The notes under the pieces: model-generated | The model's input: the letters and a program-made list of their open reading frames with translations, nothing else | Told to the model about the DNA's origin: nothing | The model's database searches: none | Part shown: positions 1-64,000 of the stretch, piece by piece | Layout: every line of letters begins with the position of its first letter | Numbering within the stretch: position 1 is the first letter of the stretch | Translations under genes and position numbers: made by a program | Virus record (IMG/VR): IMGVR_UViG_3300047202_000060 | Reading direction: 5' to 3' (one strand) | Source of the DNA: a virus | Lineage: Duplodnaviria; Heunggongvirae; Uroviricota; Caudoviricetes | DNA length: 64,000 nucleotides

Positions 1-809
1 TTTCTTGACCTCTTGAATATTTCCTTCATTTTCTCTGTAGTTTCTTTTGGTGCTGGGCTAGTTTTAGCTAAGAAGTTAGATCGCCAAGCATTAAGAAAAA
101 CTACCATAGCTGGTTTAGGACGGCATTCGTCAGCGGCTTTCATAAGCAATTCAAAATTAGGTATAACACAATGCCCGCCAATTATATCTGGATAAAATAT
201 CGGACGGTCCCCCCTTACTTCATCTGTATCTCGAACAAAATCGATAGCATTAACAAAATCGATTTCCATTGCTCTAGCTATTCTTTCCATCTCTTGCCAG
301 ATTGCAATTTCCGCACCATAAACGCTGGTTTCAAACAATTTTCCTAATTCTGTCTCTTCTGCCGAACCCATAACTTTAGTTCGAAAACCAATTTTTTCTA
401 GGTGTTCCTTTGCTTCTATAGCCGCTCGTGGTGAAGTTGGACCGATATACTTAGTATATCGAGCTAAATCTTCATACATAGTAGCGTGTACTCCTCTAAT
501 TGGCGAATGAATAATACAATAGAAATCATCTAATGAAAGAGTTTGAAAAATTGTTTGAGTTGTTAAAGGCGGAACAGTTGAGTGGATTACTATCAATTTT
601 GGCTTATATTTTCGAATATAATCAATAACTACTTTACAAAAGTCATCAGAATATGGAATACAAATATGAAGGTATTGAATTGAGGATGGGGGAAGCGTTA
701 TAGATTTCTTGACATCGTAACCATAAACTTTAAAATATCCACTATCTTTTATATGGTCAAAAATAGGTTTTCCTGTTTCGCCAAGTCCAATAACTAATAC
801 TTTTTCCAT
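1..809 (-). CDS. UDP-glucose/GDP-mannose (nucleotide-sugar) dehydrogenase family protein; runs off the left edge of the window
   Basis: Not in the ORF track because it has no stop in the window. Manual translation from ATG 809: MEKVLVIGLGETG (Rossmann GxGxxG), VIHSTVPP, LGKLFET, catalytic IIGGHCVIPN. Confidence 0.8.
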   Translation of the reverse strand, partial: MEKVLVIGLGETGKPIFDHIKDSGYFKVYGYDVKKSITLPPSSIQYLHICIPYSDDFCKVVIDYIRKYKPKLIVIHSTVPPLTTQTIFQTLSLDDFYCIIHSPIRGVHATMYEDLARYTKYIGPTSPRAAIEAKEHLEKIGFRTKVMGSAEETELGKLFETSVYGAEIAIWQEMERIARAMEIDFVNAIDFVRDTDEVRGDRPIFYPDIIGGHCVIPNFELLMKAADECRPKPAMVVFLNAWRSNFLAKTSPAPKETTEKMKEIFKRSR

Positions 810-837
810 ATTCTCACCATAATAAATGCGATTTTCC

Positions 838-853
838 TATTTAAAGGTTACGG
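838..853 (-). promoter_or_regulatory. Archaeal BRE-TATA promoter for the nucleotide-sugar dehydrogenase
   Basis: Minus strand reads CCGTAACCTTTAAATA, about 30 nt upstream of ATG 809; the same motif recurs before many genes. Confidence 0.7.
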
Positions 854-3136
854 TTCAAAGCATTCATGCATATAATCCTGTATTGTTTTACATCCAACTA
901 CTTTTATCGTATAATCAGACGGATTGATGTTTTTCTCGAAGTTTCTCTGAGGAATACAAACCTTTTTGAACCCCATTCTTTGAGCCGCCAAAATTTTCTC
1001 ATGTGCACCACCTATAGGTGTAATTACGATTCCAGATTCACCAGTTTTTACTTCACCGTTAGCTATGTTAATTTCTCCTGTAACAGCTACATCTTGTCGT
1101 ATCTTCTTTTGAAGCAACACCGAAGCCAAAGCTAAAGTCATTGTTATTCCAGCACTTGGACCTTCAACACCATGGTCCTGTGCAAAATCAACATGAGTAT
1201 AACAATCCTGTTCAACATCTACACCATATAATTGAAGCATAACATGTCGAATCTTTGCTATAGAGTGCTGAATGTATGATGAATCTTTGGTTGCAACACC
1301 TGTAACTGTAAAATAGCCAATTTTCTTCGGGGTTTCTTTTTGCAAGCAAGATGCTCGAACTGTTAGAACCGAACCTACCATGTCACTTCCTTCTGCATTA
1401 ATTGTACTTACTGCCAAACCGTGAATTTGCCCTATTTTTGACTCTTCATTCGGGTCAATTAACACACTATACACGGTTTGATTTTCAATATGTTTCTCCA
1501 TCACTTGTAGAGCGATTGATTTACAATGTTCACATAAGGCTTCGTTAATATGCTTTCTCTCAACTACCATTAATCCCTCATTTTGAGCTAGAATACTTGC
1601 AGTTTTAATTGTCCCAATCATAGGTCTAAACTTACATGTCAATTTGTCATTTTTTCCGCTTCGTCTAACTGCTTCTTCAATCACCGCTATGCAAGCATCT
1701 CGACTAAAAGGCAAAAGATGAAATCGCTTAATTTCCTGAGACATAAACTGTACATATTTTCGGCGATTCTCTACTGTATTAGGCATATCATTTGCCATAT
1801 AAACCATTTTGCCATAACCATGAATACGATCTAATAATGCATAATGAATCATTGGTAAACTGTCTAAGTTTCCAGCGGCTATTAGAAAATTCATACATGG
1901 AATTGGTTCAGTTGCTACAGCCATTGCCGCCGTATCTCCACCGTTTGCTGAACCTCTCATAGCAACTGGTAGTTGACCATCTTCAAGAACAGTTAGTAAA
2001 GTTATAGCTTCGTCACCAGTTAGGTTTTTGATTTCGTCTATATAAAGAATTCCTAAGTGTGCTCTGTGAACATCACCAGCGGTTACTCTCTGATGTTCAG
2101 GGGTTCCTAAATCACCTGTCTGGTATGGGTCCCAAGCTATTGAGCCGAAGAGTTGAGCACTTTTATGTCCTGTAGCATCTATAAATGGAGCAAACCCACT
2201 TGAGTTGTCAATCAATAATTTAGGTGCTTGTGTAGCTTCTGCCCCGCCTACACCTTTCTTGTTTCCACCTGTTCCACCAAACATACGAGCAAAAAAGTAA
2301 AGCATTCCACCCATTATAAGAGCCATTATCCCAGCCATTATGATGGAAATATTACCCATAATGCATCCTTGAATTACATAGTTAAAGAAATTACCTTCAT
2401 AAAGGGTTTGAACTGGTATTTGATAAAGTCCCCATGGTATATTGTTTATCCAATCAAATATAGATGAAATTCCTAAATAACCTAAAATCAATCCACCAAA
2501 TCCAATCGCTAATCCAACTATAGCTTTAAGTCCCCACTTTAGCCATCTGCCTTTTTTAGCTTCGATTTTAGCGGCTTTCTTAATTATCTTTGTTCCTTCT
2601 GGTGATGGATGAATTGAAATTCTAGGTTGAGAAGGTATTTGTTTATTATACCATGAACAAACATCATAGAGTTTTATTCCCTTCTTGTTATAAAGTTCAG
2701 TCATATAACTTTGCATTGCCCGTCCTAGAAGACTTTTTCCAGTTCCAGCATCCCCTAACATAAGTAAGAAAGGTCCAGCAGGCAACATCTCTTTTGGCGT
2801 AGGCTTTGGATTGAAGATAAGTTCCTTCTTGCCATAATTGAAGAGATGAACTCTATGTTTTCCGATTTTTATGGCACACTCTCTCTTAGGCTTTTCAATA
2901 ATCTCAAATGGTTTCCACCATTTCTTTTCATTCAACCATCCAAGTTTGTTTACCCATTCATCAATACAAAGTTTACATTCTTCTATTGCGTGTTCTTGTC
3001 CAATAATCCAATCTATAAGGTCTGGTGAAACTGGATAATTTACAGTTGATTGAAAGTGTTCCCAATCCCATTTCTCGTCTGATTTTCCGAAAAATTCCTT
3101 CAGCTTATCTATCACCTTCTTAGGCATGGAATACAC
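848..3136 (-). CDS. lonB: Archaeal LonB-type membrane-anchored ATP-dependent protease
   Basis: Walker A GDAGTGKS, two hydrophobic segments inserted in the AAA+ domain, Walker B YIDEI, Ser-Lys dyad (GPSAG ... IGGAHEK). Real start is probably the ATG of MPKK. Confidence 0.9.
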   Translation of the reverse strand: MYSMPKKVIDKLKEFFGKSDEKWDWEHFQSTVNYPVSPDLIDWIIGQEHAIEECKLCIDEWVNKLGWLNEKKWWKPFEIIEKPKRECAIKIGKHRVHLFNYGKKELIFNPKPTPKEMLPAGPFLLMLGDAGTGKSLLGRAMQSYMTELYNKKGIKLYDVCSWYNKQIPSQPRISIHPSPEGTKIIKKAAKIEAKKGRWLKWGLKAIVGLAIGFGGLILGYLGISSIFDWINNIPWGLYQIPVQTLYEGNFFNYVIQGCIMGNISIIMAGIMALIMGGMLYFFARMFGGTGGNKKGVGGAEATQAPKLLIDNSSGFAPFIDATGHKSAQLFGSIAWDPYQTGDLGTPEHQRVTAGDVHRAHLGILYIDEIKNLTGDEAITLLTVLEDGQLPVAMRGSANGGDTAAMAVATEPIPCMNFLIAAGNLDSLPMIHYALLDRIHGYGKMVYMANDMPNTVENRRKYVQFMSQEIKRFHLLPFSRDACIAVIEEAVRRSGKNDKLTCKFRPMIGTIKTASILAQNEGLMVVERKHINEALCEHCKSIALQVMEKHIENQTVYSVLIDPNEESKIGQIHGLAVSTINAEGSDMVGSVLTVRASCLQKETPKKIGYFTVTGVATKDSSYIQHSIAKIRHVMLQLYGVDVEQDCYTHVDFAQDHGVEGPSAGITMTLALASVLLQKKIRQDVAVTGEINIANGEVKTGESGIVITPIGGAHEKILAAQRMGFKKVCIPQRNFEKNINPSDYTIKVVGCKTIQDYMHECFEP

Positions 3137-3160
3137 CTAAAGAAATAGTGTCTATTTAAG

Positions 3161-3176
3161 TATTTAAAGGTTATGG
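3161..3176 (-). promoter_or_regulatory. BRE-TATA promoter for lonB
   Basis: Minus strand reads CCATAACCTTTAAATA; identical copies at 13772-13787, 36540-36555 (+) and 41325-41340. Confidence 0.75.
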
Positions 3177-5201
3177 TTATTCGTAATGTTGTCCTGTTAT
3201 ACCATACCTTTCTTTTCCATATATATCAAATCCAGTTGTCCGTATTACCCCGCCATTAAGCAATTTTGTAAATTCTTTTCTGAAAATTTGTTCGGGGCAT
3301 TTTATATAATTTATAAGTTCATCTTCACTCATAGACTTCATTTGTAAAGCATTCATTATATCTCCTTTAGCTCTGTCAGATGGATTTTTCCCGTCTTCCC
3401 CGCATTGAGCATCCCCTTCAAGTGTTTTACAAACAAAAACATCAAACAATCTTTTTACGATCTCAACATCCGATTTATCTGCTACAGATTTCGAAAGTGC
3501 TCTTGCATGAGCAAGTGTTAATCGTTTCAAAGCCTCAAATTGCCTAAATGTAGTTTCTTTGTTCATTGGATTCTTTCGCGTTTCAACAAAGTATATCTTT
3601 AACATATTTGCGGCTTCACTTGAAAGTTCTGGTTTGATTCTTTTAGAATAGGCAATATATTTACGCAAAAGATTTCTATCAATTGGAGACTTGATCTGTT
3701 TATAATCTATAATATGAGTAACAACTTTCATGTCCATCTCTTCATTTGGTTCATCAAGAATTTTGAACATAAGATCGAATCTACTGAAAAGACTTTCAGG
3801 AAACTTGGAACCAAGATTTTGTCGAAGAGATTTTTCTCTATCATATTTTCCGAAGATGGAATTTGCCGCCGCTATTAAAGCCATTCTGGATTTCATTTGA
3901 ACGTGATAACCAGCTTTGTCAATAGTAACTATTTGTTGTTCCATAGGAACATGAATATTTGCTCTATCCTCATCACGCATTTTTTCAAACTCATCTATAG
4001 CGGCTATTCCCCCATCTGCCAACACTAGAACACCAGCAGAAATTTCCCATTCGCCAGTATCAGGATTTTTATTCATAGCGGCAGTTAATCCGACACCGCT
4101 TGCACCACGCCCAACAGCATACATTCCTATAGGAGATAATTCTACAGCCGCCCGAAGTAATTGACTTTTTGCGGTGGCTGGGTCTCCGACCATAAGAATA
4201 TGAATATTTCCACGAATAGTAATATCCTCTCTAATCTCTTCGGGTGCGCCAAAAATAGCTAACAACACAGCTTCCTTTTCGTTCTCGTGACCATAAAGTG
4301 AAGGAGCAAGAGAATTAATCATTTTTATATAGAAGTCTGGGTCTTTTATCAATTCTTTAAACGCAAGTTCTTCCTCTATTGTGAAAGTCATAAATTCTGG
4401 GTCCTTACGTCTTTTATTAATATCAATAACTTCCAAATAGATTACATTGAATTTTGATTTTCCAGCCCCAAATTTTTGTGCCCTTGTCATAACGTTTACA
4501 ACACATAAAATCTCAACATCATCTCCACAATTTACAAAGTTTAAAAGATAATTCTTGAACGTGATACAACGCATAGGTCTTGGAATCTTACTAGAATTTA
4601 TATCTTCATAGCTTTCTTGAATTGTAAATTCTTGACTATCTTCTAGTTTACTTAATTGGGGGCACGGTTCCCATTGAGTCCTTTCGCCACAACCACCGAG
4701 ATTCTTATCACACATAGGGAGAGGCTTAATTAATATCCATGGATTTTCCTGAATAATTGATTGGGATTCTGCACCACATAATACACACTTAAAAATTGCT
4801 TCTACATACATTGGATTAATAGGTGCAGTTTTATTTACAAGACCATGAACTTTAATAATTCTTCCATTGTTCTCTGCACCAATTTCATGAATTAAAGTTA
4901 ATGGAAAAGTCCCTGTTATACTTATATGAGATTTGTCAATAGTTTTTGAGCCAACAGTCGTATTTACAACTTCACTAATTACAGCATCTTCAAGAGCCGC
5001 CATACCATATTTTAATGCGGTTTCAATCAATTCGTCAGCCGTTGCTTTCTGAAATATAGCTAACTCATCAATATTTACAATAATCGAATCGGTTTTTCCG
5101 TTAATATAATCATCTATATACTTCTTTCCTATAGGGTCTTTAAGAAAAAGAGCTATTGCACCAACCAAATTATTTTTCCCTAATGTATAAGATGGCATCA
5201 C
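3177..5201 (-). CDS. mcm: MCM replicative helicase
   Basis: Zn finger CVLC...CDKNLGGC, Walker A GDPATAKSQ, Walker B IDEFEKM, AAAN, SRFD arginine finger; no intein. Confidence 0.95.
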   Translation of the reverse strand: MMPSYTLGKNNLVGAIALFLKDPIGKKYIDDYINGKTDSIIVNIDELAIFQKATADELIETALKYGMAALEDAVISEVVNTTVGSKTIDKSHISITGTFPLTLIHEIGAENNGRIIKVHGLVNKTAPINPMYVEAIFKCVLCGAESQSIIQENPWILIKPLPMCDKNLGGCGERTQWEPCPQLSKLEDSQEFTIQESYEDINSSKIPRPMRCITFKNYLLNFVNCGDDVEILCVVNVMTRAQKFGAGKSKFNVIYLEVIDINKRRKDPEFMTFTIEEELAFKELIKDPDFYIKMINSLAPSLYGHENEKEAVLLAIFGAPEEIREDITIRGNIHILMVGDPATAKSQLLRAAVELSPIGMYAVGRGASGVGLTAAMNKNPDTGEWEISAGVLVLADGGIAAIDEFEKMRDEDRANIHVPMEQQIVTIDKAGYHVQMKSRMALIAAANSIFGKYDREKSLRQNLGSKFPESLFSRFDLMFKILDEPNEEMDMKVVTHIIDYKQIKSPIDRNLLRKYIAYSKRIKPELSSEAANMLKIYFVETRKNPMNKETTFRQFEALKRLTLAHARALSKSVADKSDVEIVKRLFDVFVCKTLEGDAQCGEDGKNPSDRAKGDIMNALQMKSMSEDELINYIKCPEQIFRKEFTKLLNGGVIRTTGFDIYGKERYGITGQHYE

Positions 5202-5254
5202 TAATCACTTATAGAGAATATTGTCTTGCTTCCTAATAAACATTATGGTCCTAG

Positions 5255-5270
5255 TTAATCAGTTGATTAA
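5255..5270. promoter_or_regulatory. 16-bp palindromic operator TTAATCA-NN-TGATTAA, copy 1 (upstream of the mcm promoter)
   Basis: ttaatcagttgattaa; six copies in the window, all at promoters or gene starts. Confidence 0.7.
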
Positions 5271-5280
5271 AAATCCTAAA

Positions 5281-8200
5281 TTAATCGTCCAGTTCGTTAA
5301 GTAAACGCATTAGTTCTATCAATTCTTTTCGTCTATCTTCTTTATTCTTTCTTGTTTTAAGTTTTACAACTGGAAATGAATAGAGCATATCCGAAGAAAG
5401 AAGTTTCAACGATTCAGAAATATAGATATTTTCTGTTTCTTTAACAATATTTAAAGGTTGAACACTAAGTATTTTTGTAGCTGGATTGGAAAAGATTTGT
5501 AATTCGCTTAAAGCTGATTTAATTTCGTCATTTTTAGAAACTTGCAATTCGATTACATAAAATAATGATGAATAGTTCTTTACTATTTTTAAGTCTGACA
5601 AAGAAAAACTATGAGATTTCTTTTTTTGGCTTTTCAATTGAAGAACAAAAAACCAATATTTTATTTTAGGAGATAATTCTTTCAATTCTTTAATTTGGAA
5701 ACTTTGTCTATGACGTAAAGAAACTACTTCGAGAGGGCTAACACGTATAACATAATTATGATCTATATATTCTACTCTAATTTTAGGAATATCTAATTCT
5801 TCTGGATGACCGCCACCAAGACCTACAATTGCCGCAGTAAGTAGAACATCAAGCAAATAAGTAATTTGCTTAGTAGGTAGTTGTTTGTAAAAAACAACAT
5901 CTATACTATAGTTAGCAATGATTACGGCAGAGAATATAACATCAATTACATAGGATGCTGGAATGTTTAGTTGCTTCAAAATCATATCTATGCTATAATC
6001 AGTTGTTAATATTATTTGCCTCAATAAAGTATCGATTGAATATGGTTTAGTTAAACCGAGTCTTTTCTCTAACACGTCAATTGAATAGACTACGGGGACA
6101 CTTTCTTTCTTAATTATAGTATCAATGATAATCGATAGAGGAATTCCAAGTCTCTTGAAAAGAACGTCTATAAGAGAAGATTTTGAAATATCCAATTTCT
6201 TTAACAAAACATCAATATTGTAAAGAAGTTCTTTCTTTCCTATGATAATTACATCGATTGAATATGGTTTAGTTGTACTTGTTATAAAGATAACATCAAG
6301 TGGGTAAGTCCTTATTTCCGTTTTGAGAATTTTGGTATCAACTATATAGAATTTTTCTATACCAATTCTCTTGAGGATAGTATCTAAATCATATGATTCT
6401 GAATTAATGATTAAAAATTTGGCATCTACATTGTAATCCTTTGTTATCCCCAATTCTTTAAAGACAACATCTATTTGTTCTGGTGTGATTATTCCAAGTC
6501 TCTTGAAAAGAACGTCTATTAATTCTGTTTTTGTTATTCCCTGTTTCTGCATCATAACATCTACATAGTAACCAATTAATATTCCCAGATTTGTGAACAT
6601 AACATCTAATGAATAATCTATAGTTATATCTAATTTCTTGAGCAGAGTATCTATCGAATAATCTATAGTAATTCCTCTTCGTTGAAGAATTACTTCAATA
6701 TCATAAGTTAATGGAATATCTAATTTTTCGAACAAAACATCAATTGAAGAATCTTTTGTGATTCCTAATTTTTGAAGAATTGTATCTATTGAATCGGTTC
6801 TTGTAAGCCCCAATCTCTTGAGCAATACATCTGTATTATAGGTTTCTATTACGGGTTTCTGGAAACCAACATCTATATCATACGGTACAATAATTCCTAA
6901 TTTCTTTAATATGACATCAATGCTGGTATCTTTAGTTATTCCAAGTTGTGCAATCAAAGTATCAACAATATAATCTTTCGTAATACCTAATTTTTTGAAT
7001 AGAAGGTCGAGTAGATAAGTGCTTATAATTTCCTCTCTTTTGAAAAGAACGTCCAAATCATATGGAATTTCTATGTCTAGTTTTTTGAGTATTAGGTCTG
7101 CTAAATAGAGTTTGGGTATGCCTAACTCTTTAGTCAAAACGTCAATATCATATGCTAGTGTTATATTGAGTTTCTTAAAGAGCACATCTATTGAGTTGGT
7201 TAGAATTATGTCCAATTTCTTAAATAGAACATCTATTGAATCAGTCTTAGTAATATTTAGTTTTTTAAAGAGAATGTCTATCTGTTCTGTAATAGGTATC
7301 CCTAGTTTCTTCAACAAAACATCAATTGAATCGCTTAGAATTATATTTAATTTCTTAAGAAGGACATCTATTGATTCGGTCTTGGTAATTCCCAGTATCT
7401 TGAATAAAACATCCATTGAAGCTGTTTTCGTTATATTTAGTTTTTTCTCTAATACGTCAATCGAATACGTTATGGTTTTCGTTACTAATGTTACTGTCCT
7501 ATAGATAAATTGTACTGTATAATATGACGGCTCTACACCAGTTGCATTATTAATTGTATGTTGATGAGCACCTTGACTATCAGTTGTATGAGTATGAGAC
7601 CAAGCATCATTAGTAAAATCGTGAGTGTGATTGCCAGCACTATTATCTGGACCAGCAGTATTAACAAGACTATTAGCATCGAAATAATTGGAAGAACCAT
7701 GAGTGTGTGCTCCTATACTGTTCGTACTAGCATGTTGATGAGCAGTAGAGAAAGCATCTTGACTATGCGTATGTCCACCTGAACTACCATCTGTATGTCC
7801 ATGAGTTGTTGCCCCACCTGTACCGCCAGCTTCTACGCCAGCATCAGCACCACGAATATATTTGCTCCTCAAATCTGGTCTTGGAGAACTACCATCACAT
7901 AAATCATATTGAGATGGAATATCTTCAAGTAACCCGACCCAGATTAATATGCCGCCTTGAGGAATGTCAGATGCGGAAGTGTTATAGATGAATAGAATAT
8001 CGTAATAAGGTGGTTTATTATCAACACTACCATTTCCAGTAGTATGTGTATGTCCACCATCAGACGCAAGAGTATGAGTATGTGCACCAATAGAGTTAGT
8101 AGTAGCATGTTGATGGGTAAAATTGTTGGCAGTAGCACGTTGCACACCACCTATGTTATCAGAATTGCATGGTGAACTACCATGACTATGACTTGTACTG

Positions 8201-8952
8201 TCACTATTAAATGTGTGTGTATGAGCACCTTGACTATCTGATGTGGCATGAGTGTGAGCACCTTGAGAATCTGTTGTATGGGTATGGGTTAATGCACCAC
8301 CAGTAGCCCCGCCGCCAGAACCATTTGGTGCTCCTCTAATGAAACTACTTCTAAGGTCTGGTCGTCCACTACCACCATCACATAAATTCCAGCCAGAAGG
8401 AATATTGGCTATCAATCCAGACCAAATAATTACTATACCAGCAACTACAGCCGCCGATGATGATGCTTGAATAAATAAGATTTCGTAGTAAGGTGGTCTA
8501 TTATCAGAAGCAATTACTGAATGAGCGTGATTAATCCATCCAGCATTAGGAGAACCAGAAGTATGAGTATGTGCTCCGCCAGTATTTACAGTATGAGTAT
8601 GTGCTCCCGCATCTGTAATTGGAACCGCAATGTTAAAAGTAGTACCTACCTTCTGTCCATATTTCCTAAAAGCCGCACCATGATTGTGACTTCCAGCAGA
8701 AGAAGTTGTATGCGTATGTCCACCTGTACTTGCTAAAGCATGAGTATGTGTTGCCCCAGCCTGTTCTTCTGTATGTGTATGGGTATTAGAACCACCTGTA
8801 TCACCAGCCTCAGTAGATGCCGCCGCACCTTTAACAAACTTCTCTCTTAAATCAGGTGTAGAATTTGTGCCATCACAAAGATACCATCCACTAGGAATAC
8901 TACCAATTGTTCCAGCCCATATTGCAATACTGCCTGTTGGAGCGTTCGCCAT
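5281..8952 (-). CDS. Tail fibre-like virion protein: three tail-collar-like units with His-x-His repeats, then about 35 15-residue repeats
   Basis: Three IxIWxG..IPSGWxLCDG...PDLRxxFxxGA units, many HTH/HQH/HAH motifs, then repeats of consensus ITKTYSIDVLLKKLG. Confidence 0.75.
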   Translation of the reverse strand: MANAPTGSIAIWAGTIGSIPSGWYLCDGTNSTPDLREKFVKGAAASTEAGDTGGSNTHTHTEEQAGATHTHALASTGGHTHTTSSAGSHNHGAAFRKYGQKVGTTFNIAVPITDAGAHTHTVNTGGAHTHTSGSPNAGWINHAHSVIASDNRPPYYEILFIQASSSAAVVAGIVIIWSGLIANIPSGWNLCDGGSGRPDLRSSFIRGAPNGSGGGATGGALTHTHTTDSQGAHTHATSDSQGAHTHTFNSDSTSHSHGSSPCNSDNIGGVQRATANNFTHQHATTNSIGAHTHTLASDGGHTHTTGNGSVDNKPPYYDILFIYNTSASDIPQGGILIWVGLLEDIPSQYDLCDGSSPRPDLRSKYIRGADAGVEAGGTGGATTHGHTDGSSGGHTHSQDAFSTAHQHASTNSIGAHTHGSSNYFDANSLVNTAGPDNSAGNHTHDFTNDAWSHTHTTDSQGAHQHTINNATGVEPSYYTVQFIYRTVTLVTKTITYSIDVLEKKLNITKTASMDVLFKILGITKTESIDVLLKKLNIILSDSIDVLLKKLGIPITEQIDILFKKLNITKTDSIDVLFKKLDIILTNSIDVLFKKLNITLAYDIDVLTKELGIPKLYLADLILKKLDIEIPYDLDVLFKREEIISTYLLDLLFKKLGITKDYIVDTLIAQLGITKDTSIDVILKKLGIIVPYDIDVGFQKPVIETYNTDVLLKRLGLTRTDSIDTILQKLGITKDSSIDVLFEKLDIPLTYDIEVILQRRGITIDYSIDTLLKKLDITIDYSLDVMFTNLGILIGYYVDVMMQKQGITKTELIDVLFKRLGIITPEQIDVVFKELGITKDYNVDAKFLIINSESYDLDTILKRIGIEKFYIVDTKILKTEIRTYPLDVIFITSTTKPYSIDVIIIGKKELLYNIDVLLKKLDISKSSLIDVLFKRLGIPLSIIIDTIIKKESVPVVYSIDVLEKRLGLTKPYSIDTLLRQIILTTDYSIDMILKQLNIPASYVIDVIFSAVIIANYSIDVVFYKQLPTKQITYLLDVLLTAAIVGLGGGHPEELDIPKIRVEYIDHNYVIRVSPLEVVSLRHRQSFQIKELKELSPKIKYWFFVLQLKSQKKKSHSFSLSDLKIVKNYSSLFYVIELQVSKNDEIKSALSELQIFSNPATKILSVQPLNIVKETENIYISESLKLLSSDMLYSFPVVKLKTRKNKEDRRKELIELMRLLNELDD

Positions 8953-9027
8953 TTTAGACTATCCTCTGATTTAATTCTTGATAACAAGATATTAGTCCTA
9001 GTATTTAAAAGTTTCTATTGGATTTAA

Positions 9028-9264
9028 CTAAAGTTGTTTTACAGTTATTTTCATTCGTTTTTCAAGGTCAAACATCTTGCATAGCCGACCAAAGATAATT
9101 GGGTCATTTCCACAAGTTGTTTCTATATATGTTCCAGTAGAGAGAGAAATCTTAAGTGCTATTCCTTCTGAATTCTTTATTTTGGTTATAGCTACAATTG
9201 TTCCTTCAAATTCAATAGGTTGGTCAGGAAAATTCTCAATTGAAACTGATTTTTTTGGTTTCAC
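9028..9264 (-). CDS. Hypothetical protein
   Basis: Co-directional ORF that fills the gap in the operon. Confidence 0.45.
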   Translation of the reverse strand: MKPKKSVSIENFPDQPIEFEGTIVAITKIKNSEGIALKISLSTGTYIETTCGNDPIIFGRLCKMFDLEKRMKITVKQL

Positions 9265-9275
9265 GACTTCACCCC

Positions 9276-10007
9276 CTACTTATAATTGAAGTTTTCATTA
9301 AGTTCGAAAGTACCATCTTCACTAATGAACATTATTTGTTTATGATTTTCTCCCTCAATTGTAGTCTGGTATCCAAAAAGATAAGTTGCCCCTCTTAAAG
9401 AACTTTCAAGATACTTGATATATCTCGGATACTCTTTTTTACATTTTTGACATTTAAAAATATGCCCATCCCCTTCTTTTGCCCCCTTCATTTCGCTTAT
9501 TAGTGTATCTTTACATTCAGGACAAACTACAGAATTAAACGAACCACACTTTGGGCATTGAGCACAGGGATATTTTTTGCCTTGCCATTCTTGCATAACA
9601 TAGTTTGGATGAGTTAACAGATCAACCTCTGTCTTTTCTCCATCTTTATGAGTTGGCATCCATTGCCATTCATAACCGCATTTATCGCAATGTTGATAAC
9701 TAAATGTATGAATAGCACATCTACGAACGTAGATAGGACGTTGGTTTACTTGAAATTTCATTATAAAATATGGTAAATTCTCTACATCTCTTGCTATAGT
9801 TTTCCCAGCAAAAAGATTTACTTTTAAAGCAAATGATGCATTAAATGGGAATAATCCAAATTTATCTAATTTAGTCTGATCTATATCTTTGAAAGAATTT
9901 TCCTTTCCTGTTTTAATATCAAATTTTGGAAGACAAGTTCCATCATTATAGAATGCAATCCACCAGAAAACAAGTGGATAGAAATCTTCATATGCCATAG
10001 TAATCAC
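9276..10007 (-). CDS. Hypothetical protein with multi-CxxC Zn-ribbon insert
   Basis: CDKC, CPKC, CPEC and CQKC motifs; own TATA box at about 10030. Confidence 0.6.
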   Translation of the reverse strand: MITMAYEDFYPLVFWWIAFYNDGTCLPKFDIKTGKENSFKDIDQTKLDKFGLFPFNASFALKVNLFAGKTIARDVENLPYFIMKFQVNQRPIYVRRCAIHTFSYQHCDKCGYEWQWMPTHKDGEKTEVDLLTHPNYVMQEWQGKKYPCAQCPKCGSFNSVVCPECKDTLISEMKGAKEGDGHIFKCQKCKKEYPRYIKYLESSLRGATYLFGYQTTIEGENHKQIMFISEDGTFELNENFNYK

Positions 10008-10114
10008 TAAGTAATAATAGTATTTCTTCTATATAAACGTTATGGTACGAAAAAATAAGTGATGCACATGTGATTGTGACTTATCTAGGGATATGGTATT
10101 ATCCTAACAGGTTC

Positions 10115-10699
10115 TTAACTTTCATCATACTTCCAAGTTAGAGTCTTGGCGATCTGGGTTCCCTGAACTGCTCCATTTGCGGCTGTATCTACTTTAACTT
10201 GTAAGACAACATGCTTACATCTTTCGGTTGTAGTATGGTCTCCCGAATCAATTACAGGGGGAGAACCAACAACATCTGAATTTACATCTGCCGTTGGCGT
10301 AGTTTGACCGTTGTAATAGGTATGCCCATCACCAGCATCTTCAATAGCATATCCAGTTGTTCCAGCAGTTCCATCAGCTTGTTCATAGTTTGCATCTGGA
10401 ACACCGTGATCTCCCGCATCTCTATTGCCTCTCCTAAGTTCTCCGCCGCTTCCAAAAGCCCAATTTATGTCGCCATTTGAGTAGTGTCGAATGTTATTTA
10501 TAGTAAAACCAGAACCCGCAGTTATAGTTAGACATACAGCCTTCCAATAACTGTAGTTAAACCCTGATGTCGGTATAACTACTGGATTTGTAGCTTGTGG
10601 TGTACCTTGATTTGTTGCAACATCGTCAGAGAACAACCTAACTCTATTAGAGATGGTCGTGTATGTTGGACCACCCGCATCACCTGTTATTTCTTGCAC
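10115..10699 (-). CDS. Probable virion structural protein
   Basis: G/T/N/D-rich beta-type composition; lies between the portal and fibre genes. Confidence 0.5.
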   Translation of the reverse strand: MQEITGDAGGPTYTTISNRVRLFSDDVATNQGTPQATNPVVIPTSGFNYSYWKAVCLTITAGSGFTINNIRHYSNGDINWAFGSGGELRRGNRDAGDHGVPDANYEQADGTAGTTGYAIEDAGDGHTYYNGQTTPTADVNSDVVGSPPVIDSGDHTTTERCKHVVLQVKVDTAANGAVQGTQIAKTLTWKYDES

Positions 10700-10788
10700 A
10701 ACGACTGTCGCTACGATAGTCTCATTCCTCAGTTTTATAGAAGGTGAAGGTACTATATAAATCTATCGCTTAATAAGTACAAAAAATG

Positions 10789-11172
10789 TTAAGAAACAGA
10801 TTTATAGATATAGTAGCCCTCTATATTAATTTTGCCAGCCTTTATAATGTCTGCTCTTGTTGGAACTTGAGGTACAGAAAAAACTATTCTCAATTGTGTT
10901 GGTCGATTAGGATAAACCCAAGACGATGAAAGAAATGCCTGAACACGATTATCGTCAAAAGAAACTCTAGTTATACCATAATCATAAGGAGATTCATTCT
11001 TAATCCAAACTGTAGCAGTTGCAGTATCCCCACCATTAGCAGTATTAGAAAGAATTTTTTCCGTACCATCTACAAGTTTTATTTTTATAGAATTATTCCA
11101 ACTAATAGTCGAAATTTTTTGAGTACATTCTGGGTCGGCATAGATTTCTAATTTCTCTATTTGATCGCTCAT
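10789..11172 (-). CDS. Hypothetical (possible Ig-like) protein
   Basis: Coupled to the portal stop codon; beta-strand pattern (ATVWIKNES, QLRIVFSVP). Confidence 0.45.
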   Translation of the reverse strand: MSDQIEKLEIYADPECTQKISTISWNNSIKIKLVDGTEKILSNTANGGDTATATVWIKNESPYDYGITRVSFDDNRVQAFLSSSWVYPNRPTQLRIVFSVPQVPTRADIIKAGKINIEGYYIYKSVS

Positions 11173-13748
11173 TACTCATCATCCTCTTTAAACTTTTCCT
11201 CTATTTTATCCATAATTTCTTTTTTCTTTTCACGAAGTTCTTTTTCATCCTTCTTCTTCTCTGGGTCTTCTTTAAGAGTTAAGTCTTGTTTAAGGTTAAT
11301 TTCAATTTCTTGTTTCTCGGCTTTAATTGGTTCTGTCTTTATAATAACTTCATGCTGAGTCTTTTCTGGCTGTTTAGTTTCGACTATAATGTTAACATCA
11401 ACTTTCTGTGGCTTCGGTTCTACTGGCTTTTCCTCACTTTCCTGAACATCGTGCTCAATTACATCTGAGGGATTTTCTATACCTGTTCTCTTTGAAACTT
11501 CTGCTATAACTTCTGCACATTTTCTTGCGTAAACATCTGGATTAATTCCAAGTTTTTTAACGAATTTTGCTTCAAAAGTTGTAGCCATTCGTTCAGCTTC
11601 TTTATATGGATAGTTCATATCCTGTTCAAATATGTATTCCAAGATTTCATGAGCAATTATTGGTTTGTAAAATTCTACTGGAACAAGAGGGTCTATATAA
11701 ATCTTTGTAAGGTCTTCGTTATATCTTGCTATCGCATCAGAAAGTTCTCTAACCTCTATTACTATTCCAGCAAACTCTTCTTTTGAAGCTGTGCTAGGAG
11801 AATTAAATGGATTAGCAATTGTAAAAGTATCGCCAACTTTTGTTATTTGTGGAATTGTTTCTTCTATCAAAGTTTCGCTTACTTGTCTCTTAGCTTCTGC
11901 TGGGTTTCTGGTTGTTCCTCTATTTGGAGTTGGTTTTGCACCAACCTTTTGTTTATTCACGCCAGCTTCTTGACGAACTTTTTGCTTCTCTTCGCTTGGC
12001 GGAGATGGCGGTCCCATAGTCTTCTCTTTAGGTTGTTCTTGTGCTTTAGCTTCTCCATTCTGTAGTTGTTGTTCTCGTAATTGTTTCTGAAATGCATCAG
12101 TTTCATCCTGTTTCTTTTTCAGGTCAGCCATAAACTCTTCCTGAGATGGAAGAATAACTTCCCAACCTCTTGTCTTCACAATATCCCGTTCAACTTCAAG
12201 CTTGGTTTGTGGCATTACAGGATTAGCTGAATTGAGAATATCTATATCCAACTTCAAACGATCTGCTGGATTAAGCAAATCTTCTGTTTTTGCCCTTATT
12301 TCTGGAACCCATTGAGGTTCGTTATATCCACCTTGTTTACTTTTCTTTTCACCATATTTTGCCCACATATGCAATCTAATAAGTTGTGTTCTTATTTGAT
12401 TTAGTAATTCTTCTTTTATTCTCATATGAGGAAAATATGGAAACTCTGTTATATTTCTAGCCTCGCGTGTATCCAATCCTAGAACTGACGGATTAACGTG
12501 CATTATTCCAGCGATAACTCTTAAGAAGTAGTTTATAGCGTTTTGAGCTTCGAAAACATTTCCACCAGCTTCTTTTAAATCAAACCCCGCTGGAACTGGA
12601 ATTGTTGACCAGTTTTTCTCAGACGCATCTTTAATTTGTGAAAGCAAGTTTCTGATATGAATTGCACCCCACGGTCTATCCTTTGTTCCGCAAATAATAA
12701 AGTATTTCTTGTTGCCCGCTCTATAAATTCCTTCCCCAACTGCATTCATAATCTTCTCAAGCAATTGAGCAGTTTTCATAGCTGGAAGAATTATACTTGG
12801 TCCTTTCTCCAACCAATTTCTTCGAGTTATTGAAAGAGAAAAAACTTGCCACGGAAGGAAATAAGCAGACGGTTTAACAAGAGTCTGTTTTGAATTCATT
12901 AAAGTTGACCTTACTAAATCTTCGGCTGTAAGTTGCATAGGTACACCTTGTTGGAGATTTTTCTGAGCAGAAGAAGTCATACCACCTTGAGAACTAGCTA
13001 CATTAGGCTGGTCGAGAACCCAATAGTCTGCTTCCCATGTTCTACCTCTTCGATATAGTCTCAATCTTGTGGGTGCATCAAGAAATATTTTCAATCTAGC
13101 TATACCTTTCAAGTCGCTCCATATTGGGTCTTTAATATCATATGACGTGTAATCAGATTTTGCGAGTTTTCCACTTTCTTGTGACAAGACTGAACTTGTT
13201 ATCGGTTTAGCATATTTCTGGAATAGATCACCATCATCGCCCTCATAAACTATTTCGGCGGCGGCAAATCCATCAGTAAGAGCATTATCAACCAAAATGT
13301 TGAGCAAAGAATTTAAACCAATGGTATAAGCATCTTGATAAACATCGTTCATCCACCGTTGAAGTTCCTTTCTTACTTCTTGTTGATGTGAATCGGTTAT
13401 ATCATCAACCATAACATCAATGCCACTTCCCAAAATAATATCTTTGATATATTCTACACAAGCGGCTATTGGACCAAATCTTTCCCGCAATCGGCGACAT
13501 TCAGTTAAATCATCTACTCTTTCACTTTGAGGTTTAAAAAGTTGACCACCCTCAACCTTAAATGCTCCTTCACCAGACTCACTAATAACTACATAACCAT
13601 CATGAAACGTTTCTTCAAGAATTTCTTCCTTGCTTTTCCCTGTTTTTTCCACTTCTTCTAATATATACTCATGTAAATCACGAGCGGAAAAATTAGCTGG
13701 TTTACGCTTTGTTACTTTGGGTTTAACCCTTGTACTCATAATTACCAC
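11172..13748 (-). CDS. Portal protein with a long C-terminal extension containing a zincin-like HExxE segment
   Basis: Portal-like pattern (IAACVEYIKDIILGSG, DNALTDGFAAAEIV, GPSIILPA, IAGIMHVNPSVLG); C-terminal IYIDPLVP...IIAHEILE. Confidence 0.7.
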   Translation of the reverse strand: MVIMSTRVKPKVTKRKPANFSARDLHEYILEEVEKTGKSKEEILEETFHDGYVVISESGEGAFKVEGGQLFKPQSERVDDLTECRRLRERFGPIAACVEYIKDIILGSGIDVMVDDITDSHQQEVRKELQRWMNDVYQDAYTIGLNSLLNILVDNALTDGFAAAEIVYEGDDGDLFQKYAKPITSSVLSQESGKLAKSDYTSYDIKDPIWSDLKGIARLKIFLDAPTRLRLYRRGRTWEADYWVLDQPNVASSQGGMTSSAQKNLQQGVPMQLTAEDLVRSTLMNSKQTLVKPSAYFLPWQVFSLSITRRNWLEKGPSIILPAMKTAQLLEKIMNAVGEGIYRAGNKKYFIICGTKDRPWGAIHIRNLLSQIKDASEKNWSTIPVPAGFDLKEAGGNVFEAQNAINYFLRVIAGIMHVNPSVLGLDTREARNITEFPYFPHMRIKEELLNQIRTQLIRLHMWAKYGEKKSKQGGYNEPQWVPEIRAKTEDLLNPADRLKLDIDILNSANPVMPQTKLEVERDIVKTRGWEVILPSQEEFMADLKKKQDETDAFQKQLREQQLQNGEAKAQEQPKEKTMGPPSPPSEEKQKVRQEAGVNKQKVGAKPTPNRGTTRNPAEAKRQVSETLIEETIPQITKVGDTFTIANPFNSPSTASKEEFAGIVIEVRELSDAIARYNEDLTKIYIDPLVPVEFYKPIIAHEILEYIFEQDMNYPYKEAERMATTFEAKFVKKLGINPDVYARKCAEVIAEVSKRTGIENPSDVIEHDVQESEEKPVEPKPQKVDVNIIVETKQPEKTQHEVIIKTEPIKAEKQEIEINLKQDLTLKEDPEKKKDEKELREKKKEIMDKIEEKFKEDDE

Positions 13749-13816
13749 ATTATAGTAATATATAAAACAAGTATTTAAAGGTTATGGCTTTCGTATTACA
13801 CAAATATCGATGAGTT

Positions 13817-14452
13817 TTAGGTCTTTTTTATATCCTTTTTACTATTTTTTGCCCATTCATCCAATTTACTCTCGGTTGCAGAAGTAATATCGGGTTTACC
13901 ATCAACCCATCCATCAATTCCATATTCTCCATATGGGTCTGGAAGAGTCACTTTTCGTGGTAAATCATAAAGTTCTACTGGAAACTTTCCTTCCTGAATC
14001 CATAGAATAGTCTGATAAGCACAAATTAGATTCCATATCGCCGCCACTAGATGGTTTTCGTCATTACGCCCGTCAATAACTTGTGATGCATGACGAATTG
14101 CTGAATCCAGAAATGAATGTACTGGTATTCCATTTTCCCAATTTCGGTCTCCATATTTTTCACATCCTTTCTGATAATGAATAGCAATTGCTCGGATTAC
14201 AGCCCATGGCAAAAGGTCAAATCGTCCTTTCCCACTAGCCATATCTCTAACTGCACCAGTTCCGAAATCTCTACGTTCACCAGAATCTTTAATTTTATAG
14301 TCATTTTCAGTTGATTGTGGAGTTGGTGGTTCTTTATCGGGTTTTTCGTGTTTTCTTGAAAGTCCCTCAATTACTTTTCGATTAGGTGTAGGTGGTTCTA
14401 GTCCTTTTGGTGCTGGTGCTTCTCTATGTTCTCTTTTTCTACTTTTAATCAT
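13817..14452 (-). CDS. dATP/dGTP diphosphohydrolase domain protein (DUF5664-type)
   Basis: GAVRD..GKGRFDLLPW...KGCEKYGDRNWENGIP...SAIRH...ENHLVAAIWN signature. Confidence 0.85.
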   Translation of the reverse strand: MIKSRKREHREAPAPKGLEPPTPNRKVIEGLSRKHEKPDKEPPTPQSTENDYKIKDSGERRDFGTGAVRDMASGKGRFDLLPWAVIRAIAIHYQKGCEKYGDRNWENGIPVHSFLDSAIRHASQVIDGRNDENHLVAAIWNLICAYQTILWIQEGKFPVELYDLPRKVTLPDPYGEYGIDGWVDGKPDITSATESKLDEWAKNSKKDIKKT

Positions 14453-14655
14453 GTAGTTCCAACCTTACTAGATTGTTCGCTTTCTTCCTTATAAGTGTTA
14501 CGGTTTTCCAGTTTATCTAGCCTAACCTTTATTTCATCTATTTCACAATAGAGTTGCTTAATCCAAACATATTGAGCGTGAGATTGTTTATTCCGTGGTC
14601 TGATTCTCGCTGGACGGTTGAACTTTTTGTTTTTCTCGTTTTTTTCTTTCTGCAT
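14449..14655 (-). CDS. Small hypothetical protein
   Basis: Overlapping start/stop with its neighbours. Confidence 0.35.
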   Translation of the reverse strand: MQKEKNEKNKKFNRPARIRPRNKQSHAQYVWIKQLYCEIDEIKVRLDKLENRNTYKEESEQSSKVGTT

Positions 14656-14752
14656 ATTCGTATTGTCTCCTTAAATTTTCTAAATCCATATCCCATTTTT
14701 CTTGAGGGATTTCTTTCCTTCTAGGTCTATTTTTACGCTGGTTCTTATTCAT
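14588..14752 (-). CDS. Small basic hypothetical protein (MNKNQRKNRPRR...)
   Basis: ATG 14752 overlaps the primase stop; the longer track ORF start lies inside the primase gene. Confidence 0.35.
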   Translation of the reverse strand: MNKNQRKNRPRRKEIPQEKWDMDLENLRRQYEYAERKKREKQKVQPSSENQTTE

Positions 14753-15896
14753 TTTTTTCTTTCCTTCGGTTATATATTGAACATTGTAATTTGTCGCACC
14801 AGTTGAGGTCTTCAATTGTAGTGCAACGATATGGCTTCCATTTATGACTCTTTTCGATTTCTGGAACTTTATTTTTGAAAAACCAATCAAGTTGAGTACG
14901 ACAATGACCACTAGGATTATCCCCATCATAATCATGAAAACATTTAAAAAGTTCTAACATTTTATCATAAGTATTATATCCAGCCCAATATGCTTCAAGT
15001 TCAAGAGCTAAACGCATTTGGTGGGGCATTTCCCCAGACTCCATTCTCCGTTTAAAACATGGTCTAATTTCTCCAACAAATCCATGTTTTATTTCCCAAT
15101 TCCCTTTATGTTCTTCTTGTCTTTTAATAATTTCGAGTTCTCTCTTTTTGATTGCATCATATGCTAAACCAACCGCCCGCAACCAATTTGTATCTTTCAG
15201 ACCATTTAATCTAAAATCATCTATACCACGAAACTTAGCCTTTATAATCTTTTCTTCTTCTATCCCATCAACTAAATAACATTCTTCACCGCTTACTTCA
15301 TGAATTGAAGTTGGTATTCTACACATTCGTTTTAAATCTCCAACAACCGCAGTATCGAGATATTTATAACCACCTTTTTTGTCCCGCATAAATTCACGTT
15401 GAAGTTGGTAATATGTCTCTTTAAGAACTTCTTCATTATTATCTGTCACCGTGTAAACTTTGTCAAGATAGATATAAACATGAAAACCTTTTCTTGTTTT
15501 TACCGCGAGTGGAATAATACCTCTTCCCTTTAACTTTGATAAGAAAAAGCCAACTTCTTTTTGGCATTCCTTTTTTCTTTTCTCATAAACGGCTTCTCGT
15601 TTAGCTGGGTTTTTTACTCTCTGTTCCAACTGTTTTACAAAAGTTTTATTTGCATAATCGAAGTCGAAAAATAATCTCTCTATTCCAGAAACCTTTTCGA
15701 AAGCACTTCTAGGATTAACACTAATAAATGCTGGTAATTTTTTTTCCTCTGCAAAACTCATACATTCAAATATATCATTTGGATTATCTGTAAAATATCT
15801 CTTCCGTCCTTCAAACGGTGGATTACCAAGTTCTCTACCAAACATTCCAAAAAATTCGAGAAGAAATTGTTCTTTAGATATGTGATCTTTATCCAA
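14745..15896 (-). CDS. Archaeo-eukaryotic primase, probably a PriS catalytic domain fused to a PriL-like Fe-S C-terminal domain
   Basis: AEP motifs RLFFDFD, KTRKGFHVY, GDLKRMCRIP; C-terminus RPCF...MPHQMRL...YRCTTIEDLNWCDKLQC with four spaced Cys. Confidence 0.85.
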   Translation of the reverse strand: MDKDHISKEQFLLEFFGMFGRELGNPPFEGRKRYFTDNPNDIFECMSFAEEKKLPAFISVNPRSAFEKVSGIERLFFDFDYANKTFVKQLEQRVKNPAKREAVYEKRKKECQKEVGFFLSKLKGRGIIPLAVKTRKGFHVYIYLDKVYTVTDNNEEVLKETYYQLQREFMRDKKGGYKYLDTAVVGDLKRMCRIPTSIHEVSGEECYLVDGIEEEKIIKAKFRGIDDFRLNGLKDTNWLRAVGLAYDAIKKRELEIIKRQEEHKGNWEIKHGFVGEIRPCFKRRMESGEMPHQMRLALELEAYWAGYNTYDKMLELFKCFHDYDGDNPSGHCRTQLDWFFKNKVPEIEKSHKWKPYRCTTIEDLNWCDKLQCSIYNRRKEKNE

Positions 15897-16047
15897 TTAG
15901 ATTATCCTCACAATTATAGTCAGCACGTTTAATAAACATCTGTTGCCAATAATTAATACATCTTCGTCCTTCTGTCTTTCTAGCATATGGACATTCGTCA
16001 CAAGTTATCCATGTACCATCTGGTTTTGTAAAAACATTTTTATCCAT
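15889..16047 (-). CDS. Small Cys-containing protein (52 aa, below the track cut-off)
   Basis: MDKNVFTKPDGTWITCDECPYARK...; both ends overlap the neighbouring genes. Confidence 0.4.
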   Translation of the reverse strand: MDKNVFTKPDGTWITCDECPYARKTEGRRCINYWQQMFIKRADYNCEDNLIG

Positions 16048-16525
16048 ATTTTCTTTTCAACGCCTTAATAAGTTCTTCTTCTGTTCTACAAATCTTTCCA
16101 AATCTACATTCATATATAAGCCATGGATGATTACAAAGATGTTCATTTGAACATAAAAGAAATACTGGTCTTCGTTTAATAACACCAGTATAGAAAATTT
16201 CGTCACTTGTACCCTTACTAAGATCAGACATATATGCTATTGTAAAATCAGTCCTATCTATGTATCCCAAATCTCTTGTGACTATTGTTTTGCTACTCGA
16301 ATTAGCCATTTTTACAATTTGAAGATAATCCACTTTTTCTCCATGTACTTCTTTATCATCTGCAAATTGAATGTGTTTCCATTTAGTAGTTCCGTCTTGT
16401 TCATAGAAAGGATTTCGTGTCCTAATCCCCAATGCATGAATTTTCGGAACCAAAACATCCTTCACATAAAGACGATGTTGGAATGTATGAGCTAAATAAG
16501 CTTTAACATCAGCTTTTGGCATCAA
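16040..16525 (-). CDS. Nucleoside 2-deoxyribosyltransferase / nucleotide N-glycosidase-like protein
   Basis: AYLAH, RNPF and DLGYIDRTDFTIAYMSDLSKGTSDEIFY fit the NDT pattern D..hI..aD......s.GT..E. Confidence 0.65.
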   Translation of the reverse strand: MMPKADVKAYLAHTFQHRLYVKDVLVPKIHALGIRTRNPFYEQDGTTKWKHIQFADDKEVHGEKVDYLQIVKMANSSSKTIVTRDLGYIDRTDFTIAYMSDLSKGTSDEIFYTGVIKRRPVFLLCSNEHLCNHPWLIYECRFGKICRTEEELIKALKRKYG

Positions 16526-16590
16526 GTATTCTCCCTATTGAGGAAAGCGTTTTTGCTCTCCATTTGATTACTCGAAGATAATATTGTCGT

Positions 16591-17043
16591 TTAATTTCCT
16601 GTTTTGTCATTTTTCCCCATCTCTAATATTTTTTTCGCCAACTCTATATCCTGTTCCTTTAATCTCCTAGATACTTCATCAATCACCTTTATAAACCTTT
16701 CTCTTGGTTCTCCGCGAAGAAGTTCGGCAACCATAGCAACACGAGTAGGATTTGCATAAAGAAACGCTCTAATTGCATCTCCCAAAGGATGACAACCAAA
16801 GCAAAGTTCGCTAGTATTCTCAATCGCCAATTGAGGATTTTCCTTTACTGTATCAGGTTGATAGGCATACCACCAATGATGAAGAGCGGTTACTCTTATT
16901 TCCCCGTTAGCAATTGATTTTCCACAGGCATCACACTTATGTTTTCGTGGGTCAAATGGCAAAGTAACTACTATTCCATGACCGTGAGCAGTTTCATATC
17001 GTACTTTGAAACCAATTTTATTAACTTTCTTTTTCTCCGCCAT
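16591..17043 (-). CDS. HNH-like Zn-binding hypothetical protein
   Basis: CDACG...ALHH...ELCFGCH; likely start is the ATG at 17043 (MAEKK), not the track start at 17226. Confidence 0.5.
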   Translation of the reverse strand: MAEKKKVNKIGFKVRYETAHGHGIVVTLPFDPRKHKCDACGKSIANGEIRVTALHHWWYAYQPDTVKENPQLAIENTSELCFGCHPLGDAIRAFLYANPTRVAMVAELLRGEPRERFIKVIDEVSRRLKEQDIELAKKILEMGKNDKTGN

Positions 17044-17293
17044 TTTTCCAACTTCTTTGTTTCCAGCTTCGCCACAATTCTTCTCCGTATTTGGCAATGA
17101 AGTTTCGGTCTTCTTGTGTGAGATTTCTGAGCCATTCTCGGCGTTTTCTGAGTCTTTCTTCTCCGCGTTCATCTCGTTCGTTTTGGGGTTCTGGATGTTC
17201 ATATCTTTCTTCCTCAAAAAATTCATCTTCCTCTTTATATCTTTTAGATTCTGGTTGTTGTTCAGGCTGTTCCAATGTCTTCTTCCGTTCCAT
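17021..17293 (-). CDS. Small charged hypothetical protein
   Basis: Fills the gap between neighbours with short overlaps. Confidence 0.4.
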   Translation of the reverse strand: MERKKTLEQPEQQPESKRYKEEDEFFEEERYEHPEPQNERDERGEERLRKRREWLRNLTQEDRNFIAKYGEELWRSWKQRSWKNGGEKES

Positions 17294-17699
17294 CTTCTAC
17301 ATCTTGATACATAGCATCATAACATTCCCTATGAAAGTAAAGATGCTTTTTACGATGATGTTTTGAAATTACATCTTGTGTCCATTTAACTAATGTAAAA
17401 GATACTTGACTTTTACAAACAGGACATTTAAGCAAAGATTTTTGTGTTGATTCTTGAAACTCCAAATCATCTGGATAAGTAATAGGAGCATCACAATTTG
17501 GACATTTTGCACTACCCATAACCACTATTTCTCTTCCAAAGCCTTTGTTACCAACTTCGAAGATACAATGAATAGCACAACATTTAAGTGAGCCATCTTT
17601 GAACATCCCTCTGCCACGAAGAATAGCTTCAATATGTGGAGTATAAATAAATTCCATATTCTTACTTCTCCAATTTTTCCAGAAGACGTTTACATTCAT
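17262..17699 (-). CDS. Hypothetical Zn-finger protein
   Basis: CPNC, CPVC and FHRECY motifs. Confidence 0.5.
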   Translation of the reverse strand: MNVNVFWKNWRSKNMEFIYTPHIEAILRGRGMFKDGSLKCCAIHCIFEVGNKGFGREIVVMGSAKCPNCDAPITYPDDLEFQESTQKSLLKCPVCKSQVSFTLVKWTQDVISKHHRKKHLYFHRECYDAMYQDVEDGTEEDIGTA

Positions 17700-17804
17700 C
17701 TTCCGAAATTACGTGGTAAAGATACAAGTCCTCAATGATGTCCTTTAGAACTTCTTGCATTATTTCAAGTTCAACCTTTATTTTTATCTCGTCCATATTT
17801 TCAC

Positions 17805-18806
17805 CTAAGCGTGTAGTGGTTCCTCTTTTGACGGCTCTTCGTCAGTTTTCTCTTCACCCTTTCTCTTCTTTTTCTCTTTATCCCTCATTGCTTCTATTTG
17901 GTTCTTTTCATATTCTTCTGCTTTTTCAAGAACTTTTGCCGCAGTTTCCGTATCTGGCAAATCTTCTATTCCTTTTACTGTTATGCGATATGGTCGTTCA
18001 GTCAAAGGTTTCCAATCTGAATCTGTCAATCGAGCAATGCGAACATTTCCTTGTGCTCGTCTTAGAAACATAACATATGAAGCTTGATGTTCTATTGATG
18101 CCCCGCCAACAGCTTTGAAACTTGCCCATTTAGGCATAAATGCACTTGCATTAGGAGACTCATATATTTGGGTTGTAAATATCAAAGCACATTCGAATGC
18201 TTTTGCAATTTCTGTACCAGTTATCATTAGTTCTCTAATTGGTGGCTGTTTCACTTGAAGTTCTTGTCGTCCCGCAAACTCTATTCCACGGAATAACTTT
18301 GTTAATGAATCGATGATTATTACACCAACTTTTCCTATATTCTCATCTGCTGGGGATGGCAATTGTGCAAGAGTCATCATTAGTTCAACCCAATTTGCTG
18401 GCTGAAATAGTTTGATTTTGGCAAATACAACCTTATAATCTAGTTGTCTGGCATCACACATTTCCTTAATTCTGGACCATCTAAATGAACCTTCGCAATC
18501 AATGAAAATTACTGTATCTGGACATAGAACAGCAATTGTAAAACAAGTTTCGGTTTTTCCAGAACCATATTCTCCAAAAAGAAGCATTGATGAACCAGCT
18601 TCAAATCCACCGCCTACCATATCATCAATAAGTGTTCCAGTTTTTAGTTTTATCTGAGATTGTTCTTTTTCGAATGCTTCAAATGGGTCAACTGGTTTTA
18701 TTTTTTTGCCTTTATGGTCTTTATAGAATTGGACAATCTTTTTCTCTTTTTGATCTGCCAAATCGCCAATAATGTCGGTGAGTTGTTTTTGTGTTTCTTC
18801 TGGCAT
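17805..18806 (-). CDS. radA: RadA/Rad51-like recombinase
   Basis: TGT..DDMVGGGFEAG, Walker A GEYGSGKT, FIDCEGSFR, Walker B IIIDSL, TTQ, GG..IEH, RIARL. Confidence 0.9.
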   Translation of the reverse strand: MPEETQKQLTDIIGDLADQKEKKIVQFYKDHKGKKIKPVDPFEAFEKEQSQIKLKTGTLIDDMVGGGFEAGSSMLLFGEYGSGKTETCFTIAVLCPDTVIFIDCEGSFRWSRIKEMCDARQLDYKVVFAKIKLFQPANWVELMMTLAQLPSPADENIGKVGVIIIDSLTKLFRGIEFAGRQELQVKQPPIRELMITGTEIAKAFECALIFTTQIYESPNASAFMPKWASFKAVGGASIEHQASYVMFLRRAQGNVRIARLTDSDWKPLTERPYRITVKGIEDLPDTETAAKVLEKAEEYEKNQIEAMRDKEKKKRKGEEKTDEEPSKEEPLHA

Positions 18807-19087
18807 TAACCTGTCGCCGTCCTAATTTTAGGCATAAATTCATCTACTGCCTTTTTGATGTTTTCCCAATCCTTTTCGAAATTTATTCCCATTTTCTGTT
18901 TTCGCTTCCAGCCATTCATTTTATCATTCCATTGCCAAAGATAGACCATTATCTTATCATGCCCAAACATATTGCCGAGTAAAACAGCACACCACCATTT
19001 TGAAGTTTTATAGATGGTGCGATACTCTATCACTTGAATGGCTTCATCAACTGGAAGCTGTTCTTTTTGTTCTGGATTTTCTGCCAT
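18806..19087 (-). CDS. Small protein, possibly a PC4-like ssDNA-binding fold
   Basis: Aromatic beta-strand pattern (YLWQW...WKRKQKMGI) followed by a helix; next to radA; the fold is a guess. Confidence 0.35.
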   Translation of the reverse strand: MAENPEQKEQLPVDEAIQVIEYRTIYKTSKWWCAVLLGNMFGHDKIMVYLWQWNDKMNGWKRKQKMGINFEKDWENIKKAVDEFMPKIRTATG

Positions 19088-19093
19088 ATTTTA

Positions 19094-19669
19094 TCAACTC
19101 GTATATTCTTCTGATTTTTCTTGAGCTAACTGCTCTTGCATTTGCTCAATTTGAGCGAGAATTCTTAATATGTGTTTTTTCCCGCTAACCTTCAAATACA
19201 TATCTTGAAGTAATTCGGTTAAAAGACCATAACAATCATAACCAGTAATAGCCAAATTATCAACTATTACTCTCAGAACTGTTGATATAAGAGCTAATCG
19301 TTTATTGATGTTATCTTTTACTTCTGGTCCTTCGTTACAATTTCTAGCAATAAACATAGCTAAAATTTGAAGAGTTTGATTTAGTTTTATATATTCTGGA
19401 CTCATTTCTTCTTTGTTTTTCCAAACATCCTGATTTTCTGGTGTTTCATATTTTGGAACTTTACCATAAAGCGCATCCAAATCAATAGAAAGAGAAAGTA
19501 CATTTTGTTTATTCTCTTCTTTCTTTTCTAGTGCTGGTAATGCTTTAGACTTTTCATCTTCTTTCTTTAAACAATCAAGACATTTTCCCAAAGTCCTTGT
19601 TTCATCAAGTATAAGAGGACATCCACAAACTGAACATTTATATTCTTGGTGTTCTGGATTTTCTCCCAT
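19094..19669 (-). CDS. Hypothetical protein with N-terminal Zn finger
   Basis: CSVCG...CLDC. Confidence 0.5.
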   Translation of the reverse strand: MGENPEHQEYKCSVCGCPLILDETRTLGKCLDCLKKEDEKSKALPALEKKEENKQNVLSLSIDLDALYGKVPKYETPENQDVWKNKEEMSPEYIKLNQTLQILAMFIARNCNEGPEVKDNINKRLALISTVLRVIVDNLAITGYDCYGLLTELLQDMYLKVSGKKHILRILAQIEQMQEQLAQEKSEEYTS

Positions 19670-19963
19670 TTAATATGCCTCACATAGTTTATTCATAAAT
19701 CGTTCTGTCTTTGTAATGTGATAGGTTATTGTTCCGACTTTTATTGAATAAATCGGAGTAATTTTGTCAATCGCACGAAATATAGCAAAAATTTTCCCTT
19801 CGTCAACTTCAAAGGAAATTTTCATGCTTCCCTTGATGGCTTCACAAGTGCTTTGGGAAGTATCAAGCCACAAATTAAGTTCAATAGGATACATACAAAG
19901 TGGCTTTGCAGATTTGCGAATATCCACGAATATTCTACTTATTGTGTCTTCTAGTGTTGACAT
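19670..19963 (-). CDS. Hypothetical protein
   Basis: Follows the TATA box at about 19998; abuts the next ORF. Confidence 0.45.
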   Translation of the reverse strand: MSTLEDTISRIFVDIRKSAKPLCMYPIELNLWLDTSQSTCEAIKGSMKISFEVDEGKIFAIFRAIDKITPIYSIKVGTITYHITKTERFMNKLCEAY

Positions 19964-20014
19964 ATTACGTTCACTAACATAAAAATAGCTTTCGAGTATT
20001 TAAAGGTTGCGGTT

Positions 20015-20275
20015 TCAATCAAAAACCATACAGGGAATTTCTTTCCAACCCAATTGTTTCAATGCTTTTAATCTATGATTTCCATCGTCAATTTCATAAG
20101 TGCCATCACTATTAAGATACAGTTGTAACGGTTGTTTCAAACCACTTTTTGAAATATCTTTAACTAACTCTGCTACTCTTTCTGGGTCCCACTTTTCTTT
20201 AATGTGTTCTACTATTTTTTCAATTGGAACCATTTCAAAATGCCATTTATAAAAAGGTGGATGAGGAAAAGACAT
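20015..20275 (-). CDS. ParB/Sulfiredoxin-like domain protein
   Basis: ISKSGLKQPLQL...YEIDDGNHRLKALKQLGWKEIPC. Confidence 0.8.
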   Translation of the reverse strand: MSFPHPPFYKWHFEMVPIEKIVEHIKEKWDPERVAELVKDISKSGLKQPLQLYLNSDGTYEIDDGNHRLKALKQLGWKEIPCMVFD

Positions 20276-20276
20276 T

Positions 20277-20876
20277 TTAGCTCAACGGTCTCTTTGCGAT
20301 TACAAACCCCTCAATAATTACTCTGGTCAATCTTTGCGGTCCACGCTCAGGTTCAGATTCTCTAGCAGTTACTTTATGAAACCAACAAACACCAGAAGTT
20401 TCATCTCCATTAAATTTTTCAAGAGTATCTATGATTGCATCAGCTAACTCACTTGCTAGTCGCGCTTGTGTCTGATGTTCATCCGCTCCTTCATCAAACA
20501 ATTGGTATGATTTTTCCGCCCAAACATGTGCCGAAAATGAATAAGCCACATAATGACCCCTCTGAGTTTTATTCATTTGACGACCATAAATTCTTTCCAT
20601 CACATCTACAGTTCCAAGTCGAAGTGTTACAACTGGATAATTATCTTCAAGATATGTAGTAAGAATTTTCCAATCTCCACGAACATGAGTATCTTGTGGA
20701 GAAAGTGAAGGGTCTGCACCAGAAATAATCTCTAACATTGCATTCTTTACTGGTGTCATTCTTCCTTCATTTGAAGGAGCAATAATTATATCTGTCGAAG
20801 AGCTTTTTGTAAGATTTCTCTTTTTTAACTCTGTATCTACGCTATATTCTTTGTCTTTAGTTAGCATATTTATCAA
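20277..20876 (-). CDS. Putative tail-completion/neck protein
   Basis: Follows the adaptor and capsid genes; beta-rich (PVVTLRL, FSAHVWA, RVIIEG). Confidence 0.45.
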   Translation of the reverse strand: MINMLTKDKEYSVDTELKKRNLTKSSSTDIIIAPSNEGRMTPVKNAMLEIISGADPSLSPQDTHVRGDWKILTTYLEDNYPVVTLRLGTVDVMERIYGRQMNKTQRGHYVAYSFSAHVWAEKSYQLFDEGADEHQTQARLASELADAIIDTLEKFNGDETSGVCWFHKVTARESEPERGPQRLTRVIIEGFVIAKRPLS

Positions 20877-22150
20877 CCTTCCGCGCCAACGCCAGAGTAA
20901 GTTTTAAAGCCTATTCCAGCCAAGAACGATTCAACTTCTCTTTCCAGACGAGCTTTAGTAAACTCTAGCGTTTCTCTATCGGGAGAAACAGCAAGAGCGT
21001 CAGAACTTTGTGTGAAAGCTGTTGAACGCTGTCTAATTCCTATTAGATATTCGAGAAGCATAATTCCAGCCATCTTTGCGCTACCAATACTTATATCTAC
21101 TGGAACTTCTTGCTTAAATGGGTCAAAAGAGTAAGTTACTTCTAACTCGTCATTAATTGGAGAAATTTCACTTCTTGACCAACACAACAGTCCTTTTGGT
21201 GCTGTAAAGAATATTCCATCGTTCCAATTTAAATTGTCAATCCAGAACGTGCACGGTCTATCAACTGAGATTGTGAAATATTGAACTGGAACAAAAACCC
21301 AATTTACACCACCAGCATAACCTGTCATTATCATAAACTTTAAAGCAACTATCTGCCATGTATTTGGTAAAGCTGGATTAAATTGTAATGTCATATTGAA
21401 ATTATTGTTTCCACAATAAAATTCCTGAGAAACGCTTCGTCCAAGAACATCATACATTTTGAAAGTAAACTTGGCTTCTGGGTCACTTGTTTTCATCCAG
21501 AATGAAAGATAGTCATAAGGATATTGTGCTTTCTGTAAATTATGAGTTTTCGGAAAAGTGATTATTGCGCCACTAACACCAGAATCAACATGAATTTTCA
21601 AACTTGAAGTACCAGCCATAAAATCTGTATCATCTTTAGTAATTGTAGAAAGAGGACTTCCGCCAGCAGTAGGAATATCATCTATATCCCATTCCTTGCC
21701 ATCTATTACAGTTTCGGTACTTATAACGGTGGTGTCCTCAGTCAGATCATCACAGTTTTTCGGAAACGGATATTTCAATCGCTTTTTATTTGAGTAAATA
21801 GCAAACACTTTTTCCACACGATCTGTTGGGTCATAATAATCAAAGAATTCATATTCGTCCTCATAAGGTCCCATTTGTCTAAACTGTTCGTTGAAATGGA
21901 AAACGTGATATTCTTTTCTAATTGTATATGGAAGACCCATCAAGTGACGAATTCTCTGGTCAGATATTTTAATATAAGTCTGAATAAGAGCAGTTACATC
22001 AGCCGCAGTTTTACCCACACCCATCATTTTTTGAACAACACTCGAACTCATTCCTGTTACAGAATAAACTTGATCTTCTGTGCTCCAATATCCAAGAGCA
22101 GTTGTAGAAATCATTTGATTTGACTGTTTATCTTCTGGGCTAACTGTCAT
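20873..22150 (-). CDS. Putative head-tail adaptor with a large internal beta-sandwich insertion
   Basis: N-terminal YWSTEDQVY...LIQTYIKISDQRIRH and C-terminal VPVDISIGSAKMAG, directly after the capsid gene. Confidence 0.5.
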   Translation of the reverse strand: MTVSPEDKQSNQMISTTALGYWSTEDQVYSVTGMSSSVVQKMMGVGKTAADVTALIQTYIKISDQRIRHLMGLPYTIRKEYHVFHFNEQFRQMGPYEDEYEFFDYYDPTDRVEKVFAIYSNKKRLKYPFPKNCDDLTEDTTVISTETVIDGKEWDIDDIPTAGGSPLSTITKDDTDFMAGTSSLKIHVDSGVSGAIITFPKTHNLQKAQYPYDYLSFWMKTSDPEAKFTFKMYDVLGRSVSQEFYCGNNNFNMTLQFNPALPNTWQIVALKFMIMTGYAGGVNWVFVPVQYFTISVDRPCTFWIDNLNWNDGIFFTAPKGLLCWSRSEISPINDELEVTYSFDPFKQEVPVDISIGSAKMAGIMLLEYLIGIRQRSTAFTQSSDALAVSPDRETLEFTKARLEREVESFLAGIGFKTYSGVGAEG

Positions 22151-22323
22151 ATATATTCATCTCTTTACGATGCCCCCAAATCTCTAAGATGAGATTCAGC
22201 CGCACCCTAAGAGTAGTGTATCGTTCTCCTATTTAAACCTTTGGCTTCCGCTATACAAAAAAAGTTAAAAAAAAGATAAGGGGACGATAAACTTGAGCCT
22301 ACTACTCAGCTTGGTTTCCCAAA

Positions 22324-23274
22324 CTAAGGCGTACTGCCCAAGATTATCTTCAATATTCCTGTACTCTGGACCAGAACTGGCTTCGCCCTTACGCTTGATA
22401 CGTAGTACGTGTATGCCCATTGTGTCCAATAGAAGTTGCGAGTTTCGAGTCGCCGCTTCCACGCCATCAATATGACAGGACCACGACCAGTATCATTCGG
22501 GAAGACGATATATGCGTAGCTATCTGTGCCTTGAGTCGTATCGGTGGGTGTTCCACCAATTCCTGTGCCTGACAGCAAAGGTGACTTCAAAACACGGCAA
22601 CCAGCGTACATACCTATCTCTCCTTCCATCATTCTGCCCAAATCATAAAGCGTATAACGCTTCGAATCAAGGAACTGAGTTGACTCCAACAGAAGTGCGG
22701 CGCACTTTGGAGAAACAATTAGGAAAGGTGGATTAGCTACGTCCACAATCCAGTTTTGCTCTTCCAATTTTGCCAACCCTTCAACGACTGTGTTGTAATC
22801 AATACCAGCAGAGGGAGATGAGGTTACTACAGCACCAGACTCGATTGTGTCTGCTACTAGAGCATCCAAATACTCCATAATGGCAAGTCCCATGTTTCGC
22901 AAGTGAGTTCTAACCCACTCTACGTTAGGGTAGTCTTCAAGCAGTATGTCTGACAAGTTAGTGGCAGAGAAAATTGGGTCCGTTACGGACACGTACCAAT
23001 TGCTCACACCCTTAGTTGTGGCAACCATACCGACTGATGGGTTAACTAGGTTCGCTTCCGTGATTGTACTTGCGTACATGTGGGTAAGGAACATACCACG
23101 AATCGTGTTACCTACCGCGCCTATTAGCTGGAAATCTTCCAGAGGCAGAGATAGGAAAACAAGAGGTCGTCTGGGTAGTTCGAAAACCTCACTATAAATC
23201 AGGAAGGGAGTTGCACCCAAACCCGTAGTGACGGTTGAAGCAGTTAAGGTCTCTTCAATTGTTATTTCTGGCAT
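22324..23274 (-). CDS. Major capsid protein (HK97-like fold)
   Basis: 316 aa, downstream of the scaffold and protease genes; MGLAIMEYLDALV, FLIVSPKCAALL, GEIGMYAGCRVLKS. Confidence 0.75.
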   Translation of the reverse strand: MPEITIEETLTASTVTTGLGATPFLIYSEVFELPRRPLVFLSLPLEDFQLIGAVGNTIRGMFLTHMYASTITEANLVNPSVGMVATTKGVSNWYVSVTDPIFSATNLSDILLEDYPNVEWVRTHLRNMGLAIMEYLDALVADTIESGAVVTSSPSAGIDYNTVVEGLAKLEEQNWIVDVANPPFLIVSPKCAALLLESTQFLDSKRYTLYDLGRMMEGEIGMYAGCRVLKSPLLSGTGIGGTPTDTTQGTDSYAYIVFPNDTGRGPVILMAWKRRLETRNFYWTQWAYTYYVSSVRAKPVLVQSTGILKIILGSTP

Positions 23275-23297
23275 GTTTTTATTCTCCTATAGTTTTA

Positions 23298-23313
23298 TTA
23301 ATCAACTGATTAA
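23298..23313. promoter_or_regulatory. Palindromic operator copy 2, between the TATA box and start codon of the capsid gene
   Basis: ttaatcaactgattaa. Confidence 0.7.
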
Positions 23314-23411
23314 TAAGTGCAAACAAGTATTTAAATCTATTGTGCTAAAATATGTTAATGAATGATTAATTAAAAAAATAGAAAAACAAAAAAAGTATGG
23401 GAAAGTAGATT

Positions 23412-23867
23412 TTATCCTACTATCTTCGGTCTTTTGCCAGCACTTTTAGGAAGTTTATATGGGGGAAGAGATATATGAGAGTCTTCGTCAAGAAATATCT
23501 TCTCTTGATGATACCTCTTGATAACGGCTACTGCATCTGCATTGTCAGTCAACACGACATCTTCCAGCAAAATGGCTTCTGAGTGCAGTTCACCTTCATC
23601 TATAGGGTCAATCTTCTCGGTCATACCCTCATTTTCACATGAGCGGTAAACACCTGTCGGAAGAACCATGAACTTCACTTTTTCTATGCTTCTACAAGCA
23701 CCACATGGAAAGTCTTTCTGTTGGAATAGCCATTTCAGACGATGAACTTTACCAGATTCTCTGGACATTTCCCCTGATTGTTCTCGTGCCAATTGATACC
23801 AAACAACTTCCTTAAGATGTCTGTGCATTGGGCTAATCGGATATTCGTCTTTCTTATCGTTTGTCAT
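23412..23867 (-). CDS. Hypothetical head-module protein
   Basis: Lies between scaffold and capsid genes; CGAC motif. Confidence 0.5.
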   Translation of the reverse strand: MTNDKKDEYPISPMHRHLKEVVWYQLAREQSGEMSRESGKVHRLKWLFQQKDFPCGACRSIEKVKFMVLPTGVYRSCENEGMTEKIDPIDEGELHSEAILLEDVVLTDNADAVAVIKRYHQEKIFLDEDSHISLPPYKLPKSAGKRPKIVG

Positions 23868-23878
23868 AGTTATTCACC

Positions 23879-24826
23879 TTAACCGTTAGTTACGTTTTCT
23901 GCTTGCCCACCTTGTTGCCTACGCCGTAATTCTTCTTGTGCACGTTTGCTTAGAGTCAACTCCTTGATGCTTGGAAGTTTATCGCTAGTTTCCATTGGCG
24001 GACTACGTTGCGCTTCATAGTTTTGCTTAACCAATGATGCCCATTTCTTTAGAAGATCGTTCAAAGCTACTTTAGCTTCGGCGGCACGTAATTTATCGGA
24101 ACCTTGCTCTAGTTCTTGTAGATAACGTACCATTGCTCCATAACTATCGAACTTCATATGCATCAAATCGGTTGGCTGTGGATTACCTAGCTGTGCGGCA
24201 TTAAGGGGTGCTGTGCCAGATGGCGGTTTTGTCTCTGGGGCTGGTTTTCCAGCGGCGGCGGCATCAGCGGCAACTTTCGCGGCGGCATCGGCATCTGCCT
24301 TTGCTTTTGCGGCGGCTTCCTCTGCTTTCTTTCGCTCGCCCTCTTGATATGTCTTAAACTGTTCCTCTCCGACCTTCATTTGTTTCTCAAGAACATTCAT
24401 AGTGTACTCCATTGCGGCGATACCTTCAGGAGTGCTCAATTTGGACTCAATCTCCTTAACACGCTCTGGGTCCTTTAGAAGAGCATTCGCCTTTTCCTTG
24501 ACAGAATTCCGTTTCTTCTCAAGTTCCTTCTCAGCAATTATGCCGAGCTTGTTCTTGAGGTCTTCGGTCTCTTCTGCCAGTTTCTTGGCGGCTTCGTCTT
24601 GAACTTTCTTGTCAGCTTCAATCTTTGCCAACTTATCTTCCATCTCTTTCTTTTCGTTTTGAGCCTTTGCCAGTTGTTCAGCGAGAATCTTAGTCTGTTC
24701 ATTATCAACAGTTATCTTAATATTCTGGTCCTTTTCTTTAGATTGTTCTGCTGGCGGTTTTTGGGTTTTTTCTTGTTCAGACATTTTTCTTATCTCCATA
24801 TTGTTTATTGGTAATAAAATACACAA
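23879..24826 (-). CDS. Capsid scaffolding protein
   Basis: E/K/A-rich coiled coil upstream of the capsid gene; own promoter at 24832-24847. Confidence 0.6.
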   Translation of the reverse strand: MCILLPINNMEIRKMSEQEKTQKPPAEQSKEKDQNIKITVDNEQTKILAEQLAKAQNEKKEMEDKLAKIEADKKVQDEAAKKLAEETEDLKNKLGIIAEKELEKKRNSVKEKANALLKDPERVKEIESKLSTPEGIAAMEYTMNVLEKQMKVGEEQFKTYQEGERKKAEEAAAKAKADADAAAKVAADAAAAGKPAPETKPPSGTAPLNAAQLGNPQPTDLMHMKFDSYGAMVRYLQELEQGSDKLRAAEAKVALNDLLKKWASLVKQNYEAQRSPPMETSDKLPSIKELTLSKRAQEELRRRQQGGQAENVTNG

Positions 24827-24927
24827 CCTAGTATATAAAGGTTATGGTCGATGTAATACAAAATTCGATAAGTTATTACAAAAGATTTATATAGGAGACT
24901 ATAGTTCTTATTATCAAGTGACAATAT

Positions 24928-25320
24928 ATGGCTGTAGAGAAAAAGGAGAGAAAAAACACGTCAATACGTCTGGGAGAAACCCTAGATGATTTAATCGACC
25001 AATATGCCGCTTTTATGGGAATAAGTAGGTCCAAGGTCATACGAAATGTTCTAATGGAAGGACTTTTTCAGAAAACGAAAGCCGCTCAATTTGCCCACTT
25101 TGAAAAATGGATTGGCAAAAGAGAAGCATTTACATTACTTACTAAATGCGAAAAGTGTGATTCAGAGAAAAATCTCGGATTCTTTCACATAGATGGAAAT
25201 ATTGATAATAATTCCACGAACAATATAGTTACTCTTTGTATTCCTTGTATAAACTCGTTTCAAAATTGGAAACTAAAAGAAAATAGTATAGAAAAATTTA
25301 TTGAGTGGTTTTTTGCTTAA
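24928..25320 (+). CDS. Ribbon-helix-helix DNA-binding domain fused to an HNH-like domain
   Basis: TSIRLGETLDDLIDQYAAFMGISRSKVIRNVL; CEKC...FHIDGNIDNNSTNNIVTLCIPC. Confidence 0.65.
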   Translation: MAVEKKERKNTSIRLGETLDDLIDQYAAFMGISRSKVIRNVLMEGLFQKTKAAQFAHFEKWIGKREAFTLLTKCEKCDSEKNLGFFHIDGNIDNNSTNNIVTLCIPCINSFQNWKLKENSIEKFIEWFFA

Positions 25321-25958
25321 AGCGATATGTGAATGTGTTTAATTTCAGGCTCTTCTTCAATCCACGTCATAGATTCCTGAATAACTTTTGGCTCGGCAGT
25401 TTCTATCTTAGCGTCATCAACACCAGCGGGCATATCGGGTGACAATAGTTGAACGTGATTCACTATCATACTCAATATTTTTGTGATTTTTCTTCCCGCA
25501 ATATCGAAGAATGTTTTACCAAAGCCTTTTCCACCGATGCTAACTCCCCAACCTTTCTTGATTTCTTCAATTAAATTCGGGAAGTTTTCGTTACCTATAA
25601 TATGTGCTCTGAATTTGATTTTTCTAGCCGCTTTATCAATCCACGTTTCGGTGATTTCGCCAACACGAGCAAAAGCTTCTTTTAAGTGCATATTCTTAGT
25701 TAATCTACCAGTATTTGGGTCTATTCTTGTTGTAGTCCCAAAAAAGATTGGTGCACCTTTAGCTGTTTCAGCTATTTGTTCCATTGTATCCAGAGTATAT
25801 TCGTTACCATTCCTAGAAATTCCCTCAGAAAGAAGAGTTCCAGTAACCATAGCAACACCTATAGCACTTTCCTCAATTTCGAGAGCTAATGGAGAAGTAT
25901 ATTCAAAATCAAACTTCATACTTTCTTCTATCTCGGTCATTCGAACAACCACTCCCAA
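25317..25958 (-). CDS. Prohead maturation protease (HK97-type serine protease family)
   Basis: GTLLSEGISRNGNEY, NMH, RVG, GWGVSIGG, VNHVQLL..PAG. Confidence 0.65.
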   Translation of the reverse strand: MGVVVRMTEIEESMKFDFEYTSPLALEIEESAIGVAMVTGTLLSEGISRNGNEYTLDTMEQIAETAKGAPIFFGTTTRIDPNTGRLTKNMHLKEAFARVGEITETWIDKAARKIKFRAHIIGNENFPNLIEEIKKGWGVSIGGKGFGKTFFDIAGRKITKILSMIVNHVQLLSPDMPAGVDDAKIETAEPKVIQESMTWIEEEPEIKHIHISL

Positions 25959-26311
25959 GTTTCTTTCTTTATCTCGGTAACATCTATATGTTCTGTTCTA
26001 AGCAATTCATTTTCCATTTCTGGTGTAATTTGAGTTTCTTCAAAATCAAGAAAATCTACGCTAACTTGAATATCGGTAACAAGAAAAGATTCATGAACCG
26101 AATAGTTATGAGACTTTATCCATGCTTTAGCTTGTGCCAAAGTATATCTACTTCTTGGAAACAGAAAACTTTGAATTTCGGAACCGCCACCTTTCTTAAA
26201 ACCTATAATAGCCCGTATGCCTTTACCCAACGTTTTCACTCTCATACGAATGAATTTGCTCGGACTAGCTACTCTAATCCGAACGTAGTTGGCGGTCACA
26301 TCAACTGGCAT
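25937..26311 (-). CDS. Hypothetical head-module protein
   Basis: RIRVASPSKF...GIRAIIG...EIQSFLF...AKAWIKSH, a pattern I associate with phage head modules; in operon with the protease. Confidence 0.5.
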   Translation of the reverse strand: MPVDVTANYVRIRVASPSKFIRMRVKTLGKGIRAIIGFKKGGGSEIQSFLFPRSRYTLAQAKAWIKSHNYSVHESFLVTDIQVSVDFLDFEETQITPEMENELLRTEHIDVTEIKKETWEWLFE

Positions 26312-26327
26312 TATAGATCACTTTAAT

Positions 26328-26534
26328 TTATTTAGTACAAGGACAATCGTGAGTTTTATCTTGAAATTCTGGGGGAGTAACGGCTTTCTTTCGTTTCTCA
26401 GCTTCTTCCCACGAAGTCATAAAATCGATTGATTCAAATCTTTTATCCCTTAAGTCTCGATAGTTTTTCTTAGCTTGCTCAATATCGGTTGTTGGTTCTG
26501 TTCCAGCAACATAATTCTCTTCTGTATGTCCCAT
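26328..26534 (-). CDS. Small hypothetical protein
   Basis: In operon; abuts its neighbours. Confidence 0.4.
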   Translation of the reverse strand: MGHTEENYVAGTEPTTDIEQAKKNYRDLRDKRFESIDFMTSWEEAEKRKKAVTPPEFQDKTHDCPCTK

Positions 26535-26876
26535 CTATTCCATCCCCATCTCATGCAGATACCATTTGATTACTTCGTCCCTATTCTCTGGAACAGCAAT
26601 ACCCTCAGTTTCGCTCACTTCAATTCCGTATTTCTTGGCACGTCTTCGCAAACAAGCCATAATTCTGGCTTTGATAGCCGATGAAAACTTTGAATGCTTT
26701 AATCTTGCCAAACCGTTACGAACGTGAGCCGCATCATGAGCGGGAAATGATCTGTCTGGTCCACAAAATGCGGATGCTGGAAGATTTGCTCGTTCAGCAT
26801 AGGAAAGTTTTGCCTCTTCTATGGTGACATTCTCTCCTTCGTAAATAGAATACCATTCTTCATCCATATTGGTCAC
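26535..26876 (-). CDS. Phage head-region protein (DUF6582-like)
   Basis: ERANLPASAFCGPDRSFPAHDAAHVRNGLARL. Confidence 0.55.
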   Translation of the reverse strand: MTNMDEEWYSIYEGENVTIEEAKLSYAERANLPASAFCGPDRSFPAHDAAHVRNGLARLKHSKFSSAIKARIMACLRRRAKKYGIEVSETEGIAVPENRDEVIKWYLHEMGME

Positions 26877-26966
26877 TATCTGGGTAAAAGAAAGGCGTGT
26901 GGACTATTTAAATCTTTCCCTTTCAAACTACAAAAAATGTTAAAAAAAGATAGGAAAGTATTGTAT

Positions 26967-27518
26967 TTACTTTCTCAATGGGGCTTTAGATATTTCAAAG
27001 TGGCTATTTTTACCAGCAGAAACGTATTGTCCACCAAGAGCACGAATTATTTGAGCAACTTTAGCGAAGTTTTCTGGTCCCAAAAATTGTGCTGGCTTTA
27101 CCATCACGAACATCGATGAACCATCCAAATCTATCTTCAATAAATCTATTACAGGCTCAAGAGCGGCTAGAATCTCTGTAACTCTAGGCGATTGTTCTGT
27201 TGGCTTAGGTGCTGATACTGGCGGTGTTGGTCCCAATGTCGATTGCGGTGTATTACCTGTTATCGGTTGCATCGGTGGATTCTGGAAAGTCTTAGGTTCA
27301 GCGGCTTTGGAAAAAACAGAATTCAACATTTTCAGTTCATTGTCAATTGATGACAGTTTTCCATAGATAAGCGTCAATGCAACATCTGGTTTAAGAAGAT
27401 GAACATCTTTTCCTTCTACCTTTATAGTGGTAATAGGAGAAGTGCTTTCTACATCTTTATCACTAACGAAACTACGTTTCTGTTCGTCTAGTTTTTCTTG
27501 TTCTACCATATTTTTCAA
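26967..27518 (-). CDS. Hypothetical protein with Pro-rich linker and small C-terminal domain
   Basis: C-terminal VKPAQFLGPENFAKVAQIIRALGGQYVSAGKNSHF; own promoter at about 27547-27560. Confidence 0.55.
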   Translation of the reverse strand: MKNMVEQEKLDEQKRSFVSDKDVESTSPITTIKVEGKDVHLLKPDVALTLIYGKLSSIDNELKMLNSVFSKAAEPKTFQNPPMQPITGNTPQSTLGPTPPVSAPKPTEQSPRVTEILAALEPVIDLLKIDLDGSSMFVMVKPAQFLGPENFAKVAQIIRALGGQYVSAGKNSHFEISKAPLRK

Positions 27519-27602
27519 CCTTTACTATTGAAGTATTAAAAGGACTATATAAAGTTTGCGGAAAAAATGAAGAGAAACTATCCACAAAAAAAGGATAGAT
27601 GA

Positions 27603-27800
27603 CTAATATTCTGGGTCACTTAACATCTTTACGGCGAATGCTAACACGCCACCAAGAATTGCCGCACCATACAAAAATGGATTGGTACTTTGTTCTTGAA
27701 GAAGAACCAATACTGGTGGTATAACAGCTACCGCGAAAATAAGTAGAGCTTTAACTCTATTGGATAAACCTTGAACTGCCGCTTTCAAACCCAAGTTCAT
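27603..27800 (-). CDS. Small two-TM membrane protein, holin-like
   Basis: 65 aa with two hydrophobic helices. Confidence 0.5.
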   Translation of the reverse strand: MNLGLKAAVQGLSNRVKALLIFAVAVIPPVLVLLQEQSTNPFLYGAAILGGVLAFAVKMLSDPEY

Positions 27801-27837
27801 TCACCACCTTTGTATAATTATAGAGATGTTGAGATAT

Positions 27838-28722
27838 TTAAACCTTGCGGTTAGTTTTCTTTGTAAAAATCTCGCTCTCATTTTCTTGATACCAATTATA
27901 AACCATCAGTCCTATTCCTGTCCACCAGAAGAAATGGCATATAATTCTAGGAAATCCTTTAGGCAATATCTTTGTAAGAAGAAATCCAAACTCCGCTGAT
28001 ACAAATCCCGCATATAATGGAATCTCCTTTTTTATTCTCTCAAATAGATTTGGTGTTGTCATACTTATTTGATAGTCTAACGCGAATAATGCCATTTCAA
28101 GTCCTATATCTACTCCATGTGTAGGTCTAGTAGCATTAACATTTTCTTCTTGACTCTCCCACCAAAAATCATGAACCGCTATTCCAAGACCTAACCAAAA
28201 GACTACATCAGTTATTAGATTCATATCTATCTTTTCTATGAATGCTTTAATGAAATCTATAATTTTATTTATTAAGTCTTGAATGCCAGTTATACTAAAA
28301 TCTAACTTTGGAAGATTTTTTATGATAGTTTTAATTGAATCAGGAACATTCAAAGTTTGTTTAATAGAAAGAGTTCTTCTTTTCTTAATAACTAGAAACC
28401 ATATTCCAGCGGAAGATAATATTGTGGTTAACGCAAAAATCAAACTAGCTAATATTCCTGTTATTAACAAGATTACGCTAGATAAACTAGAAATTGGTAA
28501 AAATAATCCTACCTTATCAAATAACCAAGTAGTAAATAAATACCATAATGGAAACCCAGCATATGGTATGAGAGAAATCGGTAACAAAAACATAGCCACA
28601 TTTCCCAACACTAAACCAGCAAATAATCCCGTCCAATCAGCTTCAAGAAATCCTAGAAGCATAAACAAAAATAGAAGTGCCAATGGAAAAGTCAAAAGAT
28701 ATTTCCGCAAACTATCGAACAT
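27838..28722 (-). CDS. Multi-pass membrane protein
   Basis: Several long hydrophobic stretches at both the N and C termini. Confidence 0.6.
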   Translation of the reverse strand: MFDSLRKYLLTFPLALLFLFMLLGFLEADWTGLFAGLVLGNVAMFLLPISLIPYAGFPLWYLFTTWLFDKVGLFLPISSLSSVILLITGILASLIFALTTILSSAGIWFLVIKKRRTLSIKQTLNVPDSIKTIIKNLPKLDFSITGIQDLINKIIDFIKAFIEKIDMNLITDVVFWLGLGIAVHDFWWESQEENVNATRPTHGVDIGLEMALFALDYQISMTTPNLFERIKKEIPLYAGFVSAEFGFLLTKILPKGFPRIICHFFWWTGIGLMVYNWYQENESEIFTKKTNRKV

Positions 28723-28760
28723 TACTTCACCTTAAAAGAAGAGAATAGTAAATGAAGTAT

Positions 28761-29681
28761 TTAAACCTTACGGTCTTCTTTCTTTTTTGGTGGATTGAGA
28801 TAATAGAATTGTCCTTTGCGATGGAGAAGTTTTGCAATAACGCTTCCGACTTTGGCTACACCATTTCCCAATTTACATGGTGATGGAGTAGGTGGTACTG
28901 GTGGTTCGGGTGGTGGAGTAGGAGTATTAGTTATTTCACTCAACTCTTTTGATAATTCTTCACAATTAAGTGGGTCATTTGCTGAATTCATCCATGGGTC
29001 TGTAGCATCGATTACCCCATAAGCTTCGTCAAAATAAGTATCCCAGAATTCCCAAGTCATCTGTTGTTCTGCACCCCAAGTCACGCATACTGGACCTGTT
29101 GCATTATAGGCTTTGATATAAACACAATGTCCACCGACAATCGGACTACCTGAAATAACAGTCCATGGTTGCCCAGCATTAAATTGATCTATAGCTGATT
29201 GTGGAACTGAAAATCCTGTATAAGCTCCTCTCAAGAGATAAATCGAATATTTTACTTCATTATGATTCTTAATCTTAATTTGGGCAAAAGCATAAATATT
29301 ATATAACTTTCCAGAGGCGGTCCAACCTAATTTTCTCCATTCATTCAAACTGTCAAGCATAACCAATCCACTATCTTTTCCACCAGATTCTTTAAAATAT
29401 TCGTTCTCAACTTCTTTATCCGTAATCTTTATTAGTTGACTCTGCTCAAAATCTTCGAATCTAAGAGTCATATGTGCTCGTCCAGCTATAACACAATCTC
29501 CATATTTATCGTTACCATACATATTTGTATCTGAGAAATTTGGAAAAGTTGAATCAATATCATAGATAACTGGCAATGGCGGTAAGTTCTTTTTTATCAG
29601 AAGTTTCTTTAATTGAAAAGTTCTAGGGTCAATTCTCTGTGGTAATTTCCCTAACTTGAAATTATTAAATCTAGCACTCAT
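28761..29681 (-). CDS. Papain-like (C1-clan) cysteine peptidase
   Basis: GNDKYGDCVIAG (Cys), VGGHCVY (His), VTWG; Pro-rich C-terminal linker. Confidence 0.7.
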   Translation of the reverse strand: MSARFNNFKLGKLPQRIDPRTFQLKKLLIKKNLPPLPVIYDIDSTFPNFSDTNMYGNDKYGDCVIAGRAHMTLRFEDFEQSQLIKITDKEVENEYFKESGGKDSGLVMLDSLNEWRKLGWTASGKLYNIYAFAQIKIKNHNEVKYSIYLLRGAYTGFSVPQSAIDQFNAGQPWTVISGSPIVGGHCVYIKAYNATGPVCVTWGAEQQMTWEFWDTYFDEAYGVIDATDPWMNSANDPLNCEELSKELSEITNTPTPPPEPPVPPTPSPCKLGNGVAKVGSVIAKLLHRKGQFYYLNPPKKKEDRKV

Positions 29682-29735
29682 GATACATCACGAAATATAT
29701 AATAGAAAAACAACTATTTAAACCTTTTGTTCTAA

Positions 29736-30290
29736 TTATACTATTTTGAATATGGACATCCAGAGATTAGTTTGTCCAAGTTGAAGAACAAGATTAACGC
29801 TGTTACCACTAATAGCATATAGTTCTATATAGTCATTAACATTCAGATAGACTACATCGGTAATAGAAACTACTGGATTAGGTTGATTCTTTAAGAAAGT
29901 TGTAGAATGTACTATACCATTTTTCCATATAGAAAGATTTAACCATGCTGTGGTAGAAGTGCTGGTACTACCAACAGTAGCAGTAATTAAATAATATCCA
30001 GCTTGAGAAGCTATAAACCTAGAGTTAGTAACATTGTCAAACTCGTTTAAAACGTCAAATTCTTTCTTTGGAAAGACTATTCTATACCATTGATTGTTAG
30101 TAATAGATTGATTAATGAAATCGTTGTATGCTCTTACTTTAGAAATAGAAGGTGTATATGGTGGTCCTTGTGGACCTGCATCACCTTTTGGTCCCTTAAT
30201 ATTACCTTTTTTAACCCAAGTTCCACTAACTTTCTGATATACATCTCCCGTAGTTGAATTGAGGTAGTAGTCCCCATCTTTACTTGACAT
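29736..30290 (-). CDS. Collagen-like repeat plus C1q/TNF-like domain protein
   Basis: DGDYYLNSTTGDVYQK, GPKGDAGPQGPP, then RAY...FPKKEFDVLNEFD...FIASQAGYYLITATV. Confidence 0.7.
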   Translation of the reverse strand: MSSKDGDYYLNSTTGDVYQKVSGTWVKKGNIKGPKGDAGPQGPPYTPSISKVRAYNDFINQSITNNQWYRIVFPKKEFDVLNEFDNVTNSRFIASQAGYYLITATVGSTSTSTTAWLNLSIWKNGIVHSTTFLKNQPNPVVSITDVVYLNVNDYIELYAISGNSVNLVLQLGQTNLWMSIFKIV

Positions 30291-30300
30291 TTTATGTCAC

Positions 30301-30555
30301 CTATGTTGGGTCACTTGCTCCATTATACCATTGTGGTCCAGCCGCACCAATATCTCCTTGATCTCCCTTATCGCCTTTTGCACCCGTTTCACCAATATCA
30401 CCCTTATCTCCTGTATCACCTTTGTCGCCTTGTGGTCCCTTAAGAATGCCTATACTAACCCATGTAGGAACACCTTCAACAAGTTGCTTTTGGAATACTT
30501 CTCCACTTACGGTATTCAGATAATAATCACCGACAACTCCCGCCAAACACATCAC
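30301..30555 (-). CDS. Collagen-like repeat protein
   Basis: GDYYLNTVSGEVFQK followed by about 11 G-x-y triplets. Confidence 0.65.
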   Translation of the reverse strand: MMCLAGVVGDYYLNTVSGEVFQKQLVEGVPTWVSIGILKGPQGDKGDTGDKGDIGETGAKGDKGDQGDIGAAGPQWYNGASDPT

Positions 30556-30561
30556 CCCCTC

Positions 30562-30837
30562 TTATATTGGATTACCTGAGCCGAATAGAAAGTTATGAAA
30601 TAAAGTCAATAGTTTCCAAATGACAATTCTGAATTCTTCATCAAGAGAAAGATTTGCGCTTTGAACTACAATTGATTGTTCATTTAAATTATACCATTGA
30701 ACAAGCATCGTATTAGGATATATTAAACCTTCCTTATTTTTATACATAACATGAACAAAAAGTTCAGTCGTTCCTAGATTATGAGTAAGAATTTGATCTG
30801 GTTGCCATTTCAACCATCCACTATCATAATCTGGCAC
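30562..30837 (-). CDS. Fibre-type small protein
   Basis: YDSGW...THNLGT..LFVHV pattern; ends in GSGNPI. Confidence 0.55.
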   Translation of the reverse strand: MPDYDSGWLKWQPDQILTHNLGTTELFVHVMYKNKEGLIYPNTMLVQWYNLNEQSIVVQSANLSLDEEFRIVIWKLLTLFHNFLFGSGNPI

Positions 30838-30929
30838 ATTAACACAACTCGCATAGAAGAATGTTCTATGTCATATTTAAACCTTTCGGTTTTTGATAAC
30901 AAAAACTGTCTTGCTCTACATAAATACAT

Positions 30930-31202
30930 TTAATATGATTTGTATTTTTGAAGAACCAATTTAGCATAATTCAAATAATCAAGTGCACCACGCATTGTAA
31001 TAAAAAAACGCATAGCTATTTCTTTTCGTAGAGTTTCATCATTTTGTTTCGGATTATCAAGAATCATTTTACAAACTTCAAGAATACGAAGAGACTTACC
31101 TTCTATAGTTTTGTTGTCAGAAATAAGAAGGGGAGAAGAAGGAGAAAGACTACAAATGAAAAAACCTTTATACCATTGCTCGAACTTTTCACTTTCTTTC
31201 AT
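30930..31202 (-). CDS. Hypothetical protein, possible C-terminal winged HTH
   Basis: Likely start ATG 31202 (MKESEK); TLRKEIAMRFFITMRGALDYL. Confidence 0.4.
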   Translation of the reverse strand: MKESEKFEQWYKGFFICSLSPSSPLLISDNKTIEGKSLRILEVCKMILDNPKQNDETLRKEIAMRFFITMRGALDYLNYAKLVLQKYKSY

Positions 31203-31210
31203 TGCAAATC

Positions 31211-32176
31211 CTACAGCAATTCTTTGAATAGCTCCACGAACATTGCTTTTTGCTCTTCCAAATTCTGAGATATTGAACGCCTTGTCTTCTCGAAAATTTG
31301 TGTTCCGCAACAAGTGTCGCCGACTACCCAGATTTCATTTGGCTTGAGTAACTTACAAACTTTTGCAAAGTTTCTCCAATATTGAAGAAGACGTTGACTT
31401 GCCAAAGTCTGATGAACTTCGAATTCCTGTCCGTTATAAGTATATTTCTCTGGGGCAATCGCGGCTACTTCGCCAACGTGAAAATCTGCTACAACTGCAA
31501 CCAAGAACTTAGCATCTTTGCACATCACTTTGAAGTATTCTTCAATATCAACGTGACCATTGCCCTCTTCAACATATTTCTTGGAATCTATGTCACCAGC
31601 TTCATAAATCTTTTTCTCGTTGTGGTCATAGACAAATGGTTTATAGAGCCATTTCTGTACTCTAATTCGTCCTTCCTTTGTTACGATTATGAAGTATGCG
31701 CCGATGTCTGTCTGGTAGTGGGCGAAGTTTGCATTTGCCTTTGGATATTCAAGAAACGTGCACCAACAAGGAACATTCACAATTCTGAATGGGTCATCAT
31801 CTATAGAACCACGAGTAGTATGTCCATGTGCCGCTACAGACATAGCAACATTATGCGGAAGTTTTCCTGAATACATATCGATCTGCCATTTCTCAGCATC
31901 TCTTTGGCTAACTGAATAAGGATTTATAGAACCCAATCTTCGCGTATGAGTCACAAAAGCAAGTTTGTCATTGTGAAGGTCTTCAAAACTCCACCAAGCC
32001 TTATGCTCGGCATCAAAACCCATAACTTTAAGTTTCAGGGCAATATCCTGCATCAAAAGAGTATCCAAACTTGCGTGGACGGTTGTTCCATCCCACAATT
32101 TAATCTTTGGATGCCAACTTTTCTCAAGTCGTTTCCAATTCTTATCTGCTTCTTTTTTCAAGTTCTTTGACATCAC
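31211..32176 (-). CDS. Calcineurin-like metallophosphoesterase, apparently circularly permuted
   Basis: Motif order is WDGTTVH (III), VTH (IV), AAHGH (V), then VVADFHVG (I) and WVVGD (II) at the C-terminus. Confidence 0.7.
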   Translation of the reverse strand: MMSKNLKKEADKNWKRLEKSWHPKIKLWDGTTVHASLDTLLMQDIALKLKVMGFDAEHKAWWSFEDLHNDKLAFVTHTRRLGSINPYSVSQRDAEKWQIDMYSGKLPHNVAMSVAAHGHTTRGSIDDDPFRIVNVPCWCTFLEYPKANANFAHYQTDIGAYFIIVTKEGRIRVQKWLYKPFVYDHNEKKIYEAGDIDSKKYVEEGNGHVDIEEYFKVMCKDAKFLVAVVADFHVGEVAAIAPEKYTYNGQEFEVHQTLASQRLLQYWRNFAKVCKLLKPNEIWVVGDTCCGTQIFEKTRRSISQNLEEQKAMFVELFKELL

Positions 32177-32268
32177 AAATCACATCTTATACATATCATA
32201 TCGTCCTATTTAAATGTTACGTTTCTCCTATACGTTTTTTGAGTAGAAGATAACGTTTATTTCTACGA

Positions 32269-32577
32269 TTAGGATGAAGAAATATATTGGTAACAAACTC
32301 TGTCCTCAACTATATGAATACCATCTCCACCAAACTGGTCCGATGTAAGGTCAAATTCTTGTCCATTAGGAAGTCTATTCCAAAAATGAACAACTCCTTT
32401 TACATCTCCTTGAAGAAGCAATCCGCCAAAAATATCTTGAACACATATCGCCGTCACATAACATTGTCCCGTACTTGGAGTATCAGGCTCAAAATCTGCA
32501 ATATAAGTTGTCTGTTGACACCAAGCTTTTTCAAACTTTTTCCGAAGTCTTTTTAAAACAACTTCAAGTTTTGTCAA
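32269..32577 (-). CDS. YunG-like protein
   Basis: PSTGQCYVTAICVQDIFGG...HFWNRL...DLTSDQF. Confidence 0.65.
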   Translation of the reverse strand: MTKLEVVLKRLRKKFEKAWCQQTTYIADFEPDTPSTGQCYVTAICVQDIFGGLLLQGDVKGVVHFWNRLPNGQEFDLTSDQFGGDGIHIVEDRVCYQYISSS

Positions 32578-33023
32578 GTGAACTGCACGACCATCTTAGA
32601 TGAATTTTTTACAAGTTCTTCTAAAGAAGGTCCTTTAACCATTGTCTTATATTCACTACAAGAACGTTTTGACCCATTACAATCGTGACCTTTGAAACAT
32701 TTAAGATAACTTTCATCTTGAGCCACCCATTCTCGTCCATAATTAGCACAAGTAATAGTAAAATGGTCCCATAAGCTGAACAATTGATTTAAAACAGAGA
32801 AATCATATTCTATGTTCTTATCTCTTATGTTTATGCCTATCTGTATATCGTTTACAAGTCTATCTAGTAATTGAAATTGTTTAGAAAGTTTGGACCGCCT
32901 AAAATCTTCGAGCGCATCTAATTCCTCAGTCATTTTTTCGGCTGTCCATTCTCCATCATTATTCCAATGGTCACTATTCCATTCATAAATCGTTTCCCAT
33001 TTCTGAGTCGTTATCATCGGCAT
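32574..33023 (-). CDS. Hypothetical protein
   Basis: First gene of the leftward block, after the TATA box at about 33056-33071. Confidence 0.5.
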   Translation of the reverse strand: MPMITTQKWETIYEWNSDHWNNDGEWTAEKMTEELDALEDFRRSKLSKQFQLLDRLVNDIQIGINIRDKNIEYDFSVLNQLFSLWDHFTITCANYGREWVAQDESYLKCFKGHDCNGSKRSCSEYKTMVKGPSLEELVKNSSKMVVQFT

Positions 33024-33086
33024 ATTTTACCACACAATAGTAATGTTTTGTAAACTATTTAAACTTTGCGGTTGCTTACTTTATAA

Positions 33087-33102
33087 TTAATCACTTGATT
33101 AA
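33087..33102. promoter_or_regulatory. Palindromic operator copy 3
   Basis: ttaatcacttgattaa, just upstream of the leftward promoter. Confidence 0.65.
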
Positions 33103-33485
33103 AATTTCACTCTAATAGGGTCATTTTTATACCTATTGTTTTATGACTAAAAAAATGAGATACCCATATTACCTCATATTTCCAAACCATAACCCTTAAA
33201 TAGAACTTCTTACATCTTAATATTCAATTACAAAATAACTCATTGGCAACAGGAAAAAGATTAGGCGATGCGAAAGTAAGGATATAACGCTTGTAACCAT
33301 TGCGGTCATCCGTGCCCGAAATCAAGTCAGCTTAACTACTTGCCGAAACTCGGCGTTCCCAAACAAATCCAAATGAGTTAACTAATTTTTAAGAAGTTAT
33401 TATTCAATTGGTTAATAGTAGTGGAAGGGGAGATAGTATAAGAGGGGGAACCAATATAGGACCAGTAGAGCAACAACGACTTATG

Positions 33486-33543
33486 CGACACACACACCCC
33501 GCGCCCGCGCAACACACACCGCGCCCGACACACACGCCGCAAC
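33486..33543. repeat. GC-rich patchwork repeat of CGACACACAC, CCGCGCCCG and CGCAAC units in the divergent intergenic region
   Basis: Each unit occurs twice; there are no T bases across 58 nt in an AT-rich genome. Confidence 0.7.
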
Positions 33544-33760
33544 GTTTAAATAGGAGTATTAACACATTCTGTTAGTAGTGTGGTGATAAGTACGCCAAAA
33601 AGATGTGAAGATGTAAAATGTGGTTGTCTAGCGGCTGATGGTACTTGCCTGATGCCGAAAGAAGACCTAAAGGAAAAATGTCCAGCACGAGAGACAGTCA
33701 TCAATGAGCATAAAGATAATTGGTTTGATGAACTCTATAAGCTGAAATTGAGGGATTAAA

Positions 33761-34048
33761 ATGGTAAAATATAGAACTAAGAAGTCTGGTGCTTGGGTAG
33801 CTCAGATGACAATTAAAGAACTTCTTAATAAGCTAGATGCTCTCGAACATCCAACTCTTGTTACTGGAAGTATAGGTCATGAAGCGGCTAGAGAAAGAGC
33901 GGCAAAGATTATTAGAGGAATAATTGAGAATACAATAGTTACTATCGATAATCAGAAAATCAAGGATGCCGAAGTTGAACTTGATGATGAAGACGATTGG
34001 GAGTCTGAGTTAGTCAACAAACACATCAAATGGTTCTTTGAAAGGTAA
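33761..34048 (+). CDS. Hypothetical protein
   Basis: In the rightward operon. Confidence 0.45.
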   Translation: MVKYRTKKSGAWVAQMTIKELLNKLDALEHPTLVTGSIGHEAARERAAKIIRGIIENTIVTIDNQKIKDAEVELDDEDDWESELVNKHIKWFFER

Positions 34049-34053
34049 ATGAT

Positions 34054-34287
34054 ATGGTAGAACTCATATACAAATACGCTAAATGTTCAGAATGTGGGAA
34101 AGAGGGTTTCCAATGGGGGGCACTTATAGAGAATACGTTCATATGTCACGATTGTATTGTTCTTATTGATAAAAAGTTAGACGACATGAAAGAAGAAGCT
34201 CGAAATAAAGCTATGACATATAGAACATTTAACATGAATCGAGACACAATTCCTTTAAGTGATAGAGATGAGACTCAGAAACCATAA
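34054..34287 (+). CDS. Small Zn-finger protein
   Basis: CSECG...CHDC. Confidence 0.5.
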   Translation: MVELIYKYAKCSECGKEGFQWGALIENTFICHDCIVLIDKKLDDMKEEARNKAMTYRTFNMNRDTIPLSDRDETQKP

Positions 34288-34441
34288 AAAGAAACTTGCT
34301 ATTCTTCTCGGTTATCAACTTAGCAATCTGGGTTGGATTGGAGCGTGGATGGCGGCAGAACATTATCTTCCTATGTTTGTTCCTTGCGTAATCCTTATAT
34401 GCTTGGCAGATGTATTAATCATATGGAAGGAATATAATTGA
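34259..34441 (+). CDS. Small membrane protein
   Basis: Two hydrophobic stretches. Confidence 0.4.
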   Translation: MIEMRLRNHKKKLAILLGYQLSNLGWIGAWMAAEHYLPMFVPCVILICLADVLIIWKEYN

Positions 34442-34884
34442 AAAACAAAGATTTTGAAGAATGTATAAAGTGCCATAGACTTCACCCGACAAGTATGAGA
34501 TGTCCGTGGTGTGAATCGGGAATCATATACTCTAACTTCGATTTCTTTAAAGCTATGCTTGCTCTTCAAAAAGGATTCCAGACCAAATATAAAGATCGAT
34601 TCAAAGGCAAGAAGAGAATCACTAAACTAGGCGATGCAATAGCGATAATTCAGGAAGCCTCAGAACTTATAGACGCTACGAACCGAAATAAGAAAGGTAA
34701 CAACTATAAATGGTGGTCCGATAAAGTCCACATGAGAGAAGAGCGACTTTTCGAGTTGGTTGACATCTGGCACTTCTTCATGCTCTACATGATAATTGAG
34801 AAAATATCGCCAGAAGAATTCTTCCAAACATATATCAAAAAACTCGGCGAAAACTACGCTCGACAGGAGAGCGGGGCATATTGA
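34438..34884 (+). CDS. Dimeric all-alpha dUTPase (MazG-like superfamily)
   Basis: IQEASELID...YKWW...ELVDIWHF...KKLGENYARQESGAY. Confidence 0.8.
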   Translation: MKNKDFEECIKCHRLHPTSMRCPWCESGIIYSNFDFFKAMLALQKGFQTKYKDRFKGKKRITKLGDAIAIIQEASELIDATNRNKKGNNYKWWSDKVHMREERLFELVDIWHFFMLYMIIEKISPEEFFQTYIKKLGENYARQESGAY

Positions 34885-35099
34885 GGAAGTCTTTACTATG
34901 CAAACTAGGACTCCATAAAAATGACATAAAACATTTAGAACTCTGTGTTAACATAGGTGATATGTGGGACGCTGGATTTACTCTCTATTACAAAGTTCTT
35001 AGATGTGAAAAATGTGGCACAATTCACAAGAAAGAAATCTCACAAAAAGAATATTGGAAACTTGAAGAAACATACTTTGTTGAGGTTGAAACAGTATGA
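34881..35099 (+). CDS. Small Zn-binding hypothetical protein
   Basis: LCKLGLH...CEKCG. Confidence 0.45.
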   Translation: MRKSLLCKLGLHKNDIKHLELCVNIGDMWDAGFTLYYKVLRCEKCGTIHKKEISQKEYWKLEETYFVEVETV

Positions 35100-35599
35100 C
35101 CGAACTCGATAACATCAAAGTAAGCGCAACCGTAATAGTCATATCTAAAGATGATAAAGTTCTCATAGTACAAAGACTACCAGATAAGGCGTTTCCTAAT
35201 CTATGGACTGTTGCTGGTGGAAAACTTCAAAGTGATGATGGAGAACAAAGGAGTGAAGGATTCCTTTATAATTCAGTAGAAGCATGTGCTCGAAGAGAAT
35301 TATTTGAAGAAACTGGTATTCATATCTGGAATACCAAACTTAACTATCTTTGCTCAATAACTACAATTTGGGGCGAAACCAGAAGAGTAATTCTAAGCTA
35401 TTATGTTATTCTTAATAAGGATGCAGATAAGATAAAACTTACTCTATCAGAATGCCAAGATGCTCGATGGATAGAAAATTATATGATAGATAGTTACAAT
35501 TTCATTCCAGACATTGGCGGCGAAATTAAAGAAGTTTTTAAAATTCTAAAACAAGAAAGAGAAGCAATTATGGAGAGAATCATCAAAAATGGTGCATAA
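35096..35599 (+). CDS. NUDIX hydrolase
   Basis: Nudix box with an insertion: WTVAGGK...EACARRELFEETGI. Confidence 0.85.
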   Translation: MTELDNIKVSATVIVISKDDKVLIVQRLPDKAFPNLWTVAGGKLQSDDGEQRSEGFLYNSVEACARRELFEETGIHIWNTKLNYLCSITTIWGETRRVILSYYVILNKDADKIKLTLSECQDARWIENYMIDSYNFIPDIGGEIKEVFKILKQEREAIMERIIKNGA

Positions 35600-35602
35600 T
35601 TA

Positions 35603-35806
35603 ATGTCTGACATTTTTCTACGATTACGAAAGGGGTCGGCAGATCGTCAAGCCCGTATAAACAAACTAAAGACTATGCTTCTCAATAAGGGTGAAAAAAC
35701 AGAAGAGCAAATAATTGCTCAGTTTTGCTATGAAGAAGCTGTATCAATCAGAATAGCAAACGAATATCTTTCAATTCTTAAGTTGGCTGGGATTATTCAC
35801 GAATAA
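35603..35806 (+). CDS. Small winged-HTH-like DNA-binding protein
   Basis: EEQIIAQFCYEEAVSIRIANEYLSILKLAGII. Confidence 0.45.
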   Translation: MSDIFLRLRKGSADRQARINKLKTMLLNKGEKTEEQIIAQFCYEEAVSIRIANEYLSILKLAGIIHE

Positions 35807-35955
35807 TCGCTTAACAAAAGACCGTTTCAAAATTCGCATAAAAATTTGTATGTTAACGAGAACTGCTTGCTACAACGACTGTAGAAAATGCCTAACAGCT
35901 ATCAATAAAATGAACACTAAAAAAGGGAAGAAAAGTAAAGAATAAAGGACTCTTT

Positions 35956-36447
35956 CTAAGGAGTAGTTTCTCCGTCTTTAAATCCCGATAAGTCCCATCC
36001 AGTTCCAGAACCGCTTCCTTCTTCGCCAATTATGTCGTCCGCTCCACCAGTTCTTGGTCGATATTTGTATAGACGGCAACCTGTAATTTTCAATGTCGAG
36101 TTCGATACTGCATTACCACTATTGTCATATAACATTCCTTCCAACGAAAACTCTGTTTCAGATTGGAATAGATTCAGCAATAGGTCTTCTTGTCCTGAAT
36201 CTGCAAAGTACCATCGAGTTATAGTGAAAGTTACTTCGAAACTTCCAGCAGAGTGTACGGGTGTTCTACAACCATAGATTGATTCTGGTCCGCCCTTATA
36301 GCCCATTTGGATGTCCATACCCTCAACTACACCAACAGTATATGTATGTGCGCCGCCATGGGTTATAATTTTGACAACCATGTTTACGCATCTAAAGGGT
36401 CCCAAAACAGTATTCGTAACGGGATTTGTATATGTACTTCTAGTCAT
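35956..36447 (-). CDS. Tail tube protein
   Basis: 163 aa; VGVVEGMDIQM...GSFEVTFTITRWY...LKITGC...IIGEE.S, a tube-protein-like strand order; own TATA box at about 36490. Confidence 0.6.
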   Translation of the reverse strand: MTRSTYTNPVTNTVLGPFRCVNMVVKIITHGGAHTYTVGVVEGMDIQMGYKGGPESIYGCRTPVHSAGSFEVTFTITRWYFADSGQEDLLLNLFQSETEFSLEGMLYDNSGNAVSNSTLKITGCRLYKYRPRTGGADDIIGEEGSGSGTGWDLSGFKDGETTP

Positions 36448-36571
36448 TTACATCATCTTCTTATAGTGACTTTAATAGAACCAGACCAAGTATTTAAATC
36501 TGTCGGTCTTGCTTAACATATTTTGATGTAATACATTTACCATAACCTTTAAATAGGGGTCTTTACATTTA

Positions 36572-37066
36572 TTGTTATCAGGAAGTGTGGATGTTAATAT
36601 GCAATTTGCACGAATAAAAGGATATAAAAAGGACCTAAATACAGGCGACATAATTCTAATAGCAAATGTAACTGATACAGACGGTAAACCATTAATTGAT
36701 ACTAGCGGTACTGGAATGGCAGATATTGAAATTCGTTTTTCTCAGGAAGGACTTCAGAAATTAATTCGAGAAGAACTACCAACTGAGGAACAAAGAATGC
36801 AAGAAATATTGGACAAAATCCATCAAATTCGAGTGAACCGTGTTCTTAATATCGAAAAAATGGATGATGCCATTGAAGAGATAAAGAAAAATGCTGAAAA
36901 AGATTTCACTAATTGCAATGACAAAATTGAGATTATGAGAATGAGCGCAATCTACAGAGTAAAACTTTTGGCATCAGCACAGAAGCGATTGCTTTCAAAG
37001 TTCTCTATGCAAGAAGAGTCCGAACTGAGTCTTCAACTTACGAAGTTGAGACAAGCTAAGAGTTAA
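36572..37066 (+). CDS. Hypothetical helical protein (terminase small subunit candidate by position)
   Basis: Follows the promoter at 36540-36555, two genes before terL. Confidence 0.4.
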   Translation: MLSGSVDVNMQFARIKGYKKDLNTGDIILIANVTDTDGKPLIDTSGTGMADIEIRFSQEGLQKLIREELPTEEQRMQEILDKIHQIRVNRVLNIEKMDDAIEEIKKNAEKDFTNCNDKIEIMRMSAIYRVKLLASAQKRLLSKFSMQEESELSLQLTKLRQAKS

Positions 37067-37071
37067 TCTAT

Positions 37072-37254
37072 ATGCAAAAAGGAAAAGCCAAAGAAGTTCA
37101 TATTCAGAATGTTAAAGCTAATGAATCTTTACCATTCTGCAAAGGATGTCCTAACGAACATGGAGCTTGTGGAACCCCCTGTATGGCTTGTGAAAAATCT
37201 GAAAAATGGAACAAGGAATGGCAAATCAAATTTCTAATATGGGAGAAAAGATAA
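37072..37254 (+). CDS. Small Cys-rich protein
   Basis: CKGC...C...CMAC; coupled to terL. Confidence 0.4.
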   Translation: MQKGKAKEVHIQNVKANESLPFCKGCPNEHGACGTPCMACEKSEKWNKEWQIKFLIWEKR

Positions 37255-38841
37255 TTGCCAAAAGGTATGTTTGATAAAGAGACAGAACTTTTACAGAAGT
37301 TCAAAAAGAAAGATATTATTGAGTTAGAAGACTATCGTAAATGGCGTGAACATTGGCGTATAGAAGGTCCAGTAAAGTTTGCTTATCAGGTTCTCAGAAT
37401 AGACCCAAATACTGGCAAACCTCTGATTCTCTCAGACGGACAGAAAGAATTTCTTGAAGACGTAGGTATGAACGGAATTAGACTTGCAATTATCACGGCT
37501 GGACGTGGCTCAGGAAAGACTTTTGTTTTAGCTGTTTATATTATGTGGAGAATCTTTACACATGAAAAATATAGCGTTTCGTGTATGGGTGGTTCTCAAG
37601 AACAGTCAGACAAAATCGCATCTTATATTCAAGGTTGGATTAGGAATAACTCAGTTTTGGAAAGTTATACTCTCAAAAATATTCAAAGAGAAACATTCAC
37701 TTATTCGGAAGGTGATGCGAGATTTCATGCTTGCTCAGGTACATCAGTTCGGGGTCCGCATACTCATGACCTGATTATAGATGAGCAATCGGCTGGTGAA
37801 GAAGCTGGTGGCGGAAAGTTTATTAAAGCCGCAATGTGGGAAGTTTCTACAAGTCCAGACATTCACATAATTCAAGCCTCTACCGCTCAATATATTCACG
37901 GAGATTTCTTAATCACATGGAATAATGCTGAAAAGTTAGGATATAAACGTTATCAATGGGCGATTGCCAAACACACTAGCGGAGAATTAGACCCTTATAA
38001 AGTCTATGAAGATACTAATCCTAAACATTGGTTAACAAATGTTCCATGGATACCACAACTCAATATTGAAGTTCTTCGTGTCAAAGAGGGAAATGATAAA
38101 TGGCTAGTTGAAGCTTTAGGCGGCATAAGTATGTCATCTGGTCTGGTGCTTAACCCAGCAGATTTTGGAGTTGCAATTTGCAAAGCTACTTGTGATATAT
38201 GTCAACCTTATACAGATGGAATATGTCTTGAGTTTGTCCAGAGAGTTCTTATGATGGAAGGAATTCCATTAAAAGATTTGCCAATAAGTACAGAACAAGC
38301 TATAAACGAATATATTCATAATCGAGTGCTAGGAATTGATTGGGGTAGAGGAAGTCCTACTGCATATGTTGTGCTCGGACAATTTAGAGAATGGGTTTTC
38401 GTTCTTGAAGCACATGAGACAGTAGGATTGACAGACCAAGAAAAACTTGATTTGGCTGTAGAACTTTGTAAAAAATGGCAATGTGAAGTTATTCGTCCAG
38501 ACCCTAGAGAATGGGCACTTAATGGCTGGCTTTCAGAACGTGTAGAAGCTGGCGTACACGAATTGTTTACTGGTCCCGAAGGTGGAAATGAAAAATATAA
38601 ATATGTAGCTACAATGAAAAAATTCTTTGAACGACATAAAGTGTGTATTCCACGTCATCAGGATAATGACGATTTAATTCGAAGTCTGAAAAACTTGACT
38701 TATGACGAAACTGGAAAAATCCGTAAACAAGACGACCATTCAGCAGATGCAATGATTTATGCTATTAGTTACTATGAAGAAGTTGACAATGGAGACAATT
38801 GGCAAGTTAGTAAAGGGGATGCTGGCGTAAATCTTTGGTAG
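37255..38841 (+). CDS. terL: Terminase large subunit
   Basis: AGRGSGKT Walker A, LIIDEQ Walker B, AST coupling motif, GIDWG, RPDP and KQDDHSADAMIYA nuclease motifs. Confidence 0.92.
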   Translation: MPKGMFDKETELLQKFKKKDIIELEDYRKWREHWRIEGPVKFAYQVLRIDPNTGKPLILSDGQKEFLEDVGMNGIRLAIITAGRGSGKTFVLAVYIMWRIFTHEKYSVSCMGGSQEQSDKIASYIQGWIRNNSVLESYTLKNIQRETFTYSEGDARFHACSGTSVRGPHTHDLIIDEQSAGEEAGGGKFIKAAMWEVSTSPDIHIIQASTAQYIHGDFLITWNNAEKLGYKRYQWAIAKHTSGELDPYKVYEDTNPKHWLTNVPWIPQLNIEVLRVKEGNDKWLVEALGGISMSSGLVLNPADFGVAICKATCDICQPYTDGICLEFVQRVLMMEGIPLKDLPISTEQAINEYIHNRVLGIDWGRGSPTAYVVLGQFREWVFVLEAHETVGLTDQEKLDLAVELCKKWQCEVIRPDPREWALNGWLSERVEAGVHELFTGPEGGNEKYKYVATMKKFFERHKVCIPRHQDNDDLIRSLKNLTYDETGKIRKQDDHSADAMIYAISYYEEVDNGDNWQVSKGDAGVNLW

Positions 38842-39071
38842 ATATAGTTATTATTAGTAATACAGTCGTTATGGCGGCTACTCTTTTAGCTACACTTTAT
38901 AGAATCAAGATTGAGGTAAAACAAGCTAAAATTACAGAAGAAAATGCTGAATATAAAAAACGTATGGAAACATTCAAATTTTTCCTAGATAAAGAAAAAG
39001 AAGAAGTTATGAAGATGTCCCCAGAAGAAATCTATGAAATGTTAGAGAAGGTATTATGTAATGCAAATTAA
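38835..39071 (+). CDS. Small membrane-anchored coiled-coil protein
   Basis: N-terminal hydrophobic helix. Confidence 0.4.
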   Translation: MVDIVIISNTVVMAATLLATLYRIKIEVKQAKITEENAEYKKRMETFKFFLDKEKEEVMKMSPEEIYEMLEKVLCNAN

Positions 39072-39750
39072 TCACAAGGCAGAAATGGTCCAGAAATTTG
39101 CTGAAATTATGATGCGAGATTTTTCTAAAGATCAGAAAGATCGCGCTGGTTTACACAGGTCTGATGCTATAGCTTGTCCTCTTAAAGCTTATTGGAGATT
39201 AACAGGGGAAAAACAGGCTATTTATGATAGCCAAAATGTTGGCATACTTCTTATTGGAACACTAGCTCACATAGCTCTTCATAAAAACTTTGATGCTCAA
39301 GAAGAAGTCCACGACCTTCATGGTGTAAGTGTAACAATAGATGCTATCTTTGGATTAGAAAGTGGGTCGGGCGGCAAAAGGTATCCGATTGAATCTAAAA
39401 CTACTCGAAAGAGAATTTATAGTAAGGCAGATATTCCACAGGAATGGCTTGAACAATTGGGTATTGCAATGGGTGTTCTTGATGTAGATTTAGGTTATCT
39501 TATGGTTTTCAATGTTATAAATTTCAGTATGACGGTTTGGGAAATCGCAATGTCAAAAGATGAACGTCAAATGTTTCTTGATGGATGTATTTATCAAGTA
39601 GGCTCAATACTTAATTCAGTAAAAGAGAAAAAGCCAGAGCTTTTACAACCTAAGAGAACAGAATGTAAATGGTGTGGATATAGACCAATGAGGAAAAGAC
39701 CAGAAGGTTGTCCGTGGTATAAAGTAGAAGAGAAAAGTGAAGTAAGTTAA
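39061..39750 (+). CDS. Cas4-like PD-(D/E)XK exonuclease
   Basis: HRSDAIACPLKAYW, GTLAH, IDA, IESKTT, EQLGI, CKWCGY...C. Confidence 0.8.
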   Translation: MQINHKAEMVQKFAEIMMRDFSKDQKDRAGLHRSDAIACPLKAYWRLTGEKQAIYDSQNVGILLIGTLAHIALHKNFDAQEEVHDLHGVSVTIDAIFGLESGSGGKRYPIESKTTRKRIYSKADIPQEWLEQLGIAMGVLDVDLGYLMVFNVINFSMTVWEIAMSKDERQMFLDGCIYQVGSILNSVKEKKPELLQPKRTECKWCGYRPMRKRPEGCPWYKVEEKSEVS

Positions 39751-39959
39751 AATGAAAGAATTTCGTCCTCTAATAATTCGTTTGGGTAGTATTGCGAATC
39801 CGCGAAATCCGCGTCTTGTAAATTGGGAATGTAGAGTGGAAAAGTGGAGAATCCTAAATTACCTAGTTTATCGAGAGTTTGTCAAGAGAGAGAAGGTGCA
39901 GTTTACTTAAACCATAAGACTTAAATACTTGAGTGAGAATATTATATTAAGGAATAAAA

Positions 39960-40475
39960 TTGGATAAGGAAACTAAAAGATTAAAAAATCTTGAATGTAA
40001 GAAAAGAATCTATCGAGAACACGTTGAACACGGACTCTGCGGATTATGCAGAAAAAATTCATTAGATAAAAATTCAAAATCGATGTGTACTGATTGTTTA
40101 TCTCAAATGAATACTCGCAATAAACTTCGTAAACAATTACATCCTAAAGAGTACAAAGAACAAATGTCGAGATATAGCAAGAAATGGCATTACGAAGCTC
40201 TGCTAAAGATTGCTACTGATAAACATATTCCATTGCAATGTCCTTGTGGCTGTTCAGAAATAGATATGTTAGAAATAGACCATCTTGACGACAATGGAAA
40301 TGAAGAACGGAAAAAACTTTCGAGTCAATCATTTCATTTGGCTATTAGGGATGGAAAAAGAAAAACTGATGACCTTACAATATTGTGCAAAGTTTGTAAC
40401 TATATCAAGTTTTGTAATTCTAAGGCAAAAACTGGGCAATGGAAAATTAGTTTTCTACCAAATAAAAAGGAGTAA
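39960..40475 (+). CDS. HNH endonuclease (paralog family A, copy 1)
   Basis: CPCGC...LEIDHLDDNG..ERK...ILCKVCN. Confidence 0.75.
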   Translation: MDKETKRLKNLECKKRIYREHVEHGLCGLCRKNSLDKNSKSMCTDCLSQMNTRNKLRKQLHPKEYKEQMSRYSKKWHYEALLKIATDKHIPLQCPCGCSEIDMLEIDHLDDNGNEERKKLSSQSFHLAIRDGKRKTDDLTILCKVCNYIKFCNSKAKTGQWKISFLPNKKE

Positions 40476-40834
40476 TTAAAATAATCATCTTAATTTGTGG
40501 GGACCGAAACTGGAACAATTTCAAAGTTATCGAAGATTTCATTTTGATTCTTTCAAAAGATACGAAAATAATTGAGGGAGATTGTAGAGGGGCAGACAAA
40601 ATTTCTGGATTTCTGGCAAGAAAACACGGATTAGAAGTTATTCCTGTTCCAGCTAAGTGGAATGTATATGGTCTTGCGGCTGGTCCAATAAGAAATCAAG
40701 AAATGTTAGACAAGTACAAACCAAATTTAGTCGTAGCATTTCATAATGATATAGAACATAGTAAAGGTACTAGAGATATGGTTAATAGAGCAATTAAGGC
40801 TGGAATAGAAGTCAAAATAATAAAAGAAAGTTAG
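40475..40834 (+). CDS. SLOG-superfamily (DUF2493/YspA-like) protein, apparently starting at ATT
   Basis: ICGDRNW...IIEGDCRGAD...AAGPIRNQEML...SKGTRDMV; the N-terminal motif lies upstream of the first canonical start (40544). Confidence 0.8.
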   Translation: MKIIILICGDRNWNNFKVIEDFILILSKDTKIIEGDCRGADKISGFLARKHGLEVIPVPAKWNVYGLAAGPIRNQEMLDKYKPNLVVAFHNDIEHSKGTRDMVNRAIKAGIEVKIIKES

Positions 40835-41277
40835 TTAGGTCTTGGTTGAACAGAACTTCTCTCAGTTTCTTTTTCTTCTTCTTTGCAAGCACAGAGGTCT
40901 ATTGGTAATCCACATTTCGGACATTTTCCTTTTGCTCTATAGAGGTCTGATATGTTACCCTGTGGTTGTTCCTTCTCTGGAAACTCCAAGTTTTTCAAAA
41001 CCAACTCAACTTCCATTTTGGGATTTACCGCTTTTACAACCAGAAGTAATTTCTTCAATCTACGATGACAAACTATCTTTCCACTTGCATCCTGATATTC
41101 TTTTTCCTCATCTAACAAGATTTTGGGGTAATGAATAGCAAGCCAAAGCGTAGAATCCATCTCTTTCTCAATTCGTTTCTGGATACGATTCATATATACA
41201 CAATATTTGATTTGTTTCATCAATTCTGGATGTTGTTCGATATTTTCAAGGAATTTTTGCATTTTTCGTGTAATCAA
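40831..41277 (-). CDS. Hypothetical protein with C-terminal Zn finger
   Basis: CPKCGLPIDLCAC; promoter at 41325-41340. Confidence 0.5.
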   Translation of the reverse strand: MITRKMQKFLENIEQHPELMKQIKYCVYMNRIQKRIEKEMDSTLWLAIHYPKILLDEEKEYQDASGKIVCHRRLKKLLLVVKAVNPKMEVELVLKNLEFPEKEQPQGNISDLYRAKGKCPKCGLPIDLCACKEEEKETERSSVQPRPN

Positions 41278-41291
41278 GCATATATCACCTT

Positions 41292-41307
41292 TTAATCAAC
41301 TGATTAA
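41292..41307. promoter_or_regulatory. Palindromic operator copy 4
   Basis: ttaatcaactgattaa between the TATA box and the start codon. Confidence 0.7.
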
Positions 41308-41418
41308 TACTAATTACATTCTCCTATTTAAAGGTTATGGACAGAAAGTGTTTAAAAAATATACTATTTGTGTTAGAATAATGCTTAAATACTCGATTGA
41401 CGTATATATATCCATTGA

Positions 41419-41892
41419 GTGATTATCATGGCTGAAGATGAAAAAGTACGAAGATTGGGTGAAAGATTCAAAAGAACACCTGAACAACTAGCCGAAGACA
41501 TCAAGAATCTGGAACTTGCAAAAGAAAAGATGACACAGAACTCAGAGGAACTTGACAAAAATCTGAAACATTTTCATGACTTACTTGACCCAATATTGGA
41601 CCCCAATACTGGTCAACCTTTATGTTGGGTCCGCCGACCATCTCAAAAAGAGTGGGAAGAAATGGCTCCCGCTGAATTGATGCAATATCAAGATACTCCA
41701 AATGATGTACCTAAAGAAGTTATGGAAAAATACAAATATCATCAATTTGATATGATGTCAAAACTCATTGCAAAACCACAACATGATGCTAACTGGTGGA
41801 GAGAAAATACCGATTTGGTATTCCAAGAAATGTTTCAGATATACTTGCTAGATGTATATCGGAAACTAGGAATCATGGTCGGAAATTTTTAG
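41419..41892 (+). CDS. Tail assembly chaperone (gpG-like)
   Basis: Acidic helical protein at the start of the tail operon; ends in the slippery A-AAT-TTT-TAG. Confidence 0.7.
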   Translation: MIIMAEDEKVRRLGERFKRTPEQLAEDIKNLELAKEKMTQNSEELDKNLKHFHDLLDPILDPNTGQPLCWVRRPSQKEWEEMAPAELMQYQDTPNDVPKEVMEKYKYHQFDMMSKLIAKPQHDANWWRENTDLVFQEMFQIYLLDVYRKLGIMVGNF

Positions 41893-42068
41893 CCACCAAT
41901 TATGGATTTAACATCATGTCAATCTGTGAATTCCTGCATTGCAGTTACAGCGAGTTAGACTTAAGGTGTCCATCATTGGCAGATAAAATAATGATACTTG
42001 AATACATTAAAGCCAAATCCAATAAAGAAGAATATGCCATGAGACAAGCACAAAATAGAGGAAAATAA
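41883..42068 (+). CDS. -1 frameshift extension of the tail chaperone (gpGT-like)
   Basis: Heptamer A AAT TTT at 41883-41889; the -1 frame is open to 42068 (FLATNYGFNIMSICEFLHCSYSELD...). Confidence 0.7.
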   Translation, partial: KFLATNYGFNIMSICEFLHCSYSELDLRCPSLADKIMILEYIKAKSNKEEYAMRQAQNRGK

Positions 42069-42070
42069 AA

Positions 42071-42535
42071 ATGATGTCAATAGGAATAACAAACGATGGA
42101 ACAATTCAAGATACAGAATTAAGTCTGCAAGAAATTAGAGATAACATTGCATATGAAGTAGCACAAGAACTTGATATGATTTGGGAAGAAATTAGAGATT
42201 TGGCAATAGAAATATGCCCTAAAGAAACGGGAGCATTAGCTTCTTCTATCGAGATAGAAAATGAGGGTGGAAGTGGTGCAATAGGAGTTAGCGGAATTGC
42301 TGGTGGAGAATTTTACAGTAGTTCAATATATGCTGGTAACGAATCTGTTGTTAATCCTATTACTGGACAAACAACCGCCGAATATGCTCTATTTGTTCAT
42401 GATGGTCATGCTATGCCTAATGGCATGTTTTATGAAGGTGTACCATTTCTCGCTGAAGCTGTTGCGGCTTATGAGAGTGAACTCGATGCGGCTGTTGATA
42501 AAGCTATGAGCGATAATGGATGGAACACTCAATAA
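42071..42535 (+). CDS. HK97 gp10-like tail/neck component
   Basis: AIEICPKETGALASSI...EYALFVHDGH...PFLAEAV. Confidence 0.75.
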   Translation: MMSIGITNDGTIQDTELSLQEIRDNIAYEVAQELDMIWEEIRDLAIEICPKETGALASSIEIENEGGSGAIGVSGIAGGEFYSSSIYAGNESVVNPITGQTTAEYALFVHDGHAMPNGMFYEGVPFLAEAVAAYESELDAAVDKAMSDNGWNTQ

Positions 42536-42548
42536 TAGGTGATGTGAA

Positions 42549-43388
42549 ATGTCTGGTACAAATTTAAGAACAATCTGGATTACTCTAAGAGCGGTAAACT
42601 ATACAACCGCTGTATTTACAAATGTAATCACAAATATGAAAGGATTAGATGCCGCAACAAAACAAGCTATAAATTCAAGTTTGAATCTAGGTAAATCAGC
42701 TTTTGCGGCTGGAATGTTATTCAACGTTTTAGGAAGTCAAATAGGTGGTGCTGGCGGACAACTGTTGCAATATGCTTCATATGCTATGTTTGTTGTATCC
42801 GCACTCAGTTACCTTAAAGCGGTACTTATTTTCCTAGATGGAGTTCTTTATTCTGAAACTGCAATTGTAAATGGTCTTGCAAGTTCTTGGGTAAAATTAG
42901 GAATTGCTATGGGAGCGGCTGTTGCGGCATTTTCAATTGTTTATATGATAACTTCCCAATTTGGTAGAACTGCTGGGTTAGTTACTGGACTTGCTATGGC
43001 AATTATTGGATTAGCAATGGCTATAGCTTTGATTAAAGGTGTAGTAACTTTTGGCTCTACTGCTATGCAAGATGTAGCTACATTTGCGGCAATAGGTGTA
43101 GCGGCTGGTGGAGCAATGGGAGCTATATATGCTGGAACACAACATCAAATGGGTACAAGAATGGCTGAAGTAACAGGTCCAGCGATTCTTCACCATGGAG
43201 AAGTTGTTTATAATCCCGCTACTGGAAGACCAACACAGATAGGAAATGATTTACAAGGGGGCAGAATGGGTATTACAACTATAGATGCTTCAATGCATGT
43301 TGATACACTCAATACAAAAGCAAGTAAAGAAGAATTAAATGAACTTTTACGAAAACAAGGAAGACAAATTGCGAACGATAGAAGATGA
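42549..43388 (+). CDS. Short tape measure protein
   Basis: ITLRAVNYT N-terminus, A/G-rich hydrophobic helices, C-terminal GTRMAEVTGPAILHHGEVV motif. Confidence 0.7.
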   Translation: MSGTNLRTIWITLRAVNYTTAVFTNVITNMKGLDAATKQAINSSLNLGKSAFAAGMLFNVLGSQIGGAGGQLLQYASYAMFVVSALSYLKAVLIFLDGVLYSETAIVNGLASSWVKLGIAMGAAVAAFSIVYMITSQFGRTAGLVTGLAMAIIGLAMAIALIKGVVTFGSTAMQDVATFAAIGVAAGGAMGAIYAGTQHQMGTRMAEVTGPAILHHGEVVYNPATGRPTQIGNDLQGGRMGITTIDASMHVDTLNTKASKEELNELLRKQGRQIANDRR

Positions 43389-43783
43389 TTGTGATGGAAG
43401 AACAAATAAGTGATGGTCTAACTAATTCACAAAGATGGCGTTTTAGACACCCAGAAAAAGTCAAAGAATATAGTGAAAAATTAGCAGAAGATAATAGAAA
43501 AATTAGAAAAAAACTAAAAGAAGAAATTTATCATATGCTTGGAAATAAATGTTCTAATCCAAATTGCTTGGTTCCAAATGGATGTAGAGATGTTCGATGT
43601 CTCCAAATCGACCACATTAATGGTGGCGGACAAAAGTCAAGAAAACAATTTCAAGCAAATTACATAAAATATTATACTTTTGTTTTACAACAACTCAAAG
43701 CTGGTTCTAAGGACTACCAGTTACTTTGTGCTAATTGTAACTGGATAAAACGAGTAGAAGCAAAAGAATGGGGATGGAGATAA
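43385..43783 (+). CDS. HNH endonuclease (family A, copy 2)
   Basis: LGNKC...C...LQIDHINGGG...QLLCANCNWIK. Confidence 0.8.
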   Translation: MIVMEEQISDGLTNSQRWRFRHPEKVKEYSEKLAEDNRKIRKKLKEEIYHMLGNKCSNPNCLVPNGCRDVRCLQIDHINGGGQKSRKQFQANYIKYYTFVLQQLKAGSKDYQLLCANCNWIKRVEAKEWGWR

Positions 43784-46700
43784 TTATGCCAACATGGACT
43801 GTATCTATAAATGGAACTACTCGAAAATATAAGACATTTGAAATAAATAGAAAAGTTAGAATGGATTCTCCACCAGAATTTACAGCCATGATTGAGTATG
43901 CAGATGATGTTGACTTTAATAACGTCATTACTTTTCTACGTGACGACAAAGTTGAGTGGAAAGGTTTTGTCGAAGACCTAGAAATTGATTGGGATGAAAA
44001 TGGACGTTATCTCCTTCTTGGTGGACGTGACGTTACGTTGCTTCTTTGGAGAAAATATGTAGAAAACTTTAATAATCCTATTCCTAAAACTGGTGGATTC
44101 TTTGGGACAGTTAGTGCAAGCGAACTTATTCAATTCTTACTTAGAACACCACGTTCAGACCTTCCCATAAATCAAAAAACAGATGATGATTGTGTAGTTC
44201 AGCAATATCAATTTAATAAGGAAGGATGGGGAATAGATTCTTCTCGATTCAAAAGTCTTGATGCACATAATACAGATACAGCATATGGGGACATAAATAC
44301 TACTATTTTGCGAAAACGAAATTTATATTGGTCAAATAGTGGTAGTCCATTTCAAGGAACTGTAAAAGTAGTTGATGATGTTACTTCACTTGGATGGGAA
44401 ACTTGTGATGGTAGTGGTTGCGGGGGTGGACATGGCATTTCGCCATATATTAATTTAAATACTGAAGCAAGTTGGATTCATTCTCATACAGGAATAAATG
44501 ATGTAGCTGAATTTACATTTGAAGACCTTTCAAGTGCTACAGCCATAAATAGTGTTGTGCTTGTAATAACATGGAAGCCAGATACAACTTGGAATCCATT
44601 TATAAATTCCGATTGTCACGTTCAAATTTGGAAAAATTCAATTGGTGGTTGGTGTGAAATAGGAGATTTTGGTGGACGAGACCCACCATGGAGTAATCCA
44701 TGGCATATAGTAGAATTTGACATTTCTTCACTTATTCAAATTGTTGATGATATAAATAATATAAAAGTAAGATTTATTGAAACTGGTAGTCTTTCTACAA
44801 GTATTACATATGCAAGTCTTTCAATAAGTTATGCAGAAAATGGAACTCAATCAACTGATGATTGGGTCTCAATGACGTTTGATGATGAAACAATAACGGG
44901 AATATATTTTGAATGTAGAGCACATCCAGATAATTATCCACGAAATTACAAAATAACATGTAGTGGTGCTAGAGAAGATTTTTCAGATTATATAGAAGAA
45001 GACCCAAACAATCATATTACATTAGAGGATTCAAATCAAACTTGTGATTTTGGTTCTTACCAAGATGAAATCGCATATTTATATAAAGATTATGGCGAAG
45101 GTCCTTTAGGAGATTTTGAAGAATACTTCTCATTTGAGGTAGATAGTTCTGAACCTCATCCCTATGCATTTATTCCGTGGTGTCTCTCTAATTATCTCGA
45201 AGATTATAAAACTCTACTTAATACTCCTTCACACTACTTTACTGCAATTGAAGTAGGAAATTCAAATAATATATTAACTCTTAACGTTGCAGTTCAAGAT
45301 GTTGGTGGATTAAGATATGCACCGAGTCCACCTACTATTCTCTTTAATACACGTTATTTTGTTAAAGCTACAAGAAATGGCTTTGGACTCAGATACCAAA
45401 TTTTCGATAACTCTTTAATGAGAACTGAAGATTTGATTAAAGATACAACACTTATAAGTAATGCTGGTACATTCCAATATAGATTCCAAGCAATAACCTA
45501 TAATGGCTTTGAATGGTCAACAGAATTTGCACATACTATGGATAGCATTGGTACTGGTGGAGAACAAGTAACCCCTAACGGCGATTTTGAAAGTGGCAGT
45601 TTTCTACCTTATTGGGCTGGGGGTGCGTATTCAATAGTTGGCGGTGGTGCTCAACATTCTGGAAATTGGTGTTGTAAAATTACTGCTGTAGATTCTGATA
45701 TATATCGAACTAATGATATGAATATTGACAAACTTTATGTAACATCTGCTTCAATGTGGCACAATTCACCTATAGGTTCGACATTTGTTATACATTTGAT
45801 TTTTACAGATGCAACTTATTTTGATATTACCGTAAATGGAACTGGAATTTGGACAGAGCAAGACCTTTTAGCATATTGGGCTGATGGAAAATCTTTGAAA
45901 AATATTGAAATTGAACATAATACAGCCATAATGTATATTGACGATATTTCGGTATATGAAGATAGTGGCTGGTCAACAATGGGTGGAGATGCAACATATA
46001 GTACCGATACCGTTGATGAAATTGAGGGAATTGGTTGTGAAAAAATTGAGGCAACTGCTGGACAGAAATACTATTTTGAAGAAAACATTACTCCTATGGA
46101 TGAAAAAAGAGTTGATGGTTGGGTACGTGTTCCCGCACCAGCATCCGAAGAAATAAACACAGATATTCATATTCCAGATGATGATACTGATGTAGATTTT
46201 AGTGACCCTCATCAATGGACAGGTGTAAATACATCTCCATGGCTTAACGATGATGATGATACAAACTATATATTAAGTGATGCTGTAATTCAAGGGTCAT
46301 TTGGAAATTATTGGTGGTTTGAAAATCAGATAGATTCAAAATATGGTTCATTTATTCCAAATAGCAACTGTAGAGTCTATTTCAAAGCAAAGTTATTTGA
46401 CGGAGAAGGTGGACATGCAACTACAATTCCTTTAGGCATTAGATTATGGGTTCAACATCTTAATGACGGGACAGGGGAATGGACATCCGATATAGGCTGG
46501 GCAGATTGCACATCTACATCATACGAAACAGGTTATTTTGTAATTGACTCTTATCTAACGACTTTGGATGATTGGAAAAACGCAAAATTTAAAATTGATA
46601 TAGGAAACATTGTGGGTGGCGGTGCAGATAAAGGTGGAATAATAGTTACATATGCATATCTCCATATGGAAGGAACTGGCTATATGGGTGAAATATTCTT

Positions 46701-49284
46701 AATGAAACTATATAATCATGATGTTATTGCTGGTCCAGACCCAGATATTGATAACTGTTGTGCTGGTGTTTCAGTCGCTCTTGACCCTACAGCTATAAGC
46801 GACCAAGATAAATGGAGATGGAATGTTTATGCAAACGGAGTATATAGTAGTATTCCCGTTCATTATAACATTCTTTCAACAGAAGCAGTAACAAGTGATA
46901 CGTGGTATAAACTCAGACTCTATACTAAAAAAGACTCAAGTGCTGGTTATGCCAAACTTTATGACATCACAAGTGGAAGTGAAGTAGAACTTTGCGAATG
47001 TACTGGATATTTGGGATTCTTAGATAATAGTAGTTATGGTCAACCAGATAGATATGATTTCGAAGCCAGATTCGGAACTTATAATTCTGGAATTGTTTAT
47101 CTTGATTGGACACAAGTTCAAGAAAGAGGTCCAACTCACAGTACGGGATATGTTTATTCTGGATATGGTTCAGATATTATTCTGGTAAATAAAACTGATA
47201 ACATCTATCCAGATATAATTCATAGTTGGGGACCACGTTTAATGAATAATCTTAAAATTTCAATAACGGAAAATGACCCTAATCATGGATGGGAGATTTC
47301 ACAAATCTATCTATACAAAACTGACCCAATAAAATATCTGGTAGTCGATGGATATATGTCAGACCCGACAACAAAAGTATCTGACTTTTCTACACCAATA
47401 GAAGAGAAATTCACATTTTCTGCCATTGACTATATTCCATGTGAAGATACAGATATTGGAAAACAAGTTTTTGTTGTGAACTTTGGTTCTACTGTTGGAG
47501 AACTTGTATCTTTTGATAACGACTTGAGAGAATGGCGTGTTGCCACAGCATCAGAATTTATCGTAAGCGGATTCGTAATAAATGTAGATGGTGGAACTGG
47601 TGCTGGTGTATTATCTGCCGATGCTGTAGTTTGCTATGCTGGTGGTCCATATCTTACTCTTGGAGATGAATTCAATAACTTTGAATATTCTACTCCTATA
47701 GGTCCAATAAATATTCCGAAAAACAGATTGTTCGATGTTCTTTGGGACTTATGTATAACTATAACCGATGACTATATGCCATATGAGTGGTGGGTAGGTT
47801 ATGATATAAATAATAAATTCCATATTGGAAGTCATCGCGGAACAGATAAATCTATTACAGGTACAAATACAATTACTTTCACAACTGGCGTAAATATGGG
47901 TAGTGTAAAATATGCAAAATCTTCGAGAGATACTTATCAAAGATGCCAAGTTATAGGTAGCGGAGAAGGAAATACTCAGGTAAATACAAGTTCATTCTGG
48001 GAATCTGATGAAAATGCAATGGATGAAATACATGGATTTATAGAAGATATTTTCACTCAGAAACAAGTTACAAGTCCAAAAATTGCAAATCGTTATGCTA
48101 AAGTAAAATTGAAACTCGATGCTAGTCCAAAAAGAAAGAACGCAATAAGATGTATAATTAACTATGATACTTATGTAACATTTGATTATGAAGACCCAAC
48201 ACATTCAGGTGCATATGATACTTATGATGTTGGAGATGATGTCAATCTTAATGATGTTTTCACAGGTCTTGGTCCTAGCGATAATAGTCAAGGTAGTTAT
48301 AGAATTTGGAATATAAAGAAAACTGTGGATAATAATGGAGAAATTGTAACTTTAACTTGTCAAGCACCATATTTGGATATTGGAAATGTTTGGACTCAAA
48401 TATGGAATGAATTAAAACGAATAGGTATAGTTGGAAGTTTTGCTCAGGATTGGGCTGGTGAAGGGACAGATACGGGGCTTATAAGTACAGACAAAATAGC
48501 TACGCTCTTTACAGCAACAGCAAAAAATGAGGAAACTGATACTTCTACTCCATCTGATAGCCCTAATTGGTACACAACTCCAACCCCACTACATGGTGCT
48601 GGTTGGAAATCTGATAGTGGCAATCTATCAATTTATGGCGGAGATTCTGGTGGACTAGGAGAAATGGAAGTTGAAGCTAAATATGCGGCTGTCTATCAAG
48701 ATGATGGATATACAATTGTAACTACAACTCCAATTCCAGCAAATGCAATCCTTGTTCCAGCAGATATTCCAATAACTCAAGAACCGAAATTTACAGGTTC
48801 ATTCAAGATTATAGAACCTATCGGTACTAATTTTACATTCTGGAATGATAATGATTTTGTAGAGTTTGGAATATTCAATCGAGATGCAAACACGGGATAT
48901 AAATTCAGAGTAGTATGTCATCCAGCGGGTACGTTCATATTGTATGCAGTTTATGTAAATAGAAGTACCCCCATATTGAAACCAATATGTACGGTTTTCT
49001 CAAGTGATGGTATTACCAAGAATTATAAATATAAAGTTGAAATAATCACAGACTATACAAAAAGTTCAATAAGTACCGTTACATTTAATGTTTATCAAGA
49101 AACAGATAGTAACGGTAATCCTTTGGATGACCCAGCTTCTACACAATTAAGTGCAGTTTTCTCAAATGTAGATAAAAGTCTCGTGGTTAGACCAATATAT
49201 GTTCATGCTTATGGTGTTGGTGGAGCAAATCTAAGATGTATCATGAACTTCTATGAATTAAAATGTGAAAGGGACATAATATGA
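43768..49284 (+). CDS. Large baseplate hub / tail tip protein with inserted beta-sandwich modules
   Basis: Hub-like N-terminus (VEWKGFVEDLE...GRD) and C-terminal part (TYQRCQVIG, DVGDDV...YRIWNIKK); 1838 aa; D/S/T/W-rich. Confidence 0.7.
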   Translation: MGMEIIMPTWTVSINGTTRKYKTFEINRKVRMDSPPEFTAMIEYADDVDFNNVITFLRDDKVEWKGFVEDLEIDWDENGRYLLLGGRDVTLLLWRKYVENFNNPIPKTGGFFGTVSASELIQFLLRTPRSDLPINQKTDDDCVVQQYQFNKEGWGIDSSRFKSLDAHNTDTAYGDINTTILRKRNLYWSNSGSPFQGTVKVVDDVTSLGWETCDGSGCGGGHGISPYINLNTEASWIHSHTGINDVAEFTFEDLSSATAINSVVLVITWKPDTTWNPFINSDCHVQIWKNSIGGWCEIGDFGGRDPPWSNPWHIVEFDISSLIQIVDDINNIKVRFIETGSLSTSITYASLSISYAENGTQSTDDWVSMTFDDETITGIYFECRAHPDNYPRNYKITCSGAREDFSDYIEEDPNNHITLEDSNQTCDFGSYQDEIAYLYKDYGEGPLGDFEEYFSFEVDSSEPHPYAFIPWCLSNYLEDYKTLLNTPSHYFTAIEVGNSNNILTLNVAVQDVGGLRYAPSPPTILFNTRYFVKATRNGFGLRYQIFDNSLMRTEDLIKDTTLISNAGTFQYRFQAITYNGFEWSTEFAHTMDSIGTGGEQVTPNGDFESGSFLPYWAGGAYSIVGGGAQHSGNWCCKITAVDSDIYRTNDMNIDKLYVTSASMWHNSPIGSTFVIHLIFTDATYFDITVNGTGIWTEQDLLAYWADGKSLKNIEIEHNTAIMYIDDISVYEDSGWSTMGGDATYSTDTVDEIEGIGCEKIEATAGQKYYFEENITPMDEKRVDGWVRVPAPASEEINTDIHIPDDDTDVDFSDPHQWTGVNTSPWLNDDDDTNYILSDAVIQGSFGNYWWFENQIDSKYGSFIPNSNCRVYFKAKLFDGEGGHATTIPLGIRLWVQHLNDGTGEWTSDIGWADCTSTSYETGYFVIDSYLTTLDDWKNAKFKIDIGNIVGGGADKGGIIVTYAYLHMEGTGYMGEIFLMKLYNHDVIAGPDPDIDNCCAGVSVALDPTAISDQDKWRWNVYANGVYSSIPVHYNILSTEAVTSDTWYKLRLYTKKDSSAGYAKLYDITSGSEVELCECTGYLGFLDNSSYGQPDRYDFEARFGTYNSGIVYLDWTQVQERGPTHSTGYVYSGYGSDIILVNKTDNIYPDIIHSWGPRLMNNLKISITENDPNHGWEISQIYLYKTDPIKYLVVDGYMSDPTTKVSDFSTPIEEKFTFSAIDYIPCEDTDIGKQVFVVNFGSTVGELVSFDNDLREWRVATASEFIVSGFVINVDGGTGAGVLSADAVVCYAGGPYLTLGDEFNNFEYSTPIGPINIPKNRLFDVLWDLCITITDDYMPYEWWVGYDINNKFHIGSHRGTDKSITGTNTITFTTGVNMGSVKYAKSSRDTYQRCQVIGSGEGNTQVNTSSFWESDENAMDEIHGFIEDIFTQKQVTSPKIANRYAKVKLKLDASPKRKNAIRCIINYDTYVTFDYEDPTHSGAYDTYDVGDDVNLNDVFTGLGPSDNSQGSYRIWNIKKTVDNNGEIVTLTCQAPYLDIGNVWTQIWNELKRIGIVGSFAQDWAGEGTDTGLISTDKIATLFTATAKNEETDTSTPSDSPNWYTTPTPLHGAGWKSDSGNLSIYGGDSGGLGEMEVEAKYAAVYQDDGYTIVTTTPIPANAILVPADIPITQEPKFTGSFKIIEPIGTNFTFWNDNDFVEFGIFNRDANTGYKFRVVCHPAGTFILYAVYVNRSTPILKPICTVFSSDGITKNYKYKVEIITDYTKSSISTVTFNVYQETDSNGNPLDDPASTQLSAVFSNVDKSLVVRPIYVHAYGVGGANLRCIMNFYELKCERDII

Positions 49285-52200
49285 CAACTCCATGGTATGA
49301 CCCAAGTTGGCAATATAGAAAGAGTCATGTTATTATTCATGCGGCTGGGGCTGGTACTCTCTATCAGAAGAAGATCATAGTTCACTATGGTTCAGGTACT
49401 TCTACTGGTGATGATGTCTATTGTGATAGTCATTGCAAGACAGATTTTGGAGACATCAGATTTACGACTGATGATGGAACTACTCTATTGGACTATTGGA
49501 TGCAAGAGAAGACGGACTCGAACAATGCTATCTTCTGGGTTGAAGTTGCTGATGACTTGACTTCTGTTGACAAGACAATTTACATTTATTATGGTAATGC
49601 TAGTGCTACAACGTCTAGCAATGGAAAAAATACCTTTTTAATCTTTGACCATTTTGACGGTTCTTCATTAGACCTTTCTTATTGGAGCGTTCTCCAAGGA
49701 AATATTCCCCCTGTTAGCGATTCAGAAGTTGAAATATTTGGAGCAAGTGGTTGGTATAATGTTATTCAGACTATAAATACTGATGGTTGTACTACTGGAA
49801 GAGAGGTACAAGCTAAGGCAAGAGTTGTAGCTATATCTACGGGTCATGGAACTCAAACGATTGCGGTTTGTCCCTCAACTCAATATGCTGGATGGTATGC
49901 AGACAGTTTTGGTGTATATATGGCTAGAGATAGTGCTTTCCACTCAGCGAGTAACCCTATTACTGGTAATTACATTTTTCGTACAAGAGCAACTTCTACT
50001 TATCAAGAGTTCTATGCTATAGGTGCAGAAACTTGTGGACCAATTACTGTTACTGCCGCTTGGACTCCTGTGGCTGATTATCTCAATATAAGTTTGGGAC
50101 CACCAGCAGACATCTTTTATGATTGGGTATTTGAGAGAAAATTTGTTGACCCCGAACCAACCAACTCAACGTGGGAAACAGAAGAAGAAGGTCCTACTAA
50201 AAGTAAAACTTATTCTATTGATATGATATTGAAATTATTAAATATACCAAAAATTTATGGTGTTGACGTTATACTTACTAATATGGTTACAAGAGAAATA
50301 TCAACATCAATAGATACTATATTTTCTCCCGCTCCACCAGTTCCCCCAATAACAGGAGAAACTTTGGTTTTGAAAAATCTAAATGGAACTTTATGGTGCA
50401 AACCAATAAGTTGGAAAGAATCTCAAGAATGCCCACCAGCTATTAGACCTCTTCCTTTAGCTCTATCTGAACGCTTAGATGCTGATACTTGGGTTCTTAA
50501 ACCTAGAACGCTTGAGTTTAAAGTTAGATTGTCTGACAGAGAAAAAGGTCGTTTCGAAGGAATAGTTGCTAATACATTTGAATCAATCTATGATTACGGT
50601 ACTACAACACCAAGCACAACAAATACTTATACGGACATCTTTCTCTATTATGATTATGGTGGACCAAATGAATATATATGGCATTATACTGTATGGATAG
50701 CGAACAAAGATTATAAATGGGAATACTCATATCAGAACGGTAGATATGTTAGATGGTGGATTTTAACTATTGTTTGCAATGTAAAAGATTTCACAGGCTC
50801 ATCTCATATAGAACCACAATATCCCCTTTCAACTGTAACAATAGATGCTCATACATTAGATTTCATATTAGACTTTGAAAGAACAGATAAACATCCACCT
50901 ATGCTTCCAGAATGGATTAATCAAACTGAAGCGGTTGATAGTTATCTTTGGAATGAATGTGTCTTGGACGTTGCATATACATATCGAGCAACTAATAATG
51001 AAAAATATCTTATGGATATAACATTGCGAAATCACTCCAAAGTGGTATGGGAAGATTTCATTCATAATTTATTCTCAATAGCTGGCGAAGGTAATGGTGT
51101 TTGGGTTTCTTCTATTGAAGCCCAATGGGATGATATAAATTGGGTAAAACCATGGAAAATAACAGTTGCAATAAAAGCCAATAATAGCGAAATAGAAAGT
51201 AGAACAGCCAATTGTATTGTTGAAAGTTATGGTGTTGATAATAATGGAACCCATACTGGACCAGACAATTTGGGTATTTTATATCTTGACGAATTACCAA
51301 CTGCTCAAACTCTTCCATCAACTGTTAATGTAGATGTTGGAGTACATATTTTCTATTTCTATTTACCAGATGAGGCAATATCCTTCTATGATTGGGGTGT
51401 AGCGGGTAATGCAATTATATTAGAAAAGAATACATTTGGTAGAGAAAGTACACTTACAGTTCTTGTAACTGGAAATTGTTTTATTATTCCAAAATATGAA
51501 TATATTATAGAAATAACATGTTTCACTATTGCATTGTTTTCTGAATTAGAAAGTGACCCCGATATAATTAATTATGGAAGTATATTAATTGATGAAGAAG
51601 AATCTTGTATTCCATCAGATTATATTATTGCTTCTACTCCTTCCTCAGATTCTCATACTTTAGAATATATACCATTAGAAGGTTATATATTTGACCATTG
51701 GGAATCGAGTGAAAATATAACTATAACAGACCCTAACGCTAATTCGACAACTTTTACAATTGAAGGAAGTAGTTTTGAATTAGGATGTATAACAGCAATA
51801 TATAGCCTACTATGCATTACTCTTGCATTATCTTCATCTTCTGGATTAGAAGAAATAGTTAATGGTGGGTTCGAAACAGGAGATAGTACGGGATGGATTG
51901 TTTATTTAGGAGAAATTACAACTAATAATCCCCATAGCGGAAATTATTGTGCTAAAGCTATTTATGATAGTGAAGCTGGTGGTATCTACTTAGATATACA
52001 TCAAGATTTTACATCTTCAATTCCAATTGATTCAATTGCCTCATTTAACGTATGGATAAGATCATCTGAAACTGACAATACTTGGGTTGCTTTTTCTAAC
52101 GGTATAACTATTTATAATTATAAACTTACAGATACTACTAATGATTGGAAAGAATATAACTTGTTTGCTCTTATACAAACAGCAGATTATTATGGAAATA

Positions 52201-54053
52201 TACCAACTGGAAACTTGATTTATGTAGAAATCTTTAATGGAAACGAAACAGAAGCTACAGCAATTGATGATATGAGTTTGAAAGAAATAGGAAACTATGG
52301 AAGTATAGAAATTGATGGGGAAGGAAGCGAATGCTTACCAGATGATGTTACTCTTACTGATTATGATTCTCATACTATAGAATTTATACCAGACCTAGAT
52401 CATCCTGAGTATATATTCGACCATTGGGAAGTACATTGTGGTAATGTAACTATAACAAACCCATTAGATAATTCCACATCTTTTTCGATTACAAGCGGAA
52501 CTTTAGCATGGATAATAGTTGTACTTACAGTTACAAATTCTCATAATATTAACTTATCATCAGCTAGATACTTCTGGGATGAAACATTAACTGATGATGG
52601 TCCATGGATTATTAATATTACTCCATACGAATTAATAGTTGGAAGTGGAGACCAATTCTGGCTTGAAGGAAATTGTGGTCATTATGGAACAGAAGAAAAA
52701 ATAGTTAATGGTGAATTCGAAGATGGTACTACTGGATGGACTCTTGGATTAAATGCGGCTCTAAGTACAGATAATCCTCATTCTGGAACATATGATATAA
52801 TATTTCCTCTAAGTGAACAATATGGATATGGCGATTATGTATCTCAGACACTTGTTAATCCAGTTCGTGGAAATGATTTAATTTCGGGTGGTTTCTGGTT
52901 TAGAAATCCAGAACCACAACCTATAGGAGTAGTAGAAGTTGATGTTACCTTTGCTGGTTATGGCACTTATAGTTGGTGGTATCAAACTGATAATGGAGAT
53001 CATGATTGGACATATGCCGATTTGTTGGCTTCAATTATCGGAACTGGTTTGGATACATATCTCATAACAGACATAAAGATTGTACGTTTTCATCCACTCT
53101 TTGGAAGTACCACGATATATATAGATGATGTCTCATTAATTGCTACTTCTGCTTCTTGGGTAGAAGGTGGATGCAACATTTATGTTTATCTCGATGGTCA
53201 TACACCAACTGAGCCATATTATCTTAGCTCAGATATTTCATGGGGTCCAAACTATTTATCCACTCCTTTCGAAATATTGACGCATATTGGAAGTGCATTT
53301 GATGGACACAGAATAACTACAGTCGTAATTGAACCCGTTGTAGGTGGAGATACTTTCCTTGATGATGGTAGAACATGGGGTCTCACAGGACTCAATCTAG
53401 GAACTATAACGGTTGATGGAAGTCCTTACAGTCTTCCAAATACAATTCCTGAGCCAGATGGAGATTACACGATTCTTTATACCCCAATAGATGGATACAT
53501 ATTCGACCATTGGGAAGTACATGATAATATAACAATAGATGATGATTTAGCAAATCCGACAACAATACATATTACGGGAGATGGGTCATTAGTTGCAATA
53601 TATACATATATAAAAGGAGAACAAGTATATAATGGAAGCTTGGATGAACTAGGATGTCCTTATGAACCGTGTGGTTGGTCTGTTGCTGGTTGGGGCGTAT
53701 ATGATATAGTTAACTATCATTCTAGTCCTTATGGCTGGGAAATGGGTGGATATGCAGATTTAGCACAAGGTTTAATACGAAACGTTCCTGTAATTTGGAT
53801 TACTTCTGCCTCATGTTGGTTCCGTGCCAAATTAACACAAATGACAATACAATTGAATGTTCAATATACAGATGATTCATATGAAAGTTATAGTCGTGAT
53901 ATTACGAATGAAGAAGTAAATGTTTGGACTAAATGGGATTTTAAATCTCTTCTTAACCCAGCTAAAACAATTCAATGGATTGAGTTTTCATTTGGATGGT
54001 ATGGGGAAGGTGGTTCAGATGGAACCATTGATGACATAAGCATAGTGATATAA
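49281..54053 (+). CDS. DUF2341-domain virion protein with repeated carbohydrate-binding-like (NGxFE) and YIFDHWE modules
   Basis: WYDPSWQYRK...DFGDIRFT..DGTTLLDYW...FWV...IYIYYGN...FDHF; VNGGFETG, VNGEFEDG, YNGSLDE; three YIFDHWE repeats. Confidence 0.75.
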   Translation: MTTPWYDPSWQYRKSHVIIHAAGAGTLYQKKIIVHYGSGTSTGDDVYCDSHCKTDFGDIRFTTDDGTTLLDYWMQEKTDSNNAIFWVEVADDLTSVDKTIYIYYGNASATTSSNGKNTFLIFDHFDGSSLDLSYWSVLQGNIPPVSDSEVEIFGASGWYNVIQTINTDGCTTGREVQAKARVVAISTGHGTQTIAVCPSTQYAGWYADSFGVYMARDSAFHSASNPITGNYIFRTRATSTYQEFYAIGAETCGPITVTAAWTPVADYLNISLGPPADIFYDWVFERKFVDPEPTNSTWETEEEGPTKSKTYSIDMILKLLNIPKIYGVDVILTNMVTREISTSIDTIFSPAPPVPPITGETLVLKNLNGTLWCKPISWKESQECPPAIRPLPLALSERLDADTWVLKPRTLEFKVRLSDREKGRFEGIVANTFESIYDYGTTTPSTTNTYTDIFLYYDYGGPNEYIWHYTVWIANKDYKWEYSYQNGRYVRWWILTIVCNVKDFTGSSHIEPQYPLSTVTIDAHTLDFILDFERTDKHPPMLPEWINQTEAVDSYLWNECVLDVAYTYRATNNEKYLMDITLRNHSKVVWEDFIHNLFSIAGEGNGVWVSSIEAQWDDINWVKPWKITVAIKANNSEIESRTANCIVESYGVDNNGTHTGPDNLGILYLDELPTAQTLPSTVNVDVGVHIFYFYLPDEAISFYDWGVAGNAIILEKNTFGRESTLTVLVTGNCFIIPKYEYIIEITCFTIALFSELESDPDIINYGSILIDEEESCIPSDYIIASTPSSDSHTLEYIPLEGYIFDHWESSENITITDPNANSTTFTIEGSSFELGCITAIYSLLCITLALSSSSGLEEIVNGGFETGDSTGWIVYLGEITTNNPHSGNYCAKAIYDSEAGGIYLDIHQDFTSSIPIDSIASFNVWIRSSETDNTWVAFSNGITIYNYKLTDTTNDWKEYNLFALIQTADYYGNIPTGNLIYVEIFNGNETEATAIDDMSLKEIGNYGSIEIDGEGSECLPDDVTLTDYDSHTIEFIPDLDHPEYIFDHWEVHCGNVTITNPLDNSTSFSITSGTLAWIIVVLTVTNSHNINLSSARYFWDETLTDDGPWIINITPYELIVGSGDQFWLEGNCGHYGTEEKIVNGEFEDGTTGWTLGLNAALSTDNPHSGTYDIIFPLSEQYGYGDYVSQTLVNPVRGNDLISGGFWFRNPEPQPIGVVEVDVTFAGYGTYSWWYQTDNGDHDWTYADLLASIIGTGLDTYLITDIKIVRFHPLFGSTTIYIDDVSLIATSASWVEGGCNIYVYLDGHTPTEPYYLSSDISWGPNYLSTPFEILTHIGSAFDGHRITTVVIEPVVGGDTFLDDGRTWGLTGLNLGTITVDGSPYSLPNTIPEPDGDYTILYTPIDGYIFDHWEVHDNITIDDDLANPTTIHITGDGSLVAIYTYIKGEQVYNGSLDELGCPYEPCGWSVAGWGVYDIVNYHSSPYGWEMGGYADLAQGLIRNVPVIWITSASCWFRAKLTQMTIQLNVQYTDDSYESYSRDITNEEVNVWTKWDFKSLLNPAKTIQWIEFSFGWYGEGGSDGTIDDISIVI

Positions 54054-54138
54054 AATGCCAAATCGAACTAATTGTTATATTTATCCAAAACATTTATATA
54101 GTAGAACTGAGTATAATAATATGAAGAGGAAATAGGGT

Positions 54139-54588
54139 ATGACAGATTGCGAAGACAATTATCGTACACGAATACAAGCAAATGTAGAAGGAGAATTTAC
54201 TACTTGGGCTGAAAAAAGTTTCAGTCCAGTAAGTGGAGATTTTCTTACTGAATGTTGGGGTTATTTTGATGAGGCTGGACAAAAATTCTGGGAACATGGT
54301 GGGGGTCCTCATGGTAGTGATGAGGCAGTAATAGATTTAGTAACTGGAAACATAACTTATATTGCTGGACACCCAGATTGGTATCCGAATGCCGCTTCTA
54401 TTTTTGGCAAATATATACTTCAAATTGGTAGTGGTACAATAGACATCTATAAAGAAGGTATAATTCTTTATAGTATAACTATTAGTTACAGCATTCTCTC
54501 ATTTGGCGGTCCCTACATAAGTCCTAGTGGAAAATGGATAGTTGTTTTGGATACAGAAAATAAATTACACTTTTATGAAGGAAGTTAG
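54139..54588 (+). CDS. Beta-propeller-like virion accessory protein, paralog 1
   Basis: Shares MTDC.D.Y..RI.A..EG..TTW.E...SP.SG and the C-terminal F..GS with the next gene. Confidence 0.55.
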   Translation: MTDCEDNYRTRIQANVEGEFTTWAEKSFSPVSGDFLTECWGYFDEAGQKFWEHGGGPHGSDEAVIDLVTGNITYIAGHPDWYPNAASIFGKYILQIGSGTIDIYKEGIILYSITISYSILSFGGPYISPSGKWIVVLDTENKLHFYEGS

Positions 54589-54591
54589 AAT

Positions 54592-55101
54592 ATGACGGAT
54601 TGTAACGATTTGTATTGTGCTCGAATAAAAGCATGTTTAGAAGGAGACTATACAACTTGGACTGAAATGAATTATAGTCCAATTTCTGGGGCAAGTATAG
54701 AAGGTGTAGATGAAACTTACGAAATCAAGATAGCGGAAAAGTCTGGTTGTTTGTTTATATTTTCAGAACAAGCGGATGGCTATGTCTATAAAATAGACCT
54801 TGAAGCTGGAACAGTAACAACCTTACCAAATGGTGGAATATCGTTTGCTTCTTCAAGATTGCGTGACATTACTTCTCTTCTTGGAACATACTTTATTATT
54901 AGAGATGAAGTTACTGGTTCCCCGAAATATACGTTGAATATTTATAAAAATGGGTCTCTTCAACTCGGCATCCTAGATTTGTATCAAAATTCATCAGATT
55001 GTTTATCTTGTATATCTATTAGTTCTTCTGGTCTCTATATAGCTGTAATTACTCTAAATGGAAGCGGAGATACCTGTATCAGAGTGTTTAAAGGAAGCTA
55101 A
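54592..55101 (+). CDS. Beta-propeller-like virion accessory protein, paralog 2
   Basis: Tandem paralog of 54139-54588. Confidence 0.55.
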   Translation: MTDCNDLYCARIKACLEGDYTTWTEMNYSPISGASIEGVDETYEIKIAEKSGCLFIFSEQADGYVYKIDLEAGTVTTLPNGGISFASSRLRDITSLLGTYFIIRDEVTGSPKYTLNIYKNGSLQLGILDLYQNSSDCLSCISISSSGLYIAVITLNGSGDTCIRVFKGS

Positions 55102-55556
55102 AGCGTTATTGTCATAGTTTTTGTTTCTTTTTCGTAGTCCGCTTCAACACTCATCGAACACTTTTCTATTATGCTCTTTTTCAATTCTTTTAAAAATAAG
55201 TCTGGTCGGTCAACTTTGATATTTTTACCCATTAATGAATACCACTTTTCATTGTCTAAAGACCACTCTAACCGAGAATGAGAAATAACTTCCATTGTAA
55301 TAGGAATACTTGTTGATTGTGCTGATTCTTTCTTGTTCAATCCGACTATTAAAACAGAAATACATTTCTTACATATTGCTTTCATATCTTCTGTAAGAAA
55401 ATCTGGTTTACTTCCACAATTTGAACATTTCTGTTCTCCGACCCACTCATCTGGCGGCAAGGGAAATAATTTCATCTTAAACTGTTTAATAGGTTTGAAC
55501 ATAACATTTGAAACAGTTCCTAAATCTGAGTCGGCTATTCTGAGTTCAATCCTCAT
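55098..55556 (-). CDS. Hypothetical protein with Zn finger
   Basis: CSNCG...CKKC. Confidence 0.45.
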   Translation of the reverse strand: MRIELRIADSDLGTVSNVMFKPIKQFKMKLFPLPPDEWVGEQKCSNCGSKPDFLTEDMKAICKKCISVLIVGLNKKESAQSTSIPITMEVISHSRLEWSLDNEKWYSLMGKNIKVDRPDLFLKELKKSIIEKCSMSVEADYEKETKTMTITL

Positions 55557-55867
55557 TAAACAAGCCTCAAATTCTTAGTAAATTGTTTTGTCTCTTCGGT
55601 TTGGCGGAATCCTAAACATGTCATTGTTCCCGCTGGAACTTCAGTTAAGCCAGCATCGAGAATATATCTTAAACAATGATGTGTATGGAATATCTTCATA
55701 AATGTTTCATGATCTGCTTTGAGAACTATAGCTCGTCCAACTATCTTATAGTCGTCTGCAAGCAACATTGCAACGTGACTAACCTGAGCGGCAATCTTGC
55801 CCTTACTCATACCTAGACTTTCATCAATGATATATACGAACGTTATAGATAGGTCAACTTTTCTCAT
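55556..55867 (-). CDS. pth2: Peptidyl-tRNA hydrolase, archaeal/eukaryotic Pth2 type
   Basis: LGMSKGKIAAQVSHVA, AIVLKA, ILDAGLTEVPAGTMTCLG. Confidence 0.9.
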   Translation of the reverse strand: MRKVDLSITFVYIIDESLGMSKGKIAAQVSHVAMLLADDYKIVGRAIVLKADHETFMKIFHTHHCLRYILDAGLTEVPAGTMTCLGFRQTEETKQFTKNLRLV

Positions 55868-55884
55868 GGAAATCTATAAGTAGA

Positions 55885-56280
55885 TTATCGGCTTCCTTTA
55901 TAAAGGTTGCGGTTTATAATCATTTGACTAGCAAAACTTATAGCATGTGTATCTGGCAGAACTTCAACTGTAATTTCTCCACATAATGGTCGTTCATGAA
56001 GTATAGTAATCCGTTTACATGCCGTTTTAAATTCTTGCCAATTTCCAAAAACAATATGATGATATGATGTTCTTGCTTTAAGAACTTCATATGGTTCTGC
56101 ATTTACATCTAATCCTCTTGAATCCATAATTATGCAAAGTTCTCCTTTTATTGTGTCTATGCCATGGTCTTCTTCAACCTCTTTTTTTGACCGATTGAAT
56201 GCTTCTCTATTCGAGAATGTATAAGTGAAAAATTTTCTCATACACATTTGAATTACCTCTACATTAGATAGTGAGTACAT
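55885..56280 (-). CDS. Hypothetical protein
   Basis: Co-directional; own TATA box at about 56280-56297. Confidence 0.45.
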   Translation of the reverse strand: MYSLSNVEVIQMCMRKFFTYTFSNREAFNRSKKEVEEDHGIDTIKGELCIIMDSRGLDVNAEPYEVLKARTSYHHIVFGNWQEFKTACKRITILHERPLCGEITVEVLPDTHAISFASQMIINRNLYKGSR

Positions 56281-56299
56281 ATATATAAAGTTTGCGGGT

Positions 56300-56716
56300 T
56301 TACAAATTAATTACTGGTTTTCGTTTTAATCTCTTTGGAATCCACACGAAGTCATCATTATCTATTTCTTCGGCATAATCTTTCTTTTTAACATTTCCAA
56401 ATATAACCAACTTTTGAACTTCTGGATTATTCAAATGTAACATTCCAATTTTCTCATAAAATGGAACAGCATCGTCTAATGAGTCAAGTACGAGCGGTAA
56501 TCTCTTTTGTTGAGCAATACACTTTAAAGCATCAAATAACAATCGTCCATATCCGCATTTCTGATAGACACCTTCTGTATTAACATTGCTAACTAAAATT
56601 TGTGTACCATCAAAGGTAAATAATGCTTTTGCCGCTTCTACCTCGTCAACCATAACCTTTACTTCTTCCGCTTTCATGTCCACGATAATGGATACAATTT
56701 TTTTAACTCGCCTCAT
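56300..56716 (-). CDS. GNAT-family acetyltransferase
   Basis: SNVNTEGVYQKCGYGRLL (acetyl-CoA motif A) and DAVPFYEKIGM (motif B). Confidence 0.75.
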   Translation of the reverse strand: MRRVKKIVSIIVDMKAEEVKVMVDEVEAAKALFTFDGTQILVSNVNTEGVYQKCGYGRLLFDALKCIAQQKRLPLVLDSLDDAVPFYEKIGMLHLNNPEVQKLVIFGNVKKKDYAEEIDNDDFVWIPKRLKRKPVINL

Positions 56717-56866
56717 GTTGGTTCACCATATATGCCAAGTGCTTCCACCTATATAAATCTTACGAACGTATTTAACTAATTCCGTAATGTTTATAAGTGA
56801 CGCATTCCACACCACCATCTAGGTAGGTGGGGTATTTGGGGAGCAAAATCCTAACCTTTTGGAATT

Positions 56867-56882
56867 TTAATCAACTGATTAA
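56867..56882. promoter_or_regulatory. Palindromic operator copy 5, just upstream of the polB BRE-TATA
   Basis: ttaatcaactgattaa followed by gacgcaacatttatata. Confidence 0.7.
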
Positions 56883-56935
56883 GTAGGACGCAACATTTAT
56901 ATAGTTGTAAGACAAGTTGTATATAGTGAACGCAA

Positions 56936-59392
56936 ATGCTTTACATCGTTTCCGCTGATTATGACTATTCATTGAACTGTATAGTTCTTAAATTATATAA
57001 TACAGATACAGAAAAACTGGAATATTATTATGACACGGTTTTTAAACCATATTTTTACTCAAGAGAAAAACAAAACTTCGAAGGAATTATCAAACAAGAA
57101 CAAGTCGAACGATATGATGCGCTTCACGATGAGCAGATTAGAGTTTGGAAAGTTACAGTAAAAAGTCCAGACATAATTAGAACGCTCAATAGAAAACTTG
57201 ACACTTGGGAAAATCAACAAGTTGAAGTCTGGGAAAATCATATAAAATTTATAATGCGTTACATATATGATAATGACATAAAAATGGGTATGCCTTATTT
57301 ACGAGAAGGGGGAATGCTTCTTCTCAATATGGATAAAAATGCGGAAATAAGAGTTAAAGAAATAACTGAACTGGTCAAACCCGAAACTTATAATCAAATT
57401 ATTTGTGAGCAATTAACTAAACTTCTTGAATACACAGCACCAGAATTTAAACGTGTATCTCTTGATGCCGAAGTTCTCAGCGAAGGAAATAAAATTCCAA
57501 GTCCTTCTAGTGCTAACTTGCCAGTAATTTGTGTTTGTATGGTTTCTAATACTGGCGAAAAACACGCTTTCATTTTAATTCAAGAAGAGAAAGAATTCAC
57601 TTGTCCAGAAGATGCAAATATTTCTTGGTTTTCAGATGAAGCAGAACTTTTAGAAGCAGTATTCAAATTTGGTAGTGAATATCCATTCATTATTACTTTC
57701 AATGGAGATGATTTTGACCTTCCATATTTAATGAATAGGGCAATTCGACTTGGAATTCCAATAAAAAATATTCCAATAACCCATGGCGTTAAAGAGAAGA
57801 TCGCTTACTGGAAAGATGCTATACATATAGACCTCTATAAATTCTTCTCAATTAAGTCTATGCAAAACTATGCATTTCAACAAAAATATAAAAATGTTAC
57901 TCTTGATGAAGTCTCAAAAGCATTAATAAAGGAAGGTAAAACAAAAGGCGTACACGAATGGGTCAATGATATGACCTATGAAGAACTTCTTACTTATTGT
58001 CTAAATGATGCAAATATCACAATTAAACTAACTACATATAGCGATAACGTAGTAATGAACTTAATTCTTGTCTTAGCTCGATTAAGTTATATGCCTATTG
58101 AGCTAGTAAGTCGTAAACCCATTTCTCAATGGATTAGAAGTTTCATATATTATGAACATCATAAACGAAATACAATTATTCCACGAACGGAAGACATTAA
58201 AGCAATGAAGGGAGAAACAATTACAAAAGCTTTAATCAAAGGAAAGAAATATAAAGGTGCAATTGTTGTAAACCCTATAGCTGGATTTCACTTCAATGTT
58301 AAAGTTGGAGACTTTGCAAGCCTATATCCTTCAATAATCAAGAACTGGAACCTCGGATATGCTACAGTTAACTGTCCACACGATGGATGCAAAAGTAATA
58401 CATTTGCTGGTATGAAACATTGGATTTGCCTCAAAAATAGGGCAATTGAGTCGCAATTAATAGGTACTTTGAAGGATTTACGTGTAAAATGGTATAAAAA
58501 GATGGCAAAAGATAAGAATAATCCATTAAAACCATGGTATTCAGTAGCCGAACAAAGCATAAAAGTTATCTGTAACGCCTCATATGGAGTGTTTGGGGAC
58601 GAAAAATTTGTCCTATATTGTCCACCTATGCCAGAATATGTGACAGGTATCGGGCGATGGATAATCACTCAAACCATTCAACATGCTCAAGAACTAGAAT
58701 TAAACGTCATAGCTGGGGATACAGACTCAGTATTTTTCAAGAATCCGCCGCCAGAAGTGCTGGACCAATTGTTAACTTGGGCAAAAACTCAATTTGATAT
58801 AGATTTTGAACTGGATAAAGACTACAGATATGTTTGTCTTAGTGATCGCAAAAAGAATTACTTTGGAGTTTTGAAAGACGGAACAGTTGATGTGAAAGGA
58901 TTAACAGGAAAGAAAAAACATACTCCACAAATAATCAAAACACCATTTGAAGAAACTAAGAAAATATTAGCTCAAATTTACACAGAAACCGATACCCAAA
59001 AAGGAAAGACAGCCATCTTGAAACTGGTAAAAGAAACTTATACTAAACTAAAGACGCGCAATTTCGGAGATATGGAAAACTTGGCATTTCACGTAACAGC
59101 TTCTAAAGATATTGACCAATATGATAGTGACCCGCAACACATCAAAGCGGCTAAACTTCTTCAAAGGGCTGGTTATGATATAGGCGAAGGTTCAGATATT
59201 TCTTTCGTTAAAACCAAAGATAAATTAAAAGTAAAACCTACTAAACTAGCTAAACCCGATGATATAGACGTTAGTAAATATACTGAATATCTCAAAAACA
59301 CGTTTATTCAGGTACTAGAACCACTCGGACTCGATTGGGATAAAGATATTCTTGGGTGTGTTCTTTTAGACAGTTATTGTTCGAAGGAATAA
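56936..59392 (+). CDS. polB: Family B DNA polymerase resembling TACK PolB1
   Basis: Exo motifs SLDAEV, FNGDDFDLPYL, YCLND; polymerase motifs DFASLYPSII, KVICNASYG, AGDTDS; CPHDGC...HWIC insert as in PolB1. Confidence 0.95.
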   Translation: MLYIVSADYDYSLNCIVLKLYNTDTEKLEYYYDTVFKPYFYSREKQNFEGIIKQEQVERYDALHDEQIRVWKVTVKSPDIIRTLNRKLDTWENQQVEVWENHIKFIMRYIYDNDIKMGMPYLREGGMLLLNMDKNAEIRVKEITELVKPETYNQIICEQLTKLLEYTAPEFKRVSLDAEVLSEGNKIPSPSSANLPVICVCMVSNTGEKHAFILIQEEKEFTCPEDANISWFSDEAELLEAVFKFGSEYPFIITFNGDDFDLPYLMNRAIRLGIPIKNIPITHGVKEKIAYWKDAIHIDLYKFFSIKSMQNYAFQQKYKNVTLDEVSKALIKEGKTKGVHEWVNDMTYEELLTYCLNDANITIKLTTYSDNVVMNLILVLARLSYMPIELVSRKPISQWIRSFIYYEHHKRNTIIPRTEDIKAMKGETITKALIKGKKYKGAIVVNPIAGFHFNVKVGDFASLYPSIIKNWNLGYATVNCPHDGCKSNTFAGMKHWICLKNRAIESQLIGTLKDLRVKWYKKMAKDKNNPLKPWYSVAEQSIKVICNASYGVFGDEKFVLYCPPMPEYVTGIGRWIITQTIQHAQELELNVIAGDTDSVFFKNPPPEVLDQLLTWAKTQFDIDFELDKDYRYVCLSDRKKNYFGVLKDGTVDVKGLTGKKKHTPQIIKTPFEETKKILAQIYTETDTQKGKTAILKLVKETYTKLKTRNFGDMENLAFHVTASKDIDQYDSDPQHIKAAKLLQRAGYDIGEGSDISFVKTKDKLKVKPTKLAKPDDIDVSKYTEYLKNTFIQVLEPLGLDWDKDILGCVLLDSYCSKE

Positions 59393-59521
59393 ATATGAAT
59401 AAAAACGGGTTTTATGTGGTAAAGAATATTCTACCAAAGGAGCATTTCATCATCTTGCTCTCGGATTTTGTAGTAAAAAATGTCACGAAGAGTGGAGAAA
59501 AAAAGAAAAACTTAACCTATT

Positions 59522-59911
59522 TTGTGTAAAATGACCATAACCTTTATATACGAGAACAGTTATTGTTTATTCATAGTGATACTTATGCCCAAAAATAGCA
59601 AGAAGAAAACTAAAGAAATAGATGAAAAAATGATTTCTGATATGGTGAACAGGCAAATTGAGATGGCTGGAATACTTGGTGAAATGAAAGCTACACTAAA
59701 AAGTATTGATGAACACACATCAGTTATGAATACTGAACTAGGAGTTTGTAAAGAAGAGATTGCTAAGTCCAAAGAAGAAATAAAAGACTTAAAAGACAGA
59801 TTTATCTTGAAGCTATCTTGGAAACAAGTTGGACTAATAATTGGTGGTACTGGAACTCTAGTTAGTGTCGTTTATACTCTATTGAAAATTATAGTGTTCC
59901 ACTCAGTATAA
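59522..59911 (+). CDS. Coiled-coil protein with a C-terminal transmembrane helix
   Basis: Heptad repeats then VGLIIGGTGTLVSVVYTLL; real start is probably MPKNSKK. Confidence 0.55.
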   Translation: MCKMTITFIYENSYCLFIVILMPKNSKKKTKEIDEKMISDMVNRQIEMAGILGEMKATLKSIDEHTSVMNTELGVCKEEIAKSKEEIKDLKDRFILKLSWKQVGLIIGGTGTLVSVVYTLLKIIVFHSV

Positions 59912-59921
59912 GGTAATTCTT

Positions 59922-60497
59922 TTGATTGAAACAGCAATTGCTCTAATTGTTGTTGCAGTTAGTGTTGTTGTCACTTTTAAGTATCGAAATCTTTTTAAAA
60001 AATATAAACATCTTTATGAGGAAGTAACTAAACCTAAACCAACTCCATCCTCAAAACATACTTCCCCGAAAGCACTACAAGCTCAAGAAGAACTTCAACG
60101 ATATTTAGAAATTAGAAGCAAAGTTCTTTTACGAGATCATTTCAGATGCCAAGAATGCAATTACTATCAACATCTTGAAGTTCATCATATTATTCCTAGA
60201 AGCAAAGGCGGGTCTGATGAGTTAACCAATTTGATTACATTATGCCAGAGATGCCATGCTAAAAAACACGGATTTAAAAAACGAGAAGACAAACGAAAAA
60301 GACATACAAAACGAAACAAACGAAAACACTTCAAAAAGTATATTCAAAAACACCATAAAACTTTTACCATAGAATATCCAGTACAATCAATGGAAGATGT
60401 TCATCCACATCAGGAAGATCATTCGCCAGAAGCCGATGCCAGACGACAAAAACTTTATGAAAAATGGAAACAAAACGAACTTAATCAACCGTCTTAA
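59922..60497 (+). CDS. HNH endonuclease-domain protein with an N-terminal membrane anchor
   Basis: N-terminal hydrophobic helix; RDHFRCQEC...LEVHHIIPRSKGGSDELTNLITLCQRCHAKKH. Confidence 0.8.
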   Translation: MIETAIALIVVAVSVVVTFKYRNLFKKYKHLYEEVTKPKPTPSSKHTSPKALQAQEELQRYLEIRSKVLLRDHFRCQECNYYQHLEVHHIIPRSKGGSDELTNLITLCQRCHAKKHGFKKREDKRKRHTKRNKRKHFKKYIQKHHKTFTIEYPVQSMEDVHPHQEDHSPEADARRQKLYEKWKQNELNQPS

Positions 60498-60603
60498 AGA
60501 AACTTATTTTACATTTTTTACAATATAATTCTTCTACATTTTCGAACTTATCTTTTAACTCCAATTCTGTTCCACAGAATCTACATTTATTTGATTTAAT
60601 CAA
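60481..60603 (-). CDS. Small Zn-ribbon protein (40 aa)
   Basis: TTG start; KCRFCG...YCKKC; the start overlaps operator copy 6. Confidence 0.4.
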   Translation of the reverse strand: MIKSNKCRFCGTELELKDKFENVEELYCKKCKISFFKTVD

Positions 60604-60611
60604 CTGATTAA
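60596..60611. promoter_or_regulatory. Palindromic operator copy 6
   Basis: ttaatcaactgattaa. Confidence 0.7.
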
Positions 60612-60692
60612 AATTCCTCTTTTTTCTTGTTCAGAGGGAAAGTTAAAAGAAGTATTTAAAACTTTTGCCTGAATTTATCAAAAACAGTTTAG

Positions 60693-60768
60693 AGCGAGTG
60701 GAAGGATTTGAACCTTCGATTAGCGGTGTTGCGGACCGCTCCGTTTAACCAGACTTCAGCACACTCGC
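60693..60768 (-). tRNA. tRNA-Cys(GCA), C33 variant
   Basis: Acceptor GCGAGTG/CACTCGC, U73; anticodon arm GCGGT-CCGCAAC-ACCGC. Confidence 0.9.
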
Positions 60769-60778
60769 ACAAAGTTAA

Positions 60779-60867
60779 TGGCGGTAGGTGAGAGATTCGA
60801 ACTCTCGGTTCCACATGGGAACGCTGGTTTAGCAAACCAGTACCTTAAACCACTCAGTCAACCTACC
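60779..60867 (-). tRNA. tRNA-Ser(GCT)
   Basis: CTGGT-TTGCTAA-ACCAG, long variable arm, G73, encoded CCA. Confidence 0.95.
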
Positions 60868-60873
60868 ATAAAG

Positions 60874-60962
60874 TGGCGACAGGGAGAGGATTTGAACCTC
60901 TATCTCACATAAGGAGACACCGTTTTCAGGACGGGTGCAATACCTGATTCTGCCACCCTGCC
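60874..60962 (-). tRNA. tRNA-Ser(TGA), C33 variant
   Basis: Loop CCTGAAA, long variable arm, G73, encoded CCA. Confidence 0.85.
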
Positions 60963-61105
60963 ACAAACGGACAAAAAATTTAGGCTGACGATTTGGAATA
61001 ACATCTGGACTGACTGATACCCAAGTCATGATAACTAGGAAGAGTTTTGAATATCATATCAATCACTTGTTCTAAGTATAGTATCAAACACCTATATAAA
61101 CCTTT

Positions 61106-61179
61106 TGGTTGCGGGAGACAGAGTTAAACTGTCGCTATTGGATTATGAGTCCAATTGACTGTCGTTATCTTATCCCGCA
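61106..61179 (-). tRNA. tRNA-Met/Ile2(CAT) with atypical D-arm and T-loop
   Basis: TTGGA-CTCATAA-TCCAA; acceptor TGCGGGA/TCCCGCA; encoded CCA; weak D-arm. Confidence 0.7.
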
Positions 61180-61551
61180 TCACTCGGACCAAATTATTTT
61201 CCAATTACTTTTTGCTTTACATAAGTCTTTTGCTTTATGAAGACTATTACAGACCATACATCGAACCTCAAGATCGTTAGTTTCTCTTCTTCCAGCCAGA
61301 ATATCCAGATAGAATTGTTTTTGGCATCGATTCTTTCTATTCATCTCTTGATTCCCGCCGCCGTTGATGTGGTTGATTTCTAATATTGAATATTCTATAC
61401 ATCCACAATTGACACATTTCCCGCCAAGCAAATCAATGACTTTCTTTCTGATTTTATCATAATATCTTTTATGGGAAACCCTATTTCTCTTAGCCCAATC
61501 TCTTTGAAATTTTCTTTGTTTATTCGCATCTTTGTAAGGCATATTTATCAT
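61180..61551 (-). CDS. HNH endonuclease (family A, copy 3) inserted in the tRNA array
   Basis: LLGGKCVNCG...LEINHINGGG...EVRCMVCNSLHK; its stop abuts tRNA-Met. Confidence 0.75.
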   Translation of the reverse strand: MINMPYKDANKQRKFQRDWAKRNRVSHKRYYDKIRKKVIDLLGGKCVNCGCIEYSILEINHINGGGNQEMNRKNRCQKQFYLDILAGRRETNDLEVRCMVCNSLHKAKDLCKAKSNWKIIWSE

Positions 61552-61563
61552 ATAACTATAATG

Positions 61564-61595
61564 GGTTCGACATATTTAAGTCTTTCTGTCGAACC
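61564..61595. repeat. 9-bp inverted repeat enclosing the TATA box of the HNH gene
   Basis: GGTTCGACA-(14 nt, tatttaagtctttc)-TGTCGAACC. Confidence 0.7.
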
Positions 61596-61603
61596 TTAGT
61601 TAA

Positions 61604-61757
61604 TACGGGCGGGGAGACTTGCACTCCCACAGCAACTAAGCAAGGGGTTTGCTCTTTCTGGGAATTGAATCTTAGCCATCCAGACATGGATTTGAGCCAT
61701 CCAGATTTAAGCCATCCAGACTTACGTTCTCTGGGTTTTCTGATTCCCTACGCCCGC
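61604..61757 (-). tRNA. tRNA-Leu gene with BHB introns at 29/30 and 36/37 and three alternative anticodon micro-exons (TAA 61707-61713, CAA 61692-61698, AAG 61671-61677)
   Basis: Acceptor GCGGGCG/CGCCCGT, A73, D-arm, Leu-type variable arm, T-arm; joining the exons gives the stem GAGGG/CCCTT around a CT-NNN-AC loop. Confidence 0.8.
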
Positions 61758-61877
61758 ATACCCTAACCACGACCCGTGTTGCTCGACACACTCATCGCGT
61801 GAAGAATCGTGGTATAACCTTATTATATGACAATACTACTATATAAACCTTTCTATAGAAGTAACATGCTAAAATAT

Positions 61878-61951
61878 TGGCGGATATGGTGGGAATTGAA
61901 CCCGCGCTATCACCGTGACAGGATGACGTGCTACCACTACACTACATATCC
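61878..61951 (-). tRNA. tRNA-Asp(GTC)
   Basis: TCATC-CTGTCAC-GGTGA, G73, CCA. Confidence 0.9.
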
Positions 61952-61956
61952 ATTAC

Positions 61957-62031
61957 TGGTCCTACTGGACTGAGTTGCACAGTCATCATTCGGTTTACAG
62001 CCGAAGGTCCTATCTGTTAGACGACAGCAGG
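61957..62031 (-). tRNA. tRNA-Tyr(GTA), archaeal type
   Basis: C1-G72, A73, short variable loop, TTCGG-CTGTAAA-CCGAA; G55. Confidence 0.9.
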
Positions 62032-62039
62032 GCAATTGA

Positions 62040-62114
62040 TGGTGGGGCATCACCGAGTCGCACGGTGTCCATGCGGGTCCAAACCGCAGATGCACCCTGT
62101 CACACCTATGCCCC
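62040..62114 (-). tRNA. tRNA-Pro(TGG)
   Basis: TGCGG-TTTGGAC-CCGCA; A37; G55; CCA. Confidence 0.9.
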
Positions 62115-62118
62115 ATAG

Positions 62119-62195
62119 TGGTGGTCCCGCCTAGAGTTGAACTAGGTCTCAGACTTTGTAAGAGTCTGGTGCTAATTCCGTTACACTACGAGACC
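62119..62195 (-). tRNA. tRNA-Val(TAC)
   Basis: AGACT-CTTACAA-AGTCT; CCA. Confidence 0.9.
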
Positions 62196-62197
62196 GA

Positions 62198-62272
62198 TGG
62201 TGGGGTAGTAGAGGATTCGAACCTCTGTTTCTGGTTTTGGAGACCAGAGCCTTCCTATTGACTGAACACCCC
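62198..62272 (-). tRNA. tRNA-Trp(CCA)
   Basis: CTGGT-CTCCAAA-ACCAG; one-nt acceptor bulge; CCA. Confidence 0.85.
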
Positions 62273-62273
62273 A

Positions 62274-62349
62274 TGGCGGAGATGTAAGGAGTCGAACCCT
62301 AACCTTTCAGCTTCGAAGGCTGATATGCTATCCATTACACCACATCTCC
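62274..62349 (-). tRNA. tRNA-Arg(TCG)
   Basis: TCAGC-CTTCGAA-GCTGA; CCA. Confidence 0.95.
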
Positions 62350-62352
62350 AAA

Positions 62353-62425
62353 CGCCGCCCGTAGGAATCGAACCTACACCTTCCGCCTTAACAGGGCGGT
62401 ACACTCACCATTATGCTAGAGCGGC
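62353..62425 (-). tRNA. tRNA-Asn(GTT)
   Basis: CCGCC-CTGTTAA-GGCGG; G73. Confidence 0.95.
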
Positions 62426-62428
62426 AAG

Positions 62429-62501
62429 TGCCGACTAGCGGAGTCGAACCGCTGTCATACCCGTGTTTCAGACGGGCGAACTCCCGTTGTTCTAAGTCGG
62501 C
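62429..62501 (-). tRNA. tRNA-Phe(GAA)
   Basis: CCCGT-CTGAAAC-ACGGG; A73. Confidence 0.9.
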
Positions 62502-62505
62502 ATAG

Positions 62506-62576
62506 TTGGTAAGGCGGGAGTTGGACCCGCTCTAATGGCTTCACAGACCATTGTGCTACTGTTACACTACATACCG
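62506..62576 (-). tRNA. tRNA-His(GTG) with imperfect acceptor stem
   Basis: ATGGT-CTGTGAA-GCCAT; two acceptor mismatches; C55. Confidence 0.7.
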
Positions 62577-62578
62577 AA

Positions 62579-62652
62579 AGGACCATACGGGATTTGAACC
62601 CGTGTTTGCGGATTAAAGGTCCGCCGCACTAACCTGACTATGCTAATGGTCC
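62579..62652 (-). tRNA. tRNA-Lys(TTT), C33 variant
   Basis: GCGGA-CCTTTAA-TCCGC. Confidence 0.9.
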
Positions 62653-62657
62653 ACGAG

Positions 62658-62730
62658 TGCACCTATTGGGATTTGAACCCAAATTCTCGGATTAAGGGTC
62701 CGATGTACTGCCTGATTATACGATAGGTGC
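62658..62730 (-). tRNA. tRNA-Lys(CTT), C33 variant
   Basis: TCGGA-CCCTTAA-TCCGA. Confidence 0.9.
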
Positions 62731-62737
62731 TCATAGA

Positions 62738-62810
62738 TGGGCGATGGTGGAGTTGAACCACCTTCAACAGACTTATAAGGCTCTGTATGCTACCGTTACA
62801 TTATTCGCCC
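62738..62810 (-). tRNA. tRNA-Ile(TAT) with a bulged G in the anticodon stem
   Basis: CAGA(G)C-CTTATAA-GTCTG; acceptor GGGCGAA/ATCGCCC, A73. Confidence 0.75.
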
Positions 62811-62815
62811 GCTAT

Positions 62816-62890
62816 TGGTGCGGATGTCGGGAATTGCACCCGAACCACAACCTTGGAAAGGTCATTATGCAACTATTACACTTCATCCGC
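62816..62890 (-). tRNA. tRNA-Gly(TCC)
   Basis: TGACC-TTTCCAA-GGTTG; G55; CCA. Confidence 0.9.
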
Positions 62891-62895
62891 ATTAC

Positions 62896-62970
62896 TGGTG
62901 CAAGAGGCGGGAATCGGACCCACGCCTTAGACTCGGCAAGTCCACATGCTACCACTAACACCACTCTTGC
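62896..62970 (-). tRNA. tRNA-Gly(GCC)
   Basis: TGGAC-TTGCCGA-GTCTA; C55; CCA. Confidence 0.9.
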
Positions 62971-62971
62971 A

Positions 62972-63048
62972 TGGTGGAGTAAGAGGGATTTGAACCCTCA
63001 CCTTCTGTTTGCAAAACAGATGTGCTACCAGATTGACACTAAAACCCC
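62972..63048 (-). tRNA. tRNA-Ala(TGC)
   Basis: TCTGT-TTTGCAA-ACAGA; G3:U70 identity pair; CCA. Confidence 0.9.
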
Positions 63049-63052
63049 ATAG

Positions 63053-63183
63053 TGGTCCCGTGGGGAGTTGAACCCCAACTCACAGGTTTCTCCGTCTGGT
63101 AAACTATTTTTATTAGTTTACCACCTGAGAGCCTTTGAGCGACTTGAAAGCCTGTGCTCCTTGTCCGTTTAGATTACGGGACC
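63053..63183 (-). tRNA. tRNA-Glu with BHB intron(s): TTC via one 57-nt intron (63088-63144), or CTC via 19-nt (63135-63153) plus 38-nt (63088-63125) introns
   Basis: Stem ACAGG/CCTGT; a second AGGCTCTCA element lies inside the intron; BHB helices CTTT or CTCT with GGAG, and GAGC/GCTC. Confidence 0.85.
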
Positions 63184-63186
63184 GAA

Positions 63187-63258
63187 AGCCGCTACCAGAA
63201 GTTGCATCTGGACCCAGAGTTTACAAAACTCTCATGCTACTGTTAACACTATAGCGGC
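63187..63258 (-). tRNA. tRNA-Thr(TGT)
   Basis: AGAGT-TTTGTAA-ACTCT; U73; G55. Confidence 0.9.
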
Positions 63259-63259
63259 A

Positions 63260-63335
63260 TGGCACAAGTGGAAGGATTCGAACCCTCATCTCTCACGTTA
63301 GAACCGTGATGCTCTATCCATTAAGCTACACCTGT
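63260..63335 (-). tRNA. tRNA-Arg(TCT)
   Basis: TCACG-GTTCTAA-CGTGA (G32); CCA. Confidence 0.9.
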
Positions 63336-63370
63336 ATTTGTGAAGTCAATTGAATGCAGTTGAAATCAAT

Positions 63371-63485
63371 TGGTAGTGGGTGGCAGATTCGAACTGCCCC
63401 TACAAGCTATCTCCATTGGACAATATCAGAGGCTTAGACCCCAATTTCAAAGGCTTGTCTCCTTATCCAAATAGATTAACCCACT
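63371..63485 (-). tRNA. tRNA-Gln with BHB intron(s): TTG via one 38-nt intron (63409-63446), or CTG via 21-nt (63434-63454) plus 17-nt (63409-63425) introns
   Basis: A1-U72, stem CAAGC/GCTTG; a second GCCTCTGA element lies inside the intron; strict BHB at 29/30 (AGAC/GTCT); CCA. Confidence 0.88.
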
Positions 63486-63528
63486 ATATCCATAATGCCA
63501 ATGCAATCGACCACGGCAAGACAAAGAA

Positions 63529-63660
63529 ATGATGGCAAGAAAATCGTGATAATCTTGACGGGTCTTACTGTTGTCTTCGCTTACCGTGATCTGCTGGTTT
63601 GGCGACTGTCGTATTAAAATACCAAAACTCGAAACGTTCTATACGACTTTTTGCCATCAT
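63529..63660 (-). ncRNA. Candidate structured RNA or leader upstream of the tRNA array
   Basis: About 18-bp terminal stem ATGATGGCAA-AAAGTCGT / ACGATTTT-C-TTGCCATCAT; TATA box at about 63705-63716. Confidence 0.4.
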
Positions 63661-63751
63661 AGCTAAGACCACGTTTATAGAGAGTGTAATATAATACAAA
63701 ACAAGTATATAAATGTTTCGGTAGAAAGACCATACTCAATAGTGTCATAAA

Positions 63752-63835
63752 GCTGGAAGGAGTATCTGACCGCCGCCTTATTACTCCAATGACGGATAAG
63801 GCTTATTTTACCAGCCGATGACTGTGAGATGTCAT
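63752..63835. ncRNA. Candidate pseudoknotted RNA element
   Basis: Crossing helices GGAGTA/TACTCC and GCCTTAT/ATAAGGC inside GCTGG/CCAGC, followed by the hairpin ATGAC/GTCAT. Confidence 0.45.
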
Positions 63836-63844
63836 AGGTTGGAC

Positions 63845-64000
63845 AGGATTCACCGTTCAGCGCGGTTCTTACGTTTACGGGGAGCATTCCAAATCAGCAC
63901 GGTCTAGGTCTGCAACCCCGCCGTACCTACATTTTCTTCCCCGTTACTGCCTAATACCAGAGGGTTTGTGGTTATCCAACCCGTGACTGTGAAAAGGGTG
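63845..64000 (-). ncRNA. 3' part of a structured RNA, possibly RNase P RNA-like; truncated by the window edge
   Basis: GC-richer and non-coding; GC..GAATGCTCCCC followed by AGAACCGCGCTGA resembles the archaeal RNase P P2 3' strand and CR-V. Confidence 0.3.

Follow-up and report, generated by a model that had tools for sequence, protein, structure and literature searches.

We describe a gene of a tailed virus whose product is very probably a genuine, conserved calcineurin-like metallophosphoesterase by descent, with a circularly permuted polypeptide as the best explanation of its unusual architecture. Calcineurin-like metallophosphoesterases adopt a four-layer α/β/β/α sandwich and carry the motifs I (DxH), II (GD), III (GNH[DE]), IV (H) and V (GHxH). 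The superfamily, one of the most thoroughly studied among enzymes, includes protein phosphatases, Mre11, DP1 (the small, proofreading subunit of archaeal PolD), LpxH and purple acid phosphatases, and is defined by these five motifs in a fixed order. Along the protein studied here the motifs do not follow the order I-II-III-IV-V of the superfamily but run III, IV, V, I, II, and the protein is a superfamily member by descent, yet a topological variant. The gene was found in a stretch of 64,000 nucleotides (the 64-kb window), which belongs to a tailed virus of ~140 kb whose host is probably an archaeon. The window also encodes a terminase large subunit (TerL, window 37255-38841), a capsid-like protein (22324-23274), an MCM helicase (3177-5201), an archaeal-type LonB protease (848-3136) and a family-B polymerase (PolB, 56936-59392).

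The permuted metallophosphoesterase gene occupies positions 31211..32173 on the minus strand, as judged from the list of open reading frames (ORFs) and the translation, an identical database protein of 320 aa and 55 homologues with the same architecture. The ORF spans 31211-32176(-), with the stop codon at 31211-31213, an in-frame GTG at 32176 and an ATG right after it at 32173. The ATG is the likely translation start, giving a product of 320 aa, because the identical database protein has this length and the relatives begin with MSK or MAK. A YunG-family gene precedes the enzyme gene, and the 92-nt gap between them holds TTTAAATA (32208..32215, minus strand), which lies 35-42 nt upstream of the ATG and, as read from the sequence, is possibly an archaeal TATA box of the enzyme gene. 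The dUTPase_2-like and NUDIX genes are located nearby on the other strand.

A search of a collection of 5.8 billion proteins identified ~55-56 homologues of the ORF with lengths of 300-335 aa. Their source assemblies (JGI, ENA, NCBI and Logan) represent independent metagenomes, with contigs of up to 140 kb, and identity among ~55 family proteins ranges from 30 to 87%. All 56 homologues are unnamed or 'hypothetical', and none has a precomputed Pfam domain. The residues invariant in an alignment of 29 permuted family members (A1) are H34 (WDGTTVH), H77 (VTH), H117 and H119 (AAHGH), D157 (DIG), D231 and H233 (ADFHVG), G286-D287 (VVGD) and E308-Q309 (EEQ). The catalytic Asp and His residues are kept even by the divergent permuted members P0058 and P0059, of which P0059 shares ~30% identity with the query.

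Direct annotation of the query comes up empty. No match was obtained in Pfam at E<=10 (PF00149 included), in PHROGs or NCBIfam, among PDB sequences with either the single protein or the family profile as query, or by tblastn against 50,697 GenBank phage records; Foldseek of the permuted model against the PDB returned nothing at E<=0.001. The enzyme is 'hypothetical' in every source because Pfam, PHROGs, NCBIfam and Foldseek all miss the permuted form. For annotation this means that a reversed order of the two halves hides an enzyme from each of these resources.

The permutation is apparent from profile searches in both directions. Among 1.84 billion representatives, the A1 profile matched 230 proteins at E<=0.001. 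Apart from P0058 and P0059, the matches outside the family are proteins of ~260-300 aa in which two pieces stand in the opposite order (best E 2e-53): A1 positions 10-188 correspond to target residues ~100-290, and A1 positions ~205-305 to target residues ~3-105. The recomputed domain table contains at least 69 proteins with both pieces in the canonical order and none with two pieces in the order of the query. The reciprocal search used a profile built from 60 canonical-order proteins only (A2), which in the six-frame translation of the window matched ORF 31211-32176 alone, again in two swapped pieces. A2 positions 109-270 matched ORF residues 24-186 (i-E 1.1e-32), and positions 6-105 matched residues 221-321 (i-E 1.3e-22). 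Alignment of the profiles by hhalign placed query residues 24-182 on canonical 101-257 (probability 99.9%, E 2.7e-32) and query residues 225-321 on canonical 3-97 (probability 99.7%, E 1.1e-25).

When the permuted members were cut ~22 residues before motif I and re-joined, they aligned collinearly with the canonical relatives over the full length. At the junction, ...ELFKELL followed by PKIKLWDGT of the query parallels ...ELLCML-PKNAV-IKIYSGT of the canonical protein P0062, and ...KKYVEEG of the query corresponds to the canonical C-terminal ...ERYVQI. The new termini are located in the loop between the helix of motif II (helix 2) and the strand of motif III (strand 3), a natural cut site that could be of use in engineering split or permuted metallophosphoesterases. 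A circular permutation had been proposed for this ORF in an earlier note made from the sequence alone, and the proposal is supported by the reciprocal swapped profile matches, by hhalign and by the phylogenetic tree described below. The strings on which it was based (WDGTTVH, VTH, AAHGH, PCW, DIG, ADFHVG, VVGD and EEQ) are all present, with GTTVH34 as motif III, H77 as motif IV and H117xH119 as motif V, and the postulated join of the C-terminus to the N-terminus is collinear with P0062. The same note had considered that the two halves might belong to unrelated folds; each half instead matches the complementary half of the same canonical metallophosphoesterase clade. We found no report of natural circular permutation in the metallophosphoesterase superfamily in a literature search of incomplete coverage. 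The literature matches on circular permutation concern permuted genomes or other domains.

The permuted protein consists of two modules joined by a linker, all encoded on the minus strand. The first module (residues 24-186; 31619..32107) is the canonical C-terminal part and contains motifs III, IV and V as well as the PCW and QxDIG blocks; it was delimited by the A2 profile, hhalign and structural matches to the C-terminal two-thirds of solved enzymes. Its motif III is the variant G30-T-T-V-H34 (32075..32089), in which G30, T31 and H34 are invariant; the canonical relatives possess G[ST]xYH at this place, and the block aligns with GPGNHD of DP1. The invariant motif IV histidine H77 (VTH; 31946..31948) follows the model strand 72-77, and its equivalent in the canonical clade, H153 of P0062, is likewise invariant there. 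Motif V, H117-G-H119 (AAHGH; 31820..31828), is invariant and aligns via the canonical profile with GHVH (H563/H565) of DP1 (PMC4996933).

The linker of ~35 residues (187-220; 31517..31618) was defined by the de-permuted alignment. It lies outside the matches to the canonical profile, has a lower pLDDT of 74-75 at residues 191-210, and combines the former C-terminal tail (...KKYVEEG) with the former N-terminal leader and a short helix (213-220). The second module (residues 221-321; 31214..31516), delimited by the A2 profile, hhalign and pLDDT above 90, is the canonical N-terminal strand-helix-strand-helix unit with motifs I and II and the L-E-E-Q helix, directly after which the protein ends. 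Motif I, D231-F-H233 (31478..31486), follows strand 224-230, and motif II, G286-D287 (31316..31321), follows strand 281-285; both are invariant and align via the canonical profile with SDIHVG (D363/H365) and GD407 of DP1, respectively. The PCW, QxDIG and L[ED]EQ blocks are conserved, clade-specific features that are present in the canonical relatives too.

By sequence comparison, the query belongs to the metallophosphoesterase superfamily transitively, since its halves match canonical relatives, several of which pass PF00149. The relatives scoring above the PF00149 gathering score (21.5 bits) are P0130 (32.1), P0078 (28.6), P0085 (24.8) and P0097 (22.6), and the match in P0097 spans positions 2-189 of 191. 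Searched against PDB sequences, the A2 profile found five versions of DP1 as the best matches (E 1e-4 to 1e-3), followed by Mre11/SbcD, with motifs I, II, III and V aligned.

Structure models lead to the same superfamily. The AF2 model of the canonical P0062 (pLDDT 94.7, pTM 0.92) gave 282 Foldseek matches at E<=0.001, with DP1 first at 4e-9. In VIA comparisons this model matched DP1 with Z 19.2 (rmsd 2.8 Å over 218 residues), followed by MJ0936 and the Pol delta B-subunit (16.2), LpxH (15.2), Vps29 (14.8) and Mre11/SbcD (14.2-14.6). The AF2 model of the permuted protein, computed with A1, is one compact domain with pLDDT 86.2 and pTM 0.87, both modules exceeding pLDDT 90. Its best nine VIA chains are all metallophosphoesterase folds, among them DP1 (Z 6.0), 1nnw, Vps29, MJ0936, LpxH and polymerase B-subunits, with Z of 4.7-6.0 over roughly half of the model. 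Six of the nine alignments stay within model residues 14-204 and extend to the C-terminal region of the target (in 1s3l, for instance, 48-165 of 165), whereas those with DP1 and with 6p1h and 3e0j, both Pol delta entries, reach back to earlier target residues. Such half-domain alignments are to be expected when a sequence-order-dependent aligner meets a permutant. Residues 19-180 of the permuted model superpose on the C-terminal two-thirds of solved metallophosphoesterases. Structure searches of the query in the ESM Atlas aligned only residues ~20-191, and the language-model search found viral Metallophos clusters as the nearest (0.95-0.96).

The model of P0062 begins with strand 2-8 (DxH), a hairpin, helix 35-53, strand 58-62 (GD) and helix 82-93, and continues with strand 101-105 (GTPYH), a helix, three strands (H153), a helix and the strand of motif V. 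The query model starts with strand 24-27 (GTTVH34), the equivalent of strand 101-105 in P0062, then follows the same elements up to the linker helix 213-220, and ends with strand 224-230 (D231xH233), a hairpin, helix 258-277, strand 281-285 (G286-D287) and helix 306-320. In these models, the order of secondary structure elements in the query is a cyclic shift of that in P0062, and the predicted fold of the query is the sandwich of the superfamily. For protein folding, this suggests that the two-sheet sandwich tolerates its first strand-helix-strand-helix unit being moved to the other end of the chain.

Two explanations would remove the permutation altogether. Short motifs could resemble each other by chance in another fold, as might be suspected from the lack of a direct sequence match in Pfam, PHROGs, NCBIfam or the PDB and from the empty Foldseek result at E<=1e-3; the reciprocal profile matches of 1e-22 to 1e-32 per half, the transitive Pfam membership and the structural matches render such a coincidence extremely improbable. 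The ORF could also be an artefact, either of mis-assembly or of a decaying remnant of two adjacent partial copies read as one frame, for which the unusual motif order, and nothing more, would speak. This we consider a negligible prospect, given that independent assemblies yield ~55 distinct proteins of the same order and length, 30-87% identical and with the catalytic residues unchanged throughout, and that the model is a single confident domain. The earlier note had named an assembly join as the finding that would undo its proposal, and such a join is excluded, because JGI, ENA, NCBI and Logan assemblies all contribute to the ~55 distinct proteins with this order, whose identity goes down to 30%. 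Of the checks that it proposed, structure prediction yields one confident compact domain with elements cyclically shifted relative to a canonical relative, and the search of related contigs shows both permuted and canonical versions, one syntenic virus carrying a canonical gene in the corresponding slot.

The evolutionary history of the circularly permuted enzyme was addressed with a maximum-likelihood tree built on the de-permuted alignment, which, after removal of near-identical sequences from the permuted set, contained 125-130 canonical and 19 permuted rows. All permuted proteins fall on one side of a branch with SH-aLRT support of 99-100. The canonical proteins P0060-P0063 are sister to the permuted clade (99), and a further canonical set including the proteins of loci L012 and L008 lies outside (87). 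The permutation thus has a single origin, because the permuted proteins form one clade nested in a canonical tailed-virus clade, and the permuted order is the derived one because the canonical order is common to the whole superfamily. The contigs of the sister proteins P0060-P0063 are 1-3.4 kb long, too short to show gene context.

The window, the permuted locus L017 and the canonical locus L014/L012 share more than 20 genes in order, with the enzyme gene in the same slot. In each case it is located between homologues of the window genes 26967-27518 and 35956-36447 and is transcribed away from the terminase. TerL of L017 and TerL of L014/L012 are each 57% identical to that of the window. As a single query TerL yielded no further loci; as an alignment it retrieved only the L012 contig and the distant L015 (24% identity over 146 residues). 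The family is a clean case for the evolution of a circular permutation: the rearrangement arose once, the sister group is canonical, and a syntenic virus has a canonical gene in the slot.

The most economical origin would be a tandem duplication followed by in-frame fusion and loss of both outer parts, because the linker consists of the old C-terminal tail and the N-terminal leader. Whatever the route, the unit at the canonical N-terminus, which comprises motif I on strand 1, a hairpin, helix 1, motif II on strand 2 and helix 2, has moved to the C-terminus, where it now forms residues 221-321. The remainder, with motifs III, IV and V, has come first as residues 24-186, the ~35-residue linker joining the old C- and N-termini. 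A duplication intermediate was not found in the 64-kb window or at 21 related loci: in six frames of the window the A2 profile detected neither another copy of the enzyme gene nor remains of one, and none of the 21 loci has tandem copies, each possessing one copy that is either fully canonical or fully permuted. The short 'half' proteins P0149, P0112 and P0117 provide no evidence for a split gene; P0149 is a miscalled start, its open frame in L021 extending back to profile position 58.

The metal ligands of DP1 are D363, H365, D407, N453, H500, H563 and H565 (PMC4996933). In the profile and de-permuted alignments, D363, H365 and D407 of DP1 correspond to D231, H233 and D287 of the query, N453 to V33, the motif III His to H34, and H563 and H565 to H117 and H119. 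The correspondence of H500 to H77 was established by motif order, H500 being outside the residues covered by the profile alignment to DP1. The permuted family thus keeps six of the seven metal ligands (D231, H233, D287, H77, H117 and H119) and the catalytic H34 invariant, and P0058 and P0059 have them too. The full set of Asp, His, Asp, Asn, His, His and His plus the motif III His is broken at a single place, the Asn position being V33. This position is occupied by Tyr in at least 90% of the canonical viral relatives (Y110 of P0062) and by Val, Ala or Ser in the permuted clade. Since Val, Ala and Ser cannot bind metal, one metal site would be short of one protein ligand, and activity could be reduced or changed by the lost Asn ligand. 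The metal site of the query, as far as conservation tells, is under selection yet not fully canonical, because the altered Asn position stands beside six invariant ligands and an invariant catalytic His. It is probable that D231, H233, D287, H77, H117, H119 and H34 gather around two metals in one sandwich domain and that the enzyme hydrolyzes phosphodiesters; the convergence of the ligands in three dimensions is inferred from the fold, pTM and conservation.

The gene neighbors are too little conserved to fix the substrate. The canonical relatives are encoded near PolB (L005-L007, L013), NrdD (L009) or LonB (L008), and relatives weakly match PHROG 284 'exonuclease' and PHROG 7339 'DNA repair exonuclease'. 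We tentatively lean toward a nucleic acid as the substrate, with the enzyme possibly acting as an exo- or endonuclease in viral DNA replication or recombination or in the breakdown of host DNA, because the nearest structures are nucleases, the PHROG matches are exonucleases, and canonical relatives adjoin PolB or NrdD. A proofreading role is not needed, since PolB of the window carries its own exonuclease domain. A role as a DP1-like polymerase B-subunit is not supported: the 320 aa form a single domain and no OB domain is present, whereas in the DP1/B-subunit family an OB domain is inserted in the phosphodiesterase domain or precedes it, and PolB of the window is without a C-terminal cysteine-rich or zinc-finger domain, the part of a partner polymerase on which B-subunits dock. 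The NCBIfam model of DP1 has one match only among the relatives, at 21.5 bits compared with a cut-off of 445. No member of the SbcC/Rad50 family was detected in window regions 27841-29681, 30933-31202 and 32272-37063 or among the called genes of L016 and L017, many of these genes being without a Pfam match.

Other readings accept the permutation and differ from a nuclease in what the protein does. It might be catalytically dead, with the fold kept as a structural or regulatory subunit, as in Vps29 and in the B-subunits of eukaryotic polymerases. V33 stands where motif III has lost its Asn ligand, the acidic residue that follows, Glu in the nearest canonical relatives, is Ala, Gly, Ser or Gln in the permuted members, the best structural matches include Vps29 and inactive B-subunits, and the gene heads an operon running into structural genes. 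Yet the inactivated homologues Vps29 and B-subunits have lost the catalytic residues (PMC4996933), whereas the permuted family shows no exchange of D231, H233, D287, H34, H77, H117 or H119, even P0058 and P0059 retaining them, and we regard a dead enzyme as unlikely. An active permuted enzyme could also work on a substrate other than DNA, as a phosphodiesterase of small molecules or signaling nucleotides (cyclic oligoadenylates, cyclic nucleotides, Ap4A) that serves nucleotide metabolism or blunts host defense signaling. Phage calcineurin-like enzymes have been proposed to degrade signaling nucleotides (PMC7824862), and among the structural matches to the canonical relative an MJ0936-type phosphodiesterase ranks second (Z 16.2); in addition, dUTPase_2-like and NUDIX genes occur in the window region and one canonical relative adjoins NrdD. 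However, the best structural and sequence matches are the nucleases DP1 and Mre11, the PHROG matches are exonuclease families, and no linkage to a known counter-defense gene was seen, so that a non-DNA substrate seems rather improbable.

Among known enzymes, the closest in structure is the phosphodiesterase domain of the archaeal PolD small subunit DP1, a 3'-5' proofreading exonuclease (PDB 5ihe, PMC4996933), which heads the matches for the canonical relative (Z 19.2) as well as those for the permuted protein (Z 6.0, half domain). In sequence, too, DP1 is what the canonical profile matches best in the PDB (E 1e-4), and it aligns with the query at motifs I, II and V and at the His of motif III. 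The query differs from it in having no OB domain and no N-terminal region, in the replaced equivalent of Asn453 and in the permuted order, and no DP2 partner was seen in the window. It can be speculated, as a rather remote prospect, that the canonical and permuted proteins together branch off the DP1/B-subunit line as a virus-borne group without the OB domain and act in trans as an exonuclease with PolB or the replisome. The permutation and the loss of the motif III Tyr/Asn would then have retuned the metal site, moved the termini and created a new docking surface or substrate preference.

Mre11/SbcD, of the nuclease branch of the superfamily, shares the fold and the catalytic motif set with the query, but the latter seems too short for the capping domain that follows the phosphodiesterase domain in Mre11/SbcD, has an altered motif III and is permuted, and no Rad50/SbcC partner was identified next to the gene. 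The structural alignments extend over the phosphodiesterase domain only. The MJ0936/YfcE type (1s3l, 1su1) is likewise a minimal single-domain enzyme (Z 16.2 with the canonical model, Z 5.3 with the permuted one); unlike the query, it possesses GNCD or GNHD as motif III, the canonical order, and neither PCW nor QPDIG blocks. The canonical viral clade with G[ST]xYH (P0060-P0063, L005-L013) is homologous to the permuted protein over the whole domain (E to 2e-53). Relative to this clade, the permuted protein has swapped modules, a ~35-residue linker, new termini and Val, Ala or Ser in place of the motif III Tyr. Common to both are DxHxG, GD, L[ED]EQ, G[ST]xxH, THx, [HD]xH, PCW, QPDIGG and WLY. 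The canonical clade also occurs in the same type of genome as the permuted proteins, namely tailed viruses with PolB, MCM and archaeal LonB, and in one syntenic virus its gene occupies the same slot.

The gene for the circularly permuted metallophosphoesterase (window 31211-32173, minus strand) is directly preceded by a YunG-family gene (window 32269-32577, minus strand; PF24585, E = 4e-25). The YunG family has no known function, and none of its genes lies beside the permuted gene in the remaining loci examined. On the other side of the divergent intergenic region are genes for a dUTPase_2/MazG-like pyrophosphatase (window 34438-34884, plus strand) and a NUDIX hydrolase (window 35096-35599, plus strand), giving the enzyme gene a small neighbourhood of nucleotide hydrolases.

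In its listed form, the ORF downstream (window 30930-31313, minus strand) shares 103 nt with the enzyme gene, and its product has no family match. Read from an in-frame ATG at about 31202 instead, the product is 90 aa long and begins just past the stop codon of the enzyme. A homologue of this shorter product (42% identity) is located immediately 3' of the permuted gene in the related viral locus L016 (10918-11229). The upstream contexts differ: in L016, AAA_28 and CobA/CobO/BtuR-like genes (8782-9944, plus strand) come before the permuted gene, with PolB 3.5 kb upstream, whereas the window and a second related locus with a permuted gene, L017, have a terminase block instead.

Several viral ESM Atlas clusters of 178-210 aa, with 52-347 members, superpose only on residues ~20-191 of the AF2 model of the permuted protein (TM-scores of individual rows, 0.63-0.77), a range that spans its motifs III-V (residues 24-186). 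The clusters could represent stand-alone 'motif III-V' half-proteins, i.e. split enzymes, or they could be truncated gene calls. Half-proteins of this kind, if real, would be relevant to a fission-and-fusion origin of the permutation.

A LAGLIDADG homing-endonuclease insert interrupts each of two relatives with the canonical motif order, P0082 (635 aa) and P0192 (572 aa). Because an intein splicing (Hint) domain was also detected in P0082, its insert looks like an intein; inteins usually occupy conserved sites of important enzymes. A 732-aa ESM Atlas cluster with LAGLIDADG_3 also matches the model.

The window further encodes an archaeal-type LonB protease and an MCM helicase (848-5201, minus strand), as well as a family-B DNA polymerase that carries an exonuclease domain of its own (56936-59392, plus strand). 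Together, these three proteins mark the element as a large tailed virus, probably archaeal. Two very large ORFs adjoin each other on the plus strand: one of 1590 aa (49281-54053) with DUF2341 and an InlB B-repeat-like domain, and one of 1838 aa (43768-49284) without a Pfam match, which is partially conserved in L016 and in L014, a related locus with a canonical-order gene.

Follow-up and report, generated by a model that had tools for sequence, protein, structure and literature searches.

Tandem anticodon cassettes in the leucine, glutamate and glutamine tRNA genes of a tailed virus: candidates for alternative splicing in cis

The tRNA array and its genes with repeated anticodon pieces

The window, by which we mean the whole analysed stretch of 64,000 nucleotides from virus record IMGVR_UViG_3300047202_000060, carries a minus-strand tRNA array in a viral setting of terminase-like, PolB, RadA and HNH genes. 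The genome of this uncultivated archaeal virus measures 140 kb, and its PolB, the one basis for the host affiliation, points to Bathyarchaeia by similarity. A Pfam scan of the 36 window ORFs gave no homolog of EndA or RtcB. ARAGORN and Rfam placed 20 ordinary minus-strand tRNA genes between 60692 and 63335, leaving gaps at the Leu, Glu and Gln loci, each of which is occupied by a single minus-strand gene (Leu 61604-61757, Glu 63053-63183, Gln 63371-63485). No further gene for these three amino acids was found, either elsewhere in the array or over the 5.4 kb past the window end (contig L088). In these genes an anticodon micro-exon of 7-9 nt is present in three (Leu) or two (Glu, Gln) copies. 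The cassette sequences are GCCTTTGA and GCCTCTGA for Gln, and AGGCTTTCA and AGGCTCTCA for Glu. The array and its relevant parts are as follows.

60692-63485, minus strand: whole tRNA array (about 25 genes) in which the three cassette genes lie; all 20 amino acids are covered (ARAGORN, Rfam)
62032-62121, minus strand: tRNA-Pro (by eye and Rfam)
62738-62810, minus strand: tRNA-Ile (by eye and Rfam)
63187-63258, minus strand: tRNA-Thr (by eye and Rfam)
61729-61757, minus strand: Leu exon 1, tRNA positions 1-29, 3′ end CCCAG-AG, with CCAG (docking site) as 5′ strand in the central helix
61707-61713, minus strand: Leu cassette 1, GGCT-TAA, anticodon UAA, with the selector CTGG-AT (61714-61719) upstream
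61692-61698, minus strand: Leu cassette 2, GGCT-CAA, anticodon CAA, with the selector CTGG-AT upstream
61671-61677, minus strand: Leu cassette 3, GGCT-AAG, anticodon AAG, with the selector CTGG-AT upstream
61649-61670, minus strand: last Leu intron segment, 3′ end GAGC-AA, a common 3′ strand able to pair with the GCTN of any cassette
61604-61648, minus strand: Leu exon 3, from A37 to A73, with long variable arm, T arm and acceptor
63154-63183, minus strand: Glu exon 1
63145-63153, minus strand: Glu cassette 1, AGGCT-TTC-A, anticodon UUC
63135-63144, minus strand: Glu spacer, forming with cassette 1 a 19-nt 5′ intron (central helix GAGC/GCTC, inner helix GGCT/AGTC, no outer helix)
63126-63134, minus strand: Glu cassette 2, AGGCT-CTC-A, anticodon CUC
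63088-63125, minus strand: 38-nt Glu 3′ intron with a 9-10 bp hairpin, 3′ end GGAG-AA, the common 3′ strand for CTTT or CTCT
63053-63087, minus strand: Glu exon 3
63455-63485, minus strand: Gln exon 1, 3′ end AGAC-AA, with AGAC as 5′ strand in the central helix of the 5′ intron
63447-63454, minus strand: Gln cassette 1, GCC-T-TTG-A, anticodon UUG
63434-63446, minus strand: Gln spacer, forming with cassette 1 a 21-nt intron at 29/30 in a strict BHB (AGG/CCT, AGAC/GTCT, CCT/GGG)
63426-63433, minus strand: Gln cassette 2, GCC-T-CTG-A, anticodon CUG
63409-63425, minus strand: 17-nt Gln 3′ intron, 3′ end GGAG-AT, the common 3′ strand for CTTT or CTCT
63371-63408, minus strand: Gln exon 3, CCA encoded

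Our reading of the sequence agrees with the original prediction that the sole Leu, Glu and Gln genes of the array hold extra anticodon copies, every one of them synonymous. The gene calls likewise bear out that Lys (ttt, ctt), Gly (tcc, gcc), Ser (gct, tga) and Arg (tcg, tct) isoacceptors are encoded by separate genes. When introns were permitted, ARAGORN recognised two of the three genes, in each case with one intron at the canonical site (57 nt in Glu(ttc), 38 nt in Gln(ttg)); the Leu gene received no call, even with introns allowed. The Leu anticodons AAG, UAA and CAA exactly complement the three Leu codons used most often in the window ORFs (CTT, 343; TTA, 296; TTG, 214). The AAG anticodon is atypical for archaea, from which anticodons with A34 are generally absent (PMC3239211); this counts against the alternative splicing proposed below.

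Splice motifs and predicted products

A short selector is repeated ahead of each cassette, and its pairing partner is one docking strand where exon 1 ends (docking/selector AGAC/GTCT for Gln, GAGC/GCTC for Glu, CCAG/CTGG for Leu). On the other side, loop positions 31/32-34/35 of all cassettes can pair with one strand lying before exon 3, GGAG in Gln and Glu and GAGC in Leu. Each pairing is a 4-bp helix between two 3-nt bulges, and cutting after the second bulge nucleotide followed by joining is predicted to restore a normal 5-bp anticodon stem and 7-nt loop. The claim that such motifs bound every copy was upheld for all Gln and Glu junctions and for the Leu 5′ junctions, the Leu 3′ junctions being weaker. 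For Gln (h6H4h'6, h3H4h'3, h5H4h'3) and Glu (h6H4h'3, h0H4h'4, h3H4h'2), every route is bounded by 3-4-3 BHB motifs exactly in register. One detail needed correction: the Gln inner helix, earlier given as CCTT/GGGG, is CCT/GGG, because one G is common to the central helix.

The Leu gene consists of exon 1, three CTGGAT-GGCT-NNN-A units (NNN = TAA, CAA, AAG) and exon 3. At its 5′ junction a 4-bp helix with 3-nt bulges and a perfect Watson-Crick core (CCAG/CTGG) is formed for all three cassettes. The 3′ junction GCTN/GAGC has 4, 4 and 3 pairs, with an outer helix of 1-2 bp and an inner helix of 0-2 bp; this motif is only of a relaxed, hBH/BHL-like form. Each Leu cassette also lies inside a 5-bp hairpin of its own with a 7-nt loop (TGGAT/ATYYR). 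CCATG on the 3′ side of cassette 2 was considered as a local anticodon stem and rejected, being altered in relatives. The gene further contains cassette-to-cassette BHBs (GGCT/GGCT with TGGAT/ATTCA), which, on a more speculative reading, could join the TA or CA of cassette 1 or 2 to the G of cassette 3 and thus give UAG and CAG; if so, all six Leu codons would be covered by one gene.

Removal of the introns in silico gave, for every cassette, a full-length cloverleaf tRNA with the expected anticodon as called by ARAGORN. Nine such products came from the window (two Gln, two Glu and five Leu, the latter being the three cassette products and two hypothetical hybrids) and ten from relatives. A motif enumerator that was blind to the cassettes recovered UUG and CUG (Gln) and UUC and CUC (Glu) in the window, and UUU and CUU (Lys) in the related contig L020; with its strict motif it returned no Leu product. 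The chance occurrence of a BHB removing cassette 1 was assessed by shuffling the spacer alone. In-register BHBs of this kind had P values of 0.0012 for Gln, 0.0005 for Glu and 0.0002-0.005 for the Leu copies, and from 0.0018 to below 2e-5 in the relatives. The original prediction had held that chance poorly explains the logic common to the three genes, and the in-register BHBs indeed exceed the spacer shuffles, with per-gene P values from 1e-3 to less than 2e-5. Counting anticodon-like heptamers loosely also gave a significant result, a measure too permissive to carry weight alone.

Plain thermodynamic folding with ViennaRNA constraints placed the BHB conformers 2-18 kcal/mol above the ensemble and did not single them out, so that the ranking of competing folds was not decisive. 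Canonical BHBs as well lay 3-10 kcal/mol above the ensemble; folding is thus not discriminating, and lends no support either.

Conservation and gene exchange in related viruses

The tRNA array of related viruses is syntenic with that of the window. Sediment samples JGI 3300049995, 3300031885 and 3300031862 contain the window virus or its relatives. Three related viral contigs retain all three Leu cassettes unchanged, with variation in the spacers. Among four distinct Leu sequences from at least seven assemblies, the three units are identical throughout; variable columns number 0/45 in the units, 14/37 in the spacers and 3/74 in the exons (Fisher P = 2.8e-6). As the three anticodons remain different from one another, repeat homogenisation does not explain the identity of the units.

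For Gln, both cassettes are found in the window and in L001, L009 and L020, and cassette 2 also in a truncated copy in L090; the invariant columns of the Gln "intron" spell GCC.CTGA. The central helix of the 5′ intron changes from AGAC/GTCT to AATC/GGTT in L001, where T33 is also replaced by C33 in both cassettes together with an A to G change in the common 3′ strand. Covariation in the anticodon stem is seen at 26:44, 28:42 and 29:41. In L009, the central helix of the UUG route contains a C-A mismatch. Two expectations for homologs were thereby borne out: the extra anticodons are conserved and synonymous, with spacers drifting while cassettes stay, and the helices that present the cassettes are altered on both sides.

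The distant relative L020 shows the same cassette design for Gln, Lys and Ser. Its single Lys gene carries UUU and CUU cassettes with a strict 4-4-2 BHB, whereas the window has separate Lys(ttt) and Lys(ctt) genes; its Ser gene holds GCT, CGA and GGA cassettes in a CACC/GGTG/CACC zig-zag. The L020 Glu gene contains a second TTC-like heptamer without a BHB route. The two-cassette Glu gene is unique to the window virus, its close relatives having two ordinary genes, Glu(ttc) and Glu(ctc). For both Glu and Lys, a two-cassette gene in one virus therefore corresponds to two separate genes with the same anticodon pair in another. Origin of the window Glu gene by fusion of the two Glu genes of the relatives was rejected; its exons match neither of them, and its T arm agrees with the L020-type Glu.

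IMG/VR was scanned with patterns for the Leu repeat and the Gln 5′ exon, with PolB and with a PolB alignment, and no array-bearing virus was found; the single complete related virus there (G001) lacks tRNAs altogether. The Gln pattern had no match in GTDB genomes. Contigs with 68-85% PolB identity (L004-L007, L017, L091, L114, L115) are without the array, which is thus a variable island. An aRF1-like gene adjoins Leu in the relatives; a search from that gene found two contigs only, neither with the array.

Cassette choice in cis, its alternatives and its relation to known systems

We propose, with a probability of roughly 0.65, that these are archaeal-type intron-bearing tRNA genes whose tandem anticodon pieces are alternatively spliced in cis to give several isoacceptors. 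The anticodon piece (approximately positions 29/30 to 36/37) would be supplied in two or three tandem versions between one common 5′ exon and one common 3′ exon. Host EndA, presumably of the broad-specificity type, and RtcB ligase would act on whichever of the mutually exclusive folds the precursor adopts, so that each transcript would give one isoacceptor: UUG or CUG for Gln, UUC or CUC for Glu, and UAA, CAA or AAG for Leu. In the skipping fold, cassette 1 would itself be sequestered in the 5′ intron, as part of its inner helix. Competing folds may set the isoacceptor ratio, and the virus would gain a compact supply of isoacceptors matching its own codon usage. With slightly less assurance, we consider it probable that all cassettes are used, as a form of mutually exclusive tRNA splicing through docking and selector strands that, within this group of archaeal viruses, covers five amino acids or more (Leu, Glu, Gln, Lys, Ser) and takes the place of separate isoacceptor genes.

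The same genes could be ordinary multi-intron genes that are constantly spliced to one isoacceptor, with the extra copies as duplication relics or as part of the intron structure (e.g., a BHB competitor or chaperone) that would never enter a mature tRNA. A single canonical intron accounts for Glu and Gln in ARAGORN, the second Glu isoacceptor of the relatives is a separate gene, so that a cassette is not needed in principle, and the apparent second cassette of the L020 Glu gene is merely the 3′ strand of a palindromic BHB. Relics should decay, yet the cassettes are as conserved as exons beside variable spacers, and the copies differ at the anticodon while staying synonymous in every relative. 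Moreover, BHBs placed in register for the removal of cassette 1 greatly exceed chance expectation and show covariation, and no Leu tRNA is possible without a choice of cassette. We therefore regard constant splicing to one isoacceptor as unlikely, though deserving of consideration.

Much less probable is a role of the repeated anticodon loops as RNA decoys or regulators in the precursor or the excised intron, e.g., for a host anticodon nuclease, a modification enzyme or a synthetase. The individual hairpins of the Leu cassettes would suit such a role, and host defences that target tRNAs are often associated with viral tRNA clusters; it leaves unexplained, however, why every cassette rebuilds a perfect anticodon arm in register and why relatives exchange cassette genes for separate isoacceptor genes. 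Switching at the DNA level, by slippage or recombination at the 15-21 bp direct repeats to give single-cassette genome variants, appears a shade more remote again. It would fit the arrangement of the cassettes as tandem direct repeats and the character of the array, a hot spot of recombination that contains HNH genes and in which relatives differ by gene replacement, but all of the at least seven assemblies contain the full cassette set and no single-cassette allele was seen; in addition, deletion is irreversible and would make the BHB motifs superfluous. Short tandem repeats in metagenome assemblies could also raise the suspicion of an assembly artefact in a repeat-rich region, to which we assign a negligible chance, as the identical architecture recurs in independent assemblies from other samples and pipelines (JGI, Logan, ENA), with sequence differences confined to the spacers.

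The proposed choice among cassettes resembles, in logic only, the Drosophila Dscam exon 6 cluster, where one docking sequence pairs with one of several selector copies, each lying ahead of an alternative exon, and exactly one variant is included; Dscam splicing is spliceosomal and concerns animal mRNA, with no relation in machinery or descent. We found no published description of such cassette tRNA genes, the closest case being the trans-spliced tri-split tRNA-Gly of Caldivirga maquilingensis, the pieces of which are joined in trans (Fujishima et al., 2009; reviewed in PMC4390854, PMC4090602). The cis analogy drawn originally is apt: there, a constant 5′ quarter and a constant 3′ half are combined with alternative short pieces (about positions 26-37) bearing synonymous anticodons, and the window genes likewise combine constant parts with such pieces. 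Archaeal splicing endonuclease and ligase join the tri-split pieces at BHB motifs, and the same is predicted here. The tri-split pieces, however, are separate genes, transcribed apart with complementary leaders, whereas all pieces of a window gene lie within one gene of 115-154 nt, and the choice must therefore come from alternative folding of a single transcript. Because the pieces are contiguous between the acceptor 5′ strand and its 3′ partner, the window genes are not members of the split or tri-split class, though alike in working. They also include a class II tRNA (Leu), unlike known split tRNAs, for which no class II example has been noted (PMC4390854).

The split tRNA-Glu(UUC) and tRNA-Glu(CUC) of Nanoarchaeum equitans have one common 3′ half (PMC4390854) and are likewise two synonymous isoacceptors with a common part, with the same anticodon pair as the window Glu gene; there, however, whole 5′ halves from separate loci are trans-spliced, with no micro-exon and no choice within a transcript. 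Two introns per gene are known from the multiple-intron tRNA genes of Thermoproteales, Korarchaeum and ARMAN, which carry non-canonical introns of the BHB type (Marck and Grosjean, 2003; Sugahara, 2007/2008; PMC4090602; PMC3239211); introns at 29/30 and 30/31 are also on record, as are relaxed hBH/HBh' motifs cut by (alpha-beta)2 and epsilon2 enzymes (PMC4090602, PMC3239211). The window genes similarly have two introns, at 28/29-30/31 and at or adjoining 37/38, with strict or relaxed BHBs, but in those archaeal genes each intron is constitutively removed to give one tRNA, and the literature searched contained no report of a second anticodon within an intron of such genes. As for the viral setting, examples of viral tRNA arrays are those of Halogranum tailed viruses (PMC13532342) and the clusters of phages T4 and T5. 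The window array resembles known viral arrays in having a near-complete tRNA set beside replication genes with HNH genes interspersed; in those arrays, however, each isoacceptor has a gene of its own.

If confirmed at the RNA level, these genes would provide the first example of a tRNA that is alternatively spliced, with one gene giving several decoders. Standard tRNA finders would then report too few isoacceptors for archaea and their viruses; in this array ARAGORN missed Leu entirely and reported one anticodon each for Glu and Gln. Protein-only archaeal splicing, which reads merely a small RNA shape, would be able to support regulated exon choice through competing folds, and intron-bearing, split and tri-split tRNAs would be linked in one evolutionary series. 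For the virus, the design would be a compact one, in which several tRNAs are expressed from about 150 nt.

The tRNA array and its cassette genes

The window is AT-rich (33–39% GC; 43% in the last 4 kb) and carries genes for a family B DNA polymerase, RadA/Rad51, NUDIX and several HNH proteins, as well as a weak match to a terminase large subunit. Polymerase relatives at 46–47% identity are labelled Bathyarchaeia/Bathyarchaeota by their sources, and the overall picture is consistent with a tailed virus, uncultivated, that infects an archaeon of the Thermoproteota type. The contig copy of the window measures 140 kb. The following features (window coordinates) are referred to below:

60692-63485, minus strand: dense tRNA array (ARAGORN, 18 genes; Rfam, 20 genes)
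61604-61757, minus strand: tRNA-Leu gene with three cassettes
63053-63183, minus strand: tRNA-Glu gene with two cassettes
63371-63485, minus strand: tRNA-Gln gene with two cassettes
61758-61860, minus strand: region upstream of the Leu gene; its TATA box (AAAGGTTTATATA) is of the archaeal type, and a CCACGA...TCGTGG stem lies in the leader of ~80 nt
61180-61551, minus strand: 123-aa Cys-rich ORF in the Met-Leu interval, with a weak CPxCG zinc-finger match
62579-62730, minus strand: both Lys tRNAs, with C33 and loops CCTTTAA and CCCTTAA
62738-62810, minus strand: Ile(TAT)
55556-55867, minus strand: peptidyl-tRNA hydrolase (PTH2) gene, near the array and translation-related, taken from the gene table of L088, a viral contig extending beyond the window end

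Pro(TGG), Ile(TAT) and Thr(TGT) were added to the array by reading the gaps between called genes; once these and the Leu, Glu and Gln cassette genes are counted, all 20 amino acids are covered. No additional tRNA genes were found in the 5.4 kb past the window end (L088), and no homolog of the splicing endonuclease EndA or the ligase RtcB was detected among the 36 window ORFs scanned.

Reading of the sequence showed the architecture described in the original prediction, with extra anticodon copies (cassettes) between a shared exon 1 and exon 3 of the Leu, Glu and Gln genes. The gene calls likewise bore out that Lys, Gly, Ser and Arg isoacceptors are encoded by separate genes. The order of elements is as follows:

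Gln gene: exon 1, GCCTTTGA, 13-nt spacer, GCCTCTGA, 17 nt, exon 3
Glu gene: exon 1, AGGCTTTCA, 10-nt spacer, AGGCTCTCA, 38 nt, exon 3
Leu gene: exon 1 (ending CCCAGAG), three CTGGAT-GGCT-NNN-A units (NNN = TAA, CAA, AAG) with short spacers, 22-nt segment, exon 3

When introns were permitted, ARAGORN placed one at the canonical position in two genes, 57 nt long in Glu(ttc) and 38 nt long in Gln(ttg); the Leu gene was not called even under this setting. When the proposed introns were excised by script, every product was recognized by ARAGORN as a full-length tRNA (74–81 nt) with the expected anticodon: UUG and CUG for Gln, UUC and CUC for Glu, and UAA, CAA and AAG for Leu. The Leu codons ranked first to third in 34 window ORFs (CTT 343, TTA 296, TTG 214, followed by CTA 131, CTC 88 and CTG 47) each have an exact complement among the three Leu cassettes. 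A34 is generally absent from archaea (PMC3239211); exact pairing of AAG with the commonest Leu codon of the virus makes this odd anticodon intelligible.

Other tRNAs of the array are also unusual. Ile(TAT) has an abnormal anticodon arm: within the perfect 5-bp stem, ACAGA/TCTGT, lie 10 nt (G-C-CTTATAA-G), equivalent to one additional C-G pair plus a G bulge; the gene was missed by ARAGORN or given a 3-nt "intron" (Rfam, 43 bits), and its counterparts in relatives have a normal 7-nt loop. Many array tRNAs, e.g. Leu, Thr, Gly(tcc) and Pro, combine a TGCAA T loop (G55) with a D loop devoid of the usual GG, which would give unusual elbow contacts for archaeal-type tRNAs. U33 is near-universal in tRNAs; besides the two window Lys genes, C33 occurs in the Gln cassettes of two related contigs, L001 (16730-16846, minus strand) and L020, and in the Lys cassettes of L020. 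The TATA box of the Leu gene is found again at 61090-61105 and in relatives.

Splice motifs and their register

Bulge-helix-bulge (BHB) motifs were searched with a scanner built on the definition in PMC4090602: a central helix (H) of 4 bp is flanked on either side by a 3-nt bulge, beyond which lie the outer helix (h) and the inner helix (h'), and the cuts fall behind the second nucleotide of each bulge. The Gln gene yielded h6 H4 h'6 for the 38-nt canonical intron, h3 H4 h'3 for a 21-nt intron at 29/30 and h5 H4 h'3 for the 17-nt intron joining cassette 2 to the shared 3' site. All three are among the top scorers of the gene, where just a single off-target (h2 H4 h'5, 25 nt) equals the 21-nt intron. 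The Glu motifs were h6 H4 h'3, h0 H4 h'4 (HBh', a relaxed form) and h3 H4 h'2; a 9-bp hairpin comes after the third. The hairpin of the Glu 3' intron (63095-63119, minus strand; 9–10 bp, A-rich loop, GGTAAACTA ... TAGTTTACC) exceeds what a BHB requires. At the Leu 5' junction the CCAG/CTGG core is perfect in all three copies (bulges AG|A and AT|G), with short flanks (h1, h' 1–4). The claim that helix-bulge motifs bound each copy thus held for Gln, for Glu with one relaxed motif and for the Leu 5' core, while the Leu 3' junction offers only GCTN/GAGC (4, 4 and 3 pairs; bulges NN|A and AA|A) with flanking helices nearly absent. As relaxed hBH/BHL forms are cleaved by (alpha-beta)2 and epsilon2 enzymes (PMC3239211), cutting at the Leu 3' motif is plausible.

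Chance placement was assessed with a null model that shuffled the spacer alone, in which the motif skipping cassette 1 had to hit one of the few cut pairs that leave cassette 2 in register. The probability of the observed motif quality in register was 0.0012 for Gln and 0.0005 for Glu in the window, 0.0009, 0.005 and 0.0002 for Leu copies 1–3, and 0.0003, <2e-5 and 0.0018 for L001 Gln, L009 Gln and L020 Lys, respectively. The window values (0.0002–0.005) agree with the earlier view that a logic shared by three genes is hard to obtain by chance. An enumerator applying all good motifs recursively, with outcomes named by ARAGORN, returned both isoacceptors with little noise for window Gln and Glu, L001 Gln, and L020 Gln and Lys; at the strict threshold it gave zero Leu products. 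In constrained folding, BHB conformers lay 2–18 kcal/mol above the ensemble, Leu being the worst; canonical introns likewise lie above it, so that folding energies speak neither for nor against alternative splicing. Cassette look-alikes do occur: no splice route serves the apparent second cassette (TTC) of L020 Glu, which is probably merely the 3' strand of a palindromic BHB.

Cassette genes in related viruses

Syntenic arrays were located via the polymerase in contigs from different samples and pipelines. Three distinct close relatives carry the array, L001 (87% PolB identity; same sequence as L008, L002 and L003), L009 (85%) and L090 (85%), as does the distant virus L020 (48%); in other relatives at 68–85% PolB identity it is wholly missing. 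In the Met-Leu interval of L001 (14555-15124, minus strand), L003 and L008, two small eRF1-domain ORFs replace the Cys-rich ORF.

The conserved cassettes and covariation that the original prediction proposed to look for were both found. All three Leu units are letter-identical in 4/4 sequences, and differences are confined to the spacers, variable-arm loop and T loop (variable columns: units 0/45, spacers 14/37, exons 3/74; units vs. spacers, Fisher P = 2.8e-6). Repeat homogenisation as the cause is excluded, since the three anticodons stay distinct in every genome. Both Gln cassettes are kept in the window, L001, L009 and L020, and cassette 2 in the truncated L090 copy; the invariant columns of what ARAGORN sees as the Gln "intron" read GCC.CTGA, i.e., cassette 2. 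Three viruses have AGAC/GTCT as the central helix of the Gln 5' intron; L001 has AATC/GGTT, changed on both sides, and also C33 in place of T33 in both cassettes and G in place of A in the shared 3' strand. L009, where the UUG route has a C-A mismatch, is an intermediate. Three pairs of the anticodon stem covary. Cassette 1 is paired within the inner helix of the skipping fold (CCT/GGG, CCCTT/AAGGG, CCCTTGA/TTAAGGG); it thus has two competing partners, which may be the makings of a switch.

In L020 Gln, the 29/30 intron is a plain hairpin followed by two cassettes; the inner-helix strand is repeated for each of them, and they share one docking element, GAAC-AGGG-AA|A. The serine gene of this virus is:

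L020 3216-3354, plus strand: tRNA-Ser gene with three cassettes (GCT, CGA, GGA), covering both serine codon families

Alternating CACC / GGTG / CACC strands between its cassettes form strict BHBs; ARAGORN reports GCT alone, with a 51-nt intron. Lys is encoded by separate Lys(ttt) and Lys(ctt) genes in the window vs. a single L020 gene with ACCTTTA and ACCCTTA; the L020 gene could follow the canonical route (27 nt) or lose its first cassette through a strict BHB of 15 nt (h4 H4 h'2), and the two resulting loops are identical to those of the two window genes. In turn, a pair of ordinary genes, Glu(ttc) and Glu(ctc), stands in L001, L009 and L090 at precisely the position of the two-cassette Glu gene of the window. 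This interchange of cassette genes with separate genes is, from sequence comparison, the strongest hint of function. The window Glu gene has no homolog among the relatives; its exons correspond to neither of the two Glu genes in the close relatives and its T arm is that of L020 Glu, so that it looks like a gene replacement.

In L090, inserts of ~230–450 bp in or beside the anticodon loop interrupt each of the genes for Arg(TCT), Thr(TGT), Arg(TCG) and Trp (16700-17740 and 15140-15745, minus strand); at least three of the inserts (Arg-TCT, Thr, Arg-TCG) hold a small Cys-rich/HNH-like ORF together with a promoter-like TATA box. The anticodon-stem strands of the Arg(TCT) halves match types of different relatives, which suggests endonuclease-driven insertion and recombination and not a spliced intron.

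Relation to known splicing systems

On comparative grounds, cis alternative splicing of the cassettes, by which one gene would give several synonymous isoacceptors, is the best-supported reading, and we put its probability at roughly 65%. No description of one tRNA gene giving several anticodons by cis-splicing was found in the full-text literature, most subscription journals lying outside the search. The closest known case comes from Caldivirga, where the alternative pieces of a tri-split tRNA-Gly span positions 26–37 and are separate transcripts (PMC4390854, PMC4090602); the window cassettes of each tRNA lie within one gene. With Leu, Glu and Gln in the window and Lys and Ser in L020, the design would serve five or more amino acids in this group of viruses, and its new aspect would be the union of BHB splicing and tri-split logic in one single transcript.

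Follow-up and report, generated by a model that had tools for sequence, protein, structure and literature searches.

Results

Analysis of a 64,000-nucleotide stretch of viral DNA (hereafter the window; all positions refer to it) revealed an array of 24 tRNA genes at positions 60692 to 63485. The window has a G+C content of 35% and derives from a tailed virus. The nearest cellular relatives of its PolB are from Bathyarchaeia (46 to 47% identity), BRE/TATA-like motifs lie upstream of tRNA genes in the array, and related contigs carry aRF1 fragments, PTH2, and FKBP26. Together, these features indicate an archaeal virus, and the host is probably a member of the Bathyarchaeia. The window represents less than half of the genome, and neither a splicing endonuclease nor RtcB was found among 36 of its ORFs that were tested.

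Several other amino acids are represented in the array by two isoacceptors encoded as separate genes. The only leucine gene of the array, according to ARAGORN (run with and without introns) and Rfam, is a composite locus on the minus strand. It spans positions 61757 to 61604 (154 nt) and consists of the front and back parts of a tRNA-Leu with 80 nt between them. The insert contains three exact copies of the pattern CTGGATGGCT-NNN-A, in which NNN is TAA, CAA, or AAG. This pattern has three matches in the window and none in 100 shuffled versions. A preliminary description of the locus had divided it into a first exon, three CTGG-AT cassettes, and a terminal exon, and these elements were found to be base-exact on the minus strand.

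Exon 1 (29 nt; minus strand, 61729..61757) comprises the 7-nt 5' strand of the acceptor stem, a D arm with a 3-bp stem, and G27-A28-G29 of the anticodon stem, and it ends with CCCAG-AG. Among homologues, its acceptor stem covaries with exon 3, and the CCCAGAG sequence shows no variation in any homologue of the CCCAGAG type. The D arm contains GGGAAT (61743..61748), the 5' strand of a possible 6-bp "clamp" with ATTCCC at 61665-61660. A putative docking site (61728..61734) is formed by CCAG (61734-61731; tRNA positions 24-27) and the 3-nt bulge AG↓A, in which the arrow marks the predicted cut after G29 (61729).

Downstream of exon 1, the mini-hairpin ACGTAAGT (61720..61727) contains the inner helix AC/GT of the first 5' motif. 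It is followed by cassette 1 (61706..61719), which consists of a CTGG selector, the bulge AT↓G, the micro-exon GGCTTAA (61713-61707; anticodon UAA), and a following A, and which is invariant among five window-type variants. Cassette 2 (61691..61704) has the same selector, bulge, and following A around the micro-exon GGCTCAA (61698-61692; anticodon CAA). A spacer, TCCATGT (61684..61690), precedes cassette 3; it is variable in relatives, with the GT directly before CTGG retained, and its terminal ATGT pairs with the ACGT that follows the 5' bulge, which gives the inner helix of cassette 3. Cassette 3 (61670..61683) repeats the arrangement around GGCTAAG (61677-61671; anticodon AAG). The three cassettes thereby contain perfect 10-nt direct repeats spaced 15 to 21 nt apart. 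The 3' part of the intron (61649..61669) holds the clamp strand ATTCCC and a second docking strand, GAGC (61654-61651). The bulge AA↓A follows, with the predicted cut before A37 (61648). Exon 3 (45 nt; 61604..61648) starts with ACCCCTT and includes A37, C38, the stem strand CCCTT, a 13-nt variable arm, a T arm with the loop TGCAAGT, the 3' strand of the acceptor stem, and A73. A CCA end is encoded by relatives and not by the window copy. Both the D loop and the T loop of the gene are unusual.

All pieces of the gene are contiguous (61604-61757) behind one promoter-like site at 61840..61853 on the minus strand. This site consists of a BRE-like GAAAGG and the TATA box TTTATATA and lies about 85 nt upstream of the tRNA 5' end; the stretch of about 80 nt that follows it (61839-61758) holds the leader. 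Motifs resembling CGAAA-N-TTTAAATA were found upstream of the homologous genes in the related contigs L005 and L015. The site is a putative archaeal-type promoter.

Splice sites were assigned by the BHB rule, by which a 4-bp helix lies between two 3-nt bulges and the cut falls after the second bulge base. The account of the canonical 37/38 intron in the relevant part of PMC4090602 agrees with this rule. The CCAG of the docking site can pair with any of the three CTGG selectors, leaving the bulges AG↓A and AT↓G. For the first copy, the inner helix is AC/GT (2 bp) and encloses GTAA; for the second it is a single base pair, and for the third ACGT/ATGT (4 bp). Both the central helix with all three copies and these inner helices had been proposed previously, and both are present. 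The outer helix of the 5' motif has only 1 bp, and the motif is therefore of the relaxed HBh' type. Relaxed hBH and HBh' motifs, as well as introns at position 29/30, are known in archaea, as stated in the sections of PMC4090602 on noncanonical introns. Of the EndA architectures alpha4, alpha2, (alpha-beta)2, and epsilon2, cleavage of relaxed motifs is known for (alpha-beta)2 and epsilon2 only (PMC5829648).

The docking interaction is accompanied by covariation. In all homologues of this type, CCAG and the next base pair with N-CTGG. The base after the 5' bulge is A in the window type, C in L015, and T in L024, and the base before the three selectors is T,T,T, G,G,G, and A,A,A in the matching lineages; nine of nine pairs hold. 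Because repeats within one lineage can be homogenized, this covariation was counted as three to nine observations, all of which are in the expected direction. The first-cassette hairpin is AC/GT in the window type, CT/GG in L015, and TTG/CAA in L024. An unbiased RNAalifold consensus paired the docking site with the second selector. The 6-bp pairing of the D arm with the intron (GGGAAT/ATTCCC, with ATTCCC after cassette 3) is available in every homologue; in L005 it reads CGGAAT/ATTCCG, changed on both sides, and this helix may serve as a clamp. A shifted 5' register, CAGA/TCTG, was rejected; it is unconserved in L015 and L024 and gives a wrong product.

Crude equilibrium folding placed selectors 1 and 2 within 0.5 to 3.5 kcal/mol of each other; in ensemble free energy, selector 3 lay about 2 to 6 kcal/mol higher than whichever of these two was better. 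Under this equilibrium model, the UAA and CAA products should be the main ones, provided that the local 3' motif of cassette 3 does not act earlier. The minimum-free-energy fold of the whole precursor did not recover the cloverleaf and was uninformative.

At the 3' side, G31-C32-U33-N34 of a cassette pairs with GAGC, and the bulges are N35-N36↓A and AA↓A37. The GCTN/GAGC helix has four pairs for CAA, four including one G:U for TAA, and three pairs plus an A.G mismatch for AAG, as given in the preliminary description. Across homologues, the AAG route has an A.G or A.A mismatch in this helix. The GAGC strand is AAGC in L015 and GAGT in L024, and both are still complementary to GCU. The GCUN/docking-strand register is the only one that gives a 7-nt loop; the canonical 37/38 register was discarded, as it would give a 9-nt loop. 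The inner helix has 0 to 3 bp. The outer helix has 2 bp (G30:C38 and G29:C39), exists only after the 5' splice, and is one base out of register with the mature anticodon stem. Of all parts of the model, the 3' side is the weakest. When window-type genes were scanned blindly at moderately strict thresholds, the UAA route alone was recovered. Blind enumeration with relaxed BHB motifs yielded dozens of chance motifs per gene and, for the related contig L023, 84 products accepted by ARAGORN. Such enumeration is far too permissive, and comparative evidence was therefore relied upon.

The unspliced gene is called neither by ARAGORN, with or without the intron option, nor by Rfam. Each of the three predicted products has a length of 81 nt and is called by ARAGORN as a class II tRNA-Leu with the anticodon stem GAGGG/CCCTT and A73, which bears out the type II products expected from the first inspection. 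Including homologues, tRNA-Leu was called for 20 of 21 predicted products. Six pairs of the acceptor and T stems have two-sided changes across homologues. The variable arm measures 12 to 14 nt, and its stem covaries (GC/GC, GTC/GAC, and GCGT/ACGC). A73 is present in all homologues. In work on the leucyl-tRNA synthetases (LeuRS) of Haloferax and Pyrococcus, the tip of the variable arm reportedly carries a specific A and a specific G as a determinant. An AG in the variable loop had been taken as such a determinant here; the window, L002, L015, and L024 have it, whereas it is missing from the close relatives L008, L010, and L005, and this point is weaker than first stated. A group I intron was considered for the insert and rejected. 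The self-splicing core of such a ribozyme takes about 200 nt or more, the insert has only 80 nt, and Rfam found no intron family in the window.

By means of the polymerase and a conserved 3'-exon pattern, related contigs were retrieved from a large number of metagenomes. A three-cassette Leu gene is present in L002 (identical in L003, L004, and L009), L007, L008, and L010, the closest with 87% PolB identity, and in the remoter L005/L006 (68%), L015/L021 (64%), and L024 (54%). L023 (57%) has the same three loops in a different layout. No second Leu gene was seen at any composite-Leu locus fetched from relatives; in the fetched stretch of L005, the composite gene is one of only two tRNA genes. 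Three further searches were negative. INPHARED phages gave generic tRNA matches only, a scan of GTDB genomes gave unrelated simple repeats only (L016-L020), and IMG/VR, scanned with PolB peptides and with five DNA patterns, yielded nothing of relevance. The IMG/VR matches correspond to a coding PDWMA repeat (L001) and to chance matches (L025-L028).

The anticodon set UAA, CAA, and AAG is common to four diverged architectures, and the order of the cassettes differs by lineage (TAA-CAA-AAG, CAA-TAA-AAG, or TAA-AAG-CAA). In L015 and L024, the first two cassettes are reversed, with CAA first, and the spacers are unrelated. The tRNA body of these two has diverged (acceptor strand GCTAGTG or GCGAGCG, T stem GATGG), yet the anticodons are still TAA, CAA, and AAG. 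Among window-type genes, 37 of 42 cassette columns, 67 of 75 exon columns, and 16 of 35 spacer columns are invariant (Fisher P = 8e-5). The cassettes are thus conserved at the same level as the exons. An unused triplet within an intron would have no reason for conservation, yet the set persists while the order changes.

In L005/L006, cassette 3 has decayed to GGCAAG with loss of U33, and the predicted product does not qualify as a tRNA. A 107-nt insert splits cassette 3 of L024 and forms a central helix, GGCT/AGTT, a 5-bp inner helix, GAGAG/CTCTC, and the bulges AA↓A and AA↓G; removal of the insert by the BHB rule restores GGCTAAG exactly, followed by TTCCAG as in L015. L023 has a normal-looking D arm and lacks the CTGGATGGCT repeats. 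Within its 64-nt "intron," CTTAAAT is followed by the loops CTAAGAG and CTCAAAC. There, the canonical strict motif CTTA/TGAG serves TAA, and splicing at a strict hBHBh' motif (outer 2, central 4, and inner 6 pairs) would excise the TAA loop and connect exon 1 with the AAG loop. For the CAA loop of L023, no acceptable splice route was found.

The leucine codons in the ORFs of the window are CTT (30%), TTA (26%), TTG (20%), CTA (11%), CTC (7%), and CTG (4%). The three most frequent of these codons pair in Watson-Crick fashion with the anticodons AAG, UAA, and CAA. To our knowledge, A34 is very unusual in archaeal decoding, and the preliminary description had regarded AAG as perhaps a drifted TAG. 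The AAG anticodon is kept in four lineages, with the cassette retained in L015/L021 and L023, and is the cognate of CUU, the commonest viral leucine codon; both facts argue against drift. An A34-to-inosine conversion, raised in the same place, likewise gained no support. The candidate for a viral TadA-like enzyme, a deaminase adjacent to the array in relatives, matches dCMP deaminase (ComEB) and is not of the TadA type.

Two further composite genes are present in the array. A Gln gene (63371-63485) contains TTG and CTG loops. Wherever both routes could be scored (window, L002, L024, and L023), all three introns of this Gln(UUG/CUG) gene have strict hBHBh' motifs; in L008, strict motifs were found for the CUG route only. 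The central helices of the Gln gene covary among five homologues (AGAC/GTCT, AATC/GGTT, and AATC/GATT, and CTTT/GGAG versus CCTT/AGGG or CCTT/GGGG). A Glu gene (63053-63183) contains TTC and CTC loops, and both of its 3' introns are strict. In L002, L008, L010, and L023, ordinary Glu genes stand in place of the composite; UUC and CUC genes are found in three of these four relatives, and the L010 fragment has CUC only. The presence of ordinary genes in relatives indicates that composites arise and replace tandem genes within this virus group. The Ser genes of L021 and L024 each have four loops (CGA, GCT, GGA, and AGA) in differing orders. By these sequence comparisons, the composite design appears to be general in these viruses, with the Gln gene conforming to the strict motif definition.

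Discussion

The best reading of the locus is that this tailed archaeal virus has a functional composite gene for tRNA-Leu, and we consider it probable that the gene gives more than one isoacceptor by alternative BHB splicing. Since diverged relatives keep the layout, the splicing enzyme of the host probably makes up to three leucine tRNAs from it. The design is supported by the conserved anticodon set, the covariation, the nested intron of L024, the fit to codon usage, and the strict BHB motifs of the Gln gene. The idea put forward initially, that the gene has three alternative micro-exons flanked by BHB-like motifs, thus stands as far as the comparative design is concerned, while the Leu motifs are relaxed, the products are predicted only, and the drift and editing proposals found no support. 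The interpretation as a whole is accordingly only partly supported. UAA and CAA are the best-supported candidate products; the AAG product is likely to be made in the window virus as well, with less certainty.

The following course of events would account for these features. One precursor would be transcribed from the promoter of the gene. The docking site of exon 1 (CCAG plus AG↓A) would pair with one of the three selectors (N-CTGG plus AU↓G), which compete for it. This helix needs the D stem to be opened, and the freed GGGAAU could pair with AUUCCC of the intron. The splicing endonuclease of the host would cut behind G29 and in front of G30 in the selected cassette; joining of the ends by an RtcB-type ligase would complete the 5' strand of the anticodon stem. 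G31-C32-U33-N34 of the cassette would then pair with GAGC at the end of the intron, and cuts after N36 and before A37 would remove everything downstream of the cassette. After end processing and addition of the CCA that the window copy lacks, the end products would be 81-nt tRNA-Leu(UAA), tRNA-Leu(CAA), and tRNA-Leu(AAG). The CCAG-AG sequence stays in exon 1 after the 5' splice, so that an intermediate with later cassettes can be respliced. Any order of events would therefore end in a legitimate tRNA, with no dead end.

The strongest competing explanation, which we nevertheless regard as unlikely, is a gene with a single product. One cassette, most likely the first (UAA), would be spliced by removal of a 15-nt 5' intron and a 58-nt 3' intron; the others would be intron sequence left by tandem duplication and kept similar by gene conversion or by a role in the fold of the intron. 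Homogenization of repeats needs no selection on function, cassette 1, with a local hairpin of its own, would be the first to fold as the gene is transcribed, UAA alone passes moderately strict BHB thresholds in all window-type genes, and cassette 3 has decayed in L005. However, the set of three stays constant even though the first cassette is TAA in the window type and CAA in both L015 and L024, and CAA alone would not serve a TTA-rich virus. The anticodon triplets are unpaired and would be free to drift, yet they are invariant. Covariation links the docking side to the base in front of each of the three selectors, and the nested intron of L024 restores AAG exactly. L023 has the same three loops in nonrepeated flanks, and gene conversion therefore cannot explain them.

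A second explanation, to which we give little credence, is that the extra cassettes act as RNA decoys, mimics of leucine anticodon loops in the excised intron or the precursor, aimed for example at an anticodon nuclease of the host or a modification enzyme. A hairpin at cassette 2 could show CTCAAAT as a 7-nt loop (stem ATGG/CCAT in the window and ATGG/CCGT in L010), and the preliminary description had recorded other oddities of anticodon loops in the array. But this hairpin has only 3 to 4 bp and exists at one cassette only, whereas every cassette has the exact bases (G30-G31 and C32-U33) that complete the shared anticodon stem and loop and is flanked by cut-site motifs. The anticodon set, moreover, fits the codon usage of the virus itself.

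Variation at the DNA level is still less probable. In that case, recombination between repeats would delete cassettes, and the three-cassette form would be only the assembled majority; the perfect 10-nt repeats are indeed substrates for slippage. Three cassettes are nevertheless found in the independent assemblies L002-L004, L007-L010, L005/L006, L015/L021, and L024, and deletion is irreversible, so that isoacceptors would be lost. Least probable of all is a decaying pseudogene, a tRNA-Leu broken by repeat expansion and making no tRNA: tRNA finders do not call the gene, its D and T loops are unusual, and the window copy encodes no CCA, but the acceptor, T, and variable arms show compensatory changes among relatives, the exons are conserved, the gene is retained among the few tRNA genes seen in L005, and it is the sole leucine gene of an array that covers the other amino acids.

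For the alternatively spliced composite gene, we tentatively suggest, at somewhat less than even confidence, a mutually exclusive RNA-folding switch, general in the virus family, in which the three selectors compete for the single docking site and the three GCUN segments for the single 3' docking strand. If so, the UAA/CAA/AAG ratio would be set by folding kinetics and could be tuned by temperature, the speed of transcription, or a viral or host factor, and splicing could step along the cassettes with the docking site regenerated each time. Should the switch extend to the Gln and Glu genes with two cassettes and the Ser genes with four, including AGA, the isoacceptor set would be compressed into few genes, and these viruses would supply A34 tRNAs that archaeal cells do not normally use.

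If confirmed, the product would be the first tRNA known to undergo alternative splicing, in which a single gene yields several isoacceptors from one transcript. The known types of disrupted tRNA genes (intron-containing, split, tri-split, and permuted) would gain a further member, and the BHB/endonuclease system would be seen to make choices, beyond removing insertions. The gene would also raise the question of how a tRNA-Leu with A34 decodes in an archaeal cell. Because tRNA finders miss such genes or give one anticodon, the decoding capacity of archaeal viruses is undercounted, and probably that of some archaea as well. In the full-text literature outside subscription journals, no description of several isoacceptors from one tRNA transcript was found. 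A search by key terms gave the same result for reviews and for a 2026 preprint on tRNA introns of Asgard archaea.

The closest known systems are disrupted archaeal tRNA genes. In the tri-split tRNAs of Caldivirga maquilingensis, as outlined in the portion of PMC4033280 devoted to them, anticodon pieces are swapped against shared pieces (Fujishima et al. 2009). The composite Leu gene resembles them in its synonymous isoacceptors, in BHB-type joins including one at 29/30, and in the predicted use of the archaeal splicing endonuclease. By the same account, each piece of the Caldivirga tRNAs is a gene of its own behind its own promoter, and complementary leaders bring about the joining in trans. 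Here, in contrast, all pieces lie within 154 nt behind one promoter-like site, and the choice would be made in cis by competing helices. Split tRNA genes are defined by separate loci with their own promoters and by complementary leaders and trailers, features that this gene lacks; exchangeable anticodon pieces with shared exons 1 and 3 are present at the level of design. The split tRNA-Glu of Nanoarchaeum equitans combines one 3' half with two 5' halves (Randau et al. 2005; summarized in part of PMC4033280). It likewise uses a shared part for two isoacceptors (UUC and CUC), with a relaxed BHB at the junction. As summarized there, it is spliced in trans and its whole 5' half varies, whereas only a 7-nt micro-exon varies in the composite Leu gene.

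Archaeal tRNA genes with several introns at noncanonical positions are described for Thermoproteales, Korarchaeum, and ARMAN in the corresponding sections of PMC4090602 and PMC4033280. The composite gene shares with them introns at 29/30 and by the anticodon, relaxed motifs, and short intron lengths (15 to 58 nt). In the genes covered by those sections, the introns are constitutive and each gene gives one tRNA, whereas the "intron" of the composite gene holds further complete anticodon micro-exons with splice motifs of their own.

A likeness in the mode of action is provided by the exon clusters of insect Dscam, in which a docking site pairs with a selector before each alternative exon, according to the parts of PMC4691838 and PMC6071210 that deal with this mechanism. 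There is one docking site in both cases, only one pairing can exist at once, and the Dscam array arose by tandem duplication. As described in those parts, Dscam splicing is spliceosomal and eukaryotic and yields protein products, whereas in the tRNA gene the pairing itself would create the BHB substrate of the endonuclease. The comparison is one of analogy and not of membership, and the tRNA-Leu gene, if confirmed, would be a simple prokaryotic counterpart to docking/selector exon choice. Among disrupted archaeal tRNA genes it appears to be new, with a design that is strongly supported by sequence comparison and with products that are predicted.

Multi-anticodon tRNA genes in the array

Analysis of the tRNA array (24 genes at 60692-63485) revealed a minus-strand tRNA-Gln gene at 63371-63485 that contains both TTG and CTG loops. 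This gene is the cleanest instance of the multi-loop design, in which one tRNA gene holds several alternative anticodon loops bounded by BHB-type splice motifs. A motif filter recovered all three required introns with strict hBHBh' motifs (a central helix, two bulges and both flanking helices) in the window and in the related metagenomic viral contigs L002, L024 and L023; in the related contig L008, it passed the CUG route only. The central helices of the Gln gene covary among five homologues (AGAC/GTCT, AATC/GGTT and AATC/GATT).

The tRNA-Glu gene of the window (63053-63183, minus strand) carries a 57-nt insert with TTC and CTC loops. In L002, L008 and L023, an ordinary pair of adjacent Glu genes, UUC and CUC, was found instead of the composite, and a Glu CUC gene is visible at the fragment edge of contig L010. 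These arrangements indicate that the composite Glu gene of the window is of recent origin and took the place of a tandem pair.

Ser and Leu genes of the relatives

Two more distant relatives each possess a minus-strand tRNA-Ser gene with four anticodon loops, CGA, GCT, GGA and AGA (L021, 13176-13319; L024, 17365-17586). The loop order differs between them, and two of the joins in the L024 gene have strict motifs. The AGA loop represents a second A34 anticodon.

The third cassette of the L024 tRNA-Leu gene (17950-18203, minus strand) is itself interrupted by a nested 107-nt BHB intron, the excision of which restores GGCTAAG, the micro-exon of the AAG cassette. The 3' end of the Leu gene in the window (61604-61610, minus strand) reads GTATTA, without an encoded CCA; every relative fetched encodes CCA at this end (GTACCA).

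Other features within and upstream of the array

A tRNA-Pro(TGG) gene with the T loop TGCGACT (62040-62114, minus strand) was not called by ARAGORN or Rfam in the window, and its counterpart was called in L002, L008 and L010. The stretch upstream of the array (63490-64000, about 48% G+C) shows 82 to 88% identity to non-coding stretches of L002 and L008. It contains no convincing ORF and had no Rfam match, and it may represent an uncharacterised structured RNA or a regulatory region.

In contig L015, a tRNA-Arg(TCG) gene (about 15420-15990, minus strand) is apparently interrupted directly past the anticodon by about 500 nt with its own TATA-like site and a 146-amino-acid ORF. The N terminus of this ORF is similar to a 123-amino-acid ORF adjoining the Leu gene of the window (61180-61551, minus strand). 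The Arg insert is possibly a mobile endonuclease-type intron. At the site corresponding to the 123-amino-acid ORF, the array of L002, the closest relative, contains two short ORFs (14555-15124, minus strand) with matches to the N-terminal and central regions of the archaeal release factor aRF1.

Follow-up and report, generated by a model that had tools for sequence, protein, structure and literature searches.

To our knowledge, the introns of tRNA precursors have been thought to be removed in one fixed way, and cases in which one tRNA part serves several isoacceptors are known only from the trans-spliced split tRNAs of a few hyperthermophilic archaea. The split tRNA-Glu(UUC) and tRNA-Glu(CUC) of Nanoarchaeum equitans share one 3' half (Randau et al. 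2005, as reviewed in PMC4390854 and PMC4090602): a constitutive part is combined with alternative parts that carry synonymous anticodons, each part has a gene and a promoter of its own, the archaeal splicing endonuclease (EndA) and ligase join them in trans at bulge-helix-bulge (BHB) motifs, and whole 5' halves alternate. In the tri-split tRNA-Gly of Caldivirga maquilingensis (Fujishima et al. 2009, as reviewed in the same two articles), a common 5' quarter, alternative pieces covering nt 26-37 and a common 3' half come from up to five independent transcripts which are combined in trans, as has been shown experimentally. In the multiple-intron tRNA genes of the Thermoproteota type (2007/2008 work, as reviewed in PMC4090602), each intron is simply removed and one product results.

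The gene described in the present work lies in a 64,000-nt stretch of viral DNA, all of which was analysed and which is called the window below, and it resembles each of these systems in part. It encodes the same isoacceptor pair as the N. equitans genes, again with a constitutive part and an alternative part bearing synonymous anticodons, but it is viral, it does so in one gene and one transcript of 131 nt, the part that alternates is a 9-nt cassette rather than a whole 5' half, both exons are shared, and the proposed choice between cassettes would be made by folding in cis. With the C. maquilingensis tRNA-Gly it has in common the same logic and nearly the same break points, one at a non-canonical site in or near the anticodon stem and one at 37/38 (here 28/29 and 37/38), whereas its cassettes stand in tandem in one gene, would exclude each other in cis and are known from sequence alone. 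One of its two predicted splice routes, like a multiple-intron gene, combines a relaxed HBh' intron in the anticodon stem with a canonical intron and would need a broad-specificity EndA, of alpha2beta2 or epsilon2 architecture, but here the first "intron" holds a complete alternative anticodon cassette and overlaps a single-intron route that would lead to a second tRNA. The gene has features of intron-containing and of multiple-intron archaeal tRNA genes, and not the separate-gene feature which defines split tRNAs.

No published description of one tRNA gene that gives different anticodons by alternative BHB splicing was found in full-text searches of the literature, and such a gene is described neither in the Bathyarchaeia virus paper nor in a recent preprint on Asgard tRNA introns.

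The virus, its probable host and the surroundings of the tRNA array

The window has a G+C content of about 35% and encodes an MCM helicase, a LonB-like protease, a family-B DNA polymerase (PolB), a RadA/Rad51-like protein, a terminase-like protein and a tail-collar protein, a gene set which is, judged by its composition, that of a large archaeal tailed virus. Comparison with known phages gave no near DNA match and, for PolB, distant matches only. Relatives of the viral PolB are numerous in metagenomes, and among the matches listed almost all of the nearest cellular homologues (43-47% identity) come from Bathyarchaeia; the similarity of this one protein makes Bathyarchaeia the probable host class. 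A BLAST comparison of the tRNA array with 401 Bathyarchaeia genomes gave only short matches at the level of tRNAs, one of them to a host tRNA-Met, and no provirus.

Among the 37 window ORFs of at least 150 aa there is no virus-encoded EndA or RtcB. Each of five Bathyarchaeia genomes contains two EndA paralogues of about 190-210 aa which score above the Pfam cut-off; one is closest to the catalytic subunits of the Sulfolobus, Aeropyrum and Pyrobaculum enzymes, and the other most resembles M. jannaschii EndA and also matches structural subunits weakly. Given these presumed subunit roles and the presumed host, the two-paralogue layout looks like that of an alpha2beta2 enzyme, a form of EndA for which cleavage of relaxed hBH/HBh' motifs and of non-canonical introns has been reported (PMC4090602).

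The tRNA array is dense and occupies 60692..63485 on the minus strand. A peptidyl-tRNA hydrolase PTH2 gene lies near it (55556-55867, minus strand; Pfam E = 2.8e-12), and within it, between tRNA-Leu and tRNA-Met, is a 123-aa Cys-rich ORF (61180-61551, minus strand) for which only a weak zinc-finger match was obtained. In the related contig L001, eRF1-like ORF fragments are found between tRNA-Asp and tRNA-Leu (L001:14555-15124, minus strand). Upstream of the array, non-coding stretches in the window (63490-63700 and 63760-64000, minus strand) and in L001 (L001:16850-17050 and 17540-17700, minus strand) are conserved between the viruses with hairpin-like variation. TATA-like promoter elements stand upstream of them, and Rfam gave no match for these stretches, which may be structured RNAs of a new type.

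Organization of the tRNA-Glu precursor gene

The tRNA-Glu gene sits within a tightly packed part of the array among intact tRNA genes, and it is missed by searches that do not allow for introns: 63053..63183 is a gap in the array for plain ARAGORN and for Rfam, and ARAGORN with intron search places there a tRNA-Glu(ttc) at 63183..63052 on the minus strand with a 57-nt intron after nt 37. Precursor positions are numbered from 1, at window position 63183, to 131, at window position 63053. The parts of the gene are listed below with reference to two predicted splice routes, of which route A would give tRNA-Glu(UUC) and route B tRNA-Glu(CUC).

63053..63183, minus strand: whole tRNA-Glu precursor gene, 131 nt, no encoded CCA (ARAGORN -i)
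63154..63183, minus strand: 5' exon common to both routes, precursor 1-30 (5' strand of the acceptor stem, D arm, nt 26-28)
63156-63159, minus strand: GAGC, 5' strand of the first-intron central helix, within the shared 5' exon
63145..63153, minus strand: cassette 1, AGGCTTTCA, precursor 31-39, nt 29-37, anticodon UUC; exon in route A, inside the 19-nt intron in route B
63135..63144, minus strand: 10-nt spacer, AGTCGCTCAA, supplying for the 28/29 intron (A)GTC of the inner helix, GCTC as 3' strand of the central helix, and AA as the start of the 3' bulge
63126..63134, minus strand: cassette 2, AGGCTCTCA, precursor 50-58, nt 29-37, anticodon CUC; intron in route A, exon in route B
63088..63125, minus strand: distal 38-nt intron, common to routes A and B
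63097-63123, minus strand: 10-bp hairpin within the distal 38-nt intron
63090-63093, minus strand: GGAG, 3' strand of the central helix shared by both routes, within the distal intron
63053..63087, minus strand: shared 3' exon, nt 38-73 (A38, CCTGT as 3' strand of the anticodon stem, variable loop, T arm, acceptor 3' strand, discriminator A)

The two cassettes are 9-mers consisting of anticodon-stem nt 29-31 and loop nt 32-37, and the only difference between them is at nt 34, which makes the anticodon of cassette 2 CUC. Placed between common 5' and 3' exons, the UUC and CUC cassettes form the combination of constitutive pieces with alternative, synonymous-anticodon pieces that is found in split tRNAs, and, since all of the pieces are contiguous within 131 nt, they are not distributed over separate genes with promoters of their own. 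As read from the sequence, the D stem contains an A10.G25 mismatch.

Several other identities for the insert were considered and discarded. A group I intron would have roughly 200 nt or more against the 57 nt present here, and no Rfam intron family was found in 60000-64000 even at E <= 10; no TGATGA box of a box C/D guide RNA was seen in the intron sequence; the intron hairpin occurs in one copy in the window, as a dispersed repeat would not; and the only ORFs that overlap the insert, of 30-39 aa, do not suggest a coding function.

Two predicted splice routes and their products

All possible splice sites in the precursor were enumerated with a coded BHB rule, which specifies a 4-bp central helix and two 3-nt bulges on opposite strands, with the cut after the second bulge nucleotide. 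The motifs and predicted exon junctions of the two routes are as follows.

Route A, single intron: cuts between precursor positions 39 and 40 and between 96 and 97; 57 nt at 37/38; central helix CTTT/GGAG; outer helix 6 bp; inner helix 3 bp (GTC/GAC); bulges CAA and AAA
Route B, first intron: cuts between 30 and 31 and between 49 and 50; 19 nt at 28/29; central helix GAGC/GCTC, all Watson-Crick; no outer helix; inner helix 4 bp, GGC(T)/(A)GTC
Route B, distal intron: cuts between 58 and 59 and between 96 and 97; 38 nt at 37/38; central helix CTCT/GGAG; outer helix 3 bp; inner helix 2 bp
Predicted exon junction of route A: …GGCTTTCA joined to ACCTGTG…
Predicted exon junctions of route B: …GGAGCAC joined to AGGCTCTCA, joined in turn to ACCTGTG…

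The motif of route A is a complete canonical hBHBh', and the gene has the properties of one with a canonical BHB intron, namely an insert at 37/38 and a cloverleaf after its removal. The first intron of route B has a relaxed HBh', a second motif that lies at a non-canonical site, and the stem is restored once this intron is removed; since nt 23-26 take part in the central helix of the motif, the motif can form only if the D stem opens. In the distal intron of route B the outer helix continues, in the folded ensemble, for 5 more pairs past one A.G mismatch, and the central helix CTCT/GGAG contains one G-U pair as against two in CTTT/GGAG. Both routes lead to predicted RNAs of 74 nt, identical except at nt 34, which ARAGORN calls as Glu(ttc) and Glu(ctc) and in which the stems of the acceptor, anticodon and T arms are preserved, as are G18G19, the T-loop TTC and an anticodon loop of 7 nt.

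A preliminary description of the locus, made from the sequence without database searches, had set out both routes. For route A, motif enumeration and ARAGORN agree with it on the 57-nt intron at 37/38, on CTTT/GGAG with GTC/GAC as the inner helix, and on Glu(UUC) as the product; for route B, all of the motifs it had named are present, that is, the 19-nt intron at 28/29 (GAGC/GCTC, inner GGC/GTC, no outer helix) and the 38-nt intron at 37/38 (CTCT/GGAG, with the 10-bp hairpin), together with the product Glu(CUC), and its arithmetic of intron lengths (19 + 38 = 57) is correct. Its broader claim, that one gene encodes both the UUC and the CUC anticodon, is borne out in the layout, in the BHB geometry, in the non-randomness described below and in the synonymous cloverleaf products, which together suggest that both tRNAs are made in vivo. 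The broad-specificity EndA of the TACK type which it called for on route B would be in keeping with the two EndA paralogues carried by the genomes of the probable host class.

The proposed mechanism would operate on a precursor in which the shared 5' exon is followed by the UUC cassette, the 10-nt spacer, the CUC cassette, the hairpin intron and the shared 3' exon, and it would depend on two mutually exclusive folds, both cassettes being complementary to one 3' splice strand (GGAG, the AAA bulge and CCTGT). Pairing of cassette 1 with this shared strand would form the canonical hBHBh', from which EndA would remove 57 nt at 37/38, and ligation would then yield tRNA-Glu(UUC). Pairing of cassette 2 with the same strand would lead EndA to remove only the distal 38 nt at that site, while the relaxed HBh' (GAGC/GCTC and the 4-bp inner helix) would loop out cassette 1 and the spacer as the 19-nt intron at 28/29, and ligation would yield tRNA-Glu(CUC) with the same body as the UUC product. 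We infer that EndA and ligase of the host would perform both routes in vivo, and any ratio between the routes is likewise inferred.

Chance controls and folding competition

Under a simple motif definition some 30 relaxed BHB-like sites can be counted in the 131-nt precursor. Geometry by itself is accordingly weak evidence, and it was for this reason that two chance controls were run. When the cassettes were held fixed and the 10-nt spacer was replaced by random sequence (200,000 trials), any relaxed BHB in the six product-correct registers arose in 0.5% of trials and a first-intron motif as good as the observed one in 0.03%. All 10 bases of the actual spacer have a role in that motif: one is in the loop, three are in the inner helix, four are in the central helix and two are in the bulge. 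When the interior of the intron was shuffled in such a way that route A was kept (n = 3000), an alternative product differing only in the loop was obtained in 15 shuffles, mostly through register slips; a well-formed loop with a non-synonymous anticodon was obtained in 2 of the 3000, and CTC, the synonymous second anticodon, in none. The dual-cassette layout is not due to chance.

Constrained RNAfold ensemble energies, which are nearest-neighbour estimates that ignore tertiary structure and proteins and from which the UUC:CUC ratio is not readable, are -45.1 kcal/mol for route A, -53.1 kcal/mol for cassette 2 in the shared BHB and -51.6 kcal/mol with the first-intron motif formed. Cassette 2 is thus predicted to be ahead of cassette 1 in the competition for the shared strand by about 8 kcal/mol, and in the unconstrained minimum-energy fold it is cassette 2 that is paired with that strand. 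Without the cut at 28/29, pairing of cassette 2 would lead to a dead-end 93-nt RNA; a useless cassette 2 would sabotage the production of the UUC product, and would therefore be expected to be selected against. The folding energies, in favouring the CUC cassette in the shared helix, suggest that it is not a passive relic. They would also predict mostly CUC, yet GAA accounts for 80% of the Glu codons, which counts against the explanation preferred below.

Related viruses and the origin of the gene

A contig from another JGI sample (L182) is 100% identical to the window over 10 kb including the Glu gene; this identity indicates that the gene is not an assembly artefact, and it adds no variation. 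In two further contigs, L001 and L089, whose PolB proteins are 87% and 85% identical to that of the window, the same array is found in the same place, and between tRNA-Thr and tRNA-Ala there are two intact intronless genes, Glu(ttc) and then Glu(ctc). The corresponding slot in the window contains the cassette gene only, with the cassettes in the order of the relatives' genes, and ARAGORN and Rfam detected no other Glu gene in the 64-kb window or in the next 5.4 kb (taken from L182). Two genes and one two-cassette gene evidently replace each other at one locus.

As to conservation in related viruses, a check which the preliminary description had proposed, the Glu cassette gene is lineage-specific, and two separate genes for Glu(UUC) and Glu(CUC) stand at the same locus in L001 and L089. 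The cassette gene is known in one lineage only, represented by two identical contigs. An origin independent of the cassette tRNA-Gln gene of the same array, as had also been suggested, fits this distribution, the Gln cassette gene being common to the relatives and the Glu one being found only in this lineage.

In the acceptor stem, both window exons resemble the UUC gene of the relatives, and the T arm of the window gene is identical to that of an intron-bearing Glu gene in the distant relative L022. Of the 14 positions compared in cassette 2 and its flanks, 13 agree with the relatives' CUC anticodon arm (CAAAGG.TCTCAG). A simple deletion between tandem Glu genes is ruled out as the origin by the order of the parts: the two exons are UUC-type alike, and the CUC cassette precedes the 3' exon. 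The arrangement could have come about by a local duplication, or if a CUC arm and an intron had been inserted together into a UUC-type gene. Among close relatives, the stems of the Glu genes vary widely. An apparent second Glu cassette in L022, with a CCTTCGA loop that abuts the 3' stem, was rejected: it is explained by a TCGA/TCGA splice helix and an 8-bp inner helix, and the estimated probability of its arising by chance is about 1 in 16.

Further relatives were sought in several ways. Viral contigs in IMG/VR gave no match for the PolB peptides, the Glu 3' exon, the Gln gene pattern or the Leu cassette pattern. Scans of metagenomes and genomes with a PolB profile returned mostly cellular Bathyarchaeia PolB, and only L022 added a tRNA array among the matches listed; the PolB relatives L004-L008, L016, L090, L091 and L184 have no tRNA array beside PolB, and a search with neighbouring proteins beyond the array yielded no further relatives.

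Cassette genes for tRNA-Gln and tRNA-Leu, and codon use

Two other genes in the same arrays carry tandem anticodon cassettes.

Window 63371-63485, minus strand; L001:16727-16846, minus strand; L022:2714-2848, plus strand; and a partial copy at the end of L089: tRNA-Gln gene with UUG and CUG cassettes
Window 61604-61757, minus strand; L001:14355-14507, minus strand; L089:14545-14697, minus strand: tRNA-Leu gene with three tandem cassettes, UAA, CAA and AAG

ARAGORN with intron search reports the Gln gene of the window as a tRNA-Gln(ttg) at 63485..63371 with a 38-nt intron. In the window and in L001 this gene has complete BHBs on both routes, and both introns of the CUG route are complete hBHBh' motifs. 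Between the two viruses the first-intron helix shows a compensatory change, from AGAC/GTCT in the window to AATC/GGTT in L001, and nt 33, which is T in both window cassettes, is C in both L001 cassettes, with a change of the shared intron strand from GGAG to AGGG to match. In L022, the PolB of which is 48% identical, both Gln cassettes are present and the two motifs of the UUG route are in place, but judged by eye only a helix with 3 of 4 pairs is available to the first intron on the CUG route. The Leu cassettes are identical in the window, L001 and L089, and the spacers between them differ; simple two-intron enumeration recovered no clean splice routes for the three-cassette gene.

These genes resemble the Glu gene in that the 5' piece of the anticodon arm is repeated in tandem, the copies carry synonymous anticodons and share one 3' splice strand, and there is a mini-intron at 28/29-29/30. 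They differ from it in that they are conserved among the relatives, in the case of Gln with covariation, whereas the Glu gene is lineage-specific, has a first intron that lacks an outer helix, and has two genes in its place in the relatives. The Gln and Leu genes lend the proposed mechanism its credibility as family-level evidence, which does not extend to the Glu gene as such.

The anticodons of the Leu cassettes match the three Leu codons that the virus uses most, CTT (31%), TTA (27%) and TTG (19%). GAG makes up 20% of Glu codons, CAG 24% of Gln codons and AAG 28% of Lys codons, so that AAG, for which the array has a separate Lys(CUU) gene, is used about as much as GAG and CAG. The anticodons of the cassettes fit the codon use of the virus.

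Some further tRNA genes of the relatives have unusual structures. L022 contains a possible two-cassette tRNA-Lys (L022:3111-3213, plus strand; UUU and CUU loops sharing GGGG-AAA-TCCAC), for which enumeration recovered the Lys(UUU) route only, and a possible multi-cassette tRNA-Ser gene (L022:3218-3354, plus strand). In L089, tRNA-Arg(UCU) (L089:17246-17726, minus strand) and tRNA-Thr(UGU) (about 16668-17243, minus strand) have insertions at 37/38 of about 407 and 500 nt, each containing a small Cys/His-rich ORF with no Pfam match; these insertions may be mobile introns or endonuclease cassettes inside tRNA genes. U at position 33 of the anticodon loop is almost universal; in the relatives, C is found there in the Thr genes of L001 and L089 (loop TCTGTAA; L001:16541-16612, minus strand) as well as in both L001 Gln cassettes.

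Alternative explanations

The reading which we consider probable on the evidence above is that both tRNA-Glu(UUC) and tRNA-Glu(CUC) are made from the one gene by alternative splicing. The strongest competitor is an ordinary gene from which the 57-nt intron alone is removed and which gives tRNA-Glu(UUC) only, the CUC cassette being a by-product of recombination that has yet to decay; the intron might, for example, have been copied from an intron-bearing Glu(CUC) gene along with a piece of its 5' exon. The 13/14 match of cassette 2 and its flanks to the relatives' Glu(CUC) anticodon arm is what a copied fragment would show, route A has the best and most complete hBHBh' (outer helix 6 bp, inner helix 3 bp), the arrangement is confined to one lineage, and intron traffic in these arrays is intense, as the 400-500-nt insertions with small ORFs in tRNA-Arg and tRNA-Thr of L089 illustrate. 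A tRNA with U34 might, in addition, read GAG by wobble. A decaying by-product would, however, have to carry by accident a precise spacer motif that 99.97% of random spacers do not match, and would be predicted to be the stronger of the two cassettes by about 8 kcal/mol, with a dead-end 93-nt RNA as the result unless the 28/29 cut is made. The separate CUC gene of the relatives is, moreover, absent here from the window and the adjoining 5.4 kb, and the use of such cassettes is suggested by the conservation of the Gln and Leu cassette genes in this array. We regard production of the UUC product alone as unlikely, though deserving of serious consideration.

A gene with two introns, of 19 nt at 28/29 and of 38 nt at 37/38, that makes tRNA-Glu(CUC) only, with the UUC copy as nothing but a part of the first intron, appears more doubtful still. 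The conformers which it needs are the most stable (-53.1 and -51.6 kcal/mol, as against -45.1 kcal/mol for route A), its central helix CTCT/GGAG has one G-U pair where CTTT/GGAG has two, and tandem arrangements of a non-canonical and a canonical intron are common in Thermoproteota (PMC4090602). Cassette 1, however, forms a perfect anticodon arm contiguous with the 5' exon and has the longest outer helix, an exact match to the 3' strand of the anticodon stem, whereas the AAAGG upstream of cassette 2 has an A.G mismatch there; and with GAA as 80% of Glu codons and a UUC gene retained in the relatives, a virus that supplied CUC alone would be odd.

A non-functional or decaying gene, or an RNA with a role other than decoding (such as a decoy or sponge for the splicing enzyme), that yields no useful amount of either tRNA is the least probable of these readings: tRNA genes in viruses can be dispensed with and have a rapid turnover, the stems of the Glu genes are very different among close relatives and the D stem has its A10.G25 mismatch, but both predicted products keep their stems and loop features and pass ARAGORN, the splice motifs are intact, and the gene lies in a tight array of intact tRNA genes.

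Implications

Dual production from the Glu gene, the reading preferred here, would have a wider counterpart in the proposition, on which the evidence seems to us evenly balanced, that alternative tRNA splicing operates in this group of archaeal viruses. Competing BHB folds would allow one gene to give two isoacceptors (for Glu and Gln) or three (for Leu), RNA folding would set the ratio between them and might also regulate it, and the Glu gene would be an instance of the system caught in the course of evolving, in which a two-gene locus has been replaced by one cassette gene.

The Glu gene is useful as a test object, with a short precursor of 131 nt, two fully specified routes and close relatives that have the two-gene state. 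Standard tRNA finders assign one anticodon to each gene or miss such genes, and the decoding capacity of archaea and their viruses may in consequence be under-counted. If the proposal is true, this would be the first alternative splicing of a tRNA, and the folding of a pre-tRNA could decide which codon is read. It would account for the ability of compact viral genomes to serve more codons from fewer genes; the cassette genes would stand beside split and tri-split tRNAs as their counterpart in cis, and would give small genomes a new means of enlarging their decoding set.
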